From Candidatus Moraniibacteriota bacterium (GTDB lineage Bacteria > Patescibacteriota > Minisyncoccia > Moranbacterales > UBA1568), in the NCBI GenBank assembly GCA_008012175.1, contig SSEF01000030.1, positions 1-59,835 of the forward strand: 59,835 bases of DNA, read 5' to 3'. The notes under the pieces are model-generated. The model did no database searches and was not told the origin of the DNA. It worked only from the letters and a program-made list of their open reading frames with translations. The position numbers and the translations under genes were made by a program. This document shows, one piece after another, positions 1-59,835 of the stretch. Positions within the stretch are counted from its first letter, which is position 1. Each line of letters begins with the position of its first letter.

Positions 1-185
1 CATGCAAGCACGGCTGCCGCCTGGACCGAATGGACCTGCGCCTTGTATGAGGCTACCTTGGCCTTCACACGCGCTCCCGAAAGGGAGACGAGCACAATCG
101 AGGCGAGAATACCAATGATCGCGATGACGATGAGGAGTTCGATCAAGGTAAAGCCCTTGAGAGACTTTTTGAATGTTGTATTCAT
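1..185 (-). CDS. Type IV pilin/pseudopilin, 5' part only (gene runs off the left window edge)
   Basis: Minus-strand ATG at 183-185. Nt 1-185 are identical to nt 541-725 of the complete pilin gene, so it encodes the same [28 protein letters not shown] prepilin N-terminus. Confidence 0.75.
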
Positions 186-214
186 ATTCTCACCTCCTTT
201 CTTGGTTTGTGTTT
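1..214. repeat. Copy A of a 214-nt perfect direct repeat (pilin 5' coding region plus 29 nt of upstream leader/RBS)
   Basis: Base-by-base comparison of lines 1-214 and 541-754 shows identity. Divergence begins at 215/755. The repeat may extend beyond the window edge. Confidence 0.95.
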
Positions 215-323
215 TACAGGTGAGTATGGACTCTTTCTTCAGTCCACGCTGACCATTGACTCCTCTCCTACTATAACACAATCGAGGAAAAATGAAGACT
301 TTTATCATCCTCCACAAGCTTGA

Positions 324-725
324 CTAGCAGTTCGCCGGGAAGGTCACACCGGTCTGAGTGATATCCGTCGAATCAGCTGTCTCACAGTTGGTATTGCCCG
401 TCGATGCCGCTTCCGTCTCGATGAGGAAGGTGCCAGCGCCCGTGATACCGCAGTTCTGCGACGTAACACCGAGAACGCCGATATAGCTCGTGCCTGTCGG
501 TTCGACAACGTTCGTGCCCGCTGTGAGCGTCGTATCATCGCATGCAAGCACGGCTGCCGCCTGGACCGAATGGACCTGCGCCTTGTATGAGGCTACCTTG
601 GCCTTCACACGCGCTCCCGAAAGGGAGACGAGCACAATCGAGGCGAGAATACCAATGATCGCGATGACGATGAGGAGTTCGATCAAGGTAAAGCCCTTGA
701 GAGACTTTTTGAATGTTGTATTCAT
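324..725 (-). CDS. Type IV pilin / pseudopilin with N-terminal methylation motif
   Basis: 133-aa ORF with [22 protein letters not shown], a class III signal peptide (G|FTLIE) followed by a hydrophobic helix. Lies downstream of pilC in the same operon. Confidence 0.9.
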
Positions 726-754
726 ATTCTCACCTCCTTTCTTGGTTTGTGTTT
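541..754. repeat. Copy B of the 214-nt perfect direct repeat
   Basis: Identical to nt 1-214. Confidence 0.95.
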
Positions 755-866
755 CTATTTACCTGCCTCTATTGTAACCTATGGCTGAAGCTCCCGGTAG
801 TCATAGCCTGTCAAGACTTCACAAGCATAAAAGCTTGCCCATCCCGGACCGATAACTCACACGCTA

Positions 867-2084
867 TCACAATTGTCCGGCGATATTGTAGATCGGCATG
901 AGGATACCGACAGTCAGGATGCCGACGCCGATACCGAGGAGCACGATAAGGAATGGCTCTATGAGCGTCGTCAGGTTGCGCGTCATCACGTCTACCTCCT
1001 GATCATAGAACCGGCCGACGCCGTCGAGCACATGGGCGATGGTCCCGGTTTCCTCGCCGATCTTCACCATCTGCGAGACGATGGGCGGGATTTCGCGTGG
1101 ATACTGCTGGAATATGCCGCTCATCGCTCCGCCCGTTTTCACTTCTTCCGCTGCCCGGAGCACGATCTGGGCATAGATAGAGTTCCCGATGACATCGCTC
1201 GTGACCATCAGTGCCCGGACGACCGGGATCCCGCCCCCCATGAGCGCGGCGAGATTTTCCGCAAACCGCGTAATGTAGACGTTTCTCGCCAATATCTTGA
1301 TGACCGGTATCTTCAGCACGATGATATCCCACTCCCTTCGGCCGCTCTCGGAATGGAAATAGTAGTAGATGCTAGCCGCCGCCCCGAGAAACGCGATTAG
1401 GACCGCCCACCAGTATTGGTTCATGAAATCGCCGAGGTTGATAAGGATGGAAGTGTACCATGGGATAGGGACATCCATGTCCTTTATGAGGATGGTGATT
1501 TTCGGCAAAATGAATGTGATGACCAGGAAACCGATCGATCCGGCCACCGCCAAGACGAAAGCTGGATAAAAGAGTGCGCCCCGGATTTTCGACGTGAGGT
1601 GATAGTTCTTCTCAATACTGTTGGCGACAAACTCTATCGACCGCTGAAGATTGCCGGATACCTCTCCGGCGCGGATCAGGTTGATCGTCATGATATCAAA
1701 GACGCGCGGATGCTTCTCGAGTGATTCGGAAAATGACATACCGTCCTCGATGTTATCCTTCATTTCGTGGAGCACCACCCGGAGATAGCGGTTTTCCGTC
1801 TGCTCACTGATTGTCCTCAACGAAGTCACTACCGGCACATGCGCCTCGATGAGCGTGGCCAGCTGGCGAAAAATGATCATCAGCTCCTTTTGCGAAACGC
1901 CTTCCCAGAGCTTCTGGATATCACGAAGGGTTCCTCCAACACCCCCGGGAGCATCAGACGCTACCTGGAGCGGGATGAGGCCGTTGCGTTGCAGGATCTC
2001 AATCGCCGCCTCGCGCGAGACCGCCTCGACGAGACCTTCCTTCAAGTCTCCCGCTTCCGTTTTCGCCTTGAAATTGAATTTCAT
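867..2084 (-). CDS. pilC: Type IV pilus assembly platform protein PilC (GspF family)
   Basis: 405 aa. N-terminus MKFNFKAKTEAGDLKEGLVEAVSREAAIEILQRNGLIPLQV is typical of PilC/GspF. Duplicated GspF-type domains with TM helices. Operon context. Confidence 0.9.
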   Translation of the reverse strand: MKFNFKAKTEAGDLKEGLVEAVSREAAIEILQRNGLIPLQVASDAPGGVGGTLRDIQKLWEGVSQKELMIIFRQLATLIEAHVPVVTSLRTISEQTENRYLRVVLHEMKDNIEDGMSFSESLEKHPRVFDIMTINLIRAGEVSGNLQRSIEFVANSIEKNYHLTSKIRGALFYPAFVLAVAGSIGFLVITFILPKITILIKDMDVPIPWYTSILINLGDFMNQYWWAVLIAFLGAAASIYYYFHSESGRREWDIIVLKIPVIKILARNVYITRFAENLAALMGGGIPVVRALMVTSDVIGNSIYAQIVLRAAEEVKTGGAMSGIFQQYPREIPPIVSQMVKIGEETGTIAHVLDGVGRFYDQEVDVMTRNLTTLIEPFLIVLLGIGVGILTVGILMPIYNIAGQL

Positions 2085-2141
2085 ATCTTGAGAAATCGAG
2101 ACTGATGGTCCTTTTGGTCCTTCGCCGCGCCCTTAGGCATT

Positions 2142-3224
2142 CTATTCGCCCTTTCCGACAAGCATCGTGAAATAATCCTTATTCATCGCGTAGCCGAGCG
2201 CATCATCGACCGTAACAACCCCGCGGCGCACCAGATCCGCAAGCGAACGGTCGAGCGAGATCATACCCTCCTTCAAGCTCGTTTCGATGACTGAGTCAAT
2301 TTGGTGAACCTTGTTCTCACGGATGAGGTTTTCAACAGCATGGTTCTTGAACATGATCTCAATCGCATGGACCCGGCCGCCTGCAATCTGCGGGAGGAGC
2401 CGCTGGGAGACGACCCCGAGTAGCACATTTGCCAGTTGCAAGCGGATCTGATTCTGCTGATGCGCAGGAAAAACATCGATGATACGGTCAATCGTCTGAG
2501 GAGCATCATTCGTATGGAGCGTAGCGAATATGAGATGCCCTGTCTCAGCCGCTGTCATCGCCGTCGATATAGTGTCGAGATCGCGGAGTTCGCCCAAGAG
2601 GACCACGTTCACGTCTTCACGCAGGACCGCCCGGAGCGCCGATGAGAAACTCTTGGCATCACGACCAACCTCCCGCTGATTGATAATGCAGCGATCCTGC
2701 TCATAAACGAATTCTATCGGGTCCTCGATAGTCACGATATGGCGCTCCTGCGTATGGTTTATATGGTCAATCAGCGCTGCGAGTGTCGTAGACTTCCCGT
2801 GACCGACAGGACCGGTCATGAGAACGAGCCCCTGGGTGACGTTGGTGAAATTGTAGAGTGCCGGCGGTACATTCAGGTCTTCGAGCGATCGTATCTTATT
2901 CATCACGAAACGCATTGCGATGGAGATGTAGCCCTTCTGATAGAAGACATTGACACGGAAACGCGCCCGATCCTCAAGGTTGTAGGAGAGATCGGTCTGT
3001 CCGTCTTCGGCGAGCTCAGCCTTTTTGTCATCCGTGAGGATGATATCAGTCAACGCCTTGGTATCGGCCGGCGTGAGAATCCTTTCCTTGGTCAACTGAT
3101 GGAGCTTGCCGTTGATCCGGAGGGTCGGGTACCGGCCGATAACAAAATGGATGTCCGATGCGCCCTGTTGGCCGACTAGGGTGAGGATATTTTTTAGCCA
3201 CGCTTCGATCTCGAGTTGTTCCAT
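2142..3224 (-). CDS. pilT: Twitching-motility retraction ATPase PilT
   Basis: 360 aa. Walker A GPVGHGKSTT, IVTIEDPIEF, GHLIFATLHTNDA. Size and motifs fit PilT. Confidence 0.9.
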   Translation of the reverse strand: MEQLEIEAWLKNILTLVGQQGASDIHFVIGRYPTLRINGKLHQLTKERILTPADTKALTDIILTDDKKAELAEDGQTDLSYNLEDRARFRVNVFYQKGYISIAMRFVMNKIRSLEDLNVPPALYNFTNVTQGLVLMTGPVGHGKSTTLAALIDHINHTQERHIVTIEDPIEFVYEQDRCIINQREVGRDAKSFSSALRAVLREDVNVVLLGELRDLDTISTAMTAAETGHLIFATLHTNDAPQTIDRIIDVFPAHQQNQIRLQLANVLLGVVSQRLLPQIAGGRVHAIEIMFKNHAVENLIRENKVHQIDSVIETSLKEGMISLDRSLADLVRRGVVTVDDALGYAMNKDYFTMLVGKGE

Positions 3225-3298
3225 GGTTTTGTTCCCGTTTTTGATATCATGATCAGTCTAACATCTTTTTCTCAATTTTCCCCATCGAATCCACGGCG

Positions 3299-4978
3299 TT
3301 ATTCCTCATCAACCAGAGATCCTTCCGTCACTCGTTCGACTTCGGCGATGGTCGTAATTCCTTTGAGCACTTTCAGGAGGCCGTCATCACGCATCATGAG
3401 CATTTGCTGCCGGACTGCCTCCTGCCGCAGCTCATTCTCATTCCCCTTCCTGTCAGTGATAATGACTTTAGCCTCGTTCGTGATTTCAAACACCTCGTAG
3501 ATAGCGATTCGGCCCTTGTATCCAGAATGACCGCAGTGCTCGCAGCCCTTTCCCTGATACACTTTCAGCGGTGACTTGGCATCGAGCCCATACGCCTCGA
3601 GTTCGGCAGCGGGCAAAGCAGCCCGGGCCGCTTCAAGCTCACGACGCATGCCAGGCGAGAGCTTCGTCTCACCTTTGCAGTCCTCACAGATCCGACGGAC
3701 CAGTCTCTGTGCCGCCAGCGCCTGAATCGATGAGGCAAGAAGGAAGGATTCGGCGCCCATATCAACGAGACGGGGCACTGCCTTGATCGCGTCATTCGTA
3801 TGAACGGTCGAGAGCACAAGATGGCCGGTCAAGGCGGCATGGATCGCGAGTTCAGCCGTTTCCTCATCCCGGATCTCGCCGACCATGATAACATTGGGGT
3901 CTTGACGGAGAATGGAGCGAAGTCCGTCCGCAAACGAATACCCGATCTCCGGACGGATTTGGCTCTGATTGACGCCCTCCATGAAGTATTCCACCGGATC
4001 TTCGAGCGTGATAATATTCCGCTCTTCTTGATTGAGGATCTGCAGAAAAGCATAGAGCGTCGTTGATTTTCCGGAACCGGTCGGCCCGGTTATGAGGATG
4101 ATGCCATATGGCTCACTGATCTTGCGCGTCAGCACCTCACGATTCCGGCCCCAGAGACCGAGCCGGTCGAGATCGGCCATGTTGTTGCTCTTATCGAGGA
4201 TACGCATGACGACTTTCTCGCCGTCGATCACTGGCAGTGTCGAAACGCGAAGGTCAATTGTCTTGGTTTCGGTTGCAATCCGGAATCGCCCATCTTGCGG
4301 CTTTCGCTTCTCATCGATTTTCAGATTGGAAAGGATCTTGATGCGCGACAGCACCGCCCGCCCAACATCATTAGGAAAGACCAGGGTCGAACGAAGCAGC
4401 CCGTCGACACGGAATCGAACGCGATAGCTGCCGTCCACCGGCTCGATATGGATATCGCTCGCTCGCCCCTCGACTGCATGCTTTACGATGACGTCAACGA
4501 GCTTGGCAATCGGAGCATCCTGAAACATTTCCGGCATCCCGCTCTCATGAGTGTTGGCCTCCTTTATCTGGACAGCTGATGCCTGATCCTGCTTCAGTGA
4601 AACTATCGCTTCTTCGAGCGCCCGATCCGTGCCCGTATAGGCCTTCAGGAGTTCTGCGAATACATCCGCGCTCACGAGCGATACTTCGATCCCGAGCCGT
4701 TCCTTCTCCGCGATGAAACGGAGCACGTTCAACGCGTCAAAATCCTCCGGATCGACCATCGCCACCGACAAAACATCGTCTTTTCGGTCGAACACCGCCA
4801 TCTGATACTTCTTGGCCGTATCCTCCGGGATGATTGAGAGTATCGTCTTATCGATATTTTTCGGCACCGCCTCAAGCAAAGGGATGCCGAGACCCTGGGC
4901 ACGCACCTGAGCGTCAGACCGGGGCAGGTCTCCCGCCCCTGTCGCCGTTACCGTTGTGGGAGAATTCGCTTTAGGCAT
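3299..4978 (-). CDS. pilB: Type IV pilus assembly ATPase PilB (GspE family)
   Basis: 559 aa. Walker A GPTGSGKSTT, ITLEDPVEY, GHLVLSTVHTNDA. Tetracysteine motif CEDC...CEHCGHSGYKGR. Confidence 0.92.
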   Translation of the reverse strand: MPKANSPTTVTATGAGDLPRSDAQVRAQGLGIPLLEAVPKNIDKTILSIIPEDTAKKYQMAVFDRKDDVLSVAMVDPEDFDALNVLRFIAEKERLGIEVSLVSADVFAELLKAYTGTDRALEEAIVSLKQDQASAVQIKEANTHESGMPEMFQDAPIAKLVDVIVKHAVEGRASDIHIEPVDGSYRVRFRVDGLLRSTLVFPNDVGRAVLSRIKILSNLKIDEKRKPQDGRFRIATETKTIDLRVSTLPVIDGEKVVMRILDKSNNMADLDRLGLWGRNREVLTRKISEPYGIILITGPTGSGKSTTLYAFLQILNQEERNIITLEDPVEYFMEGVNQSQIRPEIGYSFADGLRSILRQDPNVIMVGEIRDEETAELAIHAALTGHLVLSTVHTNDAIKAVPRLVDMGAESFLLASSIQALAAQRLVRRICEDCKGETKLSPGMRRELEAARAALPAAELEAYGLDAKSPLKVYQGKGCEHCGHSGYKGRIAIYEVFEITNEAKVIITDRKGNENELRQEAVRQQMLMMRDDGLLKVLKGITTIAEVERVTEGSLVDEE

Positions 4979-4986
4979 GCGATTCG

Positions 4987-5778
4987 CTATTCAAACGGAT
5001 TGGGCCGTCCGGCAGGATCACTCTCGAGGGGTGGCAATGGATGCGTGACGAAAGAGATCGCCCGTTCTGCCGGCTGCCAGTCGAAAGAAGCCGTTTGGAA
5101 CAATGGGGCATTTAGCGGGTCGCTGATGCGCTGGGCCACTACGTACGGGAATTTCGCCCTGAACGTACCAACTAGAAAGTTCTCCTGAATCCCTTCTGCC
5201 GCCTCTTCGTCAGCCTTGCTGGAATCCCGCTTCCGTTCAGCCAAGGCAAACTCTTCCGTTTCATGGATCCGATCAGACTGATAGAGGCGGCTGAAAAAAT
5301 CTTTAATATTTGGATAGGCTCCGAGGACCGAGGCCTTGGCGGTATAGCTCTGCGGCGCCAGCCGGGCCGCAGCTTCAGCATGCGCAAGCGCTTGCTCCGG
5401 TGTCATTCCGCTATTGAGCGCTTCATTGTAAGCATCGTCCGAAGATCGCGAGGCGGGATTAGCGACAATACTAATGTCAGTCACGATCACACCCGACTGC
5501 TGGGCAAGGAAATTGAGCATGTCGACAACCCTCTCCTCATCGAGCGCGCTCGGATAGAACCGATTCACAAATCCGACTGCTTCCGGTCGGCTCGAGAGCT
5601 CGCGGGCCAACGATTGGATATTTGCGATCACCGAATCGACTTTCGCCAGCATCTCCTGAGCGACAGCAATCTCGTTCCGCTTGGCGAGGATAGCGTCGAT
5701 ATTTGGCTTGATATACCCAATCGCGAGAATTACCTCGAGAATGATGAAGGTCGGGAGAATGAGGATTTTCAGGCTCAT
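4987..5778 (-). CDS. PilO-like pilus assembly membrane protein (hypothetical)
   Basis: 263 aa with one N-terminal TM helix then a coiled-coil-like region. Position after pilM-pilN, with a 4-nt overlap with pilN. Assignment is by context only. Confidence 0.5.
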   Translation of the reverse strand: MSLKILILPTFIILEVILAIGYIKPNIDAILAKRNEIAVAQEMLAKVDSVIANIQSLARELSSRPEAVGFVNRFYPSALDEERVVDMLNFLAQQSGVIVTDISIVANPASRSSDDAYNEALNSGMTPEQALAHAEAAARLAPQSYTAKASVLGAYPNIKDFFSRLYQSDRIHETEEFALAERKRDSSKADEEAAEGIQENFLVGTFRAKFPYVVAQRISDPLNAPLFQTASFDWQPAERAISFVTHPLPPLESDPAGRPNPFE

Positions 5779-6347
5779 AGCGAAGATTTGGTTGATGTGG
5801 ATACCGGCTGGTCCGATGGTGAGACCATGAGGAGATGGAGTTCGAACTCAATTTCCCCGGCATCGTTGTATCGCACCGTCTCTACATGGATCGATATGAC
5901 CTGAGGGATCTTCTTATAGGCCAGCATCTGCTGGGCGAGATACCTCAAACTCGCAGTCTTTCCACGGATGACGAGCTGATCTTCTGATTCGCGACGACTG
6001 TACTCCGTAAGGCGGATCGTCGGGAGCGTAGATTGCTCGAGGTCAGCGAATGCCTTTTCGGGACTGGGCTCGGCTTCAAGACGGCCAGTGATCGTTTCGA
6101 GTCGCGCCTGGATATCCGCTACCTGATCAGCCTCTCGGCTCTTCAGGCTCGCCCGCTTCTCCGCTGTTTCCGTCTCGATTGCTGCCAGCTTTGCCTCGAA
6201 GGTCCCTAGATACCATTCCGTCCCGCCGTACACGCCAGCGACCAGAAGGAAGACTCCCACATTTATGAAAAACGAGCGGTCGAAAAAATTCCCTCGGGCA
6301 AGTTCCTGCTTCTCTTTGATGGACTGCGAAAGATTGATACCGGCCAT
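5775..6347 (-). CDS. pilN: PilN-like fimbrial assembly protein
   Basis: 190 aa. Short cytoplasmic N-terminus (GINLSQSI), one TM helix (FFINVGVFLLVAGVYGG), then a coiled coil. Immediately downstream of pilM. Confidence 0.6.
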   Translation of the reverse strand: MAGINLSQSIKEKQELARGNFFDRSFFINVGVFLLVAGVYGGTEWYLGTFEAKLAAIETETAEKRASLKSREADQVADIQARLETITGRLEAEPSPEKAFADLEQSTLPTIRLTEYSRRESEDQLVIRGKTASLRYLAQQMLAYKKIPQVISIHVETVRYNDAGEIEFELHLLMVSPSDQPVSTSTKSSL

Positions 6348-6377
6348 GACGACGATGTGTTTTGCGTGTTGATGTTG

Positions 6378-7454
6378 CTATTTTTTCTTGATCGATCGGT
6401 TCGCTCCTTGCAGTGCGAGCCCGAGCGCGACAGCGAACGATGTCCCCATCCGATCGACAGCGCCTTCAAGTTCACGAGGATAATCGATCCTCTTCCATGG
6501 ATTGCCGACCGTCACCGGAAGATTGAAAAGTGTTGTGTAGTAGGCGGCAAGCCCGGTCAGCCCCGCTGTCCCACCAGAAAGAATTATACCATCAATCGGG
6601 CGATCCGGGTGTTTGGTCCGATGCATAGAAAGGATACGTTTGATTTCGGCACCGATCGCCTCAAGCGCCGGAAAGATGAGCTTCGCTCCCTGGGCATTCA
6701 GATAATCCTTGTCGCTCTTCTTGAGCGCCTCAGCCCGGTCTTCTGAGATATTCAAACCCTCTGTCAGCGTCCTCGTCACATCCCGCCCGCCAACATCGAG
6801 ATTGCGACTGACCTTGACGAGTCCGTTTTCTACGAGGACGAGATTCGTCGCACGCGCTCCAATATCCACCAAAAGAAACACTCCCTGGTCGCCATCAACA
6901 ACCGACCGAACGATCGAGAACGTCTCTAGTTCGAGGAGCTGCATATCATACTCGACTGACCGAATATAGCTCTCATAGCGCTCGACCTCCTTATTCAGGG
7001 CAGCTACCAGGAGCACTTCTACCCTGCTCCGACCAGAACTTCCAGCATCCGTGCTTGACACCGGCGTTTCGCCGACAATTTCCCAGGAAAGAGCCACTTC
7101 ATCCAGGGGCGAAGGAATGTACTTGTGTGCCTCAAACTGGATCGCCTCTTGCAATTCCTTCTCACTCATCTTGGGAAACTCGGCGAGCGCAACGAGGCCG
7201 ATGAACGCCGGCATCGCGACATAGACGCGCTTCGACTTTGGCTGCAGCCGATCGAGCAGTGCCCGGAGATGTGTCGTAATCCGCGCGTCATAGCTGCCCT
7301 GCGCATCATCCCCTCCCTTGTCGATCGCTGAAAGACTGATCTCGGCGTAATTGTTCAAAACGACCTTCCCCTCATCGACCCGAAGCTCTACCGCTTTGAT
7401 GGAGGAGGTACCGAAATCGATACCGAGAAATGTAGGCTTGTTGAATCCGAACAT
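6378..7454 (-). CDS. pilM: Type IV pilus assembly protein PilM (actin-like ATPase)
   Basis: FLGIDFGTSSIKAVEL phosphate-1 motif plus LLVDIGARATNL and ILSGGTAGL. I chose the internal ATG at 7454 (MFGFNKP...). The tracked ORF start at 7547 adds an implausible extension. Confidence 0.85.
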   Translation of the reverse strand: MFGFNKPTFLGIDFGTSSIKAVELRVDEGKVVLNNYAEISLSAIDKGGDDAQGSYDARITTHLRALLDRLQPKSKRVYVAMPAFIGLVALAEFPKMSEKELQEAIQFEAHKYIPSPLDEVALSWEIVGETPVSSTDAGSSGRSRVEVLLVAALNKEVERYESYIRSVEYDMQLLELETFSIVRSVVDGDQGVFLLVDIGARATNLVLVENGLVKVSRNLDVGGRDVTRTLTEGLNISEDRAEALKKSDKDYLNAQGAKLIFPALEAIGAEIKRILSMHRTKHPDRPIDGIILSGGTAGLTGLAAYYTTLFNLPVTVGNPWKRIDYPRELEGAVDRMGTSFAVALGLALQGANRSIKKK

Positions 7455-7592
7455 GTTTTTCTCTCTTTGTATTTCTGATGCCACTATACCATGGCAATCC
7501 GTTTTTCCGGAAGAATCCACTGCGATGCAGATGAAAAAATAACGCAAGATATTCCCATTCCCCCCTCCCCATGCTACACTAAGAAAAAAGTC

Positions 7593-8945
7593 ATGCCCGC
7601 GCTTCTTCTCCTCGCCCTCCTCTCAGCCAGCCTCCTCGCCCCTCTGCCGGCCGAAGCCGGCCTCATTCCCTGTGGGCTCACGGTAGACGATCCGGCCCTC
7701 GCCGGAGACCAGACAGTCCGCTGCACCCTCTGCCACCTCCTCGTCGGCATCCATCACATCGTTGTCTATCTCCGAAACATCATGGCCGCCGTGGCGATTG
7801 CCGCCATCGTGGCTATGGCTTTCGTCTACCTCACCTCGGGTGGGAATGAGAGTCAGATGACCTTTGCTAAAGGAGGTGTGATCGCGGCCTTGATTGGACT
7901 GTGCATCGTCCTCTTAGCCTGGGTCGTGGTCAACTTCATCTTGACCCTCCCGATCTTCAATACCAGCAACAATCTCATCCGGACCGGTTGGGATAGTGTC
8001 CAGTGTCAGACCAGTTCCCTCTCAGCTGGAGCAACCACACCCATGGCTACAGGGGGTGGAGGAGGGAGTGCTAGCGGTGGCGCTGGTGGGACGAGCGATG
8101 ACGTCGTGACGGTCCCACGTGGTGACACTGGGACTCCAGAAACATCTCTTCTCCCAGCTCCGACCGGTCTAGTTGCGAACGCACCTTCGACATCAACCGC
8201 CACCATATCTTGGACCCCCGCTGCGGGTAGTTCGTCTGGGACCGTCTATCATCTGGAACGTTGCACGGGGTTGACCTGTACCATCTTCACTCCGATCGCG
8301 ACTGTCACCGGGACGAGCTACACAAATACCGGACTCGCGGCTGGGACAGGCTATTCGTACCGGGTCCGGGCGGTCACTGCAAGCGGAGAGCTCTCCAATT
8401 GGTCAAACGTGACAAGAACGACGACGGTGGCTGATCCGATCAGTAATCCTGGGACGCCACCGGACAACCCGGGCACTCCCAGCACTCCTGGGACGCCACC
8501 GGACAACCCGGGCACTCCCAGCACTCCTGGGACACCGCCAAACGGCACCTGTGTCGGCCCCGGCACTCCCCAGTATCTCTTGGGGAAGTCTTGGGTGAGC
8601 AATCGCATCAATCCGGATGGTACGCCGATTCGCACCGAGGTGAGCTTCGTCGTCAGCGCGGCCAATAACAATCTCAGTATGAACCTGACTATCATCTGTC
8701 AGATGAGTGCTCTCGGCCATGGCAATGACCTCTCACCGGGCGTGACGGCTCTCATCCAGAATGCCACGGCCTCAACCTTTGATATCGTCCCCAACTATGA
8801 ACAGACTCTGACCAATAATCGCGGGTATACCTGCACGGTACGAACGGTCACGGAAACCGCCACCTACACACCCCTGTCTGACACCACGATGCGACTGTTC
8901 GGCCTGGATTTCACCGGGACATGCATGGGGAGCAGTGCCCCGTAA
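7593..8945 (+). CDS. Secreted/membrane protein: T4SS-pilin-like N-terminal module + FN3 domain + Pro-rich repeat + C-terminal domain
   Basis: Start chosen at ATG 7593 (MPALLLLALLSASLLAPLPAEA signal peptide). GLIPCG...CTLCHL followed by two TM helices resembles the CPR T4SS_pilin/TrbC-like family as I recall it. APTGLVA...ISWTPAAG...YSYRVRAV is FN3-like. PGTPPDNPGTPST occurs twice. Confidence 0.7.
   Translation: MPALLLLALLSASLLAPLPAEAGLIPCGLTVDDPALAGDQTVRCTLCHLLVGIHHIVVYLRNIMAAVAIAAIVAMAFVYLTSGGNESQMTFAKGGVIAALIGLCIVLLAWVVVNFILTLPIFNTSNNLIRTGWDSVQCQTSSLSAGATTPMATGGGGGSASGGAGGTSDDVVTVPRGDTGTPETSLLPAPTGLVANAPSTSTATISWTPAAGSSSGTVYHLERCTGLTCTIFTPIATVTGTSYTNTGLAAGTGYSYRVRAVTASGELSNWSNVTRTTTVADPISNPGTPPDNPGTPSTPGTPPDNPGTPSTPGTPPNGTCVGPGTPQYLLGKSWVSNRINPDGTPIRTEVSFVVSAANNNLSMNLTIICQMSALGHGNDLSPGVTALIQNATASTFDIVPNYEQTLTNNRGYTCTVRTVTETATYTPLSDTTMRLFGLDFTGTCMGSSAP
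8448..8539 (+). repeat. Perfect 2 x 39-nt in-frame tandem repeat plus a degenerate partial third unit
   Basis: cctgggacgccaccggacaacccgggcactcccagcact at 8448-8486 and 8487-8525, with a partial copy from 8526. Encodes the PGTPPDNPGTPST linker. Confidence 0.95.
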
Positions 8946-9001
8946 CCAGCACCAACGACCGGAACGACAATACGGTTGATCACCCCACAACCAAACAACT
9001 C

Positions 9002-9361
9002 ATGCAATATCAGTCACCCATCTATATGAACTGGAGCATGACTGGTGCCCCGGCTAACTCACAAGTTATTTTTGAAAACACTCTTGTCAATCAATATGCC
9101 AATGTTTTCGATGCCACCTACGAGAGCAACCGGTTGATACCGATTTCACCTGGAGACAGTAGTGGTTCACTTCAGTGGCAGGTTGGTCCGACCTACTGGA
9201 CTGTCCCGGGAATATTCGAAGTAACCGCCTACGTTCGGCAATGCAATTCGGGCGGATGCAACCTCGGGAATGCCTTTAGCACCACAGGCCAAAGTATAAA
9301 CCACGCTCAATCAGCATCCGTAGCTACATATTGCATTGACAGTCCCCTCCCAACACCGTAG
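9002..9361 (+). CDS. Hypothetical protein (start uncertain; possibly a detached C-terminal part of the upstream gene)
   Basis: Tracked ORF 8921-9361. The first non-overlapping ATG is at 9002 (MQYQSPIYMNWSM...). No recognisable motif. Confidence 0.4.
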   Translation: MQYQSPIYMNWSMTGAPANSQVIFENTLVNQYANVFDATYESNRLIPISPGDSSGSLQWQVGPTYWTVPGIFEVTAYVRQCNSGGCNLGNAFSTTGQSINHAQSASVATYCIDSPLPTP

Positions 9362-9375
9362 AATATGCCTACTCT

Positions 9376-11871
9376 ATGCTCACTCCCGCCTTCGGTGAAA
9401 AGCTGTCGTTTCATGCGCGGCACGCCCTGAAAGAGGCGCGCGATATCGCCCGTTACACGCGGACCGAGGAAATTGAGCCGCGTCATCTCCTCCTTGCACT
9501 TTCGCTTGAATCCGGCAGTCTTGGTGGCATCCTGCTCGAAAACATCGGCTTCAAGAAAGATGCCGTGGGCAAGCTTTGTCTGAAAAAGTCGCCGGCCAAC
9601 AAACGGACGGCCAGCTCGGACTATTCGCCTGCCATGTCCCCGGCAGTCCAGACGATTCTGAAACGTGCCTATGTCCTCGCCAAAGAGCACGGGTACCCCT
9701 ATGTCGGGACCGAGCATTTGGTTGCTGCCCTCCTCGAATCAGACGACGAATCGCTCCTCGCTATCGTCGAGACGCTCGAAGTCAGCGAAGAAAAGGTCCG
9801 CACCGCGCTTGAAACACATCTCCGGTTTGAACACTTCCCCGAGCTTGCCAAAATGTTCGACCTTCCCGACTTTCCGCTTTCTCAGGGGCCGCATCGGGAA
9901 CGTGAAACCGTAAATAACACTTCCTTTCTCGATCAGTACGCGATCGACCTCGCTGAAGCTGCGGGCGAAGGATTCCGTTTCGTCGGCCGCGATCGTGAAA
10001 TCGACCGGCTCACTCATATCCTCGGCCGAAAAGAGAAGAACAATGCTATCCTCGTCGGCGATCCAGGTGTCGGCAAGACCGCGCTTGTTACCGCGCTCGC
10101 CCTTCGGATGAAGGAGGGATTGGCTGGGCCAGTGCTTTCAGGAAAACGGATCTATTCGCTTGATCTCGCCCTCCTCGTCGCCGGGACTAGCTTTCGTGGG
10201 GAATTCGAGAACCGCGTGAAGGAGCTGCTACATGAAGTACGTCAGCGACATGATGTGGTTCTCTTCATCGATGAAATCCATACGCTTATTGGCACTGGCA
10301 ACACTCAAGGCGGACTCGATGCAGCCAATATCCTGAAGCCGGCGCTTGCCCGCGGCGAGATCCAGGTCATCGGTGCGACTACCTTCTCCGAATACAAGCG
10401 GCATTTTGAAAAGGATGCCGCCCTGGAGCGGCGCTTCCAGCCACTTCCGCTCGCCGAACCGAACGCCGAAGAAACACTCCGGATTCTAGAGCACGCGCGG
10501 CCGGCCTACGAAGCGTTTCATGCGCTCACGATCGATCCTGAAGCAATCCGCGCAACGGTCGAACTTTCAGTCCGCTATATCCCGGATCGCTTTCTCCCTG
10601 ATAAGGCACTCGACCTCCTCGATGAGGCTGCATCGCTCGTCCGGCACCGCCGTGCAGGAAATGAGAAGAGTAGCTTTTCGACGCTCCTCTCGCTTGAGCG
10701 CGAGCTTGCCGAAGCGGAAAGCCGGAAGGAAGACCTCATTGCCAAAGGCGACTACGACGAAGCCGAGTCTGTGAAACGTTCAGTCTCGCTCATCGAATCC
10801 CGGCTCCAGGAATTGGCAGAAGGAGCTTCTTCAGCACCAAAATCCAAAAAAGTTATAGTGAAGCCAGCCGATATCCTCGAAATTGTCTCCCGGGCAACCG
10901 GCATCCCATTCGCCCGGCTTTCCGAAGACACGCCATCCGCCCGCCTCGAGCGAGTCAGGCATTCGCTTCGGAAGAAGATCATCGGCCAAGATGATGCGAA
11001 AGCGAAAATCCTCACGACCCTCGCCCGATCCATCTCGAATATCAATGATCCAAACCGCCCGCTCGGCTCCTTCCTGTTCCTCGGGCCCACCGGCGTCGGC
11101 AAGACCTATCTCGCAAAAGTCTTGGCGGAAGAATTCTTCGGCGATGAAAAGGCTCTTGTCCGCCTCGACATGAGCGAATTCATGGAACGCCATTCCGTGG
11201 CGCAGATCATCGGCGCGCCAGCCGGCTATGTTGGCTATGGCGATGGCGGCAAGCTGACCGAGGCAATCCGCCGGCGGCCATACGCTGTCGTACTCTTCGA
11301 TGAGGTTGAAAAGGCGCACCCGGATGTTTTCAATATCCTCCTCCAAATCCTTGACGACGGACAGCTGACCGATGCTGAAGGCCGCCGCGTCTCATTCAAG
11401 AATACTCTCATCATCCTCACCTCGAACATTGGAACGGCGAGCTTTACCAGTTCAGCCAAGGTTGGTTTCGCCGAGTCCGTCCCGGGCCGTATCCTCCAGG
11501 CTGAATTCGAAGCAATCAAACGCGAAGTCCTCGAGGGACTGAAGAAGGAACTGCGGCCCGAGCTCCTCGGCCGACTCGACCAAACGGTTGTCTTTAGCGC
11601 GCTCGATCGTTCAGCGACCCAGGAGATCGCGCTCCTCGAGCTCGACCGGCTTAAACGGCGCCTTTCGGCCCAAGGAATCGCTCTCGCTGTACCCGAGAGC
11701 GTGTCAAAATGGATAGCCGAGAAAAGCTTTACCCCAGAACAAGGGGCTCGCCTCATCAGAAAGAATATCCAGGAGCATGTCGAGTCCATCCTCGCTGAGA
11801 AGATGCTTGGCAAACGTCTCCCGAAAAAATTATCGCTTTCGATCCGACACGATGCTGTCCTCGCTCGCTAA
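9376..11871 (+). CDS. clpC: AAA+ chaperone ATPase ClpC/ClpB family (Clp protease ATP-binding subunit)
   Basis: 831 aa. Clp_N repeats ([10 protein letters not shown]), two Walker A motifs ([18 protein letters not shown]), middle coiled coil, and the [29 protein letters not shown] signature. Confidence 0.9.
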
Positions 11872-12565
11872 GACATTTACTGACCTCTTCTTCCCGCTTC
11901 ATTGCTTCGGCTGCGGGCAAGAGGGCGCCATCGCCTGCCGTGCCTGCCTCGCCGCTATTCCAGAAACCGAGTACCAAGAATGTCCGGTCTGCCGGAGACC
12001 GTATCAGAAGAACGGTGCAGTTTGCCGAAATTGCCGAAAAGCGACAGCGATTGACGGGCTCTTCGTAGCCCGTCCATACCGCCATCGCCTCCTCCGACGG
12101 CTCGTATTTGCGTTGAAGTATCGCTTCATCGATGCAGCCACCGAACCGCTCGTTTCACTCCTCGCTGAAAGCATCATTCACCATCCGCTTTCCCTCCCCG
12201 ATCTGGTCATCCCGGTTCCGCTTCATTCCCGGCGCCTGCGCTTCCGGGGATTCAATCAGGCAGAAGTGCTCGCGGAAAAACTCATGAAACAGCTGCTTCC
12301 AGGAGAACCCATACCGGTCCGCGCCGATCTCCTTCAGCGTACCCGCTTCACTAAGCCCCAGATGAAGACCAACTCGAAATCTGAGCGTCTGGCCAATTTA
12401 TCAGATGCCTTCGCTGTACCGATCGAAGCCGCTGGGCCACTTGTCGGACAATATGTCTGGCTCATCGATGATGTCGCTACAACCGGCACAACACTCGATG
12501 AATGCGCACGCGCGCTCAAGAATGCCGGGGCGAAATCCGTCTGGGGTATCGTCATTGCCCGCTGA
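11852..12565 (+). CDS. comFC: ComF family protein (ComFC, phosphoribosyltransferase-like competence protein)
   Basis: N-terminal zinc-finger cysteines (CFGCG...CRAC...CPVC...CRNC) and PRTase motif VWLIDDVATTGTTL. Start chosen at ATG 11852 (MLSSLAK), overlapping the clpC end by 20 nt. Confidence 0.85.
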   Translation: MLSSLAKTFTDLFFPLHCFGCGQEGAIACRACLAAIPETEYQECPVCRRPYQKNGAVCRNCRKATAIDGLFVARPYRHRLLRRLVFALKYRFIDAATEPLVSLLAESIIHHPLSLPDLVIPVPLHSRRLRFRGFNQAEVLAEKLMKQLLPGEPIPVRADLLQRTRFTKPQMKTNSKSERLANLSDAFAVPIEAAGPLVGQYVWLIDDVATTGTTLDECARALKNAGAKSVWGIVIAR

Positions 12566-12570
12566 AAGAA

Positions 12571-12990
12571 CTAGAGATCCGATTGCTCAGCGTAGCGCTT
12601 GAAAGAATCGAGGATCGACTGCCACCCGGCTTGCTGCAATTCTCTCGAGTTCATATCTTCCGGTTCGAACATTTCGACAATCCTCGTACCGCCTTCGACC
12701 GGCGCAAACTGCACACTCACTTTACGATCGCCTTCCATCGTGTATTCGATCCGCCTGTGCTGATCGACCACCGTATACGTACCATTGAAGTCAAACTCCG
12801 CTGAACCGTCTTTCGCTCTCATGACGGCGGAAAAATGCCCGCCGACCCGGAGATCGCTGACTGCCTTTGGACACTCCCAATCATCCGAGGCATGATTCCA
12901 TGCCTGGACATGTTCGGGTCCGGTCCAAAGATTCCAGACCGTTTCTACCTCTCTTGCGACGATTGCTTCGACGATAATCGGATTTTGCAT
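12571..12990 (-). CDS. SRPBCC superfamily protein (AHSA1/START-like)
   Basis: 139 aa. IIVEAIVAREVETVWNLWTGPEHVQAW...FDFNGTYTVVD...RIEY pattern is typical of AHSA1-type SRPBCC proteins. Confidence 0.7.
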   Translation of the reverse strand: MQNPIIVEAIVAREVETVWNLWTGPEHVQAWNHASDDWECPKAVSDLRVGGHFSAVMRAKDGSAEFDFNGTYTVVDQHRRIEYTMEGDRKVSVQFAPVEGGTRIVEMFEPEDMNSRELQQAGWQSILDSFKRYAEQSDL

Positions 12991-13012
12991 ACGGCTTTCA
13001 GCGTATTACAGG

Positions 13013-13261
13013 TTATTTTTTCCAGCGTGGTGCAAATCGGATCATCCAAGCATAAAACATAGCGAGATACTTGTTCATACCGCGTGCCAGCATCCCTTCA
13101 TAGGCAGCGCTCTGAAACTCTTTCAGGTCCGAACCCTCATAGCAGAGCTTCCCGTCCCGAAAACAGAGGCTGCAGTAGCGATCGCTTTCACGCGTGCCGG
13201 GATCCTTATCGAACGGCATAAGGCAGCTTTCGCACGCCGGACTGTCCTTGAAAAATGGCAT
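13013..13261 (-). CDS. Small zinc-ribbon domain protein
   Basis: 82 aa. CESC...CSLC pairs near the N-terminus. Resembles the putative zinc-ribbon family often annotated next to such small stress genes. Confidence 0.55.
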   Translation of the reverse strand: MPFFKDSPACESCLMPFDKDPGTRESDRYCSLCFRDGKLCYEGSDLKEFQSAAYEGMLARGMNKYLAMFYAWMIRFAPRWKK

Positions 13262-13280
13262 AGGGAACTACGGTGAGTAT

Positions 13281-14189
13281 TTATTCTCCGTTAAAGGCTT
13301 TTTCCAAAGCGGCCAGATCGAGCCGCCTCATCTGGTACATCGCCTGATTCATACGTGCGACCTTCGCCTTATCGGGATCGTTTTGGAGTTCGAGGATCTT
13401 CTGCGGCACTACCTGCCACGACACGCCATACTGGTCCTTCAACCAGCCGCAGATCTCGGCTTCCGGCACAGCGGAGAGCTTGTTCGTGTAGTAATCCATT
13501 TCCGCCTGGTCTTCGCACTGGATCATGAGAGAAACCCCTTCACCAAAAGTGAAGGCATGCGCTGGATGCCCAGAATCCATCGCGGCGAACCACTGGTTTT
13601 CGAGCTGGAAGTCCGAATACATGATGGTCCCTTCCGGATCTGTCTCGCTGCCTTTCGGATAGCGCGCTACGATACCCGGCTTCGAGTTCTTGAAAACGGA
13701 CTGGTAAAACTGCACCGCTTCTTCGGCTTTCCCAGCGACTGCGCCGACGAAGAGGAAAGACGGGACGATGACTGGCCGCTCATCGCCCTCCGGATTCGTC
13801 AGGATGAGCTGCCATGACACGCCGTACTTGTCCTCTATCCAGCCATAGCGCCGACTGAAGGGATAGGTCCCGAGCTCCATCAAGACCTTGCCACCCGAGA
13901 GCAGCTTCTCCCACAGCTGATTCAAGCGCTCTTCGGCCTGAGCATCTCGCGAGGGGTCGAAATTGACGAAGAATGAAATTGACGGATTGGGCTTGAAGTC
14001 ATGTCCGGCAGCAAGGAGGAAGAATGACTGGCCAAACATCTCGATTTCAGCGGTCGAAAATCCCCCGCCCGGACCGGTCATCCCCGTCTGGACGTTCTTT
14101 ACCTCGGCACCGTCAAAGACACTGGCATAGTACCGAGCGACAGCGTCAGCGTCCTTCTCGAACCAGAGGCATGGAGTGATTTTCTGCAT
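13281..14189 (-). CDS. VOC/glyoxalase-fold family protein, two-domain (3-demethylubiquinone-9 3-methyltransferase-domain/PhnB-like)
   Basis: 302 aa. MQKITPCLWFEKDADAVARYYASVF and the repeated YGVSWQ motif are typical of this family. Confidence 0.7.
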   Translation of the reverse strand: MQKITPCLWFEKDADAVARYYASVFDGAEVKNVQTGMTGPGGGFSTAEIEMFGQSFFLLAAGHDFKPNPSISFFVNFDPSRDAQAEERLNQLWEKLLSGGKVLMELGTYPFSRRYGWIEDKYGVSWQLILTNPEGDERPVIVPSFLFVGAVAGKAEEAVQFYQSVFKNSKPGIVARYPKGSETDPEGTIMYSDFQLENQWFAAMDSGHPAHAFTFGEGVSLMIQCEDQAEMDYYTNKLSAVPEAEICGWLKDQYGVSWQVVPQKILELQNDPDKAKVARMNQAMYQMRRLDLAALEKAFNGE

Positions 14190-14199
14190 AGGTACCGTT

Positions 14200-14622
14200 T
14201 TAGTTCGAGAAGAGACTGAGTACTGTCGCCGCGATCATGAGGCACGCGAGCGAACCGCCTGCCATGATGGCCGTTTTCTTCAGCATCCACTCTTTCGGGG
14301 TCCCGCCGAACATGACCGCACTCGCCTGAGTCGGCACGACAAAGCCGAGCCACACAAAACCGGCGAGACCATACGTATTCCAATCGGCTGGCAGACCACC
14401 AATGAGCAAAGCCAGCACGAAAGTCGTCACGAGCGTCCCGAGAAATTGGATCCCGAGCTGCAGCCCCATTTCTTTCTGGGCTTTTTCCTGGTCTTCCTTC
14501 GAGAGCCGATCATACCCGTGCATCGCGCCCCAGGCCTTTCCAAAAAGCGGCATATACCACACCCAGCCGCAAATGAACTGCAGCACCGTCGCTACCCCGA
14601 TTGCCAGATAATTGAGTTCCAT
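14200..14622 (-). CDS. DUF1761-like integral membrane protein
   Basis: 140 aa with four predicted TM helices. The N-terminus (LNYLAIGVATVLQFICGWVWYMPLFGKAW) matches my recollection of DUF1761. Confidence 0.5.
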   Translation of the reverse strand: MELNYLAIGVATVLQFICGWVWYMPLFGKAWGAMHGYDRLSKEDQEKAQKEMGLQLGIQFLGTLVTTFVLALLIGGLPADWNTYGLAGFVWLGFVVPTQASAVMFGGTPKEWMLKKTAIMAGGSLACLMIAATVLSLFSN

Positions 14623-14681
14623 AGGAAATATGATTGATTACCTTTCCCCTACTATAATCCAAAATCCCCAAGTCACAAGGA

Positions 14682-15236
14682 TTAATTCTTCACTCTGTAG
14701 CGGAGGATGACGCCGCCGTTTGAAAGCGCTCGGGATTCTAGGAGTTCGAGATTCCGTGTCGCATATCCCTCGGTAAACAGTCTCCGGCCCCGGCCGAGGA
14801 TGGTGGGCGCGATGCACAGGCGGATTTCGTCGATCAGCCCAGCGTTCAGGAGCGATTCTGCGAGCTTCCCGCTCCCGAAGACATACATCGGCCGGTCAGC
14901 CTCTTCTTTGAGGCGCGCTAATTCCGATACGGCATCGCGGACGATTGTCGTATTGTTCCACTCAGCTGTTTCGAGCGTCGCCGAGCACACCACTTTGGCG
15001 ATGCTATTCATGAGCGGTGCTACCTCGCCCTCATCTTCCGCTTTCTGCCAATACTCGGCCATGCCCTGATAGGTCTTCTTGCCGAAGACGAGCATATCCG
15101 CTTCCCGGAGCTGCGCGAGGCTCTGCGCTTCGAGCTCCGGCCCCCACACCAGGCTATGGAAAGACAAGTCCCACGGTTTCTCGCCTTCGAAACAGCCGTC
15201 GAGCGTCACGACATTCCACACGATGAGTTTTCTCAT
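14682..15236 (-). CDS. Dihydrofolate reductase-like (RibD C-terminal domain) family protein
   Basis: 184 aa. MRKLIVWNVVTLDGCFEG...MYVFGSGKLAESLL...DEIRLCIAPTILGRG pattern. Confidence 0.75.
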   Translation of the reverse strand: MRKLIVWNVVTLDGCFEGEKPWDLSFHSLVWGPELEAQSLAQLREADMLVFGKKTYQGMAEYWQKAEDEGEVAPLMNSIAKVVCSATLETAEWNNTTIVRDAVSELARLKEEADRPMYVFGSGKLAESLLNAGLIDEIRLCIAPTILGRGRRLFTEGYATRNLELLESRALSNGGVILRYRVKN

Positions 15237-15264
15237 ACCGTTATGATCTCAATTAACAATCAGC

Positions 15265-15666
15265 CTATTTCAGCCTTTCCAGCTTCCCTTTTCTTTTGAC
15301 GATGTTCTTGTAGTCCCATTGGATGTCTACTGATTTTTTCAGCCAGCGCCTGAGGTCTTTCGATTTTATCTGCTCGATCGCCGTGAAGAAAAGAGAAGCA
15401 TCTTTGAATTTCTTGCTTCTCACGCTCAAGTCTTCTTCATCGAAATCAGCACCACTCCAAAACATCAGGCGCAAGCCCGCTTTCTGCCTGCTATAGCCGA
15501 CGATCGGATTCCCGTCCAAGAACCAGACAGGCGCGCCATGCCATATTTTCGCCTCAGCGTTTTTCAGCACGCGATCAATTTCCGTCCTGAGGAAATCACA
15601 CATCTCCCGGTCTCCCTTTGCCTGTGCCGCATTGTAGGCGCTGATTGTCATGTGAGTTGTTTTCAC
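15265..15666 (-). CDS. DUF1801 (YdhG-like) domain protein
   Basis: 133 aa. IWHGAPVWFLDGNPIVGYSRQKAGLRLMFWSG pattern is typical of the family. Alternative start at the sixth codon. Confidence 0.5.
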   Translation of the reverse strand: MKTTHMTISAYNAAQAKGDREMCDFLRTEIDRVLKNAEAKIWHGAPVWFLDGNPIVGYSRQKAGLRLMFWSGADFDEEDLSVRSKKFKDASLFFTAIEQIKSKDLRRWLKKSVDIQWDYKNIVKRKGKLERLK

Positions 15667-15675
15667 GCTGGTACT

Positions 15676-16107
15676 CTAGCCCCTGGTCTCCGGATTGAAG
15701 TCCACCATCCACTCGATGCCGTATTTGTCACGGAACATGCCGAAGTAGGATCCCCAAGGACTGTCGCCGATCGGAAACTCGACGCTCCCACCCGCGGACA
15801 ATCCCTGAAACAGTCTATCTGCCTCTTCCTTGCTTTCGACATTGATCGAGATCTTGCTCCGGTTCTCGTTTTCATTCGTCCGTCCCATACTCTCGGGCAC
15901 ATCATTGCCCATCAGCATATTGCCGCCGATCGGGAGCGCGATATGCATGATCTTGTTCGCCTCGTGTTCCGCCACGGGAAAGTCCGGTCCCGCCATATCC
16001 CGGAAGCGCGCCACCCGAGCAAACTCTCCGCCAAAGACCGATCGGTAGAACTCAAACGCTTCCTCGGCATTGCCATTGAAGTTGATGTACGGATTGATAG
16101 TGGTCAT
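15676..16107 (-). CDS. VOC/glyoxalase family protein (PhnB-like)
   Basis: 143 aa. INPYINFNGNAEEAFEFYRSVFGGEF...FRDKYGIEWMV is typical of PhnB-like VOC proteins. Confidence 0.75.
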   Translation of the reverse strand: MTTINPYINFNGNAEEAFEFYRSVFGGEFARVARFRDMAGPDFPVAEHEANKIMHIALPIGGNMLMGNDVPESMGRTNENENRSKISINVESKEEADRLFQGLSAGGSVEFPIGDSPWGSYFGMFRDKYGIEWMVDFNPETRG

Positions 16108-16231
16108 AGTGTTTCTTGCTAGGGTTAGCTAAGTATTTACGGCTTCATTTTTAGACGACTCAAGGGCATTATATACACTCTCTGTGCAAAGAAGGAGGTA
16201 TTAGATATTTAGTCGCACCTCTCATGTAGTT

Positions 16232-16999
16232 TTACGAACCAGAAATCCTATCCAAAAAAAATTTTGTTTCAATGATCACGAGAAATGTATGAAGAAATCC
16301 CTTTTTTGCCTCCTCAAAAGTTGAATTTGTTTTTAATTCCCTATGCTCTATTTTTTCGTTGAAATCCTTAGAGCAGCCACAATAATGCTGGAGGGCCCCC
16401 AGTAAATCAATCTCTCTTTCACTTTTTCCTAACTCACGAAACTTACTAAGTATTTTTTTAAATCGTTCGTTCGTGTTATTTCTACTCATTCCTGCTGTAT
16501 CTATCTCCAACTTCCTGCATACTAACTCTAAGAAATCTTCATAGGCCAACAGGCAATAATGCCCGACCTCTGAGTAATCATCTCTATCCTTATCAAATAA
16601 AATTTTTTCTGCATTATTTAAATGCGCCCTAACACTAGGGTAATCAGTACCGAGAGTATCGTCTGAAAGGTTTCTCATCTCGTTGATTATATCGTTGTGT
16701 GTTCTGAATGGCTTTATCTCACCAATATTATCAATAATGACTTCAAATTCATTATTGTGCATTTTTCGTTGGTCGTAACCAATAAACTTGATAAACCGAC
16801 ATTTTTCAAAGTCATTCAGTGTTTCCAATAAAGCAGCCTGATCCTTAAATAAAGGTCCTTCTGCAACAAGGCCGCGTTCTGTCCCGCCGATACACTCAAT
16901 ATCAGAAATCTTAAATCTGATTCTCTCAAAAACTGAGACTAACTTCTTTATATGCCGCATGCAAATTTCGTGCTCCCTATATTTTTGCAACCTCGCCAT
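16232..16999 (-). CDS. Hypothetical protein (helical C-terminal half, possibly Abi/HEPN-like)
   Basis: 255-aa ORF in very AT-rich DNA. No motif I can assign firmly. A C-terminal EKIEHRE and the surrounding helices vaguely resemble abortive-infection C-terminal domains. Confidence 0.5.
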   Translation of the reverse strand: MARLQKYREHEICMRHIKKLVSVFERIRFKISDIECIGGTERGLVAEGPLFKDQAALLETLNDFEKCRFIKFIGYDQRKMHNNEFEVIIDNIGEIKPFRTHNDIINEMRNLSDDTLGTDYPSVRAHLNNAEKILFDKDRDDYSEVGHYCLLAYEDFLELVCRKLEIDTAGMSRNNTNERFKKILSKFRELGKSEREIDLLGALQHYCGCSKDFNEKIEHRELKTNSTFEEAKKGFLHTFLVIIETKFFLDRISGS

Positions 17000-17267
17000 A
17001 TATTAAATGTGACTTAACCCGTGTGATCCCAATAAAAAACCGGCTTTCTCATTCCAATGGACGCCAAGCAGTTGGCTTCCTGCCCCTCCACTATAGGACA
17101 AATCCCCAGACCCCTCTAGGGGCCTGGGGATTGTCTTTGCGGGCATCATCGGTCTAGAACTTTGAGAAATCAAGCCGTTGAGGGATTTCTTGGAGGTCTT
17201 AGCCGACGAGCAGATTGAGGTGATTAGGTCGCGGTTTCGAGAAAAAATGCGACAAAAACGACAGTAC

Positions 17268-17927
17268 TCAAGCTATTTTACTCTCCTCAACTAGTTTCGT
17301 TAAATAAGGCCAGATTTTGAACTTTTTCAGCACTTTCTCTGGATCGTAGATCTCATACCATGGTGTGAGCCTAATAGTGTTCTTTTGGCCCTCCACGGGC
17401 GTAGAAACGGACTTTAAGAGCTCCTTGGGAGGTAATACACCCGCATTCTCTTTGATCAGAATAACAAGGAAGTTCGACTTAGGGACAACCCGCGCCTTAA
17501 GGACTCCTTCCCGAACTAACTTCTTTACGGTTGGAGTCTTCAGTTTTAGATAGGACTCTAGTTCCCAAGTGGAATACCAGTATTTGTTGTTATAGCAGAT
17601 CTTTCCTGGGATTTTCTTTTTATTCACGGCATCTTGGCAAGCGAGGCATTTCTTTCCCCATTTGTCATACCAGAGCTCCTCATCCTTGATAGAGATATGG
17701 CAAATGCCACAGGTATAGGTTTTTCCATCCATAAGAGAGAAACCTTTTGGGGAGTCCTTTAGTTTCTCTTTCAGTTTGAGCTCAGCGAAATGGATGTCGA
17801 GCAAAACATCGAAAAGACCGACAAGGTTCCGGGCAGACTCAGCCGCCTCTTCATATGTGATTTCCTTCCCGTACTTCTTCTTATAGATTTCTTGGAACTC
17901 TTTGACTGTTTTTTCTTTCAGTTCCAT
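17268..17927 (-). CDS. Hypothetical zinc-ribbon protein with a possible excisionase-like HTH
   Basis: 219 aa. CGIC...CLAC cysteine pairs, then WYSTWELESYLKLKTPTVKKLVREGVL (HTH-like). Divergent from the ParB-methylase gene. Confidence 0.5.
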   Translation of the reverse strand: MELKEKTVKEFQEIYKKKYGKEITYEEAAESARNLVGLFDVLLDIHFAELKLKEKLKDSPKGFSLMDGKTYTCGICHISIKDEELWYDKWGKKCLACQDAVNKKKIPGKICYNNKYWYSTWELESYLKLKTPTVKKLVREGVLKARVVPKSNFLVILIKENAGVLPPKELLKSVSTPVEGQKNTIRLTPWYEIYDPEKVLKKFKIWPYLTKLVEESKIA

Positions 17928-18175
17928 AAATTATGGTCTTAAGAATTACAGCTAGCTGAAATTGACTCGTGACAAAGTTTTAAAAAGTATCTATACTTAT
18001 TCTACAAGCACTTTGCTAATTCCAGCAGTTACTTTTGAAACGTTGCTTACAGCAACTCTTTATTTCTGTAAGAACGCCGCTCAACCGAAAGAAGAGTTCA
18101 TATTCTTGAATATGCGAATGGTCGAGTATCAAAAATATTACCCTTAGGGTGTGTTTTTGGACTCGGTCGATAACC

Positions 18176-18210
18176 AACACCACCTCATTGGGGTGGTGTT
18201 TGTGTTTATT
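18176..18210 (+). terminator. Terminator-like hairpin in the leader upstream of the ParB-methylase gene
   Basis: aacaccacc (18176-18184) pairs perfectly with ggtggtgtt (18192-18200) across a 7-nt loop. Followed by tgtgtttatt. Confidence 0.5.
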
Positions 18211-18229
18211 CGTCACTTATTCAAAAACT

Positions 18230-19561
18230 ATGAACAAGCAAAATCTTACAATCGTCGAAGTTCCGATTCGTGAACTTCGGGCCTCAGAATATAACCCGAG
18301 GAAACATTCAGCGGAGCAAAGCGATCAACTCAAGGAATCCATCAAACGGTTCGGCATGGTTGATCCAGTGATCTGTAACGGTGCTCCGGAACGGAAAAAT
18401 ATCATCATCGGAGGTCACTTCAGAACTGAGATAGCCAAAGAGATGGGCCTGACGACAGTTCCTGTAGTCTATGTCCACATCACCGACCTTGCCAAAGAAA
18501 AAGAACTCAATCTTCGCCTTAATAAGAACACGGGAGAATTCGATCTCGACCTCTTGGCCAAATTCGATGAAGCCTTCCTCTCTGATATTGGCTTCGACAG
18601 TGAGGACTTGGATGATATTTTTCCGACCGAGGAAAATGTGGAGCAGTTCGATCTCAAGAAAGAGCTCGAAAAGTTAGATATAGCCGAAGTGAGCGTAGCG
18701 AAAGGTGATATCTACGACTTAGACGGGTCTCGTCTCATGTGCGGTGATTCCACCGTTGCATCCGAGGTCTTACAACTCATGGATGGAGAGAAGGCTGACA
18801 TGTGCCTCACTGACCCACCGTATATCCTCGATTACCTCAAAGGGAAAACGAAGCAGAAGGCAGACGATGTCACCACGGGTTTCGGTGCCAAGAAAAATAG
18901 GCGCTATCTGGAGACCGATGTCTTGCCGGACAACTTCACCGAACTCTGGATGGGCAATATCAGCAAAGTAGCCGATGAAAACTTCGCGATCCTCGTCTAT
19001 GAGAACTGGAAGAACATCCGAACGATTTGGAACGAGATGGAGAAGTGCTGGAAAGTGAAGAACATGATCGTTTGGCATCTCCCGAACCGAGTACAGGGAT
19101 TTTCCGCCAAGTACAAGTTCTTCAACAAGCACGACATCGCCATGGTGGGATCGAGCAAATCATTTGAACTCCAAAACGAGGATGAGGGAGATCTGTTGGA
19201 GAACGAATACGAAACCGCTCTCTATGCCATCAGCGGGAAACCGCACTGGGAATCCTATGAGAAAGGAAAGAAGATCTGCCCGACCGACTTCATCGAGCAT
19301 GTCGCGGCCGATGAGAAGTCTTCCGGACAGGGAGTCATCTTCGGTACCAAGCCCATAGAGATCCTCATTCCCTACATCAAAGTCCTGACCCAACGGAACG
19401 ATCTCATTGTTGAGCCGTTTGGTGGGAGTGGTTCAACCTTGATAGCGGCGACCAAGATGAACCGTCGTTGCTATCTCATGGAGAAGGTACCGGCCTATGC
19501 CGAAATCATTCTCAAGCGGTGGGAAAAAGAGACAGGCAAGAAACGGAAGAAAGTAAAGTAG
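18230..19561 (+). CDS. ParB-like nuclease domain fused to an N4/N6 DNA methyltransferase
   Basis: Start chosen at ATG 18230 (MNKQNL...). ParB-N motifs (YNPRKHS, GGHFRTEIAKEMG). Methylase motif IV DPPY (CLTDPPYILDY) and motif I EPFGGSGSTLIAA. Confidence 0.85.
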   Translation: MNKQNLTIVEVPIRELRASEYNPRKHSAEQSDQLKESIKRFGMVDPVICNGAPERKNIIIGGHFRTEIAKEMGLTTVPVVYVHITDLAKEKELNLRLNKNTGEFDLDLLAKFDEAFLSDIGFDSEDLDDIFPTEENVEQFDLKKELEKLDIAEVSVAKGDIYDLDGSRLMCGDSTVASEVLQLMDGEKADMCLTDPPYILDYLKGKTKQKADDVTTGFGAKKNRRYLETDVLPDNFTELWMGNISKVADENFAILVYENWKNIRTIWNEMEKCWKVKNMIVWHLPNRVQGFSAKYKFFNKHDIAMVGSSKSFELQNEDEGDLLENEYETALYAISGKPHWESYEKGKKICPTDFIEHVAADEKSSGQGVIFGTKPIEILIPYIKVLTQRNDLIVEPFGGSGSTLIAATKMNRRCYLMEKVPAYAEIILKRWEKETGKKRKKVK

Positions 19562-19562
19562 T

Positions 19563-20030
19563 ATGATCGACGACAAGACCAAGCAGAAACTGCTCAAGGA
19601 GCTCGAAAAAACGGGTAATATCTATTTGGCTTGTCTCAAGGTGGGCATTGATCGGTCTACCCATTACCGATGGCTTGACTCGGACAAGACGTTCAAGAAA
19701 CAAGCGGGTCAGGCCATTCGGCGGGGTAAAGAGAATAGCTGTGACATAGCGAAGCACGCGCTTATGCTCAAAGTGAAGGATAAGGACATGCGGGCGATAG
19801 AATACTTACTCAGCCACAATGATCCGGCGTACAAACGGAAGCAAACGAGTAATGTAGTGATTGTTCACAAGAAAGTAAATCCTTTACCTTTTCCGGTACG
19901 GAAAACACTGGAGGAAGAGTTTGATGAGTACGAGTTTGTGGATGACTGCAATGATTATAGTCTTGATGGAAAGAGGCTATCACAAGGCTCAGTTACACCA
20001 AAGGACAAGGAAAAACCTGATAACAGCTAA
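19563..20030 (+). CDS. HTH protein resembling a phage terminase small subunit / transcriptional regulator
   Basis: 155 aa. GNIYLACLKVGIDRSTHYRWLDSDKTFKK is the HTH pattern common in small terminase-like proteins. Starts 2 nt after the methylase stop. Confidence 0.45.
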   Translation: MIDDKTKQKLLKELEKTGNIYLACLKVGIDRSTHYRWLDSDKTFKKQAGQAIRRGKENSCDIAKHALMLKVKDKDMRAIEYLLSHNDPAYKRKQTSNVVIVHKKVNPLPFPVRKTLEEEFDEYEFVDDCNDYSLDGKRLSQGSVTPKDKEKPDNS

Positions 20031-20039
20031 GAGTACTTC

Positions 20040-20606
20040 TCAGCGTAGATTTAGAGAATGTTTTCGTAGCGCCTCTTTTATTTCCTGATGACGAGGAAAA
20101 GTTATTGCGACGAGATTCCAAAACTTCCTCGAATGATTAAATTCCTTGAGATGGCAAAGTTCATGGACCACAATGTAGTCCTGCACTTTCTCCGGGAGAA
20201 AGAGGAGTTTGTAATTGAAGTTAAGATTCCCTTTCCTTGAGCAGCTCCCCCAGCGAGTCTTCTGGTTCTTTATGTTTATTTTGTTGTAGCGGAAGTTATA
20301 GAACTCACTGAAGTACTTAACCTTTTGTTCTACAACTCGAAACGCGTCCTCCTTGTACTTCAAGTAATCATCGTGACTGTACCTGGATACCAAGCGGCCC
20401 TGAAATTGCTTAAAGAAACTGATTTTTGAGAGAAGCCAATCCGATTTCTCTTTTATGAACTTTTCTATCATCGTTTCCCGAAGATCATGGGGCATTGTCA
20501 CCACAATGGTCCCGTCACAGTAGACGGCCAATCGAAGCCTCCGTGCCCGTCGACTTTTTCGGAGGGTGTAGGATATCGTTTTGTTTTTGAGTTTTATTTT
20601 CTGCAT
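20040..20606 (-). CDS. DUF45/YgjP-like (M48 family) zinc metallopeptidase
   Basis: 188 aa. WGSC...HELCHLKEFNHSRKFW (HExxH). This family is commonly encoded next to hsdR. Last gene of the hsd operon. Confidence 0.8.
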   Translation of the reverse strand: MQKIKLKNKTISYTLRKSRRARRLRLAVYCDGTIVVTMPHDLRETMIEKFIKEKSDWLLSKISFFKQFQGRLVSRYSHDDYLKYKEDAFRVVEQKVKYFSEFYNFRYNKINIKNQKTRWGSCSRKGNLNFNYKLLFLPEKVQDYIVVHELCHLKEFNHSRKFWNLVAITFPRHQEIKEALRKHSLNLR

Positions 20607-20609
20607 AAA

Positions 20610-23516
20610 CTAGAACTTCTTGACCACGATGTCGACCAAACGATTGAGGTATTTGTGAAAATCATCTACCGTCACTCGCCCACGGTATTCTTTCAGTACA
20701 AGTTCCTGAATGATCCGTTTCGTTTCTTTGAGAAACTCTTCTCGTTTTGAAGATTCCTGCCAACCTCCGTCCAATATGTCTTCAAGTCTCTTGGTCATGT
20801 CTTGAATAAACTCTCGAAGAGCATTTGCATCACCTTTGAGGAATTCTTCAGAGGCTACAAAAAGCCCGTACTCCTTGAGGGAGAAGCCGAGCTCCTTCGC
20901 TTCGTCAGCCTTTTTCTTGATATCGGTCAGAAGCTCTTGGTAACGTTTGATACGCTCAGCGAGGTCAATCTGGTGTTGTTCAAATTCCTTGCGAATAGCC
21001 GCCAGTCGCTCACTGAATTTCTTGTATGCCGGGTTGGTATCGACATTGATTGAGATCTCTTGTTTGAGCATCTTTTCCAAATTGAGCGCCTTTTCCTCAT
21101 CATCCATCTTGTTCAGGCGTTCCATAGTGTAGAGATCGTTGATATTGAGTTCGCGGAAGTTCTTGGTAATACCCTCATAGTCAACCTGGTCTTGAATGAG
21201 TCGTTTTACCTTTTCCCCGTATTCAGCCAGAAGCTCGGCATCAGACGATTTCGTTCCATACTCCTTATCAAACGCAAGGTACACCGAAGTCAGCCATTCA
21301 AATCGACGCACGTACTCTTTGAGAAAAGGATCCGGCGAAAGCACTTCGAAGAGGAGTTTAAGGCGGGCATATTTCTCACGGAAGTATTTCTGCTTTTCGA
21401 AATTCTCAGCAAAAATCTTCAGCACCCGTCGCAGATTATCAATGGAGGGATCCTCGATATTGATACCCACGAAAAGACCCATAATATCTTCGAGCACGGC
21501 AGTAAATTCTTCCTTGAGCTTATCGATATTGATCATGGCTGAATCAACTACGCTCTCATCAAAATCAAGCGCTTTATACAGACTCCGGGTGATACCGTAG
21601 TAATCAATAACCTTGCCAGCGCCTTTGTTTGGATAGACTCGGTTGGTACGCGCGATGGCTTGGAGCAAGTTATGATCCCAGAGCGGCTTATCGAGATACA
21701 TTACTTGTTCCACCGGAGCATCAAAACCCGTAAGGAGCATATCGCAGACCAAGAGAAACCGGAGAGGATTTTCGGGATCTTTGAACTCAGCGATTATCTT
21801 CTCGCGTTTCGCCTTTGTTGTGTTGTATTTTCTTAGATCCTCTATGTCGGTATTGGGATCTCCTGGGGAATAGACCACTTCGGACCAGTCCTTGGGGATG
21901 AGCTGATCCAGTAGTTTCTTGTACTTGGCCGTGGCTTCGCGGTCATAACAGACAATCTGCGCCTTGAAACCGGATGGCTCGACGTAGAGACGATAGTGCT
22001 CCACGATATCGCGGGCGACGGCCTCCATTCGCCGGTCCAGCTTCACGATCGCTTCTTTTTTCCCGTACTTTTTGGCTATAGCATCCTTGTCCTTATCAGA
22101 AAGATCGGTGGTCATTGTCTCAAACTGCTCATCGAGCTTTTCTTCATCAATAAAGAACTTGGAGAGACGAGCCTCATAAGTAACTGGTAGTGTTGCTCCA
22201 TCATCGATTGCTTGTTGGATTGAATAATAATCAAGATAGCGTTCACCATCTTCGCCAAAGTTCCTGTGGGTATTCAAAGTCTTCCTGTCTATCGGCGTTC
22301 CGGTAAAACCAAAGAAGAACGCATTTTTCATGGCGCTTCGCAGGTTGATGGCTGAAACGCCTTCATTGTCACGGTGAGCCTCGTCAGAAAGCACGATGAC
22401 ATTTTCATCCAGATTTTGTATGGCATTTCCAAGTTCGGAAAACTTCTGGATAGTGGAGACAAATATTCCTCGTTCGGGCGATTGGATCTTTTTCTCCAGA
22501 TCAGTCCGGGATTCAACACGGATAACGTTCTTACCACCACAATTTACAAATGTTTCGTAGATCTGATCATCCAAATCGATACGGTCAACCAACACAAACA
22601 CCTTCGGATTTTTAAGTGTCTTGTTATAGCGTAGTTTCCAGGCCGTAAAGAACATGGTGAGCGACTTACCAGAACCTTGGGTGTGCCAGATGAGTCCTCG
22701 CTTTTTCTTACCGTCGAGTACTCGCTCCACAATCTTATTCGTCGCTCGGAGTTGCTGGTATCGGGCAATTTTTTTCACTTTCTGCTCCTTTTCTTTTTCA
22801 AAGATGATGAAGTTCTGAATGATGTCCAGAAGCTTCTCCTTCGAAAGTAAGGCTGTCAGTGTTCGCTCGAGTTCCTCATCAGTATCCTTTTCTTTTCCTT
22901 CGTCTTTCCATTGCAGAAAGTACTGTGCCGGAGCATAGGTGGCCCCATAGACGGTTTTGAGTCCGTCAGTGGCGATGTTGAAGCAATTTGGCCAGAATAA
23001 CTTGAAAGCGTTGCGCTCATAGCGTTTCAATTGACCGACTGCATTGGCATAGCTCACATTGGTAGCAGCAGTTGGGCTTTTTGCCTCGATATCAACGATC
23101 GGCAACCCGTTCAAAAACACCATAATATCGGGGCGGATATTCTCGGTGTTCCCTTCGAAATAGAATTGGTTGGTAACGATAAATTGATTGTTTGCGACAT
23201 CTTCAAAATCAACCAGTTTGTAGTCTCGCATTTTCTGAGTTTCTTGATCCTTGATGTTGATCCCATTTTTCAGCACATTCAAGAAATCCTCATTGCTATC
23301 ATGCTTCTTTACTTCACGGACAACAGAAAGTGCCTCATCGTCATCAATCTTGTTCACTCGTTTGACTGCCTCCAACAAAAGAGAGGTGATGAGATATTCA
23401 TTTTCGAATTCACGAAGCTTGCTGAACTCTTGTGGAGAGACATATTCAAAACCAAGCGTCTCTTTCAGAAACTTGATGATGTAGTTTTCTACAGTGTGTT
23501 GTTCGTTGAATTTCAT
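20610..23516 (-). CDS. hsdR: Type I restriction endonuclease subunit R
   Basis: 968 aa. N-terminal nuclease region, helicase motif I HTQGSGKSLTM, DEAH box (VLSDEAHR), and the LLVCDMLLTGFDAP and QAIARTNR motifs. Confidence 0.93.
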   Translation of the reverse strand: MKFNEQHTVENYIIKFLKETLGFEYVSPQEFSKLREFENEYLITSLLLEAVKRVNKIDDDEALSVVREVKKHDSNEDFLNVLKNGINIKDQETQKMRDYKLVDFEDVANNQFIVTNQFYFEGNTENIRPDIMVFLNGLPIVDIEAKSPTAATNVSYANAVGQLKRYERNAFKLFWPNCFNIATDGLKTVYGATYAPAQYFLQWKDEGKEKDTDEELERTLTALLSKEKLLDIIQNFIIFEKEKEQKVKKIARYQQLRATNKIVERVLDGKKKRGLIWHTQGSGKSLTMFFTAWKLRYNKTLKNPKVFVLVDRIDLDDQIYETFVNCGGKNVIRVESRTDLEKKIQSPERGIFVSTIQKFSELGNAIQNLDENVIVLSDEAHRDNEGVSAINLRSAMKNAFFFGFTGTPIDRKTLNTHRNFGEDGERYLDYYSIQQAIDDGATLPVTYEARLSKFFIDEEKLDEQFETMTTDLSDKDKDAIAKKYGKKEAIVKLDRRMEAVARDIVEHYRLYVEPSGFKAQIVCYDREATAKYKKLLDQLIPKDWSEVVYSPGDPNTDIEDLRKYNTTKAKREKIIAEFKDPENPLRFLLVCDMLLTGFDAPVEQVMYLDKPLWDHNLLQAIARTNRVYPNKGAGKVIDYYGITRSLYKALDFDESVVDSAMINIDKLKEEFTAVLEDIMGLFVGINIEDPSIDNLRRVLKIFAENFEKQKYFREKYARLKLLFEVLSPDPFLKEYVRRFEWLTSVYLAFDKEYGTKSSDAELLAEYGEKVKRLIQDQVDYEGITKNFRELNINDLYTMERLNKMDDEEKALNLEKMLKQEISINVDTNPAYKKFSERLAAIRKEFEQHQIDLAERIKRYQELLTDIKKKADEAKELGFSLKEYGLFVASEEFLKGDANALREFIQDMTKRLEDILDGGWQESSKREEFLKETKRIIQELVLKEYRGRVTVDDFHKYLNRLVDIVVKKF

Positions 23517-24514
23517 ACCTTAAACTTATCTTTTAGAAATTGATAGGCAGCATCTGAATACTTTTGGACATAGTGTTGTCGACTCACCTGGACAGCCTGG
23601 TGATATTTGTCGTTACCCTTCATGTTCAGTTCCGTTATCTTATTTAGGACCACATGTCTACCTATACCTAACTTTTCAGCAAGCGTAGTAAGTATGTATG
23701 GATAGTCCTTGTTGATATCGGTTTTTTTAACAAAAACTGGAAGTGCTTCACGTTGAGTTGATCCTCCTTTTGCGATGTCAACATTAATTGTGTGGTTCTT
23801 TGGCGCTTGCACGAACACTACTTTTAATAACTCGGCTCTTGAGAGAAAAGATCCCAAAGCACCACGATTAATGAGTCGGCGGTTGCTGGATTGTTTAAAT
23901 TGTTTTTCAAAATCATCCTGTGCAATATATTGAGTACCTGAATATGCAACACCACGCTCTAACAGATATAGAAGCCTCCTTTGTTTTTCTGACTTTTTCC
24001 CTACCTTTAACAATCCTTCAATGCTGTCTGCATATGTTAGATTACTATCCGTTGAAATTGATAAAAGGCTAGCTTTGAATAAGTCATCATGCCCTCGAAA
24101 CTGTGTAATGAATAGTTTTTTATAAGTTTGATAAGAAGAAAACATGAGATAGTGAAGCACATCTGTATGAATTTCAGGTAATACATCGTGCGAGGCCTCG
24201 TTACGAAGAGATATGAGTTGCTGTATTGCCTGTTGTTCGATATCACCTATTTTTTTGTGATCATTGTAGATCTTCCAAACAGACTGTTCAGCACTAATAG
24301 TTTTACTCCGATCTCTAGGATCAGTGACACTACTACCTAGTTTCAAGAGCACTGCTTTGCTGAGTAGCTCAATCGCATTACTCATCAAAATCAAAGCTGA
24401 TTCACTGCGATATGAGTTACTGATATTGTTAAAATTATTTATAGCATCAATGAAAGCTCGTTTAGAGCTATTCACAAGTAGTGTTCTTTTGTAAATACCT
24501 CGAGCCATAATCAA
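23513..24514 (-). CDS. HEPN-like (RNxxxH motif) protein with a possible C-terminal HTH, embedded between hsdS and hsdR
   Basis: 333 aa. LILMSNAIELLSKAVLLKLG helix followed by SLRNEASHD (Rx4H). C-terminal ILTTLAEKLGIGRHVVLNKITEL is HTH-like. No P-loop. 4-nt overlaps with both hsdS and hsdR. Confidence 0.5.
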   Translation of the reverse strand: MIMARGIYKRTLLVNSSKRAFIDAINNFNNISNSYRSESALILMSNAIELLSKAVLLKLGSSVTDPRDRSKTISAEQSVWKIYNDHKKIGDIEQQAIQQLISLRNEASHDVLPEIHTDVLHYLMFSSYQTYKKLFITQFRGHDDLFKASLLSISTDSNLTYADSIEGLLKVGKKSEKQRRLLYLLERGVAYSGTQYIAQDDFEKQFKQSSNRRLINRGALGSFLSRAELLKVVFVQAPKNHTINVDIAKGGSTQREALPVFVKKTDINKDYPYILTTLAEKLGIGRHVVLNKITELNMKGNDKYHQAVQVSRQHYVQKYSDAAYQFLKDKFKV

Positions 24515-25569
24515 ATCGTTCTTACTTTCCCACTCAACAAATCTTTCATCAAACCTTTTTTAAGAAAATCCAGTTTCACTTTCAACTTTTTATTAACTAA
24601 GATTTTTTCGTCAACTGACTGAAGTATGCTCGCGATTTTCCGTTGGCTACTCTTGTCACTTGGAAAGGCTACTATCTTACTGTGAACATCATTTCTATTG
24701 AGAGTTGGTACTCCAGTGCCAGAATAAAAACGCTCGAGCTTAAAGTTCTGAAGGAAGTAGTAAACAAACATTGGATCATTATTGTAGAATTCTTTCACAT
24801 ACAACGTTGTATTTAGAGGCCAGAAATCTCGTTCAACATAAAATACCTTTCCAATTGTACCGCTCCTTCCAGTTATAACACCTGGACCTTTTACCTTAGC
24901 TTCCTTGTGGGTATCGGTAATGCCATTAGAACTAACAAGTGGGAATACGCCCCGTTCTCGTTTATGTGTTGGTAGGTCAAAACCTCTCTGTAAAACCATG
25001 AGGTTATCAAATCGACCGATATGCCACCCCTTCTTTTTCTTAAAAAACTTTTGTAATAATCCTCTTTTGAGCTTTTCGGTGGTAGCAATAATCTCATCAG
25101 TTTTCTGAATCTCTTCATCTACTGACCCTAAAATCTCAGCGACCTTCTCTTGTTCAGGAAGTGGCGGGATTTCAATCTGAAGCCTGTAGACTTCTTCCCG
25201 ATTTAGTCCAGGTGTGCCCGAGGCGGTATTCATCTTGTCGAGAGCGAGAGTCTGAAGTTTGTAAAACAGCCAGCGAAGATCTAGGGATGGATCACTTTCA
25301 ACATAGTATGTTGTATCTATTGGCCAGAAGTCTTCATCCGACCAGGTTATAGCACCTATCGTTCCTTTACGCCCAACAATGATTCCGGGACCTTTCACTA
25401 GGGATTCAGTATGTAGACCAACACGGCCATTTGAGCCAAAAACAGGAACATGCCCAGAAACTCTTTTTGATTCGGGTAAACTTGCGCCATATTGTAACTG
25501 TATACGGGAGTCAAACCGTCCGCTTTGCCACCCGTTTACAGTCCTATTGTTAGCAGCTTTTTTCTTCAT
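24511..25569 (-). CDS. hsdS: Type I R-M specificity subunit S
   Basis: 352 aa. Two target-recognition regions separated by conserved helices (LPEQEKVAEILGSVDEEIQ...LKRGLLQKFF and QRKIASILQSVDEKI...LKKGLMKDLLSGKV). Confidence 0.88.
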   Translation of the reverse strand: MKKKAANNRTVNGWQSGRFDSRIQLQYGASLPESKRVSGHVPVFGSNGRVGLHTESLVKGPGIIVGRKGTIGAITWSDEDFWPIDTTYYVESDPSLDLRWLFYKLQTLALDKMNTASGTPGLNREEVYRLQIEIPPLPEQEKVAEILGSVDEEIQKTDEIIATTEKLKRGLLQKFFKKKKGWHIGRFDNLMVLQRGFDLPTHKRERGVFPLVSSNGITDTHKEAKVKGPGVITGRSGTIGKVFYVERDFWPLNTTLYVKEFYNNDPMFVYYFLQNFKLERFYSGTGVPTLNRNDVHSKIVAFPSDKSSQRKIASILQSVDEKILVNKKLKVKLDFLKKGLMKDLLSGKVRTI

Positions 25570-26155
25570 ATTGAATCAAATACTTCTCCACAACCTGCTT
25601 ATTAAAAGCACAGAGTAACATCCGCAGTTTTGCCAATACTTCGAAAAACTTCATTCGCGCTAACGGTTCTATGATCGGACTCATTTTGATAACAGACATA
25701 CCTTTCTGGTCTATTTCCTGATGGAAGTGCTCCTCATTGAGGATAGTATTAAAAACCATTCTCACAGACAGGTTTTTTTGACCAACTTCGATACAAATCG
25801 GATCTTGATCAAGAATCTTTTGGTATGCTTCCAGCCATTCGGATACCCTCTGTGAATCAAAATTCTTTTCGATAAAAAACTGACAGATGTTTTCGAAGTT
25901 AAACTTATTCTTATCTTTCAGGATAAACATCCGCACATCCATCAAAAATGATTTTACCAAATCTTCGTTCGGAAACTCAGACGTGACTTTACCCGAAGCG
26001 CCAGCCTTCACTGAAATAGTAACTTTCTGATGATTTAATGCTGAGTACTTATCGGCACAAAGCACATGTGCTTTTTCCTTAAAGCGCCCAATATCTCGAA
26101 TGTTTATTTGGCCGGCGATCAATTTAGTCATGCGTTTTAGTGAGATCAAATTCAT
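25550..26155 (-). CDS. Hypothetical protein, third gene of the cassette embedded in the hsd operon
   Basis: 201-aa ORF (alternative ATG at 26131). Overlaps the upstream TIR-like gene and the hsdS start. No recognisable motif and no TM helix. Confidence 0.55.
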   Translation of the reverse strand: MNLISLKRMTKLIAGQINIRDIGRFKEKAHVLCADKYSALNHQKVTISVKAGASGKVTSEFPNEDLVKSFLMDVRMFILKDKNKFNFENICQFFIEKNFDSQRVSEWLEAYQKILDQDPICIEVGQKNLSVRMVFNTILNEEHFHQEIDQKGMSVIKMSPIIEPLARMKFFEVLAKLRMLLCAFNKQVVEKYLIQYEEKSC

Positions 26156-26813
26156 CGAGTCTGTCTTTAAGACCTAAGACATGATCAATATAGAAGTTAT
26201 GATTGCCGATAAAATCATCCCACTTTACGGGGTATATGTACGAATGATCACTTCCGTAGTGATGGTAGTTTCCACACGTAGCACAAAGATTACGCTTGTG
26301 CTCATTCCGATTGAACATGTTGGACGAAATTATATTAAAGAAGTTTTGTGTTTGAACTTCAGTCATGCAACTATAGTTTTTTATTCCGTGATCATAACTA
26401 CTAGTCTCGTCTGGCAGAATGATCGCCAAAACCCCATTTGTATAACTGGTACGATCGTCTCTTGTTTTTTCCCTTAGGGAGTATGCTACTTCTCTGGGAA
26501 TCCATTGGAGCTTTTCGAACCCTGCGCCCTTCATATTCTTGGAAATGAGAACGATCGTAACTGTGCTGTCGTATATCCTGTCGTATAGTTTTTGTTGGAT
26601 TACTTCCTCAGTGAGATGACTGAGATCTTCATCATCCTTCTCTGCTTTGTTGGTGTGATCAGTCAAAACTCTCTGCATCAAATGATCCACATAATCACGC
26701 GCAGTTAAATAATTCCCATTCTCGATACCAGATGCCCAGTGACTCCAATCACAATTTGTATTTTGCCTTACGGTCTTGTCACCATACTTGTAGCTGATGA
26801 ATACCTTTGCCAT
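26124..26813 (-). CDS. TIR-like domain protein (MTH538/DUF1863 type, ThsB-like)
   Basis: 229 aa. KVFISYKYGD at the N-terminus, STVTIVLISKNM, WIPREVAYSL (candidate catalytic Glu), GVLAIILPD. This pattern matches my recollection of the DUF1863 TIR-like family. Confidence 0.6.
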   Translation of the reverse strand: MAKVFISYKYGDKTVRQNTNCDWSHWASGIENGNYLTARDYVDHLMQRVLTDHTNKAEKDDEDLSHLTEEVIQQKLYDRIYDSTVTIVLISKNMKGAGFEKLQWIPREVAYSLREKTRDDRTSYTNGVLAIILPDETSSYDHGIKNYSCMTEVQTQNFFNIISSNMFNRNEHKRNLCATCGNYHHYGSDHSYIYPVKWDDFIGNHNFYIDHVLGLKDRLDEFDLTKTHD

Positions 26814-26816
26814 AGA

Positions 26817-27224
26817 CTATTTCATGTAAAATATCACGTACATGGCAGCAGTCAGGAGTAGTCCGTAAAAATACCGTAGCGTTGGTGAAAACATACAAAA
26901 AATAACTGTATTCTGCGCCTTTCCTTGAAACTCTTTCACATCCATAGAGAAGTCTATCTCTTCCTCACATTGTTTCCGTACCTTGTTGTACAGATCCCGA
27001 AACATCTTTTCTTGAGAAAGAAAGTACCCATCGTAGCACCAAAAAAGAACGGTGAGAATTGCAAGAAAAACAATTGGCAACTTTCCACCATCAACTTGCG
27101 TTAGTAGCACTAGAACACCAGCGATAAGAGTTACAATCCATCCACGAAGATAGAACAAGTTTCCAGCCATTCTTGAGATGACGCCCTGTATAAGTTCAAG
27201 GTGTTTCAGCTTCTTGTCTTCCAT
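26817..27224 (-). CDS. Small membrane protein with 3 TM helices (candidate effector)
   Basis: 135 aa. N-terminal amphipathic LELIQGVISRMAGNLFYLRGW, then hydrophobic helices WIVTLIAGVLVLLTQV, LPIVFLAILTVLFWCY and FYGLLLTAAMYVIFYM. Lies 6 nt after the hsdM stop and 3 nt before the TIR-like start. Confidence 0.6.
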   Translation of the reverse strand: MEDKKLKHLELIQGVISRMAGNLFYLRGWIVTLIAGVLVLLTQVDGGKLPIVFLAILTVLFWCYDGYFLSQEKMFRDLYNKVRKQCEEEIDFSMDVKEFQGKAQNTVIFCMFSPTLRYFYGLLLTAAMYVIFYMK

Positions 27225-27230
27225 AGGTCT

Positions 27231-28928
27231 TTAATACTTCAGCTCATTCAAATAGTTAGTAACCTTCTTATCAACCTCCACGCGTTCCTTCTCAAGATTC
27301 ATCAATTCCTTGCGCACTGCTGAGACATCAATCTTTTCCTCTTTCTCACCATTCTCTACATATCGTCGGACATTGAGGTTATATTCATTTTCTTCAATTT
27401 CCTTAAGATCAATCACTCGGGCGTAGCCATCGACATCCTTGAAGTTGTCGTACGTCTTCACGATTTTCTGGATATCCTGATACCGGAGTGAGTTCTGATT
27501 CTTCCCTTCGGAGAAGTCCTTTTCTGCATCGATAATCAAAACCTTCCCTTGTCGTTCTTTTGGTTTATTCCTATTGAAAATAATGATAGCTACGGGAATA
27601 CCCACCCCATAAAACAACTTGGCGGGCATGGCGATAACAGCTTCAATAAGATCATTTTTTAGCAACTGTTCCCGAATACGGCCAGGCGTATCTCCCTTGA
27701 ACAAAACTCCATGGGGGCAAACAACGCCTGCACGACCATTTGAATTCATGGACTTGATAATATGCAGGATAAACGCGAAGTCCGCATTCTTCTGTGGAGG
27801 CATGTCATACCCGTCGAGACGACCAAAACGGTCAGACTTAAACAGTTCCCATTCCCATTCTTTGATCGAGTATGGAAAGTTGGCCACGCAAATATCGAAG
27901 GTCTTGAGTGAGCCGTTTGGATTGAGAAACTGTGGATTGGCAAGCGTGTCACCACGCTGAATATCCGCGCTGTCGAGGCCGTGCAAGAACATATTGATCT
28001 TGGCGATAGCGAAAGTCCCGATATTAATCTCCTGACCATAGAGATACAGCGTCCGGGCTACTGCTTCACCTTCCTTTTCCTTGAGATTATGAAAAGCCTC
28101 AAGGAGAAATCCTCCTGAACCCACGGTTGGGTCGTATATATGATCCTTCTTGTGGGGCTTGAGAATTTGAATGATGACCCGCTCAACTTCACGGGGAGTG
28201 TAGAATTCACCACCTTTTTTCCCGGCATCCGCAGCGAACTGCTTGATGAGGTACTCGTACGCGTCTCCCAAAACATCAGAGTTGATATAGGTGTCGCCGA
28301 AGTTGTACTGGGAAAAGTGATTGATGAGTCGCTGGAGTGTTTCGTTCGGAAACTTGTCCTTATTGGCGAAGTCGAGATCATCGAATATTTTGTCGAGCTT
28401 CGGACTGTTCGCATTGGTCAGCTTGTCGAAAACCTCGTTTAATTTCTGACCGATATTTTCCGAGCGTTCTTCAACTACTGACCAGCGGCACTCTTTCGGA
28501 ACCTGGAAACGGTGATTGTAATCTGCACGGGCAAGAGTTTCATCTTTGAAATCTCCCATAAGCTTTTGATACTCCTCGTCCCATACATCACTGATACGCT
28601 TGTAAAACAGGAGGCCAAAAATGTATTTCTTGTAATCAGAGCTATCAATTTTTCCTCGAAGAATATCAGCGCTCTTCCAAAGAAATTGCTCGAGCTGTGG
28701 AAGCGTGAGCTTGCTACCCATTTTATCAACGATTGCTTGGATATCTTGGGGACGATATTTACGGTCGCCACGCTTGCCAACCCGTAGAGGCACAAGGATT
28801 CCTTCTTTCTCCCAGTTCCGCAGGGTGTCCTGATGGATACTGAATATCTCCGCTACCTGCCCAATTGAGAGTAGCTCGGGCATCCCTTTGAGTTTTTGTT
28901 GGATATCTTTACGCATAATGTGAGTCAT
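27231..28928 (-). CDS. hsdM: Type I R-M methyltransferase subunit M with an N-terminal MerR/excisionase-type HTH extension
   Basis: 565 aa. LSIGQVAEIFSIHQDTLRNWEKEGILVP (HTH). HsdM_N region (LWKSADILRGKIDSSDYKKYIFGLLFYKRISD). Motif I DPTVGSGGFLLEA. Motif IV VANFPYS. Confidence 0.9.
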   Translation of the reverse strand: MTHIMRKDIQQKLKGMPELLSIGQVAEIFSIHQDTLRNWEKEGILVPLRVGKRGDRKYRPQDIQAIVDKMGSKLTLPQLEQFLWKSADILRGKIDSSDYKKYIFGLLFYKRISDVWDEEYQKLMGDFKDETLARADYNHRFQVPKECRWSVVEERSENIGQKLNEVFDKLTNANSPKLDKIFDDLDFANKDKFPNETLQRLINHFSQYNFGDTYINSDVLGDAYEYLIKQFAADAGKKGGEFYTPREVERVIIQILKPHKKDHIYDPTVGSGGFLLEAFHNLKEKEGEAVARTLYLYGQEINIGTFAIAKINMFLHGLDSADIQRGDTLANPQFLNPNGSLKTFDICVANFPYSIKEWEWELFKSDRFGRLDGYDMPPQKNADFAFILHIIKSMNSNGRAGVVCPHGVLFKGDTPGRIREQLLKNDLIEAVIAMPAKLFYGVGIPVAIIIFNRNKPKERQGKVLIIDAEKDFSEGKNQNSLRYQDIQKIVKTYDNFKDVDGYARVIDLKEIEENEYNLNVRRYVENGEKEEKIDVSAVRKELMNLEKERVEVDKKVTNYLNELKY

Positions 28929-29092
28929 GATTCCTTAGCACCCACAGTATACATCTCAGAATTGTGTACGTCAAGTGTTCATAGGTTATCATATGTCTTT
29001 TGGTATATTTATGCTTTAAAATAAGGGGTTTTTAGAGGTTATTTCTCCTCTAGACAAGTATCCGGGTCTGCGTCATTCATGGGGTAAAGGCT

Positions 29093-30463
29093 ATGAGTAA
29101 CCACCTAGATACCAGAAAAGTGGCTCTAGAGAGCCAAATAGATCCATCAACCACTACTAAAGTGAGGTATTGCCTTTATGCCCGAAAGAGCACCGAATCC
29201 GAGGAGCGACAGGTACTTTCCATCGATTCCCAAGTAAAGGAGATGCTTCAGATCGCTGACCGGGATGGGTTGGAAATTGTCGAAATCCGAAGAGAGAGTC
29301 ACTCTGCCAAGTCATCAGGTGGCCGACCTGTTTACAACGAGCTTATTGAGGACATCCGTAAGGGTCGCTTCAACGGGATCCTCACCTGGGCACCCGATCG
29401 ACTCAGCCGAAACGCTGGTGATTTGGGATCGCTTGTCGACCTCATGGATCAGAAACTTCTCCTTGAGATTCGTACGTATGGGCAATGCTTTACCAATTCA
29501 CCGAATGAGAAGTTTCTTCTCATGATCCTCGGCTCACAGGCAAAGCTCGAAAACGACAATCGAGGCGTGAATGTGAAGCGAGGACTCAGAATGCGCTGCG
29601 AGATGGGTATGTGGCCGACCTGTGCCCCAACCGGATATCTCAACGTCATGTCGCCCGATCGGAAAGGGCAGGTAATGATCGATCCGGAACGAGGTCCGAT
29701 TGTAAAGAAGATGTTCGAGAGGGTGGCTATGGAACGCTGGAGCGGACGGAAGCTTTACCACTGGCTCAAGTTTGACCTCAACTTCAAGTCCAAAGGCAAC
29801 AAAAATCTCTCGCTCAGTAATATTTACCGCATTCTCCAAACTTCTTTTTACTACGGCCCATTTGAGTATCCACGAGGAAGTGGCAAATGGTACGAAGGTA
29901 AGCATGAACCTCTCATTACTAAGGAGCTCTTCGATCTCACTCAGGAACAATTGAAACGAGACCGGATTACTCGAGATAACAAGGAGTTCGCCTTCACGAA
30001 ACTCATTACCTGTGGGCTCTGTGGATCGGGTATCACCGCCGATGAGAAGTACAAGAAACTGAAAAGCGGAGATACGGCAACGTACATCTACTATGGGTGC
30101 ACCCGATCACGAGATCTCTCCTGCAAGCTGGGATATCTCCGAGAAGAAGAGTTGATCGCTCAGATGGCGAAGATGATTGACGTGATTGATATCAACGAAA
30201 TCGGGCTGAAGCGTCAGTTCGAGGACGAAGTCGAACGCTACAACAAATTCCAGCATACCGTGCTCCGGATGCATGGTCAGGAAGCAGAGATTGAGAAGAA
30301 ACAAGAGTTCGATATCCGAACCTACGCCAAGTACATCCTGCGAGAAGGACGAATGATTGAGAAACGAGAGCTTTTGGCGAGTCTCAAAAGCCGATTGATC
30401 CTAGGAAAAGATAAGAAATTAACTCTCAGGAAGTATGAAACCACCATAAAACCTGAATGTTGA
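29093..30463 (+). CDS. Large serine recombinase (resolvase catalytic domain + recombinase domain + zinc ribbon)
   Basis: 456 aa. YARKSTESEERQVLSIDSQ (catalytic Ser region), APDRLSRN, CGLCGSGI...YYGC zinc ribbon, C-terminal coiled coil. Divergent from hsdM. Confidence 0.9.
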   Translation: MSNHLDTRKVALESQIDPSTTTKVRYCLYARKSTESEERQVLSIDSQVKEMLQIADRDGLEIVEIRRESHSAKSSGGRPVYNELIEDIRKGRFNGILTWAPDRLSRNAGDLGSLVDLMDQKLLLEIRTYGQCFTNSPNEKFLLMILGSQAKLENDNRGVNVKRGLRMRCEMGMWPTCAPTGYLNVMSPDRKGQVMIDPERGPIVKKMFERVAMERWSGRKLYHWLKFDLNFKSKGNKNLSLSNIYRILQTSFYYGPFEYPRGSGKWYEGKHEPLITKELFDLTQEQLKRDRITRDNKEFAFTKLITCGLCGSGITADEKYKKLKSGDTATYIYYGCTRSRDLSCKLGYLREEELIAQMAKMIDVIDINEIGLKRQFEDEVERYNKFQHTVLRMHGQEAEIEKKQEFDIRTYAKYILREGRMIEKRELLASLKSRLILGKDKKLTLRKYETTIKPEC

Positions 30464-30540
30464 TTTTTGTCCCTTAAAAAGCTATACTCGAGGTACAATA
30501 CTGCCTAAACTCGTAGCAATACGGGCATGGCGCAATAAAA

Positions 30541-30695
30541 CCCTTAGCAACAGAAACGGCCCTATGGCCGGTACTTGTTGCTAAGGTCGACATCCGAAAG
30601 GGTGCCGAGGCAGTCCGAAAGGATTGTCACCGGTTCGTAGGGCCCTTTGTGTTCTCAGAACTGGATTCTCCAATTTAATAATCCCTTAGCAACAA
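30541..30695 (+). other. GC-rich palindromic/structured element between the recombinase gene and the next ORF (ncRNA, riboregulatory leader or recombinase/repressor binding site)
   Basis: Perfect 11-bp inverted repeat ccttagcaaca (30542-30552) / tgttgctaagg (30576-30586). Two GAAA-tetraloop hairpins at 30591-30604 and 30611-30626. Long-range complement 30558-30572 / 30629-30644. A second copy of cccttagcaaca lies at 30683-30694, 5 nt before ATG 30700. Confidence 0.5.
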
Positions 30696-30699
30696 TAAT

Positions 30700-31251
30700 A
30701 TGGAGCAGCCGCTTCAGCCTTCGGGACAGGCTCAAAACGTCCCGGTGAAGAAGGCATGGTACAAGAAATGGTGGGTCATAACTATCGCAGTCATAATGGT
30801 TCTCGGCGCCATTGGGAGCGCCGGCGAAGACAGCAAAAAAGTGACGGACAATCAGTCAACAACTACCGTAACTCCTGTTGAGGAAACAAAAAAGGCCGAG
30901 CCAGAAAAAGTGATGGAACCAGAAAAGATCACTCCAGAGGTAGTCGTGACGAGTGCCGCCCTTTCGAAGGCGTACTCAGAAAATGAAGTCTCTGCTGATG
31001 CAAAGTACAAAGATAAGCTCATCGAAGTTTCTGGGAAGGTTGTCAGTATCGACAATGGTACGTTCGATAACGAAATCATCATAAGGCTTTCTGATGGCCA
31101 ATATGATTTCAACGGACTACATTGTTACATGAAAGAGAGCGAGCGAGATAAGGCTCTAACAATGAAAAAGGGTCAGACAGTAACTCTCATTGGCAAAGGT
31201 AACAGTGCGACTATTGGATCGCCCGTACTGAAAAATTGCTGGGTAAAGTAA
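30700..31251 (+). CDS. Membrane-anchored OB-fold (tRNA_anti-like) protein
   Basis: 183 aa. N-terminal TM helix (WWVITIAVIMVLGAIGS), Glu/Lys-rich linker, then SAALSKAYSENEVSADAKYKDKLIEVSGKV, typical of the tRNA_anti-like OB family. Confidence 0.6.
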   Translation: MEQPLQPSGQAQNVPVKKAWYKKWWVITIAVIMVLGAIGSAGEDSKKVTDNQSTTTVTPVEETKKAEPEKVMEPEKITPEVVVTSAALSKAYSENEVSADAKYKDKLIEVSGKVVSIDNGTFDNEIIIRLSDGQYDFNGLHCYMKESERDKALTMKKGQTVTLIGKGNSATIGSPVLKNCWVK

Positions 31252-31271
31252 GTTAGTAGTATCTACATACT

Positions 31272-31294
31272 AAAACCGCCAGTCAGGCGGTTTT
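31272..31294. terminator. Bidirectional rho-independent terminator between convergent genes
   Basis: aaaaccgcc / ggcggtttt perfect stem with a 5-nt loop and A/T runs on both sides. Overlaps the stop codon of the 31283-31891 gene. Confidence 0.75.
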
Positions 31295-31891
31295 AGTATT
31301 GTTGTTATCCCTTAACAGTAACTCAAACTTGTATGTGAACCAGTACTCAAAAACATTCTCTACCTTCAACATTATCTGATAAAGAACCAAAATATTAATA
31401 TGGGATTGATCTTGTAAATAAAGCTCTCGACCCTTTGATTCAGGAAAACGGAAAACTTCAGCAGATTCGTCTAAACGAGAAATATCTTGAAACACTTTTT
31501 CCAGGAAAGTGATAAGTTCCTTGTCTTCTTTCAATAAATCAATTTTCTTCACTAACTTTTTAGTCTCGTTCCATAATTTCAAAATATCATGTCCTGCTGC
31601 CCTGGCATCCTCATGATTGTAGTAATAGGAGAGAAAGTTAATCATACCCTTTAGAGCAAGCTCTACTGCGTGTCTATACAGATAAAAAATTGGATATATG
31701 GATATATCAATATTTCTCCTCCTTTGTAAAACATCTTCAGCTACAGTTCTTGCTGCAAAAAAGTATCCCCTAGAGTAGTCTGTGTATGTATATGGACCGC
31801 CATTTGTTCCAACACATGCATTAAAGTCTGAAATCTCACGATCCCATTTAAATAAATCCCCACTCTCATATCCCAGGTCCCAATTTTCCAT
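31283..31891 (-). CDS. Classical HEPN-like domain protein with a ~60-aa N-terminal extension (no MNT partner)
   Basis: 202 aa. YRHAVELALKG, GHDILKLW and VFRFPES mirror the QAxEKALKA / tHDL / RYP landmarks of classical HEPN domains as I recall them. Confidence 0.45.
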   Translation of the reverse strand: MENWDLGYESGDLFKWDREISDFNACVGTNGGPYTYTDYSRGYFFAARTVAEDVLQRRRNIDISIYPIFYLYRHAVELALKGMINFLSYYYNHEDARAAGHDILKLWNETKKLVKKIDLLKEDKELITFLEKVFQDISRLDESAEVFRFPESKGRELYLQDQSHINILVLYQIMLKVENVFEYWFTYKFELLLRDNNNTKTA

Positions 31892-31920
31892 ACAACGCTA
31901 GAAGAATCAATATACCATAA

Positions 31921-31946
31921 AAGCCGCTAAAAAAGCGGCCTTTATT
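31921..31946 (-). terminator. Rho-independent terminator downstream of tRNA-Ser
   Basis: gccgct (31923-31928) / agcggc (31934-31939) stem. On the minus strand it is followed by a T run. A second hairpin gggtg/caccc lies at about 31953-31971. Confidence 0.6.
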
Positions 31947-31987
31947 TAAAGGGTGTTTAGGTCACCCTCGATACTATGAGCTTGATG

Positions 31988-32075
31988 CGGAGAGGGAGGG
32001 ATTCGAACCCTCGAGAGCGATTAAGCCCTGCCACGTTAGCAGTGTGGTGCCTTCAGCCAGCTCGGCCACCTCTCC
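31988..32075 (-). tRNA. tRNA-Ser (anticodon GCU), long variable arm, no encoded CCA
   Basis: Reverse complement reads GGAGAGG-TG-GCCGAGCTGGCTGAAGGC-...CTGCTAA...-long variable arm-GAGGGTTCGAATCCCTC-CCTCTCC-G. Acceptor and T arm pair perfectly. The anticodon loop CT-GCT-AA has one A-C mismatch closing the stem. Confidence 0.85.
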
Positions 32076-32235
32076 AAAATTACGCTTTACTCTAGCATAG
32101 CCGACTCGTCCCTTCAAGCCTAGGAAGCGGACGGGTATCTACCCGGAAACTACCGAGGGACGGGGCAGCCTTCACCTTCGACAGATAAGTGACTTTCCAT
32201 TAGACTACAGGGGCGCTAATTCCTCACTTTTTCCT

Positions 32236-32937
32236 ATGGATGAAACACCGCTTCACTCCGAGCAGCCCGCCGTGGTTCCAAAACCCAGAGCGGCAAAGTT
32301 CACTGTCAGCAATCGGATGCTTGCCCTCCTTTTCGTAGGCGCTATTGCGCTCGGAAGCGCCTACGGCTATCGCGGCCTCTTCATCGCCGCAACTGTCGAT
32401 GGCAGCCCGATCAGCCGGATCGCTGTCATTCAAAAATTAGAGCAACAGAATGGAAAGAATATCCTTGATGCACTAGTGACTGACCGGCTGATCCAAACGG
32501 CAGCAGCCCGGCTCAGCATCACTGTTGATCCCTCAGAAATCGATGCGGAGATCGAAAAAATCACAGCCCAGATAAAGGCCCAGGGGCTGACGCTCGATGA
32601 CGTGCTCCGTCAGGAAGGACTGACGCTCTCCGAAGTCCGCCAGCAGATAGCAACGCGCGAACAACTCAGGAAAATCCTCGGTGACTCGCTCGTCGTCACG
32701 GATGAGGAGATCGATGACTACTTGTCGAAGACCAAGCTTTCCCCTCCGAAAGAAATACCTGAATCGGACTTTCGGGAAGATATTAGGAGACAACTCAGTG
32801 ATCAGAAGTTCGGAACCGAAGCTGAAAAATGGATCGCTTCAGCGCGGGAAGCAGCTGATATCCAATATTTTGCAGGTTACGCGAAACCGGATGGGAAGGC
32901 GAACGCAATAGCGCCAGACGAAACCCCTGCCCCATAA
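32236..32937 (+). CDS. SurA N-terminal domain-like periplasmic chaperone (no PPIase domain seen)
   Basis: 233 aa. TM anchor, then ATVDGSPISRIAVIQKLEQQNGKNILDALVTDRLIQ and ...LSEVRQQIATREQLRKILG, typical of the SurA_N/PpiD-like fold. Confidence 0.5.
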   Translation: MDETPLHSEQPAVVPKPRAAKFTVSNRMLALLFVGAIALGSAYGYRGLFIAATVDGSPISRIAVIQKLEQQNGKNILDALVTDRLIQTAAARLSITVDPSEIDAEIEKITAQIKAQGLTLDDVLRQEGLTLSEVRQQIATREQLRKILGDSLVVTDEEIDDYLSKTKLSPPKEIPESDFREDIRRQLSDQKFGTEAEKWIASAREAADIQYFAGYAKPDGKANAIAPDETPAP

Positions 32938-33045
32938 AAAGACCTGGCCCAACAGCACGATAACGGACTGGCCGCCCCTCTATCCAGGGGCGGCCCTTTC
33001 AGTCTCATTAAAAATATCTGCAGGACTTGAGGGACAGGGAACCGC

Positions 33046-33681
33046 TTATCTCAGGAATTCCACTACCGTACCGAAATCTCTCCGGACTTTCTGACGCGTA
33101 GCTGCCGGATCGATCCCGCGATAACCAATCGACAGCATCACTGTCGCTGTGAGATTCTTTTCGGCCAGACCGAGCGCTGCATCGACTCCTCTCGGATCAA
33201 AACCCTCCATCGCTGCATTATCAATACCGAGAAGCGATGCTGCCTCCATCATCATCCCAAGCGCGATATATACCTGCCGTGAAACCCAAGCGTCAAGCGC
33301 CGCATCATCACGACTCGCAATCACCCCGTCGAGCATCTCCTTGAAACCAGCAAGCGATTTTGGATCCTGTTGCTGGATTTCTGCGGTACGAGCAATACGT
33401 TCGTGGACAATATTCTCACGCACATCCGTCCGACGAGCAACAACGATGAGATGCGAAGCCTCGGTTACTTTTGATTGATCATAGCTCGCCGCCCGAATCC
33501 GCCTGCGGACTTCTGAATTCTCCACCACGATAAACTTCCATGGCTCAAGCCCGTAGGAGCTTGGCGCGAGCCGCCCGCTTTCAAGAATAACCTTTAGGTC
33601 GCTCTCGCTCACTCTCTTCAGCGGGTCGAAAGACTGTACGGCATAGCGCCACTCGAGCGCCTTTACAACATTCTCCTGCAT
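33046..33681 (-). CDS. Nitroreductase family NAD(P)H-dependent oxidoreductase
   Basis: 211 aa. RYAVQSFDP...ILESGRLAPSSYGLEPWKFIVV signature. Confidence 0.85.
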   Translation of the reverse strand: MQENVVKALEWRYAVQSFDPLKRVSESDLKVILESGRLAPSSYGLEPWKFIVVENSEVRRRIRAASYDQSKVTEASHLIVVARRTDVRENIVHERIARTAEIQQQDPKSLAGFKEMLDGVIASRDDAALDAWVSRQVYIALGMMMEAASLLGIDNAAMEGFDPRGVDAALGLAEKNLTATVMLSIGYRGIDPAATRQKVRRDFGTVVEFLR

Positions 33682-33776
33682 ACGATGTATAATAGAGGTG
33701 TATTAGATTTATTGCTTTATTAAGCAAAGTATTATATATAATATAGTACTATATATAGAGTAGTACTCTATAGCGT

Positions 33777-34106
33777 ATGCGTCAAGTCCGACCGAAAAAA
33801 AGACCGTCTGAAGCACAGTGCCCAAAGCGAGCACTCGAAATGTTCGGTGACTACCAGACGCTCTCCATTGTTGATACGCTTGCCATCGGAGAAATGCGCT
33901 ACTGCGAGCTTCAGCGCGCGCTCGGCAACATGAATCCCGTCACTCTCGCTCGCCGGCTGAAAAAACTTGAGGACCAAAGGATTATCGAGCGGCGCAAGGA
34001 AACCATTGATAAGCTCTCCGTTGCCTATCGACTCCTTCCGAAAGGCGAGCATATGCTCCCGGTGCTCCGGAGCATCAAGGAATTTTCTGAAAAATACCTT
34101 GGCTAG
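33777..34106 (+). CDS. HxlR-family winged-helix transcriptional regulator
   Basis: 109 aa. CPKRALEMFGDYQTLSIVDTL...MRYCELQRAL..MNPVTLARRLKKLEDQRIIER. Divergent from the nitroreductase gene, a classic pairing. Confidence 0.85.
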   Translation: MRQVRPKKRPSEAQCPKRALEMFGDYQTLSIVDTLAIGEMRYCELQRALGNMNPVTLARRLKKLEDQRIIERRKETIDKLSVAYRLLPKGEHMLPVLRSIKEFSEKYLG

Positions 34107-34304
34107 CCTTGGGCAAAGATGACCGGTAAAACATCTTCTTCAAGAAAATATCAGGTAAGAGGCAGTCTTCACAGGACGAGCCCCGCCCCGCAGAAAAATC
34201 CCAATTCCCGCCTGCTTACGTTTTCGCATAGGCATCAGGGGAAATAGCGATGCCCGCTGCTCATCTCTCATTTCAAATCTGACAGCTAAGCATACTTTAG
34301 ATTT

Positions 34305-34787
34305 ATGGATATACTCATCATCATTGGTTCCGTCCTTGCCATTACCGCGATTATCGGCAGCATCGTCCCTGCCCTCCCCGGTCCGATCCTCGGGTACGGA
34401 GCACTCGTTCTCCTCTACGTCTCCCGTGGCGCCGACGGTATCACGCCCGTCTCCCTCGGTATTTTCGGAGCCTTCCTCATTCTCGTCACGATCATTGGCT
34501 ACGTGGCGCCGATCTGGGGGGCACGTTTCTCCGGTGCATCCAAACGCGGGGTCTGGGGAGCGGTCCTCGGAGCGATTCTTGGGCTGATTTTCTTCTTGCC
34601 GCTCGGGCTCTTCCTCGGAGCCTTCCTCGGAGCAATCATCGGCGAGCTTTCGACCGGCAAAGATGGTAGCGCAGCCCTCAAGGCCGGCATCGGCACCCTC
34701 CTCGGTTCCGTCATGGTTATTTTTCTCCAGACCTTGTTCGCTCTCGTGATGGCCGGGTATTATTTCTACTCCCTCATCCGGAACTGA
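34305..34787 (+). CDS. DUF456-like membrane protein
   Basis: 160 aa, four TM helices, Gly-rich. The IVPALPGPILGY motif is as I recall for DUF456. Confidence 0.5.
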   Translation: MDILIIIGSVLAITAIIGSIVPALPGPILGYGALVLLYVSRGADGITPVSLGIFGAFLILVTIIGYVAPIWGARFSGASKRGVWGAVLGAILGLIFFLPLGLFLGAFLGAIIGELSTGKDGSAALKAGIGTLLGSVMVIFLQTLFALVMAGYYFYSLIRN

Positions 34788-34801
34788 TCCCCACCATTCC
34801 T

Positions 34802-35509
34802 ATGGATACACGGCTTTTCCCCGCCACCGAGCGCGGACATATCACCTGGGATTGGCTCGATACCTACCACTCATTCAGCTTTGGTCATTTCTACAACCCA
34901 GATCTCATGGGTTTCGGCGCGCTCCGGGTTGTAAACGATGACACGATCGCCCCCGGTCAAGGCTTCGGCCAACACCCGCATAGTGACATGGAAATTATCA
35001 CTATCCCTCTTTCGGGAGCGGTTGAGCACGAAGATAATACCGGTGCGCATGGCATAACGCCCGCCGGCTCCGTCCAAGTCATGTCAGCCGGCCGGCATGT
35101 CGCGCACTCAGAGAAGAATGCTTCAGCAACTGAACCGCTTTCACTTTTCCAGATCTGGATCGAGCCAAAAAACTACGGCATCGAGCCGCGTTATGAGGAA
35201 AAGACTTTTGATCCCAAAGACCGCGAATCCGTGTGGCAGCTCCTGGTTTCTGGCGACGGCCGTAGCGGATCTCTCCCGATTCATCAGGATGCCTTCATCT
35301 CGCTCGGCCGCTTCGGCTCCGATGCCCCATTCAACTATACGCTTCGCCAAAGTGGCAATGCCGTGTTTGTCATGATCGTGGAAGGGCAAGCGACTATCAG
35401 CGAACATGCTCTCGGCCGCCGCGATGCGCTCGGAATAAGTGATACGATTTCATTCGATGGAGTGATGCAGAGAGATGGCGAGATCATGATCATTGAGATC
35501 CCATATTGA
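34802..35509 (+). CDS. Pirin family protein (cupin)
   Basis: 235 aa. RGHITWDWLDTYHSFSFGHFY...GFGQHPHSDMEIITIPLSG motifs. Confidence 0.88.
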   Translation: MDTRLFPATERGHITWDWLDTYHSFSFGHFYNPDLMGFGALRVVNDDTIAPGQGFGQHPHSDMEIITIPLSGAVEHEDNTGAHGITPAGSVQVMSAGRHVAHSEKNASATEPLSLFQIWIEPKNYGIEPRYEEKTFDPKDRESVWQLLVSGDGRSGSLPIHQDAFISLGRFGSDAPFNYTLRQSGNAVFVMIVEGQATISEHALGRRDALGISDTISFDGVMQRDGEIMIIEIPY

Positions 35510-35540
35510 GATTCCCAGCTGATCGAATAAAATAAGCAAA

Positions 35541-35575
35541 AAGAAAACCGCCCGATGAAGGGCGGCATTCTTTTC
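35541..35575. terminator. Bidirectional rho-independent terminator (pirin gene / RRM gene)
   Basis: ccgccc (35548-35553) / gggcgg (35560-35565) stem, flanked by an A run upstream and a T run downstream. Confidence 0.75.
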
Positions 35576-35581
35576 CGATGT

Positions 35582-35848
35582 TTAGGCCTGGTCCCGGTTC
35601 TCGAGCGGACGCGCTTCGTTCACAGTGAGCGTGCGACCATCGAGTTCCTTGCCGTGCCAGAGTTCGATGGCCTTGGCAGCCTCTTCCGGAGTGGACATCT
35701 CGACGAACCCGAAACCGCGTGAGCGGCCCGTGGCCCGGTCGATGATGATCTTCGTAGAGACGACCGTACCAGCCTGCGAGAAGGCGACCTTGAGGTCTTC
35801 CTCTGTGGAGCGGTACGGGATACCACCGACGTACAGACGTGTCGACAT
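35582..35848 (-). CDS. RRM-type RNA-binding protein
   Basis: 88 aa from ATG 35848. RNP2 LYVGGIPY and RNP1 RGFGFVEM. The tracked ORF (to 36004) has an implausible N-terminal extension. Confidence 0.88.
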   Translation of the reverse strand: MSTRLYVGGIPYRSTEEDLKVAFSQAGTVVSTKIIIDRATGRSRGFGFVEMSTPEEAAKAIELWHGKELDGRTLTVNEARPLENRDQA

Positions 35849-36066
35849 AGTGTAAAACTCTCTAGTTATGCAATCTATGTAAGACGACCTTCTGGCTTCA
35901 TTCACGTAACTGGCTGGCCCTCTGTGGACCGATACCGCGTACACGCCGAAATTCCGACCGAGAAACCTTACTGTTGCACTTAGACCATAGCATGAACAAG
36001 CCATAAAGGCAAGATCCGTAGCCTATGCTACAATGGGACAGGAAAGTAAACACTAACTATTTCTGT

Positions 36067-36288
36067 ATGCAGAAAACGACGCATTTCACGGTGTCTCGGG
36101 ACAAGAAAGGCGGCTACCGCTGGAAATTGATCGGAGCCAACGGCGAGACAGTCGCCACTGGTGAGAGCTACAAATCCCGCGCTTCGATGATGAATGCCGT
36201 AAAAAAGCTCCGAGTTTGGGCGGCTACTGATCGAATTGAGGAATCCACAGCAAAAAAGACAGTCAGAAAATCAACCAAAGCAGCCTAG
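36067..36288 (+). CDS. DUF1508 (YegP-like) domain protein
   Basis: 73 aa from ATG 36067. FTVSRDKKGGYRWKLIGANGETVATGESYKSRASMMNAVKKLR matches the YegP repeat pattern. Confidence 0.7.
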   Translation: MQKTTHFTVSRDKKGGYRWKLIGANGETVATGESYKSRASMMNAVKKLRVWAATDRIEESTAKKTVRKSTKAA

Positions 36289-36309
36289 CCCGCGTAAGCG
36301 GGCTTTTTT
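36287..36309 (+). terminator. Rho-independent terminator
   Basis: agcccgc-gtaa-gcgggct stem-loop followed by tttttt. Overlaps the stop codon of the convergent transporter gene. Confidence 0.8.
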
Positions 36310-37270
36310 ATTTTCGCTCATGGATTTCTTCTATCGTCCAATGATTGTGCCGAATTAGCCATTGAAACACAAGGAGTCCCATATTCCAGGGAAGCATCGA
36401 GAGGATCACTACCAATATGGCTGCCGTATCACGAAAAAGTGTCTCGGCAAGAAATATCGCCAGAGTAAAATTCATATAAGAAAGCGCCAGTGTGACTGTT
36501 ATACGGTCTTTTTTTGATCGCCAGAAACAAGCGACGTAAGCGAGCCCATGAAAAAGTACGAAAAGTACCGTCATAACAGCGAAAGCTTCGATGGCAACGC
36601 TTCCGCTGAAACCCTCCTTGAGAGATTCGCTATTCCTCGAAGCGATCGCCGCTACGAGAAGCCAGAGGGACAGTACTGAGCCCGCACGCATAACTCCCCC
36701 GCCCCACCTGATAATTTCACGGCCGAAAGAAAAAAAACGAACAAGTTGCGCGAGGGCGATCGGCACGGCCATAACAAAAAATAGGGATTGGAACATGGTC
36801 CAGGGGGCATACGTCACAACTCCATTGTTCAGGCTGCCGAGAATGAGCGGGAGTGTCACTACCGAAAGCAGTGAAGTACCCGCAGTCAAGAGAAGCGCCA
36901 AGGGCACATTCCCCCGGATCATATCCACAAAGAGCGGCGATGTCATACCAGCCGGCATCGCTGCCAAGAGGACAAGGGGGGCCACCAGTCCAGGAGAAAG
37001 CCATGTGGTCAGCACTAAAACAAAGATCGGGAAAATAACCAACCGAAGCGATGCAACCACCACAAAGAGTTTTCGATCCCGAAGCTCTGAAAGGACTGAA
37101 TGGAGATCGATCTTGAGACCGCTTGTAAAAAAAATAAACTGCAACAGGATACTGGTCCAGCTATAGTACGGGACAAACCAGGAAGGAATCACTAATCCAA
37201 AAATTAGGGCCGCGGCGAGGCCAAAAAATGGTAGATCATCTAGTCTCCGATGAGAAAAGGAGGGAATCAT
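36308..37270 (-). CDS. Bile acid:sodium symporter (BASS/SBF-like) family transporter
   Basis: 320 aa, about 9-10 TM helices. The FFTSGLKIDL region and overall topology resemble SBF-like transporters. Confidence 0.55.
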   Translation of the reverse strand: MIPSFSHRRLDDLPFFGLAAALIFGLVIPSWFVPYYSWTSILLQFIFFTSGLKIDLHSVLSELRDRKLFVVVASLRLVIFPIFVLVLTTWLSPGLVAPLVLLAAMPAGMTSPLFVDMIRGNVPLALLLTAGTSLLSVVTLPLILGSLNNGVVTYAPWTMFQSLFFVMAVPIALAQLVRFFSFGREIIRWGGGVMRAGSVLSLWLLVAAIASRNSESLKEGFSGSVAIEAFAVMTVLFVLFHGLAYVACFWRSKKDRITVTLALSYMNFTLAIFLAETLFRDTAAILVVILSMLPWNMGLLVFQWLIRHNHWTIEEIHERK

Positions 37271-37281
37271 AGCTGCTCAAT

Positions 37282-37908
37282 CTAATTATCAAGAAGAGGG
37301 GCGATCTCAGAGATGATTCGTTCGGAAATTTTTTCATATCCCCGATCGTTCGGATGGACCGCATCGCTCATAAGTGCCGGATCACCGAAAACCCCTTTGA
37401 GTATATCTTCAATATAGAGGGATTTCGTTTCCTCAGCCAACGTTTCATACCAGCCATCTGCTCCACCGCCGATGATGCCACTTCGGACGCCGATAAGAAC
37501 AATGGCTGCACCATCCGATTGGAATGCAGAAATAATCGATCTTAGGTTTTCAAACGTCTCTTCACGTGGAATTTTCTGTAGAAAATCATTACCGCCGAGC
37601 AGGATTATGGCTACTCGCGGATGCTCTATGACTGCACTGCTTACCCGGGCAAGCCCCTGCCGCGTTGTATCACCCGCTATTCCGTAATTTAAGACCGGTT
37701 CACCAAGACCCCTTTCAAGAAGGTTCGGTAGATCATGTCCCGTACTTGCCCCTACCCCCTCGACCAAGCTATCTCCAAAAAAGAGAATCGGGCCCGTTGA
37801 TCGAAGAGGGACATTCCGGAGGGGTTGGTCTCGAAAAACTAAATAGGCTACTCCAATTCCGGAAATAACAATGCTTGCGAAAATGAAGGCTCTTTTAAAC
37901 ATCGCCAT
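37282..37908 (-). CDS. SGNH/GDSL hydrolase (arylesterase/TesA-like)
   Basis: 208 aa. Signal anchor plus blocks FFGDSLVEG, GIAGDTT, LGGNDF and DAVHPN. Confidence 0.85.
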   Translation of the reverse strand: MAMFKRAFIFASIVISGIGVAYLVFRDQPLRNVPLRSTGPILFFGDSLVEGVGASTGHDLPNLLERGLGEPVLNYGIAGDTTRQGLARVSSAVIEHPRVAIILLGGNDFLQKIPREETFENLRSIISAFQSDGAAIVLIGVRSGIIGGGADGWYETLAEETKSLYIEDILKGVFGDPALMSDAVHPNDRGYEKISERIISEIAPLLDN

Positions 37909-37968
37909 ACTATTTAGATCCTGGTAAAAAGATGTTCCTGCTCTGATGGCACGATCTGATGTGCTCTG

Positions 37969-38742
37969 CTACGCACGCAAGCCACGGCCTGTCTTAAAGA
38001 GATACCAGGTGTAGATGAAAAGTCCGGCTGTGAGAGATCCAAGGAGTCCAGCCGCAAGTGTCACCGAGACATCAGAAACGCCGAGGAAGCCGTAACGGAA
38101 ACCATTCACCATATAGAGAATCGGATTCCCGTGCGAGACCGATTGCCAAAAAGGCGGCAGCATGGTGATCGAATAGAAAACTCCCCCGAGATAGGTCAAC
38201 GGTGTCAGGACGAAATTCGGCACGATCGATATCCCGTCGAAACTGTTGGCGAAGACACCATTCAGAAGTCCAATCATCGAGAAGAGTACCGACGTGAGGA
38301 GAGCGAAGAGCAACATAATTCCAGGATGCGCCATCGTGACATCGGTGAAAAAACTCGCCACAACCATGACAAGCGTCGCGATCGTCATCCCGCGCAAGAC
38401 ACCGCCCGTGACATAGCCCGCGATGACGACCGGGTACGGCGTCGGCGACACCATGATCTCCTCGAGCGTTTTCTGGAATTTCGCGAAGTAGAAGGAGGAG
38501 ACGGTATGCATGAATGAGCTCATGATAACTGACATCATGATGAGGCCAGGAACAATGAATTCCATGTAGGTATAGCCATTGATCGGCGCGATTTGCGATC
38601 CGATAAAGCCACCGAAGATAACAAAATAGAGCGACATGGTAACAACCGGTGGCAAAAGCGTCTGTGACCACACTCGCAGATAACGGATAGCCTCCTTGCG
38701 GACGATCGTGGCATAGGCGACCCAAAGTTCGGAAGGGTTCAT
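37969..38742 (-). CDS. ABC-2 type transporter permease
   Basis: 257 aa, six TM helices. Immediately downstream of the ABC ATPase. Confidence 0.8.
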   Translation of the reverse strand: MNPSELWVAYATIVRKEAIRYLRVWSQTLLPPVVTMSLYFVIFGGFIGSQIAPINGYTYMEFIVPGLIMMSVIMSSFMHTVSSFYFAKFQKTLEEIMVSPTPYPVVIAGYVTGGVLRGMTIATLVMVVASFFTDVTMAHPGIMLLFALLTSVLFSMIGLLNGVFANSFDGISIVPNFVLTPLTYLGGVFYSITMLPPFWQSVSHGNPILYMVNGFRYGFLGVSDVSVTLAAGLLGSLTAGLFIYTWYLFKTGRGLRA

Positions 38743-38747
38743 GACAA

Positions 38748-39674
38748 TCAGGATTTATTGGATTTTCCAGTCTTCTGCACAAAGAACTCTTCGAGCCGGT
38801 TCGTCTTGTTCCGAAGACTCTTCACCTCAAGGCCAAGTCCATGGAGTGCTAGGAGCGCCTTATCAAGCGTATGTTCTTTGGTCAGTGTAAGCTCGACCGA
38901 TCGATCTCCGACCGAGGCCCGGAACGGCTGCAGCTTCGCAATACCTTCCGTCGAAACGCTGCTGCCGAGGTCGAAGACGAACGTCTCCTCCTCCATCGAG
39001 GCAAGGAGCGTTTTGATCTCACCGCGCTCGACAATTTCCCCTTGATTGATAATGGCGACGTGGCGGCAAAGCTGCTCAGCCTCTTCGAGATAGTGCGTCG
39101 TAAGGATAATCGTTACACCAGCAGCATTCAGCTCACGAAGAAAATCCCACATGTCGCGTCGAAGTTCGATGTCGACACCTGCCGTCGGCTCATCAAGGAT
39201 GAGTAGTTTTGGCTCATGGACAAGACCACGTGCGATCATGAGTCGGCGTTTCATGCCGCCCGAGAGGGAACGGGCCTGCTCATGCCGCTTTTCCCAAAGT
39301 CCCAGTTGCTTCAAATATTTCTCTGCAGCAACCAGCGCGCGCTTCCGCGGGATCCCATAGTACCCCGCCTGATCGACAACGATGTTCTCGACTTTCTCGA
39401 ATATACCGAAATTAAACTCCTGCGGCACGACACCGACATGCAGCTTGGCTTGAGCTGACTCTTCATCAATCGACAAGTCACCAATCTTTACCTCGCCCGA
39501 ATCTTTGTTGACGAGACCGGAAACGATCCCGATGAGCGTTGTCTTGCCGGCACCATTCGGACCGAGGAGCGCGAAGAAATCCCCTTCCTCCACTTCAAGA
39601 CTGACGCTCTTGAGCGCTACAACGCCGTTTCCGTACGTCTTCTTGAGCTCTTTGATCGAAAGTGCGGATACCAT
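38748..39674 (-). CDS. ABC transporter ATP-binding protein (ABC-2/DrrA-like)
   Basis: 308 aa. Walker A GPNGAGKTT, signature LSGGMKRRLMIARGL, Walker B LILDEPTAGVD. Confidence 0.9.
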   Translation of the reverse strand: MVSALSIKELKKTYGNGVVALKSVSLEVEEGDFFALLGPNGAGKTTLIGIVSGLVNKDSGEVKIGDLSIDEESAQAKLHVGVVPQEFNFGIFEKVENIVVDQAGYYGIPRKRALVAAEKYLKQLGLWEKRHEQARSLSGGMKRRLMIARGLVHEPKLLILDEPTAGVDIELRRDMWDFLRELNAAGVTIILTTHYLEEAEQLCRHVAIINQGEIVERGEIKTLLASMEEETFVFDLGSSVSTEGIAKLQPFRASVGDRSVELTLTKEHTLDKALLALHGLGLEVKSLRNKTNRLEEFFVQKTGKSNKS

Positions 39675-39679
39675 ATTTT

Positions 39680-40201
39680 TTAGGCCTTTTCGTTCGGCTT
39701 CAGCGGTAGCGTGCCAATGTAGTCAGCCTTGCCAAGCGGCATCCCCTGATTCCGGAGTATGTCATACGCCGTCGTCACGTGGAAGAAGAAGTTCGGAAGA
39801 TACGATTCAAAAAGCGCTTCTTCCCCGAGAAGATATGTGTCTGGGACATACGGAAATAGTATGCGCCGAGACTCCGAACCTTCAAATTTCGCCGGGTCAA
39901 GTGTTTTGAGGTATGCGACCGTCTTTCTAGTACGATCGATTAGTTCTGATAGGGTCGATTCCGTATCCTCCATTTTTGGCGGCTCTTCCCCCGCCAAGCG
40001 AGCCGATATCGACTTGGCATTGTCGGAAGCAATCTGTATCTGGCGGACGAGGGGGAACATATCCGGAGCAAGCCTCGATTGAAGTATTTCTTCCTCGGTT
40101 TTCCTGGTTTCTTTTGCCCAGACCGTCGCCTTTTCAAGAATACCAGCGAGATTTCCAAGCATTTTAGTGTAAACAGGTACTGAGAAATGGTAAAGATTCA
40201 T
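39680..40201 (-). CDS. DUF1993 domain protein
   Basis: 173 aa. The N-terminus FSVPVYTKMLGNLAGILEKA matches my recollection of DUF1993. Confidence 0.5.
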   Translation of the reverse strand: MNLYHFSVPVYTKMLGNLAGILEKATVWAKETRKTEEEILQSRLAPDMFPLVRQIQIASDNAKSISARLAGEEPPKMEDTESTLSELIDRTRKTVAYLKTLDPAKFEGSESRRILFPYVPDTYLLGEEALFESYLPNFFFHVTTAYDILRNQGMPLGKADYIGTLPLKPNEKA

Positions 40202-40319
40202 AATATCAACTTTACTAAATTAACCCCCCGCCTTCATGATATCATCGGCAGCCAGGACAAAATATCCCTCCGAGGAAGTATTTTGGAAAATGACAGATTA
40301 AACCATGTGCGTTAGGGGT

Positions 40320-41090
40320 TCAGCGGATTTCGTAGGTCAGAGTCACATTCACCTTAGTTTCATTGGTGCCCGGCTCAATAGAAGGGGCGGCCGCGCCGCC
40401 AACACCGATAGCCGAAGATTTCATGCTGAGTTCGCTATCCCCACCATATCCGAGCATTTGCGGTGACTCATAGATCGATACGAGCCGACCCATTTCAAAC
40501 CCGGCGTCTTTTGCTAAGCGGACAGCCTTTTCTTGAGCTTTCTTGATGGCTTCCTTCCGAGCATCTGCCTTGGCCTCATCCTCATCATCCACCGTAAAGA
40601 CTACCTGCGAGACATTATTCGCCCCCTTCTCGACCACGCCGGAAAGAAGATCGCCAATTTTTTCCGTATCTTTGACCGTGACACGGAGTGTTTGCGTGAG
40701 CGAATAGCCACTGATGCTCGGCTGAGGACAGACCACGAGACCGGAGCAGTTCGGATAATCGTACCGCGGAGAAAGCGTATATTCATCGGTCTTCAGGTCT
40801 TTTTCAGAGATGCCCGCCTCCTTCAGGAACACGTTCACAGCATTCATTTTCTCCGTATTCTTGGCCTGGATCTCAGCTACATTCCTTCCGCCATCCGTAA
40901 CAACCGAAACTGAAAATTTCGCGACATCCGGTGTGACATCGATCTTTCCTTCGCCATCGACTGAAAAGGTGCGTGTCGGGTAGGTCTTATCGACTGAACG
41001 CGAGTATTCGAAAGCTGCCAAAAGCGCCGCAACCGCTATCAGAAGAACTGCAATCGATTTGATTGAATGACGTGTTGATTCCTCAAGCAT
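40320..41090 (-). CDS. SIMPL (DUF541) domain protein
   Basis: 256 aa. N-terminal TM anchor, then a pattern typical of SIMPL/26-kDa periplasmic immunogenic protein (...TFSVDGEGKIDVTPDVAKFSVSV...). Confidence 0.65.
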   Translation of the reverse strand: MLEESTRHSIKSIAVLLIAVAALLAAFEYSRSVDKTYPTRTFSVDGEGKIDVTPDVAKFSVSVVTDGGRNVAEIQAKNTEKMNAVNVFLKEAGISEKDLKTDEYTLSPRYDYPNCSGLVVCPQPSISGYSLTQTLRVTVKDTEKIGDLLSGVVEKGANNVSQVVFTVDDEDEAKADARKEAIKKAQEKAVRLAKDAGFEMGRLVSIYESPQMLGYGGDSELSMKSSAIGVGGAAAPSIEPGTNETKVNVTLTYEIR

Positions 41091-41133
41091 AGCTAAAAAG
41101 CTGAAATATTATGTGGCTCCAGTATAACACCAC

Positions 41134-41169
41134 AAAAAAGGAAAGTCCCTCTCTAGGGAGAAGGACTTT
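41134..41169 (-). terminator. Rho-independent terminator after the 41204-41707 gene
   Basis: Imperfect hairpin agtccctctc/gagaaggact, followed on the minus strand by cctttttt. Confidence 0.55.
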
Positions 41170-41203
41170 GATACGCGTTTGTGAGCGGGAAAGAAACCGA
41201 TAT

Positions 41204-41707
41204 CTAGAGCTGCGACTTAAGCTGCGCTAGAGCGTCATTGAACGACTTGGTCGTGAGTGAAGAGCCGCCCACCTTATCAATCGACGAGAGCTCGCTTAAC
41301 TTCTTTCCCTTTACCGCTGCCGGCAAGCCTTCCGCGAATGCCGTCTGGCGCTTCTTGGAGATATCGTTAGTCGCCAAGATATCGGTCTTTGCATCGACAA
41401 TCGTCCCCATGGCATCAACCGAAAGCGTGAAGCCGACCGCATCTTCTCCGGAAGGATTCTTATAGGATGTTTTCGCGGTTACTGACTTTGCCGCCTTGGG
41501 GGCCTCAGTCATAGTTTCCATTGGCTTCTCCATTGGTTTACCAGCGGACTCGCCGACCATTTTGGGAGAACTTCCTTTCATATCGCCAGAAACCGCGGAC
41601 GGACTTGCATCCCCGCCTTTCGAGGGCATCAAGAACTTCGCTGCTGCCACGAGCCCGGCCAGCACCGCGACCCCGAGAAACAGCGTACTCTTCTTTATCT
41701 GTGACAT
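41204..41707 (-). CDS. Hypothetical exported protein
   Basis: 167-aa ORF with an N-terminal signal/anchor (LFLGVAVLAGLVAAAKF). No recognised domain. Confidence 0.55.
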   Translation of the reverse strand: MSQIKKSTLFLGVAVLAGLVAAAKFLMPSKGGDASPSAVSGDMKGSSPKMVGESAGKPMEKPMETMTEAPKAAKSVTAKTSYKNPSGEDAVGFTLSVDAMGTIVDAKTDILATNDISKKRQTAFAEGLPAAVKGKKLSELSSIDKVGGSSLTTKSFNDALAQLKSQL

Positions 41708-41777
41708 ACTTTAGAAAGTAAAGTGTTTACCTGTCTATTTTGAGGGAAAGATCAGGTTTTATCAACCCCCTCATTTT

Positions 41778-42995
41778 CTACTCGTAGCGAAGCGCATCGA
41801 TCGGATTGAGGCGTGCCGCTCGACTGGCCGGATAATACCCGAAAACAATGCCGATCACCGCCGAGACGATTGACGCCAAAAGAATAGAGTCCGTCGATAC
41901 CTCCGCCGCGATGCCATAACGATTCATCACGTATGAGATCACGAATCCCCAGAAAATTCCGAAAAATCCGCCGGCAAAAGTCAGCACACCTGCCTCGAAA
42001 AGAAATTGGATCCGGATTTCACGTCCACGCGCCCCTATAGCCTTGCGAAGGCCGATCTCGCGAGTCCGTTCTGTTACTGATGTAAGCATCATGTTCATGA
42101 TACCGATACCGCCAACGATGAGCGATATGCCAGCAACTGCGCCGAGAAGCGTCGTAAATGTTCCTGTCACAGATGAGGCTGTCGCAACAATGTCAGCCTG
42201 ATTTAAGATTGAGAAGTCAGCGGTGTCATCCGCACTGATGCCATGCGCTTCGAGAAGCACCGAACGCACACTTGCCGCCGCTGACGTCATGTCCTCTCCG
42301 GAACGGATCTGGATGTTGATATTGGAAAGATATCGATTTCCAGTGAGAAATTGCTGGGCCGTCGAAACCGGGATATATACAACATCATCGGAACTGCCAA
42401 AACCAGTGCCTCCGCGTGCCATAGTTACACCGATGACCGTGAAATCAACCTGGCCGACACGGATTTTCTTTCCCATCGGACTAGTTCCTGGGAAAAGCTC
42501 CTCTACAACATCTGGACCGAGCACAGCCACTTTGGCAAGTGAGCGTTCATGGGATTCGGAAATGAAAATCCCGTCTGCAATCTTTACATTTCGAACGGAC
42601 GGATACTCGGTTGTGACACCCGTCACGCTCGTATTAGTATTCCTTCCTCCGGCTGTTACTTGCTGGCCACGCGCCTGAGCCTCGGCAGCTACAGCTTCGA
42701 CAGCTGGAACTGCCTCCAATGCAAGAATATCCGCTGTCGTAAGTGATTGCGCCGACCCTTGAGCACCTTGCACAGGAGAGCCCGGCCCCTGCTGTGAGCC
42801 CGGTCGAACAATGAGCAGATTCGACCCAATTGCCTGGATATTCTCCTGGATCGCCGTCTGCGCCCCTTGGCCAATTGCAACCATGACGATAACAGAGGCA
42901 ATCCCGATGACGATGCCGAGAACAGTCAAGCTTGACCGTGACTTGTTCACGGTAACAGCAGTATAGATTTCCCGCATCAGGTCGGGCATGAGCAT
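41778..42995 (-). CDS. MacB-like ABC transporter permease (FtsX domain)
   Basis: 405 aa. N-terminal TM helix, large periplasmic domain, C-terminal FtsX-type 3-TM bundle (REIGLRKAIGA). Confidence 0.88.
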   Translation of the reverse strand: MLMPDLMREIYTAVTVNKSRSSLTVLGIVIGIASVIVMVAIGQGAQTAIQENIQAIGSNLLIVRPGSQQGPGSPVQGAQGSAQSLTTADILALEAVPAVEAVAAEAQARGQQVTAGGRNTNTSVTGVTTEYPSVRNVKIADGIFISESHERSLAKVAVLGPDVVEELFPGTSPMGKKIRVGQVDFTVIGVTMARGGTGFGSSDDVVYIPVSTAQQFLTGNRYLSNINIQIRSGEDMTSAAASVRSVLLEAHGISADDTADFSILNQADIVATASSVTGTFTTLLGAVAGISLIVGGIGIMNMMLTSVTERTREIGLRKAIGARGREIRIQFLFEAGVLTFAGGFFGIFWGFVISYVMNRYGIAAEVSTDSILLASIVSAVIGIVFGYYPASRAARLNPIDALRYE

Positions 42996-43005
42996 AGTCC
43001 TGTCT

Positions 43006-43716
43006 CTACGATATTCGATTCAGCCGAGCCTGGACATCGCTGACGAGTTCGCCATCTCGGATCGATAGGATACGATCAGCATGAGCCGCGACCTCATCTT
43101 CGTGGGTAATGAGAATAATGGTATGTCCCTGCTCTCGATTGAGGTGCTCAAAAGTCTCAAGCACCTTCTCCCCGGTTTTGGTGTCGAGATTGCCAGTCGG
43201 TTCATCGGCGAGGATAAGTGATGGATTATTGACAAGGGCGCGAGCGATCGCCACACGCTGCATCTGTCCACCAGAAAGCTGATTGGAACGATGTTGCCAC
43301 CGGGATTCGTCGAGACTCACCGCCCGAAGCGCCCGGGCCACCCGCTCGGCACGCTCGCTCTCGGGTACCTCGAGATAGATAAGGGGCAGCATCACATTCC
43401 GGAAAACACTTGTCCGCGGCAGAAGATTGAATGACTGAAAAACGAAACCGATTTTCTCACGACGGATAATGGAAAGCTCATCCTCTGAAAGCCCAGAAAC
43501 GTCTCGCCCCTCAAAACGGTACTCTCCGGACGTCGGCGTGTCGAGCGCCCCCAAAATATGCATAAGGGTCGACTTACCACTCCCGCTCGGCCCCATGATC
43601 GAGACGAACTCACCCTTCGCGATCTCGAATGACACATTCCTCAGGACGGTCGTATTCTGATCGCCATTCATGTATGTCTTTGTTATTTCACGACACTCAA
43701 TCATAAACACTGGCAT
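43006..43716 (-). CDS. ABC transporter ATP-binding protein (MacB/LolD-type)
   Basis: 236 aa. GPSGSGKSTL, LSGGQMQRVAIARAL, ILADEPTGNLD. Confidence 0.92.
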   Translation of the reverse strand: MPVFMIECREITKTYMNGDQNTTVLRNVSFEIAKGEFVSIMGPSGSGKSTLMHILGALDTPTSGEYRFEGRDVSGLSEDELSIIRREKIGFVFQSFNLLPRTSVFRNVMLPLIYLEVPESERAERVARALRAVSLDESRWQHRSNQLSGGQMQRVAIARALVNNPSLILADEPTGNLDTKTGEKVLETFEHLNREQGHTIILITHEDEVAAHADRILSIRDGELVSDVQARLNRIS

Positions 43717-43724
43717 TCGGTCTT

Positions 43725-44879
43725 TTAGCGAGAAAATCCGCCACCCCGGCTATTACTCCCCGATCCGCGGAAAAGATTTAGGATACTCCCTTGACCGCTC
43801 CCCCCTGTTGCGCTGGTGGTTTGGTTCGAAGTAACCGCTGGAAGTTCAACAACCATACCGACCGATAGTCCACTGACTATCTCTGTGACTATGTCATTTG
43901 ATAACCCAATGACAACCGATCGTGCCTCCCCCTGGAGGGCATCTTCCCCATTTCGACGGACGGTCACGGCTATTTCCCCTTTCTTGCTAGAAAGAGCAGC
44001 ATTTGGGACGACGAGCACGTCCTTCTTTTCGGCGACCACAATATCGGCCGTCGCGCTCATACCCGGCTTCAAACCCTCAGGCTGCTCATCAAGCTCGATT
44101 TCCGCACCATAGGAAACAACATTCTGCGTCACCGTTCCAATTGTGTCGAGCTTCACAACTCGACCATTGACGGTCACATCGGGAAGCGCAACAAAGCTTA
44201 GGCTAGCCGAATTCCCTTCACGGACCTTGGCAGCATCCACTTCATTCAATGCGACAGAAACATGCAACTTCTTCGTAATCACCGAAGCGAGCGCTGTCGT
44301 TTGAGAAATGGTGTCGCCGCTTTCAACCGAAAGACCAGTTACGATACCATCAAAGGGGGCGCGAATCGTATAGTCCGCGAGTCGGTCGCGGACCTTTTCG
44401 AGAGCGATGACACTTTGCGCGACCGAAACATTGGCAAGCTGTCGCTGGCGCATGTCGTCACGATCCAGCTTTGGATACAAGTCATCAGCTTGCTTCTCTT
44501 TGATTTCTGCCTGACGGAGATCCAGTTCGGCTTTGCTGACGTCACGGCGCGCATCCTCATTGTCGAGGACCGCGATGACCTCTCCCTTCCTGACTTCCTG
44601 GTCATTCTTCACTGCCACCGCAGTCACAACGATGGCATCGCCCGCAACTACCGGCTTCAGATCGACCTGAGAATCCGCCTCAACCTGACCACTTCCGGAA
44701 ATGGTCACTCGGAGATCCATTCTTTCCACTTTTGCAGTCCGAACAGTCGCAGCAGAAGAAGGGGTATCCGTTTCAGATATAAAAAACGAATAGTACACCC
44801 CTCCGGCCAGGAGAACACTGAGTGCTGCTGTAGCAATATAATGACTGCGAACGAGCGTGAAGATGCTAGTAACATTCAT
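43725..44879 (-). CDS. Efflux periplasmic adaptor subunit (HlyD/MacA family)
   Basis: 384 aa. TM anchor, lipoyl/hairpin/beta-barrel pattern (IRAPFDGIVTGL). Operon with the MacB-like genes. Confidence 0.85.
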   Translation of the reverse strand: MNVTSIFTLVRSHYIATAALSVLLAGGVYYSFFISETDTPSSAATVRTAKVERMDLRVTISGSGQVEADSQVDLKPVVAGDAIVVTAVAVKNDQEVRKGEVIAVLDNEDARRDVSKAELDLRQAEIKEKQADDLYPKLDRDDMRQRQLANVSVAQSVIALEKVRDRLADYTIRAPFDGIVTGLSVESGDTISQTTALASVITKKLHVSVALNEVDAAKVREGNSASLSFVALPDVTVNGRVVKLDTIGTVTQNVVSYGAEIELDEQPEGLKPGMSATADIVVAEKKDVLVVPNAALSSKKGEIAVTVRRNGEDALQGEARSVVIGLSNDIVTEIVSGLSVGMVVELPAVTSNQTTSATGGSGQGSILNLFRGSGSNSRGGGFSR

Positions 44880-44899
44880 ACGGCATTTATTTCAGGCAG

Positions 44900-45466
44900 T
44901 TAGCGGAGTAGTTTCTGGATCGGTCCATCCTGAGAGTTTCGATCGGTATCAAAGACCCGGATCAGATCTGCCTGAATTACCCCGTCGTCACCCGGCTTTC
45001 CAAGCACAACAATCCGATCGCCCGACCCGAGATCACTGAAGGCTACTTTCTCGCCACCTTTCATGATGACGGCATCATCGGAAATGACGATGCTGTTTTC
45101 TTGGCCCTCGGGACCGCTGACGATAATTAATCCTTCTCGAATCGAAAGAATCTCTCCCGCGACGCCATGGCCACTCCGGAATAGCTTGCCATCCATTTTT
45201 TTCATAATCCGATCCTTCATGCCCTGACGCTCGGACTTCATGAAATTACGCTCGTAGTTTTCGCCGAATCGATAAGAAAACCTTGCTTTATGGAGGCCAG
45301 CCGAGAACCCGATCGAAAAACTCCCGACTGCCACAAGCACAACCCCAGTTACAGCCGCGACAATTACTAAAATCCGATGGCGCGAACGCAAGACAGGCCT
45401 TGGCGATAGAGAACCGTAGGCCGGTTCCGAGGACGCAGGAATTCCCTTTGAGGTTTCTGGCTGCAT
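44900..45466 (-). CDS. Hypothetical membrane-anchored protein
   Basis: 188-aa ORF with a single TM helix (ILVIVAAVTGVVLVAVGSF). Part of the sigma-factor gene string. Confidence 0.55.
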   Translation of the reverse strand: MQPETSKGIPASSEPAYGSLSPRPVLRSRHRILVIVAAVTGVVLVAVGSFSIGFSAGLHKARFSYRFGENYERNFMKSERQGMKDRIMKKMDGKLFRSGHGVAGEILSIREGLIIVSGPEGQENSIVISDDAVIMKGGEKVAFSDLGSGDRIVVLGKPGDDGVIQADLIRVFDTDRNSQDGPIQKLLR

Positions 45467-45483
45467 ACGGTTACTTTACGTGA

Positions 45484-45912
45484 TTAGTGGATAGGATTGA
45501 GCTGGAGTGGTTGCAGTAGCCGATCAGCTCCAGCGTATCGGGAACGGAAGAGAAGCGCTACGATGGATAAGAAAACCGGAAGGAGGAGGAGAGATGCTGA
45601 GGCAGCGGGAAACGTCTCAGCCAAGGAAAAAAGGAATGCTTCAAGATGGGTCAAAACGAGCGAAAGATCTGAGAAAAGCAACGCCGTAAGCAGCCAGAAG
45701 TCAGAGGTCAGAAAACCCTCCCCGACCAAGGTGAGATTGACGAAAAAGAGAATGATCGAAAGGAATGAGCAAGTCGATGCGACCCTCAGGCGAAACCGGA
45801 GCCTGCGGATGGCCTCAAATTCGATAGCTGCAACAACACGGCCCGAGAGCCCTGGGGGAACCTCAGGGCGGGACTGACTGAAAAGAAGAGAGTGAGCGCT
45901 TTGAAGCGGCAT
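45484..45912 (-). CDS. Hypothetical membrane protein (candidate anti-sigma factor, by position)
   Basis: 142 aa with multiple TM helices. Directly downstream of the ECF sigma gene. Confidence 0.45.
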   Translation of the reverse strand: MPLQSAHSLLFSQSRPEVPPGLSGRVVAAIEFEAIRRLRFRLRVASTCSFLSIILFFVNLTLVGEGFLTSDFWLLTALLFSDLSLVLTHLEAFLFSLAETFPAASASLLLLPVFLSIVALLFRSRYAGADRLLQPLQLNPIH

Positions 45913-45941
45913 ACGATTAGCTTAAGATTCCCTACAGGATA

Positions 45942-46541
45942 CTACGCACCATCCACCCGATCAGACGCACCCTTGAGACGATTTCGAAGCTCGAGAATGC
46001 TTCGCTGATGCCGACTTTTGACTGTATTGTAAGGCTCTTGGAGAATCTCTGCAGCCTCGTGGAGCGAGAACCCTTCCTGATAGACTAGCGCGATGAGTGC
46101 TCGATATTTTTCAGGAAGTGCAGCGATGACTACTGCTAGTTCCGTGCTCGCATCGGCGCGCATCAAGAACTCATCTGGAAGAGGCTCCAGGTCAGGAATA
46201 CTTTCAAATGGGACGCTTCCATCAGTATCATCGACGAAAGCGGAAAATGGCAGACTGCGCTTCTTTTTGAGCCAATCGTATGCGGCATTCTTTGCGATTG
46301 CAAAAAGCCAGGTCCGGAAGGGACGGGCGGTATCGTAACGATCGAGATGTCGCCAGGCCTTGATAAATGTTTCCTGCACGATATCTTCCGCTACAGTGCG
46401 ATCTCTCAAAAGCTGAAAGACGAATGCATACACGGAACCGATATGCTTATCGAGAAGCTGTTTGAAAGCAGCCTCATTACCGGAACGATAGGCTTCGATG
46501 AGCACCGTGTCCTCTGTATAATTTGAATCGGGCTTTGCCAT
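45942..46541 (-). CDS. ECF-type RNA polymerase sigma-70 family factor
   Basis: 199 aa. Region 2 (DIVQETFIKAWRHLDRY) and region 4 HTH (FSLHEAAEILQEPYNTVKSRHQRS). Confidence 0.88.
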   Translation of the reverse strand: MAKPDSNYTEDTVLIEAYRSGNEAAFKQLLDKHIGSVYAFVFQLLRDRTVAEDIVQETFIKAWRHLDRYDTARPFRTWLFAIAKNAAYDWLKKKRSLPFSAFVDDTDGSVPFESIPDLEPLPDEFLMRADASTELAVVIAALPEKYRALIALVYQEGFSLHEAAEILQEPYNTVKSRHQRSILELRNRLKGASDRVDGA

Positions 46542-46543
46542 TA

Positions 46544-46822
46544 TCAGTCTTCTTCCGGCAAATCGTCGCTTGAGAGATCATCGAGGAGTATGTCTATGTC
46601 GCGGAGGAGATTCTCAGAATTTTTCGATTCTTCAGCTCCCTCGCTAGCAGCAAAGACCCGCTCCTCAGCTGCCGCCTTTTCAGCTGCTTCTATAGCTGCC
46701 CGCTCTCGAGCAGCGAGACGTGATCCTTCATCACGAGCAATCCAGATAATAACTCCAGCCGATGCAACTAGAAGAAGCGCAGAGGATACAAATGCCATGG
46801 ATCGGATAATCTTCTCGCTCAT
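46544..46822 (-). CDS. Hypothetical small membrane-anchored protein
   Basis: 92-aa ORF with a TM helix and an acidic C-terminus. 4-nt overlap with the upstream gene. Confidence 0.5.
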   Translation of the reverse strand: MSEKIIRSMAFVSSALLLVASAGVIIWIARDEGSRLAARERAAIEAAEKAAAEERVFAASEGAEESKNSENLLRDIDILLDDLSSDDLPEED

Positions 46823-47502
46823 AGCGTTTGTTCACTCGCTGCGCGTAGAGGAGAGAGGATACGTGTCTCATACTGTTCGATAAGTATCCGGCGAGCCTGG
46901 CCCACCCTGTCCCGAGCATCTAGGCGGAAAGCTCGGCGTGTTTCCGTAGCATCCTGTCTCGTACGGTCATAGACCGCCTGATAGGCATCATAGGCGGACA
47001 GAAGTGCCTCAGCATTTCTCTCAAATTCCGGAAGGGCGGCCTCGATCGAATCCGTATCGACACCTTTAGATTTCAGGGTGATCATCAGGGCTTCGGTACG
47101 CTTCCGGAGTTCTATCAAGTCGCGCCCTTTCTTCTCACGGAGAACAGCAACGGTGCCTGTATTACGCGGGTTCAAAACTGGATTTTTGACCGATAGCGGA
47201 ACAGTGGTCACAGGAAGGTCTGGGGAAGACTGAACACCAGAGAACTCTGGATCTTTCCTAATCTCTTCGATCTTCTTGGCGCATTCCTCATCCGAAGACC
47301 CCGTATACTCCTTACAACGCTCCACATTTATATACTTCTTGACAAGCGTCTTACAGGTCGCATCGCTGAAACCAGTGCGCTTCTTACACTCGCCGACAAC
47401 TGTTTCAAACGTGGTCGCGGCACTGGCTTGAAAGAAAAATGGTACACACGCGATTAACGCCAGCATCAAAGCAAATCCAGAAATGGCGAGAGGTCTTATC
47501 AT
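46819..47502 (-). CDS. Hypothetical secreted protein
   Basis: 227-aa ORF with a signal peptide (LAISGFALMLALIACVPFFFQASA) and Cys pairs. No recognised domain. Confidence 0.55.
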   Translation of the reverse strand: MIRPLAISGFALMLALIACVPFFFQASAATTFETVVGECKKRTGFSDATCKTLVKKYINVERCKEYTGSSDEECAKKIEEIRKDPEFSGVQSSPDLPVTTVPLSVKNPVLNPRNTGTVAVLREKKGRDLIELRKRTEALMITLKSKGVDTDSIEAALPEFERNAEALLSAYDAYQAVYDRTRQDATETRRAFRLDARDRVGQARRILIEQYETRILSPLRAASEQTL

Positions 47503-47572
47503 AGGAGTCGGAAAGAGGGCAGCCGCCCACTCCTCTAGTATAGACTACTCAATTTCTACCTTATTGGACGCA

Positions 47573-47983
47573 TCAGGCCGTCCGATCGAGCCATTCCTGA
47601 AGGATGATGCGAGCCGCCTCCGCATCATCCTTTCGGCTCACATGACGTTCACCACGCTCGATAAGAGACTGCTGAGCACGCTTTGTCGTAAACATCTCAT
47701 CCTGATAGACCACCTGAACATCTGCGGCTTTTGCCAGAGCCTGGCCGAATATCTCCCCTGGATAGATGATCTCTGTCCGATTTACATGCGTCGGCACACC
47801 AATCACGACCGTTCCAATTGCCTCCTTCGTAATCAGGGATTTCAGACGGTCCAAAAGTCCTGGGTCATTGTGTTCAGTAGCGAAAGAAATAGCGACCCGA
47901 GTCTCGGCATGCGCAAGTGCGATACCGACATCGCGTTTCCCCCAATCAATTCCAAGATAATTCAAGGCGTAGAGATCATTCAT
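47573..47983 (-). CDS. ruvX: Holliday junction resolvase-like protein RuvX (YqgF)
   Basis: 136 aa. LGIDWGKRDVGIALA, VVIGVP, and C-terminal DDAEAARIILQEWL. Confidence 0.85.
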   Translation of the reverse strand: MNDLYALNYLGIDWGKRDVGIALAHAETRVAISFATEHNDPGLLDRLKSLITKEAIGTVVIGVPTHVNRTEIIYPGEIFGQALAKAADVQVVYQDEMFTTKRAQQSLIERGERHVSRKDDAEAARIILQEWLDRTA

Positions 47984-48756
47984 ACGCCCGTAAGCACCTC
48001 GTAGCTATCAGCAGTAATGAGAACGGAATTCTCCATATGACCAGAAAGCCGGCCGTCCGAAGTCTGGAATGTCCAGCCGTCAGGAGCAATTTTCACCCGA
48101 TAGTCGCCAGCATTCACCATTGGCTCAAGCGCAACCGTCATACCGGCTACGAAACGGAAATTTGGGAGCCCGGACCCTTTATAATTCGGTATCTGCGGAT
48201 CTTCATGAAGCTCATGCCCTACCCCATGCCCGACCAGATCCCGAACACAGGAGAATCCGGCTGCCCGAACAACACTCTCGACAGCAGCTGCATACTCTTC
48301 GGATGATGAGCCGTCATGAAGTGTTTCCATTCCCGCCTGAAGAGCTTGCTCGGTTACAGACTTGATCCGCTCTGTCTCTGGTGACGGACTTCCAATGATC
48401 TTCATCCGCGCCATATCAGAAACCATGCCCTGATAGCGCATACCGATATCGATCTTGAGAAGATCTCCATCGGCGAGAATGCGCGCGTCATCAGGAATGC
48501 CGTGCACTACCTCATTATTGAGTGACACACAAACTGCCGCAGGAAAAGGCGGCGCGCCCCAAGCCTTCCCGTAGCCCCTAAAGATCGGGTCCCCGCCCGC
48601 CTTCCGAATCAAGGTATCAGCAAGCGCGCCAAGCGTCCCGGTAGATACGCCAATCGCTGCGGTACGGAGAAGTTCCTCGACGACTCCTGCCAGGCGCTTC
48701 CCCGATTCGCGGAGCGCATCGATTTCGGCCTCTGTCTTTATCCAGCGTTTCGACAT
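47980..48756 (-). CDS. map: Type I methionine aminopeptidase
   Basis: 258 aa from ATG 48756 (MSKRWIKTEAEIDALRESG). Metal-binding motifs DLLKIDIG and GHGVGHELHEDP. The tracked ORF extends spuriously into adk. Confidence 0.9.
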   Translation of the reverse strand: MSKRWIKTEAEIDALRESGKRLAGVVEELLRTAAIGVSTGTLGALADTLIRKAGGDPIFRGYGKAWGAPPFPAAVCVSLNNEVVHGIPDDARILADGDLLKIDIGMRYQGMVSDMARMKIIGSPSPETERIKSVTEQALQAGMETLHDGSSSEEYAAAVESVVRAAGFSCVRDLVGHGVGHELHEDPQIPNYKGSGLPNFRFVAGMTVALEPMVNAGDYRVKIAPDGWTFQTSDGRLSGHMENSVLITADSYEVLTGV

Positions 48757-48757
48757 A

Positions 48758-49420
48758 CTATTCGGGTCGGACGTGTTCGAGGATGAATTTAAAGACTTTA
48801 TACGTTTCCTGGTTGCCATCGACGTGGAGCAACTGCCCTGTCGACTCGAAATACCTGACCACCGGCAGCGTTTCCTGATGGAATACCTGGTGGCGCTTGC
48901 GGACTCCTTCCTCAGTATCGTCGGCTCGCTGCAAGATGCGGCCGCCGCAGTACCGGCAAGGTTTCTCGCTATCGATGAGGTTCTTGCCGAGGATATAAGA
49001 TCGCTTGCAGCCCTCGCAGGCATATCGTCTTGAGATGCGCTCCACGGAAACAGCCTCCGGTACATCAATAAAGACGACTTTGTTCAGTATCCGGCCAGAA
49101 TCAGTCAATGTTTTTAGCACTTGCTGAATCTGACTCTCACGGCGCGGAATCCCATCAATGAGAAGTCCTACCGTATTGGGAACCGAATGGATCGCATCCA
49201 TCAAAACTGAAAGCACGAGATCGTCCGACGCAAGTTCATGCTTCACATTGATAAAATCATTCACTTGGCGGCCGAGTGGGGTATCATGAGCAGCAACGGC
49301 GCGGAGCTCGGCACCGATGTCAATATGAGCCAAGTGAAGCGAGCTTTTGAGCAGTTCTGCCTGAGTGCTCTTTCCGCTTCCGGCCGAGCCGAGGAGGATA
49401 TACGTGTCTTTATGGGGCAT
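48758..49420 (-). CDS. adk: Adenylate kinase (zinc-lid type)
   Basis: 220 aa. P-loop GSAGSGKSTQA. Lid cysteines CEGC...CRYCGG. Canonical secY-adk-map order. Confidence 0.9.
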   Translation of the reverse strand: MPHKDTYILLGSAGSGKSTQAELLKSSLHLAHIDIGAELRAVAAHDTPLGRQVNDFINVKHELASDDLVLSVLMDAIHSVPNTVGLLIDGIPRRESQIQQVLKTLTDSGRILNKVVFIDVPEAVSVERISRRYACEGCKRSYILGKNLIDSEKPCRYCGGRILQRADDTEEGVRKRHQVFHQETLPVVRYFESTGQLLHVDGNQETYKVFKFILEHVRPE

Positions 49421-49512
49421 AATTTCTTTACACTGTACTAGGAAATGGCTTCGCGTTACGGATTTTCAAAAAACACGGATAGGAGAAGCGTCGTAAGGGA
49501 TAGATATGTTTC

Positions 49513-50784
49513 CTAGAGTCCCTCATAGCTCCGCATCATGAGCTGACTCTGGATATGCTTCACGAGTTCGAGGACAACCGACACCACGATAAGGATGCTG
49601 ACGCCGCCGATTGAGAGCGCCTGGATACCTGTCATCCCCTGCACCGCGATCGGCAGCACTGCGATCACACCGAGGAAGAGCGCTCCGGTAAAAGTGATGC
49701 GGGTGATGATGTGATGGAGGTACTCGGCGGTCGAAATACCCGGTCGAATGCCCGGTACATATCCGCCCTGCTTCTGAAGATTCTCCGAAATCTTCACGGG
49801 ATCAAACACGACAGCCGTGTAGAAATAGGTAAAGAGCACGACGAGAACGAAATAGGCAGCCCCATAGACCCACTGATTTTGCAGAAATGTCGCAACAGAG
49901 ATGACTATATCGGCAATCCGCTCGTTCGGCGAAGAAATAAAAAAGTTTGCGATCATGGTCGGGATCAGAATAAGTGAGACTGCAAAGATAATTGGGATGA
50001 CACCAGCCTGGTTCACTCGAAGCGGCAAATGAGTAGCCGATCCGCCATACACGCTCGAACCCCGCACTCGTTTCGCATAAGCGATCGGGATGGTGCGCTG
50101 CCCTTCGTTAATGAAAATAACCCCAGCAATAGTAATGAGTCCGAGTGCAAGGAAGACGAGGTAGGTGAAGAACTGTGACGGGTCCCATGTCGCGAAAAGG
50201 CGTGACATTCCGGTCGGAAGAGCGGCTACAATGCCGGCGAAAATCATCATTGAGACACCGTTCCCGAGTCCTTTCTCTGTGATAAGTTCGCCAAGCCACA
50301 TGAGAAATACCGTACCAGCAGTTGCTGAAAGGATGATGACGACGATGGTAAACGACGAGATATCGCCGAGGATATTCTGCGATCGGAGAAGCGAGATCAT
50401 ACTGAACGACTGGAGAAGTGCCAAAGGTACCGTCAGCCAGCGCGTCCACATATTGAATTTCTGACGCCCCTGCTCTCCCTCCTCCTTGTACATCTTCTCA
50501 AGTTTCGGGAATATCGTCTGCATGAGCTGCATGATGATCGAAGCGGTAATATATGGCGCGACCCCAAGGAGGACGACCGAGATATTCGAGAGCCCGCCGC
50601 CCGAGAAGATATTCAGGAGGCCGAGCAAGGCATTATCCTCGAAGAGACGTTTTAGCTGAAATACATCCACTCCCGGAAGCGGGATGTTCGCCGTGGCGCG
50701 GTAGACGACTAAGAGCGCCACGATAAAGAGAATCTTCTTGCGGAGATCTGGAGTGCGGAAAATCTGAGAGAAAATTTCAGTCAT
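49513..50784 (-). CDS. secY: Preprotein translocase subunit SecY
   Basis: 423 aa, 10 TM helices. Typical N-terminus (...LRKKILFIVALLVVYRATANIPLPGVD) and LNIFSGG motif. Confidence 0.95.
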   Translation of the reverse strand: MTEIFSQIFRTPDLRKKILFIVALLVVYRATANIPLPGVDVFQLKRLFEDNALLGLLNIFSGGGLSNISVVLLGVAPYITASIIMQLMQTIFPKLEKMYKEEGEQGRQKFNMWTRWLTVPLALLQSFSMISLLRSQNILGDISSFTIVVIILSATAGTVFLMWLGELITEKGLGNGVSMMIFAGIVAALPTGMSRLFATWDPSQFFTYLVFLALGLITIAGVIFINEGQRTIPIAYAKRVRGSSVYGGSATHLPLRVNQAGVIPIIFAVSLILIPTMIANFFISSPNERIADIVISVATFLQNQWVYGAAYFVLVVLFTYFYTAVVFDPVKISENLQKQGGYVPGIRPGISTAEYLHHIITRITFTGALFLGVIAVLPIAVQGMTGIQALSIGGVSILIVVSVVLELVKHIQSQLMMRSYEGL

Positions 50785-50845
50785 ATATCAAAAACATCCT
50801 TATTTTAGGCCAAAACCACGAAAAGAGCAATCCTCGAGTCTCGGT

Positions 50846-50885
50846 AAAGAAAACCCCTCCCCCTGCACGCTGGCAGAAGGAGGGT
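50846..50885 (-). terminator. Rho-independent terminator between the inserted secreted-protein block and secY
   Basis: Nested GC hairpin ccctcc..ctgc-acgctg-gcag..ggaggg at about 50854-50884, followed on the minus strand by TTTTCTTT. Confidence 0.6.
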
Positions 50886-50912
50886 ACTATGATAGGCTCA
50901 GAAATGTTCTGG

Positions 50913-51227
50913 CTACTCGCCCATCGAGCCGTGACTGATCTCGATCCGGTCGCCGTTGCAGACATCCAGGACCTCAAAGTTGATCGGTGTCTGGTTCTTG
51001 TATGCAAGGAAGATGAAAGCGAACATCTCCTTGAAGTTGACATTCCCTCGCGACAGATGGAAAAAAGGGCTGCCACAGCCATTGTCGGTATTGGTCAGAA
51101 CCACGATGTCAGACGGGTCAATGTAGACCCGATTGATCATGACGCCGTTGACCTCATGGTTAGCCTGAGCAGCACCGGCCACGAGGAAAGCGGCCGCCAG
51201 AACGGTAGTTTTGATGAAACGTTTCAT
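50913..51227 (-). CDS. Hypothetical small secreted protein
   Basis: 104-aa ORF with signal peptide MKRFIKTTVLAAAFLVAGAAQA. No recognised domain. Confidence 0.55.
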   Translation of the reverse strand: MKRFIKTTVLAAAFLVAGAAQANHEVNGVMINRVYIDPSDIVVLTNTDNGCGSPFFHLSRGNVNFKEMFAFIFLAYKNQTPINFEVLDVCNGDRIEISHGSMGE

Positions 51228-51245
51228 TGTGTCTTTCCTTTCAGT

Positions 51246-52211
51246 TCAGTTGAGAAGCATTTCAAAGATATCGTCCTCACCGCCAAGCGATCCTTTGACA
51301 TGGAACGGGAGGCGGATCTCATTGTCATTCTCATTCGTCTCATTGACCCTGCCGTCGTAGTCAATGCGAGCGATGAGCGTGTAGCGACCGGGAGTCGTGG
51401 GGGCAAAAACTGACTCCAAGTTTTCTCCCTTGGTCATTCCTCCTTTCAGGTTTTCCCGTTTGATCTGGTCCCGGGCGATGAAAACTTCGCCCGTTCCGTA
51501 CGCCCCTCCGGTCATGTACCACCCGATGTAGATGGATTTGCCGAAATTCTCGCCAGGGTTGGCTGCCGTCACATTCACGCTGAAAGCTTCACCGGGATTG
51601 AAGACGGTGATGCCGGTTGTTGTGGCGATGGCCGTCAGAGTGAGATTCGGACTACTCACCACTTCAAAGGCGACTTCTCGTTTGCACTGATTGTTCTCAT
51701 TCGACTCCGTTACCTGATGGCTTGAATCAGCACAGGCCATCATGTTGTACCAGCCCGGGTACTCGAGGGTGAAATCCTCGTGTTCCGTATGAGTGGCACC
51801 GATGCCGAGGCCCTGTGTCTCTTCACCACCCATATCCTGAGGGTTGTCGTCAGTTTTCAGGCCATCTGAGATATAGCAGCTGGTGCGAAAGGTAGTAGAG
51901 GTCGAAGCTGCCCCCTGGTTCTTCAGCCGCATCCGGCAGCGAGCCGAAGTGTTGATGTGAAGATTCGGGATGGGATTGTGCGCCGCGTCTTCGAGGCTGA
52001 GCTCGATGATGATGAGGTCAGGCTTGGAGCCTGAGGCATTGGTCCCGGTGGTCGCGTCTCCGCCCGAGGACTCGGAGGGTGGCGGATCGGTGTTGAGGGA
52101 ACCGACGTTGAGGGTGACATCAACACAAGCTTGAGCCATCACCTTCGGGATAAAGAGAGACGACATTGCAACGAGCGCGAGAGATGTCACTAACGCGTGA
52201 CTCTGTTTCAC
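51246..52211 (-). CDS. Secreted protein with two CARDB-like (Ig-like adhesion) domains
   Basis: 321 aa with a signal peptide. The PDLIIIELS... opening and ESNENN / ETNENDNE endings are typical of CARDB repeats. Confidence 0.55.
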   Translation of the reverse strand: MKQSHALVTSLALVAMSSLFIPKVMAQACVDVTLNVGSLNTDPPPSESSGGDATTGTNASGSKPDLIIIELSLEDAAHNPIPNLHINTSARCRMRLKNQGAASTSTTFRTSCYISDGLKTDDNPQDMGGEETQGLGIGATHTEHEDFTLEYPGWYNMMACADSSHQVTESNENNQCKREVAFEVVSSPNLTLTAIATTTGITVFNPGEAFSVNVTAANPGENFGKSIYIGWYMTGGAYGTGEVFIARDQIKRENLKGGMTKGENLESVFAPTTPGRYTLIARIDYDGRVNETNENDNEIRLPFHVKGSLGGEDDIFEMLLN

Positions 52212-52231
52212 TTTGATTCTCCTTGTTTCGT

Positions 52232-52882
52232 TTAGTTGGCGGGGCAGCTTTGGCTCTGCCTATCACACAATATCGCGGCTGCCGGGCCAATCTTGAAGAT
52301 AATCGGATCCTGAGCTTCGACATAGAACCACTGCGATGCATTCTTGCAATTACTGATTGCTGGATACCAGGCGACTTCACCATTTCGCTTCAGAGTACAG
52401 GAACCATCACTCCGTTTACACACGGGGTAGATGAAGCCGTAGGTGTTGTGAGCTGAGCCTTCGGAACCAACCTTTACTCTGGTCCAGTCATTGTCTGTCG
52501 AAACGTCGGTGATCAGAACGCCAGTACGTACGTTGCCGTCTTCTGGCCAATTAGCATGGTTAACCTTGATTTTCCTGCCATCGCCATCGACATTAACGGT
52601 GGTCACAAGGGCGACGTGTCCATATGGCAACACGTTCTTTTGCCAGACAAGTATTGCACCTACAAGTGGCTGGCTTCCTTGGCCATGACCTTTGTTTCGC
52701 GCGGCAGCCCACCATTGGTAAGCATTTCCAGCCCCCTTGAAATCCGAGTAACCATTATCCCAGAGGAATTGCGTGCACTGGCACTGGCCAACAATGCAAT
52801 ACCCAGCCCATGCTTGAGTCGAAAAACCAAAAAGCAAGGCTGCGAATATCGACACCAAGAGTCTCATGTCCTGTTCCTTCAC
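52232..52882 (-). CDS. Secreted CHAP-domain peptidoglycan amidase/peptidase
   Basis: 216 aa with a signal peptide (start possibly ATG 52867). GQCQCTQFLW (catalytic Cys region), GAILVW, YGHVALVTTV (His). Cys-rich C-terminal tail. Confidence 0.7.
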   Translation of the reverse strand: MKEQDMRLLVSIFAALLFGFSTQAWAGYCIVGQCQCTQFLWDNGYSDFKGAGNAYQWWAAARNKGHGQGSQPLVGAILVWQKNVLPYGHVALVTTVNVDGDGRKIKVNHANWPEDGNVRTGVLITDVSTDNDWTRVKVGSEGSAHNTYGFIYPVCKRSDGSCTLKRNGEVAWYPAISNCKNASQWFYVEAQDPIIFKIGPAAAILCDRQSQSCPAN

Positions 52883-52991
52883 TCAGTTGTTAAAGAAAGC
52901 GACTTCAGGTCAAGAAAGAAATCCCTTGCCTGTGAGGAAAAGCCTCATTTGAGACGTGTCCACACAGATAGGTGATTCCTTCGGAAAAGTA

Positions 52992-53831
52992 CTAGCGCCA
53001 ACGAGTTATATACTCCCCTTTATTCTTTTCATCTGGAGATATACAAAAAGGAACAACATCCACGGGGAAGCTGTAGATGTCTATAGTTTCACAATATGGC
53101 CCGTCTTGTCCCTGATAAACAACTTTCCATAACCCTTGAACCTTGGTAGCAAGTATGAATGGAGTACTTCGATTTTCGGTTCCTCCAAAAAATATCCGCC
53201 CCCTCATGTGGTTCTGGGTATTGGCGTCTACAGCCACAAACAGTGTTTTATTTTTGTAGGATGACAGATATTCTTTAGCTTCAGTATTTAAATACTCAAG
53301 AAACGCTATTTTAATGACCTCCTTATCTTTCACTGTAAAATCATTGTTGAAAAAAAGAGTCGGATTAGAAGTTTCGACTAGGAAGTTTTTTTCTTCATCC
53401 CAACAGTCAGGGGTCAGCTCTTTCGGGAAACTATGCTGCCAGAATTTCTGGCAGATACCAAAATAATTAGAGCTAACATTAAAGACTTGCCAGTGATTCT
53501 CAATTTTTTCCGCAAACCATGTACCGGATTGATTTGACTGCTCTTGGCCAAAGAAATATTTCCCGATCGCGAAGGAATTGTCTAGAGTCTCAACTTCTAC
53601 AAAAAGACTAGCACTTTTTTCTTTCTCCAAAACATCAAGATATGGATAGTCTTCTTTCACGCCTTGCTTGATCTCTTCAATCATTTTTTCATCCTGCTGT
53701 TCGCGACTTTCAGTTGCGGCCACGCCAGCCGTATCAAGTCCTGTTTCCGATTGTCTTTCTCCATACCACAAAACTCCCCCAATAAGGAGCATAGCTACCG
53801 ACACAATACACGTGATCTGTTTCTGGTTCAT
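52992..53831 (-). CDS. Hypothetical membrane-anchored protein (AT-rich gene)
   Basis: 279-aa ORF with an N-terminal TM helix (ITCIVSVAMLLIGGVLWY). Noticeably more AT-rich than its neighbours. Confidence 0.55.
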   Translation of the reverse strand: MNQKQITCIVSVAMLLIGGVLWYGERQSETGLDTAGVAATESREQQDEKMIEEIKQGVKEDYPYLDVLEKEKSASLFVEVETLDNSFAIGKYFFGQEQSNQSGTWFAEKIENHWQVFNVSSNYFGICQKFWQHSFPKELTPDCWDEEKNFLVETSNPTLFFNNDFTVKDKEVIKIAFLEYLNTEAKEYLSSYKNKTLFVAVDANTQNHMRGRIFFGGTENRSTPFILATKVQGLWKVVYQGQDGPYCETIDIYSFPVDVVPFCISPDEKNKGEYITRWR

Positions 53832-53943
53832 TGGGTTGAAATGGGCTGTAGCAAAAAAAAACGCTCGAAGTCAAGTCCAGGATAACACCTGGTGAATTCA
53901 AAGCCCGAAAACTTCTTTTCTGATTGACACGCTGCTCAGATGA

Positions 53944-54378
53944 CTACTCCTCGATCGTTGAACCATTGGCCCGGAGCGCTTCGGCAGCACCGGCAGTGAG
54001 CTCGATATCCTTTCCGATGGTGAGCTTTTTCGAGAGTTTGCCCGTATTGACGATCTTCACACCAGCACGACGGACGATCTTGCCAAAGACTTTCTTTTCG
54101 ACAAAAGCATCACGTGTCACCTTTTCGCCATCCTGAAAGTTCTTCTCGAGACGATCCAGCGTCACTGTAAAGAGCTTCTGGTAGACCGACTTGAAGCCGC
54201 GCAGCTTCTTCATCCGCTCGACAAGTGAAGAACGGCCGCCCTCGAAGAGCGGATCCTTCTTCTTGCCATGCGCACCCTGGCCCTTGGTACCACGACCAGC
54301 AGTTGTGCCACGCTTTCCGCCACGGCCGATACGCTGCGTCTTCTTCCGAGGCGCGAGTTGTAATTCATGAATCTGCAT
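53944..54378 (-). CDS. rplO: 50S ribosomal protein L15
   Basis: 144 aa. LAPRKKTQRIGRGGKRGTTAGRGTKGQ. Confidence 0.95.
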   Translation of the reverse strand: MQIHELQLAPRKKTQRIGRGGKRGTTAGRGTKGQGAHGKKKDPLFEGGRSSLVERMKKLRGFKSVYQKLFTVTLDRLEKNFQDGEKVTRDAFVEKKVFGKIVRRAGVKIVNTGKLSKKLTIGKDIELTAGAAEALRANGSTIEE

Positions 54379-54389
54379 AGGTATATCTC

Positions 54390-54956
54390 TTAGGCGATGA
54401 CTTCGGCTTTCTTCTCTTCCGCCTTGGCCTCGACTGATTTCGGAGCGACTTCTTCCGGTTTGGTTCGCAGCTTCTGGAGCGCGAGGAGAGTTGCCTGGGC
54501 GACGTTCAGATTGTTCGAGCTCCCGAGCGACTTCGCGATAATATCCTTAGCTCCCAAGAGATCCATGACCGCCCGCACCGCACCGCCCGCAATGAGCCCG
54601 CGGCCCTTCGTAGCGGGCTTCAAGAGAACCTTGGCGCTCCCATATTTGGCAGTAACATCATGAGCGATTGAGCTCCCGGCAAGATCAACGGTGATCATGT
54701 TCTTCTTTGCAGCCTGGAACGCCTTCTGGATTGCATCCGAGACATCGCTCCCCTTAGCCACGCCTACACCAACCTTGCCTTTGCGATTGCCAATGACGAG
54801 CGTAGCCCGGAAACGGAAGCGGCGGCCGCCTTTTACGACGCGGGTAACGCGCGCCAGATTAAGCATTTTCTGGTCGTACTCAGGCCGTTCGCGGCGCTGA
54901 CCGCGCGCCCCTCCGCGGCGAGGCCGGCCACCTTTCATTTGTTCATTCGTCGCCAT
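54390..54956 (-). CDS. rpsE: 30S ribosomal protein S5 (with a Lys/Glu-rich C-terminal tail)
   Basis: 188 aa. RVTRVVKGGRRFRFRATLVIGNRKGKVGVGVAK. Confidence 0.95.
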   Translation of the reverse strand: MATNEQMKGGRPRRGGARGQRRERPEYDQKMLNLARVTRVVKGGRRFRFRATLVIGNRKGKVGVGVAKGSDVSDAIQKAFQAAKKNMITVDLAGSSIAHDVTAKYGSAKVLLKPATKGRGLIAGGAVRAVMDLLGAKDIIAKSLGSSNNLNVAQATLLALQKLRTKPEEVAPKSVEAKAEEKKAEVIA

Positions 54957-54978
54957 AAAGCGTTAGGTATTCAAAAAC

Positions 54979-55335
54979 TTACATTGTGATTCCAGACTCC
55001 CGGACCGATTCAGCTACTGCCTTCACCTTGCCATGATAGAGATATCCCGCCCGATCGAAAACCGCTCTTTTTACCCCGAGCTTGGCGAGACGATCGCCGA
55101 GAAGTTTCCCAATGGCAGCCGCCTCAACAACCGTATTCTTCCGTTTTTTTCCGAGCTCCTGGAAATTAGCCTGGGCGAGTGTCTTCCCCGAAAGATCGTC
55201 GATCGCCTGAACGGATACTCCCTGGAGACTACGATGAACCGCAACACGCGGGCATTCCGGTGTTCCCGAAATCTTTGCCCGGACCCGTGCATGGCGACGA
55301 GAACGCTTCTCAACTTTGTTATACATCTTCTTCAT
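54979..55335 (-). CDS. rplR: 50S ribosomal protein L18
   Basis: 118 aa. RRHARVRAKISGT...PRVAVHRS...FDRAGYLYHGKVKAVAE. Confidence 0.95.
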   Translation of the reverse strand: MKKMYNKVEKRSRRHARVRAKISGTPECPRVAVHRSLQGVSVQAIDDLSGKTLAQANFQELGKKRKNTVVEAAAIGKLLGDRLAKLGVKRAVFDRAGYLYHGKVKAVAESVRESGITM

Positions 55336-55352
55336 ACAGTTCTGATTCTCGA

Positions 55353-55889
55353 TTAGGCAGAGGCCTTCTTGCCTTCCTTACGGCGCACTTGCTCACCGAC
55401 ATAGCGGAATCCCTTCCCCTTGTACGGTTCGACTGGCTTGAGCTTCCTCACAACCGCTGCAAACTGCCCAACTTTTTGCTTATCAATACCTGAGAGGGTG
55501 AGAACATTGTTCTCAACCTTCGCCTCGATCCCTTCTGGCACATCCATCGTGACCGGATGAGAGAAACCAAGCGCGAGTGTCAGCTTCTTACCAGCTGCCG
55601 TCATACGGTATCCGACACCATTGAGCTCAAGCTGCCGAGAAAATCCGGTCGTCACGCCCTCAAAGAGATTCTTCACAAGCTTTGCAATCGTTCCCCACAT
55701 AGCTCCCGCCTGAAGCGAGCTTCCTTTTTTCTCGACAATGACCTGACCATCAGCAATCGAAATCGCGACATCGAGCGTATGTGTCAGCGTAAGCGTCCCT
55801 TTGGGGCCCTTCACGGAAAGTACATTCGCATGAAGCGATGCTTCACACTTGTCTGGGATCTGGATTGGCTTTTTTCCGATTCTGCTCAT
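55353..55889 (-). CDS. rplF: 50S ribosomal protein L6
   Basis: 178 aa from ATG 55889 (MSRIGKKPIQIP). GVGYR and PYKGKGFRY motifs. Confidence 0.95.
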   Translation of the reverse strand: MSRIGKKPIQIPDKCEASLHANVLSVKGPKGTLTLTHTLDVAISIADGQVIVEKKGSSLQAGAMWGTIAKLVKNLFEGVTTGFSRQLELNGVGYRMTAAGKKLTLALGFSHPVTMDVPEGIEAKVENNVLTLSGIDKQKVGQFAAVVRKLKPVEPYKGKGFRYVGEQVRRKEGKKASA

Positions 55890-55899
55890 ATTCGTAAAA

Positions 55900-56304
55900 T
55901 TACCAGGCTTGGCAAATATATTCCCCGCCGAGGTGACGTTTGTGTGCCTCAAGGCCAGTCATGAGCCCTTGGGAAGTCGAGATAATCGAGATGCCGTAAC
56001 CATTTTTGACTTTGACGACTTCGTTCTTTTTCACGTAGACCCGTCGCCCCTCCTTGCTGATGCGCTCGATTTCTTGGATCGCCGGCTCGCGCTTCGTAAG
56101 CGACACCTGACGGTATTTCAAACCGATAACGAGATCCTTCTTAATACCGTCCTCAGCGGTCTCGACGCTCTCGACGAAGCCCTCGCGCTTGAGGATCTCC
56201 GCGATCGCGAGCTTCATGCGGGAAGCTGAAACCACGACGCTGCCATGTCCGGCGCGCTGCGCGTTCCTGATTCGAGTGAGCATTTCTGCGATTGGGTCTA
56301 ACAT
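55900..56304 (-). CDS. rpsH: 30S ribosomal protein S8
   Basis: 134 aa. DPIAEMLTRIRNAQRA and GGEYICQAW. Confidence 0.95.
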   Translation of the reverse strand: MLDPIAEMLTRIRNAQRAGHGSVVVSASRMKLAIAEILKREGFVESVETAEDGIKKDLVIGLKYRQVSLTKREPAIQEIERISKEGRRVYVKKNEVVKVKNGYGISIISTSQGLMTGLEAHKRHLGGEYICQAW

Positions 56305-56335
56305 AATCTAGTGCTGATGTTTGAGGATCTCGTAA

Positions 56336-56521
56336 TTACCACGATGACTTCCTAACTCCCGGGATCTCGCCCTTACTCGCGAGCTCACGAAAGCAGATAC
56401 GACAGATATCGTACGCTCGGAGATACCCGTGCTTCCGGCCGCAGCGCCAGCAGCGACGCACGATCCGAGTTGAGAACTTCGGTGTCTTCTGCGAGCGAGC
56501 GTAGGTCGATGTTTTTGCCAT
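56336..56521 (-). CDS. rpsZ: 30S ribosomal protein S14, zinc-binding type Z
   Basis: 61 aa from ATG 56521. [23 protein letters not shown] (CxxC...CxxC). Confidence 0.92.
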
Positions 56522-56526
56522 AGGAG

Positions 56527-57093
56527 TTATTGGAGTGATGCTTCTTGAGTAACGGTCTGGAGCGGGAATCCGATAGCGCGGAAAAGGCATTCGCCAGCGG
56601 CTTTATCGTGAGCAGTGGTGACAATCGTGATCTGGAAACTGAAAATAGTCTGAACTTTTTCTGGAATAATCTCCGGGAACACCAGATGTTCCTTGATGCC
56701 GATATTGCAGTTACCATACGAGTCGATGGAACGGAGCGTGATGCCCTGGAAATCGCGGACGCGTGGGAGCGCTACGTGTACGAGCCGATCGAGGAAATCC
56801 CACATTCGTTTGCCCCGGAGTGTCGTCCGCATACCAACCTCGAGATCCTCGCGGATCTTGAAACCAGCGATCGCTTTACGCGCCTTGGTCGAGACTACTT
56901 TCTGGCCAGTAATCATCTCGAGTGAAGTCCGAATCTCTTCGATCCGATTACTTTCCTTGAGGAATTTCCCAACGCCGACATTCACGACCACACGATCGAT
57001 CTTGGGGAGCGCGTTCGGATTCTTCGTTCCGAGGAGCGCTGAGAGGGCCGGCAGGGCCTTCGCTTCGTAGTTGTGCTTGGTGAGAGATGACAT
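56527..57093 (-). CDS. rplE: 50S ribosomal protein L5
   Basis: 188 aa. [13 protein letters not shown]...AIAGFKIRE...RDFQG. Confidence 0.95.
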
Positions 57094-57099
57094 AGGAGT

Positions 57100-57408
57100 C
57101 TAATTGAGGTCTTTCCCTGATTTCTTGCTGACGCGGACTTTCTCGGTGCCGTTCATCCGGTAGCCGACCCTCGACGGCTTGCCCGTTTCCGGATCGATGA
57201 GCATCACGTTTGAGACATGGATCGGCATCGCGAGCTCGATACGCTCGCCCTTCTCGCCGCCCGTCTTCGCCTTCTTGTGACGCTTGCCCATGTTCGCACC
57301 TTCGACAATGACTTTGTTCTCGGCCGGAAGGACGCGGCTCACGGTACCGCGCTTGCCGCGGTCCTTGCCAGCTATCACCTCCACTTGGTCGCCTTTCTTG
57401 ATCTTCAT
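57100..57408 (-). CDS. rplX: 50S ribosomal protein L24
   Basis: 102 aa from ATG 57408 (MKIKKGDQVEVIAGKDRGKRGTV, KOW motif). Confidence 0.93.
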   Translation of the reverse strand: MKIKKGDQVEVIAGKDRGKRGTVSRVLPAENKVIVEGANMGKRHKKAKTGGEKGERIELAMPIHVSNVMLIDPETGKPSRVGYRMNGTEKVRVSKKSGKDLN

Positions 57409-57412
57409 AGTC

Positions 57413-57784
57413 TTAGAGTACTTCAGGGGCGAGTGAAACAATCTTCGTAAATCCCTTTTCGCGGAGTTCGCGAGCGATCGGTCCGAAAATGCGCGATCCC
57501 TTCGGCTCCTGAGTCGCACCTTCAAGGATCACTGCAGCGTTCTCGTCGAAACGGATATAGGAATTGTCCTTGCGCCGATACGCCTCTTTCTGACGAACGA
57601 TGACAGCCTTCACCTTATCACCCTTCTTCACGATACCGCGCGGCTCGGCGACCTTTACTGAGGCTACCACGATATCGCCAAGGCCTGCATAACGGCGGCG
57701 CGTGCCACCGAGCACCTTGAAGCACTCGATGACTCGGGCTCCGGTGTTGTCTGCGACGATCAGTCTGGATTCTGCTTGGATCAT
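57413..57784 (-). CDS. rplN: 50S ribosomal protein L14
   Basis: 123 aa. [17 protein letters not shown]...IRFDENAAV. Confidence 0.96.
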
Positions 57785-57805
57785 AGATCTTTTCTCGTGG
57801 GACGT

Positions 57806-58066
57806 TTATTCTGGCGTAACGATGTGGTGCTTGCCCTTGGAAATCGGCCGACACTCCCGGAACGTCACGACGGCGCCGAGCGCGTACTCCTTACCCTCTG
57901 TCTCAACCTTGTAGCGCTTCGTGGCCTGATACTGCTTCTTGTATTTTGGATGTGTCTTGAGCGTCTCGACAGCTACGACCACCGTGTTCTGCATGCGATT
58001 CGAAACCACCGTGCCTTTCCAGGTCGGAACGTTCTTCTGTTTGCTGGTGTTCGCTACTGCTGTCAT
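57806..58066 (-). CDS. rpsQ: 30S ribosomal protein S17
   Basis: 86 aa. GTVVSNRMQNTVVVAVETLKTHPKYKK. Confidence 0.93.
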   Translation of the reverse strand: MTAVANTSKQKNVPTWKGTVVSNRMQNTVVVAVETLKTHPKYKKQYQATKRYKVETEGKEYALGAVVTFRECRPISKGKHHIVTPE

Positions 58067-58089
58067 ACACGTATTAGATTCATCTTGGC

Positions 58090-58287
58090 TTAGTTCTGCT
58101 TCAGACCCTCTTCGCGTTCAAGCGTGAGAAGTCTGGCGATATCACGTCGTGTCTTCCGATGCTCGCTGTGCTGCTTGGAAGCGCGCGTCGCGAGATCAAA
58201 CCGGAGCCCTCGCAAACGGTCCTGGAGCTCGAGAAGCGTCTTCTCGCGTTCACCGACTGATTTTTCCCGCCATTCCTTTGCTTTCAT
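58090..58287 (-). CDS. rpmC: 50S ribosomal protein L29
   Basis: 65 aa. Position between rplP and rpsQ. LRGLRFDLATRASKQHSEHRKTRRDIARL. Confidence 0.9.
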   Translation of the reverse strand: MKAKEWREKSVGEREKTLLELQDRLRGLRFDLATRASKQHSEHRKTRRDIARLLTLEREEGLKQN

Positions 58288-58291
58288 AGAC

Positions 58292-58708
58292 CTAATCCTT
58301 TACAACAAATCGGCTTTTCACGGACAGCTTGTGGGCCGCGAGACGCATCGCTTCAGCTGCTGTTGCTTTCGGCACGCCATCGAGCTCAAAAAGCATGCGA
58401 CCAGCCGAGACTTTAGCAGCAAAGTGATCGGGCGTCCCCTTTCCCTTACCCATCGGAACCTGTTCGCCCTTCTTTGTAATCGGCGTATCCGGGAAAATGC
58501 GGATCCAGACCTTGCCACCGCGGGCAATGAATCGGGTCATAGCGCGCCGGGCTGCCTCGATCTGACGAGCAGAGATGATACCGCCCTCGGTCGCTTTCAG
58601 GCCAAAGGCACCGAAGCTGACCTTATCGCCGCGCGATGCAACCGTTCCGACGGGATTGTATCCACGCTGGACTTTGCGATGCTTCACTTTTCGGGGCATG
58701 AGGTTCAT
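58292..58708 (-). CDS. rplP: 50S ribosomal protein L16
   Basis: 138 aa. MPRKVKHRK...[11 protein letters not shown]...KVWIRIFPD. Confidence 0.96.
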
Positions 58709-58732
58709 AACTGTCTTCTTCTCGTGTCTAAA

Positions 58733-59395
58733 TTATGCTTCCATTTTTTCTTCGAACTTCTCACCCTTGTAAATCCAGACCTTCACGCCGATCACGCCAT
58801 AGGTCGTCTTAGCCTCGTAGCGGGCGAAATCGACATCGGAACGGAGCGTATGGAGAGGAATTTTACCGCGGGACAGCCACTCGCGACGGGACATTTCGGC
58901 ACCGCCGAGACGACCAGCGATCTCGATCTTCACGCCGAGAATGGATTTGTTCGCCTCCACCTGGTCGAGCGTACCCTTGAGCACGCGACGGAACGGGGTA
59001 CGTTTCTCGAGCTGCTCGGCGACCTGCTGCGCGACGAGCATAGCGCTCTCTTCCATATGCTTCACCTCCTGAACCTCCACCTTGAGGTCGACTTTTTTAC
59101 CGGCGAAGAAACGCTTGCGGAGCGCGCGGGTGAGATCCTCGATACCAGTACCGCCACGGCCGATAAGAACACCGGGGCGAGAGGTACGGATAACGACGCG
59201 CATCATCCCTGTCGAACGCTCGATTTCGACTGAAGCGATGGCTGCGCTCTTCCACTGCTTCTCGATGAACGCACGCATCTCGACATCCTTCCGAAGGTTC
59301 GTGCGGAGACTCTTCTTACTATCAGCAAACCAGCGCGACAGCCAGTCAGCAGTGATCCCGAGGCGGATTCCAGTTGGATTGGTCTTATTTCCCAT
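58733..59395 (-). CDS. rpsC: 30S ribosomal protein S3
   Basis: 220 aa. MGNKTNPTGIRLGI...KH domain...GRLGGAEMSRREW. Confidence 0.96.
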   Translation of the reverse strand: MGNKTNPTGIRLGITADWLSRWFADSKKSLRTNLRKDVEMRAFIEKQWKSAAIASVEIERSTGMMRVVIRTSRPGVLIGRGGTGIEDLTRALRKRFFAGKKVDLKVEVQEVKHMEESAMLVAQQVAEQLEKRTPFRRVLKGTLDQVEANKSILGVKIEIAGRLGGAEMSRREWLSRGKIPLHTLRSDVDFARYEAKTTYGVIGVKVWIYKGEKFEEKMEA

Positions 59396-59400
59396 AACGC

Positions 59401-59829
59401 TTAGGCTTGCTTGTTTTCTGACTTCTTAGTGACTGTTTTCTTAGCAACCTTCTCTTTTGTATTCTTCGGAAGGACTGTTGTCTTGGCTGCTTTCGGAGCG
59501 CGCTCATCAAGGATTATCTTGATCTTCGAGGTGCGGCGAAGAATCGGGGTTGCCTGACCGAATGCCTTCGGAGTGAAACGTTTGAGCCGGATGCCGTCAC
59601 CAACGCGAACTTCTTTCACAAAAAGCGTTTCCTCAGCGAGCTGGAAGTTATTCTTGGCATTGGCAATCGCGCTCTTCAAGAGGACCGTGATCGGCTGTGA
59701 GCTGCGCTTTACCTGACGGCGAAGCTGGACCAAAGCGGCCGCCACAGGAAGGCCCACGATCGAGTGGGTCACCAATCGCACCTTGCGAGGGGCGATGCGC
59801 AGATTGTTCAGAGTTGCTTCAACGCGCAT
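59401..59829 (-). CDS. rplV: 50S ribosomal protein L22 (with a Lys-rich C-terminal extension)
   Basis: 142 aa. LRIAPRKVRLVTHSIVGLPV...VDEGPTLKR-like region (GDGIRLKRFTPKAFGQATPILRRTSKI). Confidence 0.92.
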   Translation of the reverse strand: MRVEATLNNLRIAPRKVRLVTHSIVGLPVAAALVQLRRQVKRSSQPITVLLKSAIANAKNNFQLAEETLFVKEVRVGDGIRLKRFTPKAFGQATPILRRTSKIKIILDERAPKAAKTTVLPKNTKEKVAKKTVTKKSENKQA

Positions 59830-59835
59830 AGGAGC

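Follow-up and report, generated by a model that had tools for sequence, protein, structure and literature searches.

The type I restriction-modification (R-M) operon carried by the window, i.e. the whole 59,835-nucleotide stretch analysed here (Candidatus Moraniibacteriota bacterium, contig SSEF01000030.1), includes a gene with an RNase-like motif between hsdS and hsdR, which raises the question of whether its product is held in check by the restriction complex or acts independently of it. An earlier note on this DNA had recognized this position as the slot of the anticodon nuclease gene prrC, an observation that our annotation bears out, and had suggested an architecturally distinct analogue, namely a latent RNase licensed or silenced by the type I enzyme. 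We find that the gene encodes a predicted RNA-cutting defence protein, an ordinary case of an already catalogued family. It probably functions, in our assessment and by a modest measure of confidence, as an autonomous single-polypeptide HEPN RNase defence effector that a mobile type I R-M operon carries, as exchangeable cargo, in its hsdS-hsdR slot.

Table 1. Features of the DUF3644-wHTH gene and its operon (positions in the window; residues counted from the TTG of the 333-aa open reading frame)
Feature	Positions	Strand	Basis or description
DUF3644-wHTH gene (PDC-S19-type)	23516..24508	minus	331 aa from ATG at 24508; stop codon 23513-23515
HEPN domain, residues 13-163	24026..24478	minus	Pfam DUF3644 match
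Putative catalytic motif R104-N-E-A-S-H109 (Rx4H)	24188..24205	minus	Invariant residues; HepT alignment
Second HEPN motif E49-L-L-S-K53 (Ex3[KR])	24356..24370	minus	E49 and K53 invariant
Middle region, residues 164-265, fold unassigned	23720..24025	minus	Invariant LLERG (184-188), Y196, F202, QAP (236-238)
C-terminal winged helix-turn-helix (modelled), residues about 266-333	23516..23719	minus	AF2 and Foldseek
hsdM with N-terminal MerR-type HTH, first gene of the operon	27231..28928	minus	Pfam N6_Mtase 3.5e-106, HsdM_N, MerR_1
Second cargo block, hsdM-hsdS slot	25550..27224	minus	135-aa membrane protein, 229-aa ThsB-like TIR protein, 201-aa uncharacterised protein
hsdS, directly upstream of the DUF3644 gene	24511..25569	minus	Pfam Methylase_S 8.6e-29
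hsdR, directly downstream of the DUF3644 gene	20610..23516	minus	Pfam HSDR_N, SWI2_SNF2, ResIII, T1R_D3-like, T1RH-like_C
YgjP-like metallopeptidase gene, last gene of the operon	20040..20606	minus	Pfam YgjP-like 8.7e-43

The DUF3644-wHTH gene, hsdS and hsdR are co-oriented, with abutting or overlapping junctions. In the mechanical list of open reading frames the gene is represented by a minus-strand frame at 23513..24514, which gives 333 aa from a TTG at 24514. Because all homologues, as well as a 331-aa database copy (P0001), begin with MARG, the ATG at 24508 is most likely the real start. This ATG lies 2 nt past the hsdS stop codon (ATT TGA TT ATG), and no obvious Shine-Dalgarno sequence was seen before it. 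Hence, of the two 4-nt ATGA-type overlaps described in the earlier note, the one with hsdR stands, the DUF3644 stop and the hsdR start sharing ATGA (GTATGAAA), while the one with hsdS exists only for the TTG-extended frame. The hsdS and DUF3644 genes nevertheless remain very close together, an arrangement consistent with translational coupling.

The N-terminal half of the protein is a HEPN domain of the DUF3644 family. Residues 13-163 match Pfam DUF3644 (PF12358) with E=2.9e-14, scoring 53.5 bits where the cut-off is 27.6, which confirms the link to this family that the earlier note had put forward for checking. The two elements first read from the sequence, the helix LILMSNAIELLSKAVLLKLG and the SLRNEASHD segment with its Rx4H motif, are present at residues 41-60 and 102-110, respectively, and R104-x4-H109 is the sole R-x(4-6)-H of the protein. 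By a rough estimate from residue frequencies, about 0.3 Rx4H would be expected by chance in 333 residues, so that a single occurrence is not rare; the significance of the motif comes instead from the invariance of R104, N105 and H109 across an alignment of 31 homologues (35-70% identity) and from its in-register match to the motif of the HepT toxin 5YEP. Residues E49 and K53, which form the second conserved HEPN element, Ex3[KR] (PMC3710099), are invariant in the same alignment. HepT 5yep was the sole sequence-profile match in the PDB (E=0.03), its lRNiavH aligning with the window motif. An AF2 model (mean pLDDT 82, rising to at least about 90 over the HEPN part) displays a HEPN fold, and the Foldseek comparison for which the earlier note had called returned HEPN domains as top PDB matches, namely 2hsb (prob 1.00, TM-target 0.76), HepT (7bxo and 5yep) and the sacsin HEPN domain 3o10, all credible matches being HEPN domains.

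Outside of the HEPN domain, the middle region was modelled with low confidence (pLDDT 47-77, AF2) and yielded no match in Pfam and PDB searches. For the last ~65 residues, the model predicts a winged helix-turn-helix-like domain (pLDDT about 90), with helices at 275-282 and 286-295, a beta-hairpin at 305-319 and a helix at 321-331. The segment ILTTLAEKLGIGRHVVLNKITEL (residues 274-296), previously picked out by eye as HTH-like, coincides with the first two of these helices. Foldseek matches for this part were DNA-binding domains of RacA, pSK1 Par, MerR-family and excisionase proteins (prob 0.97-0.99 but E about 0.2), and Pfam HTH_11 matched weakly (E=0.068). A motif scan for Walker A ([AG]x4GK[ST]) and a Pfam search detected neither this motif nor an ATPase domain, in agreement with the initial reading, and the protein sequence contains no cysteine anywhere.

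The best promoter-like site lies upstream of hsdM, at 28974-28946 on the minus strand, although such sites are not commoner here than in shuffled sequence. The hsdM-hsdS slot holds a second cargo block, with PADLOC matches to PDC-M50A (4.6e-43) and ThsB (7.8e-63), and this cassette was found again in sister operons. A homologue of the YgjP-like gene is present in 69 surveyed loci and comes after hsdR in every R-M locus examined. The operon lies within a low-GC island in which a serine recombinase adjoins a tRNA-Ser gene; a homologous recombinase occurs in 21 sister loci, divergent and upstream of hsdM in those inspected.

The earlier note had also asked what else is inserted between hsdS and hsdR. 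Within a set of 50 sister R-M operons (HsdR 39-85% identical), 40 carry one to three other genes at this position, and these 54 genes fall into 37 unrelated clusters, including Shedu, AriA/PtuA, AbiLi, Abi_alpha, DUF4145 and Apea HEPNs, Fic, RmrA, PDC-S06, PDC-S13 and an AAA_13 (PrrC-type) ATPase, the AAA_13 protein itself filling the slot in one sister operon. That so many unrelated clusters share this slot suggests a general hotspot for cargo and not a dedicated partnership. In type I restriction operons of this kind, the DUF3644 gene is one among many interchangeable defence genes that occupy the interval from hsdS to hsdR.

Homologues of the DUF3644-wHTH protein were detected both within and outside of R-M operons. 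Eight loci, including the window, display the order hsdS, DUF3644, hsdR. In six of these (window, L001, L006, L025, L027 and L029) the DUF3644 gene directly precedes hsdR with overlapping or 2-nt junctions, and in L004 and L030 other genes lie between the two. The gene immediately upstream is hsdS in all eight, and this position, together with the close junctions to hsdR in the six, would also be consistent with a physical association with the restriction complex. Free-standing loci number at least 13, with no HsdM, HsdS or HsdR within flanks of at least 2.5 kb on either side, as searched with profiles from the R-M family of the window, which distant type I systems beside a few of these homologues could escape. 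Neighbours of the free-standing homologues are heterogeneous (among the 25 Pfam families listed), and no conserved partner gene was found outside R-M operons in the homologous loci surveyed. In a neighbour-joining tree, the R-M-embedded members form two clades amid free-standing ones.

These patterns bear on a PrrC-like gating, in which the HsdM/S/R complex would bind the HEPN protein and keep it latent until a phage anti-restriction factor frees the RNase. We consider such gating unlikely, and equally so its corollary, a HEPN protein that would stand guard over the restriction enzyme while lacking its own ATPase domain. Gating has been proposed explicitly for R-M-linked HEPN clades in general (PMC3710099), and it would fit the prrC-like slot, the tight junctions of the six loci named above and the constant presence of hsdS upstream. 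Within the embedded clades, moreover, DUF3644 divergence roughly tracks that of HsdR and HsdM (identities for DUF3644, HsdR and HsdM of 61, 62 and 67% in L001 and of 38, 34 and 47% in L004), which suggests a long association. However, in L027 and L029 DUF3644 is just 44-46% identical whereas HsdM and HsdR are 69-75% identical, a discrepancy more in line with cargo replacement or fast evolution than with a co-evolving subunit, and the intervening genes of L004 and L030 likewise speak against gating. The free-standing homologues imply that control of the protein has to be possible in the absence of an R-M complex, and the diversity of unrelated slot genes, some of which (Shedu, Fic) are known to work alone, means that the hotspot explains the position. 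Both observations weaken the proposed licensing or silencing by the type I enzyme, which appears less likely than an autonomous effector.

The mobile setting could instead indicate an addiction or plasmid-exclusion module, which would stabilise the R-M island by post-segregational killing or remove incoming plasmids, the latter being the role put forward for the Ishtar HEPNs. The low-GC island and the recurrent recombinase would agree with this, as would the loss of plasmid RP4 caused by Ishtar proteins with DUF3644 or DUF4145 HEPN domains (bioRxiv 10.64898/2026.07.06.735840), but we regard it as improbable: neither the window nor the homologous loci include an antitoxin-like gene, for example for an MNT nucleotidyltransferase, adjoining the DUF3644 gene, a search of a plasmid collection yielded no homologue, and apart from the motif the protein shows no relationship to the listed Ishtar proteins (hhalign probability 0.4%, motif alone aligned; signature motifs of the window-protein family absent from the Table S3 entries covered here). 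More doubtful still, and in our estimation very improbable, is a non-catalytic regulator of the R-M operon or its cargo, with the wHTH on operator DNA and the HEPN domain binding a ligand or RNA, in the manner of the HEPN-like repressor MtlR. The likeness of the C-terminal module to MerR-family, RacA, Par and excisionase domains is consistent with this role, and some HEPN families are indeed non-catalytic. These, however, typically lose the catalytic signature (PMC3710099), whereas R, N, H and Ex3K are invariant here among homologues at 35-70% identity, free-standing homologues lack a conserved neighbouring operon to regulate, and the related anti-phage DUF3644 protein HEC-08 loses defence when its motif histidine is mutated (bioRxiv 10.1101/2024.01.29.577857).

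For an autonomous effector, a plausible mechanism would start, as in other HEPN enzymes, from a pair of protomers whose R104, N105 and H109 residues would together build a metal-independent endoRNase site. The enzyme would stay inactive until an infection cue, probably a nucleic acid, is sensed via the middle or wHTH region, and may then cut host and/or phage RNA (tRNA, rRNA or mRNA) and block translation. RNA cleavage would thus form a second, RNA-directed defence layer behind DNA restriction, and the R-M operon would provide co-expression and co-mobility but not obligatory control.

Among known systems, PrrC (E. coli prr, EcoprrI) and RloC share with the window protein a HEPN-superfamily RNase motif and a presumed RNA-directed second-line defence, and prrC, too, is flanked by hsdS and hsdR in a type I R-M operon (PMC3710099). 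Unlike the window protein, however, these carry an N-terminal ABC-type ATPase and a C-terminal HEPN domain; the window protein has its HEPN domain at the N-terminus, displays no ATPase, Walker A, Pfam AAA_13 or PADLOC PrrC match, and has many relatives outside R-M operons. HepT-MntA (SO_3166/SO_3165; PDB 5YEP, 7BXO) provides the closest solved structures, with RNxxxH in register, but the window protein is about 2.5 times longer, with additional middle and wHTH domains. Ishtar proteins are likewise single-gene DUF3644/DUF4145 HEPNs with an extra C-terminal domain, often near defence genes (bioRxiv 10.64898/2026.07.06.735840), yet they have a beta-rich C-terminal domain and a smaller size, the entries in the part of Table S3 considered spanning 164-261 aa. 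HEC-08 also combines an N-terminal DUF3644 HEPN domain, a structure like HepT SO_3166 (5YEP) and embedding in another defence system, but differs in its C-terminus, whereas the window protein ends in a wHTH, has no cysteine and, in PADLOC, matches PDC-S19 models only. The architectural novelty initially suggested does not hold: in 2013 Anantharaman et al. had already placed DUF3644 (the EC042_2821 family) among the HEPN domains, listing wHTH domains as one type of fusion partner and noting the family in R-M operons (PMC3710099). The window protein shares with this family the N-terminal domain above the Pfam cut-off, Rx4H and Ex3K, and differs from the EC042_2821 type protein in having a middle region and wHTH instead of a C-terminal restriction-endonuclease fold. 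Finally, the PADLOC phage-defence candidate PDC-S19 (PADLOC-DB v2) matches essentially the full length of the protein (E=6.9e-23, residues 12-330 against positions 7-336 of 357), and seven more PDC-S19 sub-models match it as well. Payne et al. 2024 (bioRxiv 10.1101/2024.01.29.577857) drew the PDC candidates from genes located inside BREX, DISARM and type I R-M systems. The window gene, a single-gene system within a type I R-M operon, shares this context, and we detected no difference in architecture between its product and the candidate PDC-S19.

The minus-strand open reading frame at 23513..24514 described in the earlier note is present, and encodes 333 aa when read from its TTG codon, from which all residue numbers here are counted. 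The sequence elements claimed for it were recovered as well, namely the helix LILMSNAIELLSKAVLLKLG (residues 41–60), the stretch SLRNEASHD (residues 102–110), which holds the sole R-x(4–6)-H motif of the protein (R104-x4-H109), and an HTH-like segment (residues 274–296). Its neighbours had been correctly named, hsdS encoding a Methylase_S protein and hsdR one with HSDR_N, SWI2_SNF2 and related domains, and the hsdM product was annotated as N6_Mtase with an N-terminal MerR-type HTH (Pfam). Of the 4-nt overlaps proposed on either side, the one with hsdR stands, the stop codon overlapping the hsdR start as ATGA, but the one with hsdS does not. All 31 homologues, along with the database copy of the window's protein (331 aa), have MARG as their N-terminus, so that the real start is likely the ATG at 24508, 2 nt past the hsdS stop, before which no obvious Shine-Dalgarno or ribosome-binding site was seen. 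hsdS and the DUF3644-wHTH gene would then abut rather than overlap, an arrangement that still fits translational coupling. When the operon was scanned for promoters and terminators, the counts did not exceed those of shuffled sequence, with no sign of an internal promoter for the DUF3644-wHTH gene.

Family assignment bore out the link to DUF3644 suggested in the same note: the Pfam model (PF12358) matched with E=2.9e-14 and 53.5 bits, against a gathering threshold of 27.6, with residues 13–163 aligned on model positions 2–158 of 183. The PADLOC candidate PDC-S19 matched over the whole length (PDLC04951, E=6.9e-23, residues 12–330), as did seven further PDC-S19 models, and no NCBIfam model matched the protein. 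Our description of PDC-S19 rests on this PADLOC match and on the general account in Payne et al. 2024; its expected context, a single gene within type I R-M in the order hsdS > gene > hsdR, was found in the window and in 7 other loci. A search of 5.8 billion proteins yielded 31 relatives (35–70% identity, 319–344 aa), all with PF12358, and when 1.84 billion representative proteins were searched exhaustively with a profile, the yield was 1196 at E<=1e-3 and 239 at E<=1e-10, many of them 350–370 aa long and matched at the HEPN end and the C-terminal end. No relative was detected by tblastn in plasmid and phage collections, and a single PHROGs family of unknown function, phrog_9605, matched the N-terminus (E=2.5e-9).

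The proposed HEPN domain was supported by this DUF3644 match together with the modelled fold and the conserved residues. An AF2 model built on the alignment of homologues had a mean pLDDT of 82, with values of about 90 or more over residues 11–140, and its best PDB match in Foldseek was a HEPN domain (2hsb, prob 1.00, TM-target 0.76, rmsd 2.9), followed by HepT toxins (7bxo and 5yep) and the HEPN domain of sacsin; the other PDB matches, to helical membrane proteins, were judged spurious. The best PDB match of the family sequence profile was HepT 5yep (E=0.03), with lRNeavH in register with lRNiavH. R104, N105 and H109 did not vary across the 31 homologues, and neither did E49 and K53 of E49-LLS-K53, the latter conforming to Ex3[KR], the second conserved element of HEPN domains (PMC3710099). 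The protein hence displays an all-alpha helical bundle, an Rx4-6H motif whose arginine is followed by a polar residue, and an acidic Ex3[KR], the features by which HEPN domains are recognized, and its putative catalytic signature is intact and invariant.

Beyond this domain, the middle region (residues 164–265) includes LLERG and QAP motifs that are invariant in the alignment, and did not yield any assignable fold by sequence profile or structure search. A degenerate version of the restriction-endonuclease fold present in EC042_2821 was considered and set aside, no PD-(D/E)xK pattern being found among the invariant residues when the alignment was read by eye. When the C-terminal 158 residues were modelled alone, only the last ~65 were confident, and consistent matches were obtained for the last ~60 only, which resembled winged-helix domains of RacA, pSK1 Par, MerR-family proteins and an excisionase (Foldseek prob 0.97–0.99, E~0.2); profile comparison of the middle and C-terminal region with the PDB returned nothing meaningful. 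The C-terminus thus models as wHTH-like, and a zinc finger is excluded because the protein is cysteine-free. The architecture, as modelled, is a HEPN (DUF3644) domain, a middle region without assignable fold, and a wHTH.

We then considered 30 loci encoding relatives, 24 of them drawn from one genome per species and 6 from metagenome contigs. The arrangement hsdM ... hsdS > DUF3644 > (0–2 genes) > hsdR > ygjP was found in 7 of these loci and in the window, with HsdS always encoded immediately upstream of the DUF3644 gene and junctions consisting of overlaps or gaps of <=10 nt. R-M-embedded members form two clades in a neighbour-joining tree. Divergence was roughly parallel in some embedded loci, as in L001 (61, 67 and 62% for DUF3644, HsdM and HsdR), while in L027 and L029 the DUF3644 protein was 44–46% identical to that of the window against 69–75% for HsdM and HsdR, so that in these two loci the cargo either has a much higher rate of evolution than the enzyme or was swapped for a homologous allele. 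At least 13 loci were free-standing, with no detectable hsd genes and at least 2.5 kb on both sides. The 103 genes neighbouring these free-standing homologues were mixed, including resolvases, Mu/TniB transposition genes, Mrr-type nucleases and housekeeping genes, and no conserved partner gene was found among them. One free-standing DUF3644 gene had an RtcB RNA ligase gene (Pfam 1.2e-130) among its six nearest neighbours; an RNA-repair enzyme beside an RNase toxin is noteworthy, although this is a single case. Separately, two genomes have a DUF3644 homologue broken up over two ORFs (L013, 7923–8936; L018, 7953–8996); these may be pseudogenes or assembly frameshifts.

A survey of genes between hsdS and hsdR, of the kind suggested in the earlier note, was conducted by an HsdR-anchored search that recovered 80 metagenomic sister loci (HsdR mostly 61–85% identical, two at 39%). 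Both hsdS and hsdR were present in 50 of these, adjacent in 10 and separated by 1–3 genes in 40, and the 54 inserted genes formed 37 sequence clusters, none of which contained a DUF3644 protein; a weak DUF3644-like match was seen upstream of hsdS in one locus (L076). The most common cargo was Shedu SduA (6 loci), and one cluster consisted of an AAA_13 ATPase of PrrC/RloC type (E=3.6e-78). Other slots held AriA- and PtuA-type ATPases, AbiLi, Abi_alpha, DUF4145 and Apea HEPN domains, Fic/SoFic, RmrA, PDC-S06, PDC-S13 and IS200 transposases, along with many genes without any Pfam or PADLOC match. Given cargo from 37 unrelated clusters in 40 of 50 operons, the space between hsdS and hsdR is, in this R-M lineage, a hypervariable hotspot that takes up defence cargo, and the DUF3644 gene is just one of its many occupants. 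The hsdM–hsdS slot is variable as well, which makes the lineage (serine recombinase, hsdM, hsdS, hsdR, ygjP), with its two hypervariable slots, a good place to seek new defence genes.

Features of the operon and its surroundings in the window
Feature	Position	Strand	Remarks
255-aa ORF	16232-16999	-	low-GC edge of island
Low-GC block with whole R-M operon and large serine recombinase	~16100-31900		GC 0.39-0.47 vs flanks 0.52-0.57
ParB_N-N6_N4 DNA methyltransferase fusion (470 aa), then 155-aa HTH protein	18149-20030	+	just beyond R-M operon
YgjP-like zinc metallopeptidase gene	20040-20606	-	directly after hsdR
Second cargo block, hsdM-hsdS slot	25550-27224	-	overlapping junctions
MerR-type HTH, N-terminus of HsdM	28700-28928	-	MerR_1, 1.3e-10
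Large serine recombinase	29093-30463	+
tRNA-Ser gene	31987-32075	-	next to end of low-GC block

In the window, the second of these slots encodes a 135-aa membrane protein (PADLOC PDC-M50A, 4.6e-43), a 229-aa ThsB-like TIR protein (7.8e-63), near which there is no ThsA, and a 201-aa protein without any family match in Pfam, PADLOC or NCBIfam. The hsdM–hsdS slot of L048, L090 and L106 also holds the membrane–TIR pair, and L067 and L088 have the complete set of three genes; this recurrence suggests a conserved membrane–TIR module, distinct from the PDC-M50 pair as defined. The low-GC block looks like an integrated island, around which no flanking direct repeats (attachment sites) of at least 16 nt were found. 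Serine recombinase homologues, mostly 58–79% identical, were identified in 21 sister loci (including L047, L048, L052, L073, L086, L087, L089, L090 and L106), and lie divergently just upstream of hsdM in the loci inspected; the R-M operon and the recombinase seem to move together as a single mobile unit. The MerR–HsdM fusion is common to L025, L027 and L029, and absent from L030; this HTH may autoregulate the operon, and no similarity that would indicate a shared origin with the C-terminal wHTH was found. YgjP-like homologues were detected in 69 surveyed loci, and after hsdR in all 7 other R-M-embedded DUF3644 loci, making ygjP a near-constant fourth gene of the lineage. L036, L044 and L065 carry close homologues of the methyltransferase (67–82% identical) in the vicinity of their R-M operons, and weak homologues of the 155-aa HTH protein (about 32–34%) occur in L031, L036, L065 and L087. 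The 255-aa ORF had no Pfam or PHROG match.

By analogy with other HEPN enzymes, the DUF3644-wHTH protein is predicted to be a metal-independent endoRNase acting as a dimer. It would remain silent until a cue is sensed via the middle or wHTH region, and would then cleave RNA and arrest translation, backing up DNA restriction. We lean, by a modest preference, towards such autonomous control, with the operon supplying co-expression and co-mobility, because relatives occur without R-M and stand-alone systems of unrelated kinds can occupy the slot. R-M systems have been linked to at least 16 HEPN clades, DUF3644 being counted among the new HEPN families, and by analogy with PrrC it was proposed that R-M subunits reversibly inhibit linked HEPN RNases, which are released on R-M neutralisation (Anantharaman et al. 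2013, PMC3710099). Hence neither the object nor the hypothesis of the earlier note is new: the gating idea was already published as a hypothesis, and the protein matches PDC-S19 in a defence-system database.

PrrC-like gating by HsdMSR seems unlikely to us for the embedded clades, the best argument for such gating being the invariant placement right after hsdS; the existence of free-standing homologues, however, argues against any obligatory dependence on the R-M complex. We are more doubtful still of the specific version in which the protein is an ATPase-less functional PrrC analogue, docked on HsdM2S or HsdR2M2S, whose genes closely adjoin its own, and inactive there, that would become an RNase only when the complex is put out of action by an anti-restriction protein of a phage. 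If true, this would represent a minimal guard of a type I restriction enzyme, and its way of sensing would differ from the NTPase- and dTTP-based control of PrrC. An addiction or anti-plasmid role, the latter reported for Ishtar proteins with DUF3644 or DUF4145 HEPN domains (2026 preprint), ranks lower again, and a purely regulatory role, without catalysis, we regard as very improbable. By itself, the protein matters little, as one more diverged member, probably of an uncultured bacterium of groundwater type, of a HEPN family whose link to R-M is known and which is already a listed defence candidate. The operon nonetheless offers a compact and clean test of whether a HEPN protein that lacks an ATPase and occupies the PrrC slot acts on its own or under the control of the restriction complex.

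Compared with known systems, the window's gene has no adjacent MNT nucleotidyltransferase antitoxin, unlike the type VII toxin–antitoxin HepT–MntA: no nucleotidyltransferase domain was detected in the genes scanned around it, and no conserved partner in the 30 homologous loci. Membership in Ishtar, which has a beta-rich C-terminal domain, was rejected, as hhalign of the homologue alignment against ten Ishtar sequences from Table S3 gave a probability of 0.4% and aligned no more than 30 columns, those around the motif, with no relationship beyond that motif to these ten; the LLERG, SLRNE and VQAPK signatures were likewise absent from Table S3. A distant link to the DUF3644-type Ishtar2 sequence, at the level of the HEPN domain, may exist. 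HEC-08, whose anti-phage defence is lost when the motif histidine is mutated, was described by Payne et al. 2024 (bioRxiv 10.1101/2024.01.29.577857), who also supplied PADLOC with 145 PDC candidates taken from genes that lie within BREX, DISARM and type I R-M systems. The DUF3644 HEPN domain of HEC-08 is followed by C-terminal zinc-finger or zinc-ribbon-like domains, in contrast to the cysteine-free protein of the window with its wHTH-like modelled C-terminus. Finally, the N-terminal ABC/SbcC-like NTPase domain of PrrC and RloC (Walker A; AAA_13) is missing from the window's protein: its motif scan confirmed the claimed absence of a Walker A motif, no AAA_13 or other ATPase was found in Pfam, and no PrrC model matched in PADLOC at E up to 0.1. 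PrrC is made latent by the R-M complex and, once activated, cuts the anticodon of tRNA-Lys. Shared with PrrC is the position of the gene, which in both cases is flanked by hsdS and hsdR in a type I R-M operon.

Follow-up and report, generated by a model that had tools for sequence, protein, structure and literature searches.

The immune repertoires of the CPR/Patescibacteria, a group of tiny episymbionts, have received little study. In a contig of Candidatus Moraniibacteriota (SSEF01000030.1; the whole stretch of 59,835 nucleotides analyzed here is called the window), the gap between hsdM and hsdS of a type I restriction-modification (R-M) operon is filled by three tightly packed minus-strand genes, encoding proteins of 135, 229 and 201/193 aa. 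A first reading of the window from its letters (hereafter the sequence-only reading) had recognized a TIR-like protein and a small transmembrane (TM) protein among them, and had proposed a new TIR-dependent module with a minimal TM effector and a 201-aa sensor or adaptor (p201). We asked whether the three genes indeed form one such system, or whether the gap holds independent guests of the R-M operon.

Gene order between hsdM and hsdS

With hsdM and hsdS identified as the flanks (Table 1), the insert does ride within a type I R-M operon as had been proposed, and all three minus-strand ORFs described in the sequence-only reading were found. The claimed junctions could likewise be read from the sequence: the TAA of hsdM is separated by 6 nt from the ATG of the TM gene, whose TAG is followed after 3 nt by the ATG of the TIR gene; the TIR gene and p201 overlap by 32 nt if the first ATG of p201 is used, or by 8 nt with Met9 (ATGACTAA), and p201 overlaps hsdS by 20 nt. 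Met9 is the start chosen by the gene caller (193 aa) and agrees with the 189-191-aa homologs. The cassette genes can be regarded as real rather than as chance ORFs because all three have database relatives, more than 1200 for the TM protein, 786 for the TIR and seven close ones for p201.

Table 1. Features of the R-M operon and its insert, in the direction of transcription (positions within the window).
Feature	Position	Strand	Evidence or remark
Sigma-70-like site	28974-28946	-	Sole strong minus-strand site
hsdM, type I methyltransferase with N-terminal MerR-type HTH, upstream flank of the insert	27231-28928	-	Pfam N6_Mtase 3.5e-106, HsdM_N 2.1e-27, MerR_1 1.3e-10; PADLOC MTase_I
Module 1, putative two-gene type V Thoeris system	26124-27224
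thsF-like putative effector gene, 135 aa, three membrane helices	26817-27224	-	PADLOC PDC-M50A 4.6e-43
thsB, 229 aa, predicted TIR-like signal synthase, long form with Cys/His-rich C-terminal extension	26124-26813	-	Pfam ThsB_TIR; PADLOC ThsB
Module 2, putative single-gene guest of the p201 family	25550-26155
p201, 201 aa, ~190-aa family without a characterized member	25550-26155	-	Start probably at Met9 (26131)
hsdS, type I specificity subunit, downstream flank of the insert	24511-25569	-	Pfam Methylase_S 8.6e-29 (two stretches); PADLOC Specificity_I 4.4e-99
DUF3644/PADLOC PDC-S19 gene	23513-24514	-	Pfam DUF3644 2.9e-14; PADLOC PDC-S19 6.9e-23
hsdR, type I restriction subunit	20610-23516	-	PADLOC REase_I 5.8e-138
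YgjP-like metallopeptidase gene	20040-20606	-	Pfam YgjP-like 8.7e-43

The cassette is more AT-rich than hsdM and hsdR, as had been noticed, though modestly so (GC 0.37-0.41 vs 0.42-0.48), and hsdS and the DUF3644 gene share this modest shift. Co-transcription of the cassette with the hsd genes is consistent with the data: it is compatible with the gene spacing and with the location of the sole strong sigma-70-like minus-strand site just upstream of hsdM, and a sequence scan found no credible minus-strand terminator between hsdM and hsdS. The counts of promoter and terminator motifs showed no excess over the shuffled-sequence expectation, and it is therefore the gene spacing, not the scan, that carries the operon structure. 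At the borders of the island, the only att-like direct repeats were short ones at chance level.

The TIR protein and its small membrane partner

The 229-aa protein contains the four motifs pointed out earlier (KVFISYKYGD, STVTIVLIS, WIPREVAYSL and GVLAIILPD), and its placement among the ThsB/DUF1863-type TIRs holds up. Pfam ThsB_TIR (PF08937) matches at 24.3 bits against a gathering cut-off of 21.2, the PADLOC ThsB model PDLC00428 matches at 7.8e-63, and residues 8-226 align with PDB 9VYL, a "putative cyclic ADP-D-ribose synthase TIR1" (3.1e-43), with the WIPxE catalytic motif inside the alignment. W104 and E108, the latter being the catalytic Glu, are invariant among 27 homologs. These comparisons identify the protein as a ThsB-type TIR with its predicted catalytic Glu intact. 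While the full-length alignment likens it to type I Thoeris ThsB (9VYL; B. cereus MSX-D12 ThsB), the putative effector in the window is a membrane protein and no SIR2-SLOG ThsA accompanies it: in agreement with the sequence-only reading, Pfam and PADLOC scans of the operon and island proteins yielded neither SIR2 or SLOG matches nor a Macro ThsA.

The 135-aa protein conforms to its earlier description as an amphipathic N-terminal helix plus three hydrophobic helices. In the AF2 model (pLDDT 84.9; helices 3-43, 48-84 and 114-133) and by hydropathy, the amphipathic helix runs into TM1, followed by TM2, a charged linker of ~40 residues and TM3. The PADLOC profile PDC-M50A (PDLC04686) aligns to residues 1-132 over positions 1-130 of its 134 (4.6e-43). 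Against the PDB the model retrieved generic helical hairpins only (E > 2), and no ligand-binding domain was recognizable by Pfam or by this structure search of the PDB. Sequence comparison shows the protein to belong to a family of small, predicted three-helix membrane proteins (PDC-M50A; ThsF/"DUF2270" of Yirmiya et al.). Assignment to SLATT or DUF2270 found no support from hmmscan: Pfam PF10028 (DUF2270) matched one of 22 family members at E = 0.063, none of the 22 at the gathering score and none of four plasmid homologs, and SLATT was found neither in Pfam at E <= 5 (22 members) nor in NCBIfam. Type II (Macro-TM ThsC) and type VII (SLATT ThsH) Thoeris likewise combine a TIR signal synthase with a membrane-disrupting effector; they differ from the window in that its all-helical 135-aa protein, with ~40 non-membrane residues and no Macro match, leaves no room for a Macro domain and has no SLATT match in Pfam or NCBIfam.

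The pairing of such a TM protein with a TIR has been filed as "DUF2270 – Type V Thoeris" (ThsB plus ThsF) by Yirmiya et al. (bioRxiv 10.64898/2025.12.03.692087, December 2025), in which ThsF is a three-helix protein modeled as a heptameric channel with toxicity triggered by 3'cADPR. The window pair resembles this type both in its layout, in which a ThsB-type TIR shares a two-gene operon with a three-helix membrane effector of ~135 aa, and in that near relatives of both proteins were filed under type V by those authors. Among the type V entries of their Table S1, three from the same cluster share 49, 43 and 38% identity with the 229-aa TIR. The closest of these, 2711036658 ("DUF2270 - Type V"), is contained whole and unchanged, over 217 residues, in the TIR of our locus L012, whose TM neighbor (P0047) is 67% identical to the TM protein of the window. 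With PF10028 not recovered by hmmscan, the assignment of the 135-aa protein as ThsF is indirect, drawn from the authors' table and from gene-neighborhood transitivity rather than from direct alignment to a validated effector; that this minimal TM protein is the effector of the module, as the sequence-only reading had it, is most likely correct. The claim of a new TIR module, on the other hand, does not stand, the TM protein being PADLOC PDC-M50A and the TM plus TIR pair being catalogued as type V Thoeris.

The window pair also departs from the validated examples. Its TIR falls in cluster 2742576382, a long form with a C-terminal Cys/His extension unlike the TIRs of the two validated systems, its host is of the CPR/Patescibacteria type, and a type I R-M operon surrounds the module; type V Thoeris is thereby extended to a long-TIR variant in these bacteria. 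Phage-triggered synthesis of 3'cADPR, signal-induced effector toxicity and phage defense have been demonstrated together in a single case, that of B. thuringiensis DAR 81934 (Yirmiya et al., bioRxiv 10.64898/2025.12.03.692087), and the one tested representative of the long-TIR cluster (P. macerans, type IX) gave no defense. PDC-M50, for its part, was put forward as a candidate system on the basis of cassettes lying within BREX, DISARM or type I R-M systems ("guilt-by-embedding"; Payne et al., 2024), and the term gave zero full-text matches in the literature, being found only in the supplement of that study. The window agrees with it in the full-length match to PDC-M50A and in the embedding in R-M, but PDC-M50B is a short TIR of ~162 aa, which is missing here: the TM protein is instead paired with the 229-aa long ThsB, a protein that does not match PDLC04688 (PDC-M50B) and is recognized only by the generic PADLOC ThsB models.

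The TM and TIR genes are regular neighbors. Of 27 species-level genome loci, 26 have at least one TIR gene next to the TM gene, the exception being L033, where the nearest TIR-like ORF lies ~780 nt upstream. On plasmids of Priestia, Terribacillus and Klebsiella, homologs of the B. thuringiensis DAR 81934 ThsB (40-50% identity) adjoin TM homologs. The plasmid TM homologs overall are 33-44% identical to the TM protein of the window, and those beside the DAR 81934 ThsB homologs are 36-41% identical and score 100-126 bits against the TM profile. Two further matches to this ThsB on B. cereus and Priestia plasmids (H1 and H2) have type I/II Thoeris surroundings, with SIR2 or Macro but no TM gene, and were therefore left out as evidence.

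The p201 family

p201 has only seven close relatives, but a profile search gathered 127 cluster representatives of its family. The statement that p201 lacks a recognized motif proved accurate across databases: p201 and 50 family members had no match in Pfam, NCBIfam, PHROGs or PADLOC, the p201 profile had none among PDB sequences, and a Foldseek search with the AF2 model (pLDDT 75.7) gave none either (best E 0.8 in the PDB and 0.4 in BFVD). The family has an invariant Arg75 and His145 and a WLNxxxFH motif. A HEPN-type RNase was considered and rejected, the conserved Arg and His lying 70 residues apart with no Rx4-6H motif.

Distant loci of the family were gathered with a tighter subgroup of the 51-sequence alignment. 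Their commonest neighbors are hsdS (7) and hsdM (4), followed by defense-island genes, and in most loci of the family no hsd gene is close by. Wherever the gene occurs in an R-M context, it is the last gene before hsdS and overlaps the hsdS start. Our best guess is that p201 is an independent defense gene or an R-M-linked accessory gene, and the family, with its recurrent predicted coupling to hsdS, is a reasonable candidate for experimental screening. A bolder proposal, which we regard as rather unlikely, is that the family is a new class of R-M-coupled immune protein that might serve as a PrrC-like guard or as a regulator of the specificity subunit, monitoring or modulating the HsdS-containing complex, and might in this lineage link R-M status to the Thoeris module. 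Separately, type V Thoeris in CPR bacteria may have a dedicated docking site, prone to recombination, at the hsdM-hsdS junction.

Probable independent guests and competing explanations

Only in a single narrow operon lineage (hsdM 72-79% identical) does p201 occur together with the TM/TIR pair. The gene is missing, even by profile search, from ~30 other TM/TIR loci, and conversely none of the ~70 distinct distant p201-family loci contains a TM/TIR homolog. On these comparative grounds p201 is an independent guest gene, predicted to be translationally coupled to hsdS, and not the third component of a TIR system. We suggest, with a probability of roughly 0.78, that two mutually independent guests, a type V Thoeris pair and p201, share the space between hsdM and hsdS, rather than one three-gene system occupying it. 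A match of the trio to a named defense system had been set beforehand as refuting its novelty: two of the three genes match one and p201 does not. The main result is thus negative yet useful, an apparent new three-gene TIR system resolving into the known Thoeris V/PDC-M50 pair and an unrelated guest. What remains of interest is the orphan p201 family and the repeated hsdM-hsdS insertion in three R-M lineages.

In the proposed mechanism, module 1 would act as a two-gene type V Thoeris system in which ThsB, on phage infection, would convert NAD+ to a cyclic ADP-ribose isomer, most likely 3'cADPR, the signal shown for validated type V systems and also that of Bacillus type I ThsBs. ThsF would form a ring-like oligomer in the membrane, with positively charged pockets between its protomers to which the nucleotide would bind, and nucleotide-bound ThsF would open or disrupt the membrane and so abort infection. 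The identity of the signal is uncertain, because one validated type V system was unresponsive to 3'cADPR (Yirmiya et al., bioRxiv 10.64898/2025.12.03.692087). Module 2 would be a single p201-family gene of a kind recurrently found in the last position before hsdS or in defense islands. Both modules and the DUF3644/PDC-S19 gene would be expressed from the hsd operon, so that one horizontally mobile locus could provide layered immunity, with restriction first and abortive infection as backup.

How the guests relate to their host operon depends on where else they occur. At least 15 of the 27 TM/TIR modules lie exactly between hsdM and hsdS. The R-M operons concerned fall into three divergent lineages in CPR bacteria, and the histories of cassettes and operons are mosaic; the module has moved among at least these three type I R-M lineages into the same slot. 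Defense cassettes nested in type I R-M operons have been described already (Payne et al., 2024), and the recurrence seen here offers a concrete case for why defense genes nest inside other defense operons. Such regularity, together with the fixed position of p201 ahead of hsdS, could indicate that the Thoeris module and/or p201 are wired to the R-M enzyme, restrained by HsdMS(R) and freed when a phage anti-restriction protein disables the complex. The precedent in the literature is PrrC/EcoprrI, which like other R-M-embedded genes is nested between, and co-transcribed with, hsd genes, but has no sequence relationship to the module in the window. We consider this wiring unlikely, since the same TM/TIR modules are also free-standing on recombinase/primase elements, beside other methylases and on plasmids, the validated type V systems work in B. 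subtilis with an operon of two genes (Yirmiya et al., bioRxiv 10.64898/2025.12.03.692087), most p201-family loci lack hsd neighbors, and linked transfer alone suffices to explain the embedding.

The division of labor within the Thoeris pair could also be reversed, the TIR itself being an NAD+-depleting NADase effector and the small membrane protein a sensor, anchor or regulator instead of a signal-activated pore. Many bacterial TIRs are NADase effectors according to the literature, and both the intact catalytic Glu and the lack of a recognizable ligand-binding domain in the 135-aa protein would fit. This is nevertheless very unlikely, given that the closest solved relative, 9VYL, is named a cyclic ADP-ribose synthase and that one TM gene is often accompanied by two different TIR genes, a pattern known from Thoeris in which several sensors feed one effector.

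A single novel three-component system, with p201 as dedicated sensor or adaptor of the TIR/TM pair, was the scenario of the sequence-only reading. The contiguity and apparent translational coupling of the three genes favor it, as does the fact that L001, L004 and L007, three relatives of distinct sequence, retain the trio along with an additional short TIR; we judge it highly improbable in view of the narrow lineage that holds all trio loci, the many TM/TIR loci without p201, and a wider p201 family without TIR/TM partners, in which the apparent coupling is to hsdS or to methylase genes.

These closest relatives all have the order hsdM-shortTIR-TM-longTIR-p201-hsdS, and their short TIRs of ~162 aa match PDC-M50B (PDLC04688) at about 1e-60. 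As the window lacks this short TIR, its module may have lost function; a decayed, non-functional remnant is hardly credible, as a TM gene with a long TIR alone is a common and intact arrangement elsewhere (L012-15, L019, L031, L032, L037, L038 and L041), all three cassette ORFs are full length with every invariant residue kept, and hsdM and the TM gene are cleanly separated by 6 nt with no remnant between them.

Further along the operon, the DUF3644/PDC-S19 gene takes up another guest position, with hsdS on one side and hsdR on the other, and the YgjP-like gene is a conserved last gene of the operon that follows hsdR in the relatives too.

A ThsB-type TIR and its membrane partner

The 229-aa protein encoded between hsdM and hsdS scores 24.3 bits against Pfam ThsB_TIR (gathering score 21.2), is matched end to end by the PADLOC ThsB model PDLC00428 (7.8e-63), and can be aligned from residue 8 to 226 with chain A of PDB 9VYL, 'Putative cyclic ADP-D-ribose synthase TIR1' (3.1e-43). 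Several of its 786 relatives in the database search are labelled 'TIR domain-containing protein' or 'MTH538 TIR-like (DUF1863)'. Across 27 aligned homologs, the most distant at 29% identity, W104 and E108 of the WIPxE motif never vary, and the catalytic Glu of the window's copy is intact. Judged by these matches, the protein is a ThsB-type TIR. Its C-terminal extension (residues ~149-192), in which C149, C177(xxC), an HH pair and D189-H190 are nearly invariant, may hold a metal site, and the pattern suggests a metal-binding or sensor subdomain. Shorter TIRs found in related loci do not have this Cys/His subdomain.

For the neighbouring 135-aa membrane protein (TM protein) no Pfam family was found, and Foldseek returned no solved structural relative. 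PADLOC model PDC-M50A covers it at full length (4.6e-43), and it has more than 1200 relatives. In an AlphaFold2 model from a 22-sequence alignment (pLDDT 84.9), an amphipathic N-terminus and TM1 form one helix (3-43), TM2 and a cytoplasmic extension a second (48-84), and a short structured linker leads to TM3 (114-133). The invariant residues, namely R18, N22-W29 (NLFYLRGW), F61-L69 (FWxYDGYFL), E72, R76, R83 and D91-M94, cluster at the membrane-cytoplasm interface. By profile and neighbourhood this is a known partner of ThsB-type TIRs.

Two published sources describe such a pair. Defence genes are systematically embedded in Hma, BREX, DISARM and type I restriction-modification (R-M) systems, and candidates nominated on this 'guilt-by-embedding' basis include the cassette FAM_00415>>FAM_00416, entered as 'Assign as candidate PDC-M50' (Payne et al. 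2024, 10.1101/2024.01.29.577857, and its supplement). Type V Thoeris consists of ThsB and of ThsF, a protein of three membrane helices that carries the annotation 'DUF2270' and in an AF3 model forms a homo-heptameric channel whose inter-protomer pockets are basic (Yirmiya et al., bioRxiv 10.64898/2025.12.03.692087, December 2025). In the same study the system of B. thuringiensis DAR 81934 protected B. subtilis. Its ThsB made 3'cADPR on infection, cells with the system were poisoned by 3'cADPR, and defence was lower in the presence of the Tad1 sponge.

The window's module, the TM and TIR pair, shares with type V Thoeris a ThsB-type TIR and a three-helix membrane protein. The related locus L012 has a 235-aa TIR that contains, without a mismatch, all 217 residues of entry 2711036658 in Table S1 of that study ('DUF2270 - Type V', TIR cluster 2742576382); its operon partner, the TM protein P0047, shares 67% identity with the window's. 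Three type V entries of this cluster share 49%, 43% and 38% identity with the window's TIR, and short-TIR relatives are likewise filed as type V. By tblastn, homologs of the validated B. thuringiensis ThsB (40-50% identity) and of the window's TM protein (33-44%, E down to 1e-22) lie adjacent on Priestia, Terribacillus and Klebsiella plasmids, and the window-family profile gives these plasmid TM proteins 100-126 bits. Since hmmscan recovered PF10028 for none of the TM proteins of the window family or the plasmids, the case that the window's TM protein is ThsF is strong but indirect. The module is best read as type V Thoeris / PDC-M50 embedded in a type I R-M operon, an already described kind: the sequence-only reading was right to propose a TIR with a minimal membrane effector, and its suggestion of a new module falls.

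By analogy with type V and other Thoeris systems, ThsB would sense infection and make a cADPR isomer, probably 3'cADPR, which would bind in the basic pockets of ThsF oligomers, so that the membrane is breached and the infection aborted. The module would share its transcript with hsdM and hsdS, so that restriction and abortive infection are inherited and expressed together; functional cross-talk between the module and the R-M enzyme is possible but unsupported.

Arrangement and movement of the module

We compared 27 species-representative genome loci fetched with the TM alignment, together with loci from exact-protein look-ups, classifying their ORFs by phmmer against the window's proteins. Among the 27 species representatives, 26 have at least one TIR gene adjoining the TM gene, the exception being L033, with its nearest TIR-like ORF ~780 nt upstream. 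TIR partners are of two kinds, a short ThsB_TIR of ~160 aa and a long form of ~230 aa, and the genes are arranged as shortTIR-TM, TM-longTIR, shortTIR-TM-longTIR, TM-longTIR-shortTIR or shortTIR-TM-shortTIR; many loci have two different TIRs for one TM effector. The short TIR matches PDC-M50B (about 1e-60), so PDC-M50 corresponds to TM plus short TIR. The window has PDC-M50A but lacks PDC-M50B; its closest relatives carry an extra short TIR (~163 aa) between hsdM and the TM gene, which in the window was lost or never present.

The module sits precisely at the hsdM/hsdS junction in at least 15 of the 27 genome loci. Free-standing modules lie beside serine recombinases and a primase (L012-15), after an EcoRI-type methylase, or on plasmids. 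Identities to the window are mosaic: L020 shares 76% in the long TIR, 38% in HsdM and 27% in HsdR; L021 and L026 share 75% in HsdM and just 47-48% in the TIRs; L037 and L041, of a third R-M lineage, share 32-33% in HsdM and 66-67% in the TIR. It follows that the module has travelled between at least three type I R-M lineages, always entering at the hsdM/hsdS junction. Seven loci with this CPR-type operon (L017, L018, L021, L022, L038, L039, L041) come from MAGs titled 'uncultured Gammaproteobacteria' or 'Pseudomonadales', which suggests either wrong binning or horizontal spread of the island outside Patescibacteria.

The p201 family

The third gene, encoding the 201-aa p201, had been proposed as a further component. 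A word-indexed search gave only seven relatives, all in one operon lineage (hsdM-shortTIR-TM-longTIR-p201-hsdS). An exhaustive profile search gave 127 cluster representatives of ~185-205 aa, aligned nearly end to end, with R75 and H145 invariant and the motifs FP[DN]E..K[SA]FLMDxRxF, NFxxIC and LTxxxxxxxWLNxxxFH. None of 51 members matched Pfam or PADLOC, the profile matched no PDB sequence, and the AlphaFold2 model (pLDDT 75.7, mainly helical with a small hairpin) had no Foldseek match in PDB or BFVD. Homologs are 189-191 aa long, which makes Met9 the likelier start; the protein database's gene calls also begin there (193 aa).

The family profile found no member in other TM/TIR loci, and none of 80 metagenome loci retrieved with a distant p201 subgroup contained homologs of the window's TM or TIR. 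Their commonest neighbours are hsdS downstream (7/55) and hsdM upstream (4/68); the remainder (RhuM, Fic, Mrr_cat, AbiEii-like AAA_21, SduA_C, Abi_alpha, Hypoth_Ymh, DUF1016, N6_N4 methylases and Vsr) are of kinds typical for defence islands. The two distributions are independent of each other. From these profile and neighbourhood results we conclude that p201 is best regarded as an independent single-gene guest, not a Thoeris component, and the three-component proposal is not upheld.

Inside R-M operons the p201-family gene is always last before hsdS, its stop overlapping the hsdS start by 4-20 nt. In L043 and L053, distant members likewise run into the start of the gene that follows, be it hsdS or an N6_N4 methyltransferase gene, a hint that translational coupling may extend to DNA-modification genes at large. 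What retains interest is this orphan family and the recurrent docking at hsdM/hsdS.

Operon layout and surrounding island

The ORF listing bears out three packed minus-strand genes between hsdM and hsdS, in a continuous array from hsdM to the YgjP-like gene, and the junctions read as first described: TAA-AGACCT-ATG (hsdM/TM), TAG-TCT-ATG (TM/TIR), an 8-nt overlap of the TIR stop with p201 Met9, ATGACTAA (32 nt from the first ATG), and a 20-nt overlap of p201 with hsdS. Packing is tight across the module. GC is 0.37-0.41 in the cassette (module plus p201) against 0.42-0.48 in hsdM and hsdR. A motif scan, in which promoter/terminator-type motifs were no commoner than in shuffled sequence, gave a single strong promoter-like site on the minus strand, directly 5' of hsdM, and no convincing terminator between array genes.

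Features of the window and of related loci
Feature	Locus	Coordinates	Strand	Basis
ParB_N + N6_N4 DNA methyltransferase fusion, then small HTH protein	window	18149-20030	plus	
YgjP-like metallopeptidase gene, 188 aa, last of array	window	20040-20606	minus	Pfam/PADLOC
hsdR	window	20610-23516	minus	REase_I (Pfam/PADLOC)
333-aa gene	window	23513-24514	minus	DUF3644 / PADLOC candidate PDC-S19
hsdS	window	24511-25569	minus	Pfam/PADLOC: Methylase_S, two stretches
p201, 201 aa	window	25550-26155	minus	ORF listing
TIR gene, 229 aa	window	26124-26813	minus	ORF listing
TM gene, 135 aa	window	26817-27224	minus	ORF listing
hsdM	window	27231-28928	minus	Pfam/PADLOC: N6_Mtase, HsdM_N, N-terminal MerR-type HTH
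Large serine recombinase	window	29093-30463	plus	
202-aa ORF	window	31283-31891	minus	
tRNA-Ser(GCT)	window	31987-32075	minus	
Extra short TIR	L001	6395-6883		PADLOC PDC-M50B
Extra short TIR	L004	6013-6507		PADLOC PDC-M50B
Extra short TIR	L007	5508-5999		PADLOC PDC-M50B
Extra short TIR	L010	6511-6999		PADLOC PDC-M50B
p201-family gene / overlapped gene	L043	138-722 / 700-2658		
p201-family gene / overlapped gene	L053	6001-6555 / 6552-7640		

Between hsdS and hsdR is a further guest slot, filled here by the 333-aa gene and in relatives by others (227 aa in L004, a PDC-S32 of 278 aa in L007, 256 aa in L010), so the operon has two variable insertion points. HsdM residues 19-68 form a MerR-type helix-turn-helix fused N-terminally to the methyltransferase; the fusion is kept in all close relatives and could serve operon autoregulation. 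The YgjP-like gene follows hsdR in nearly all related loci whose contig runs past hsdR (not detected in L035 and L037).

Divergent from hsdM lies the serine recombinase, with copies of 59-67% identity at the same position in L004, L016 and L024 and a strong SerRec match there in L022 (628 bits). The tRNA gene marks the exact point at which GC rises abruptly from ~0.38 to ~0.54. No att-like repeats bounding the R-M/Thoeris island were found in the window; the locus is probably part of a recombinase-borne island. The 202-aa ORF beside the tRNA gene weakly matches HEPN (E = 0.04) and, below cut-off, SLATT_4 (E = 0.0012); at the edge of the island, it may be a further gene related to defence. Since the pairing of the ParB_N-methyltransferase fusion with a small HTH protein is typical of phage or plasmid DNA, it suggests that the left part of the island came from a mobile element.
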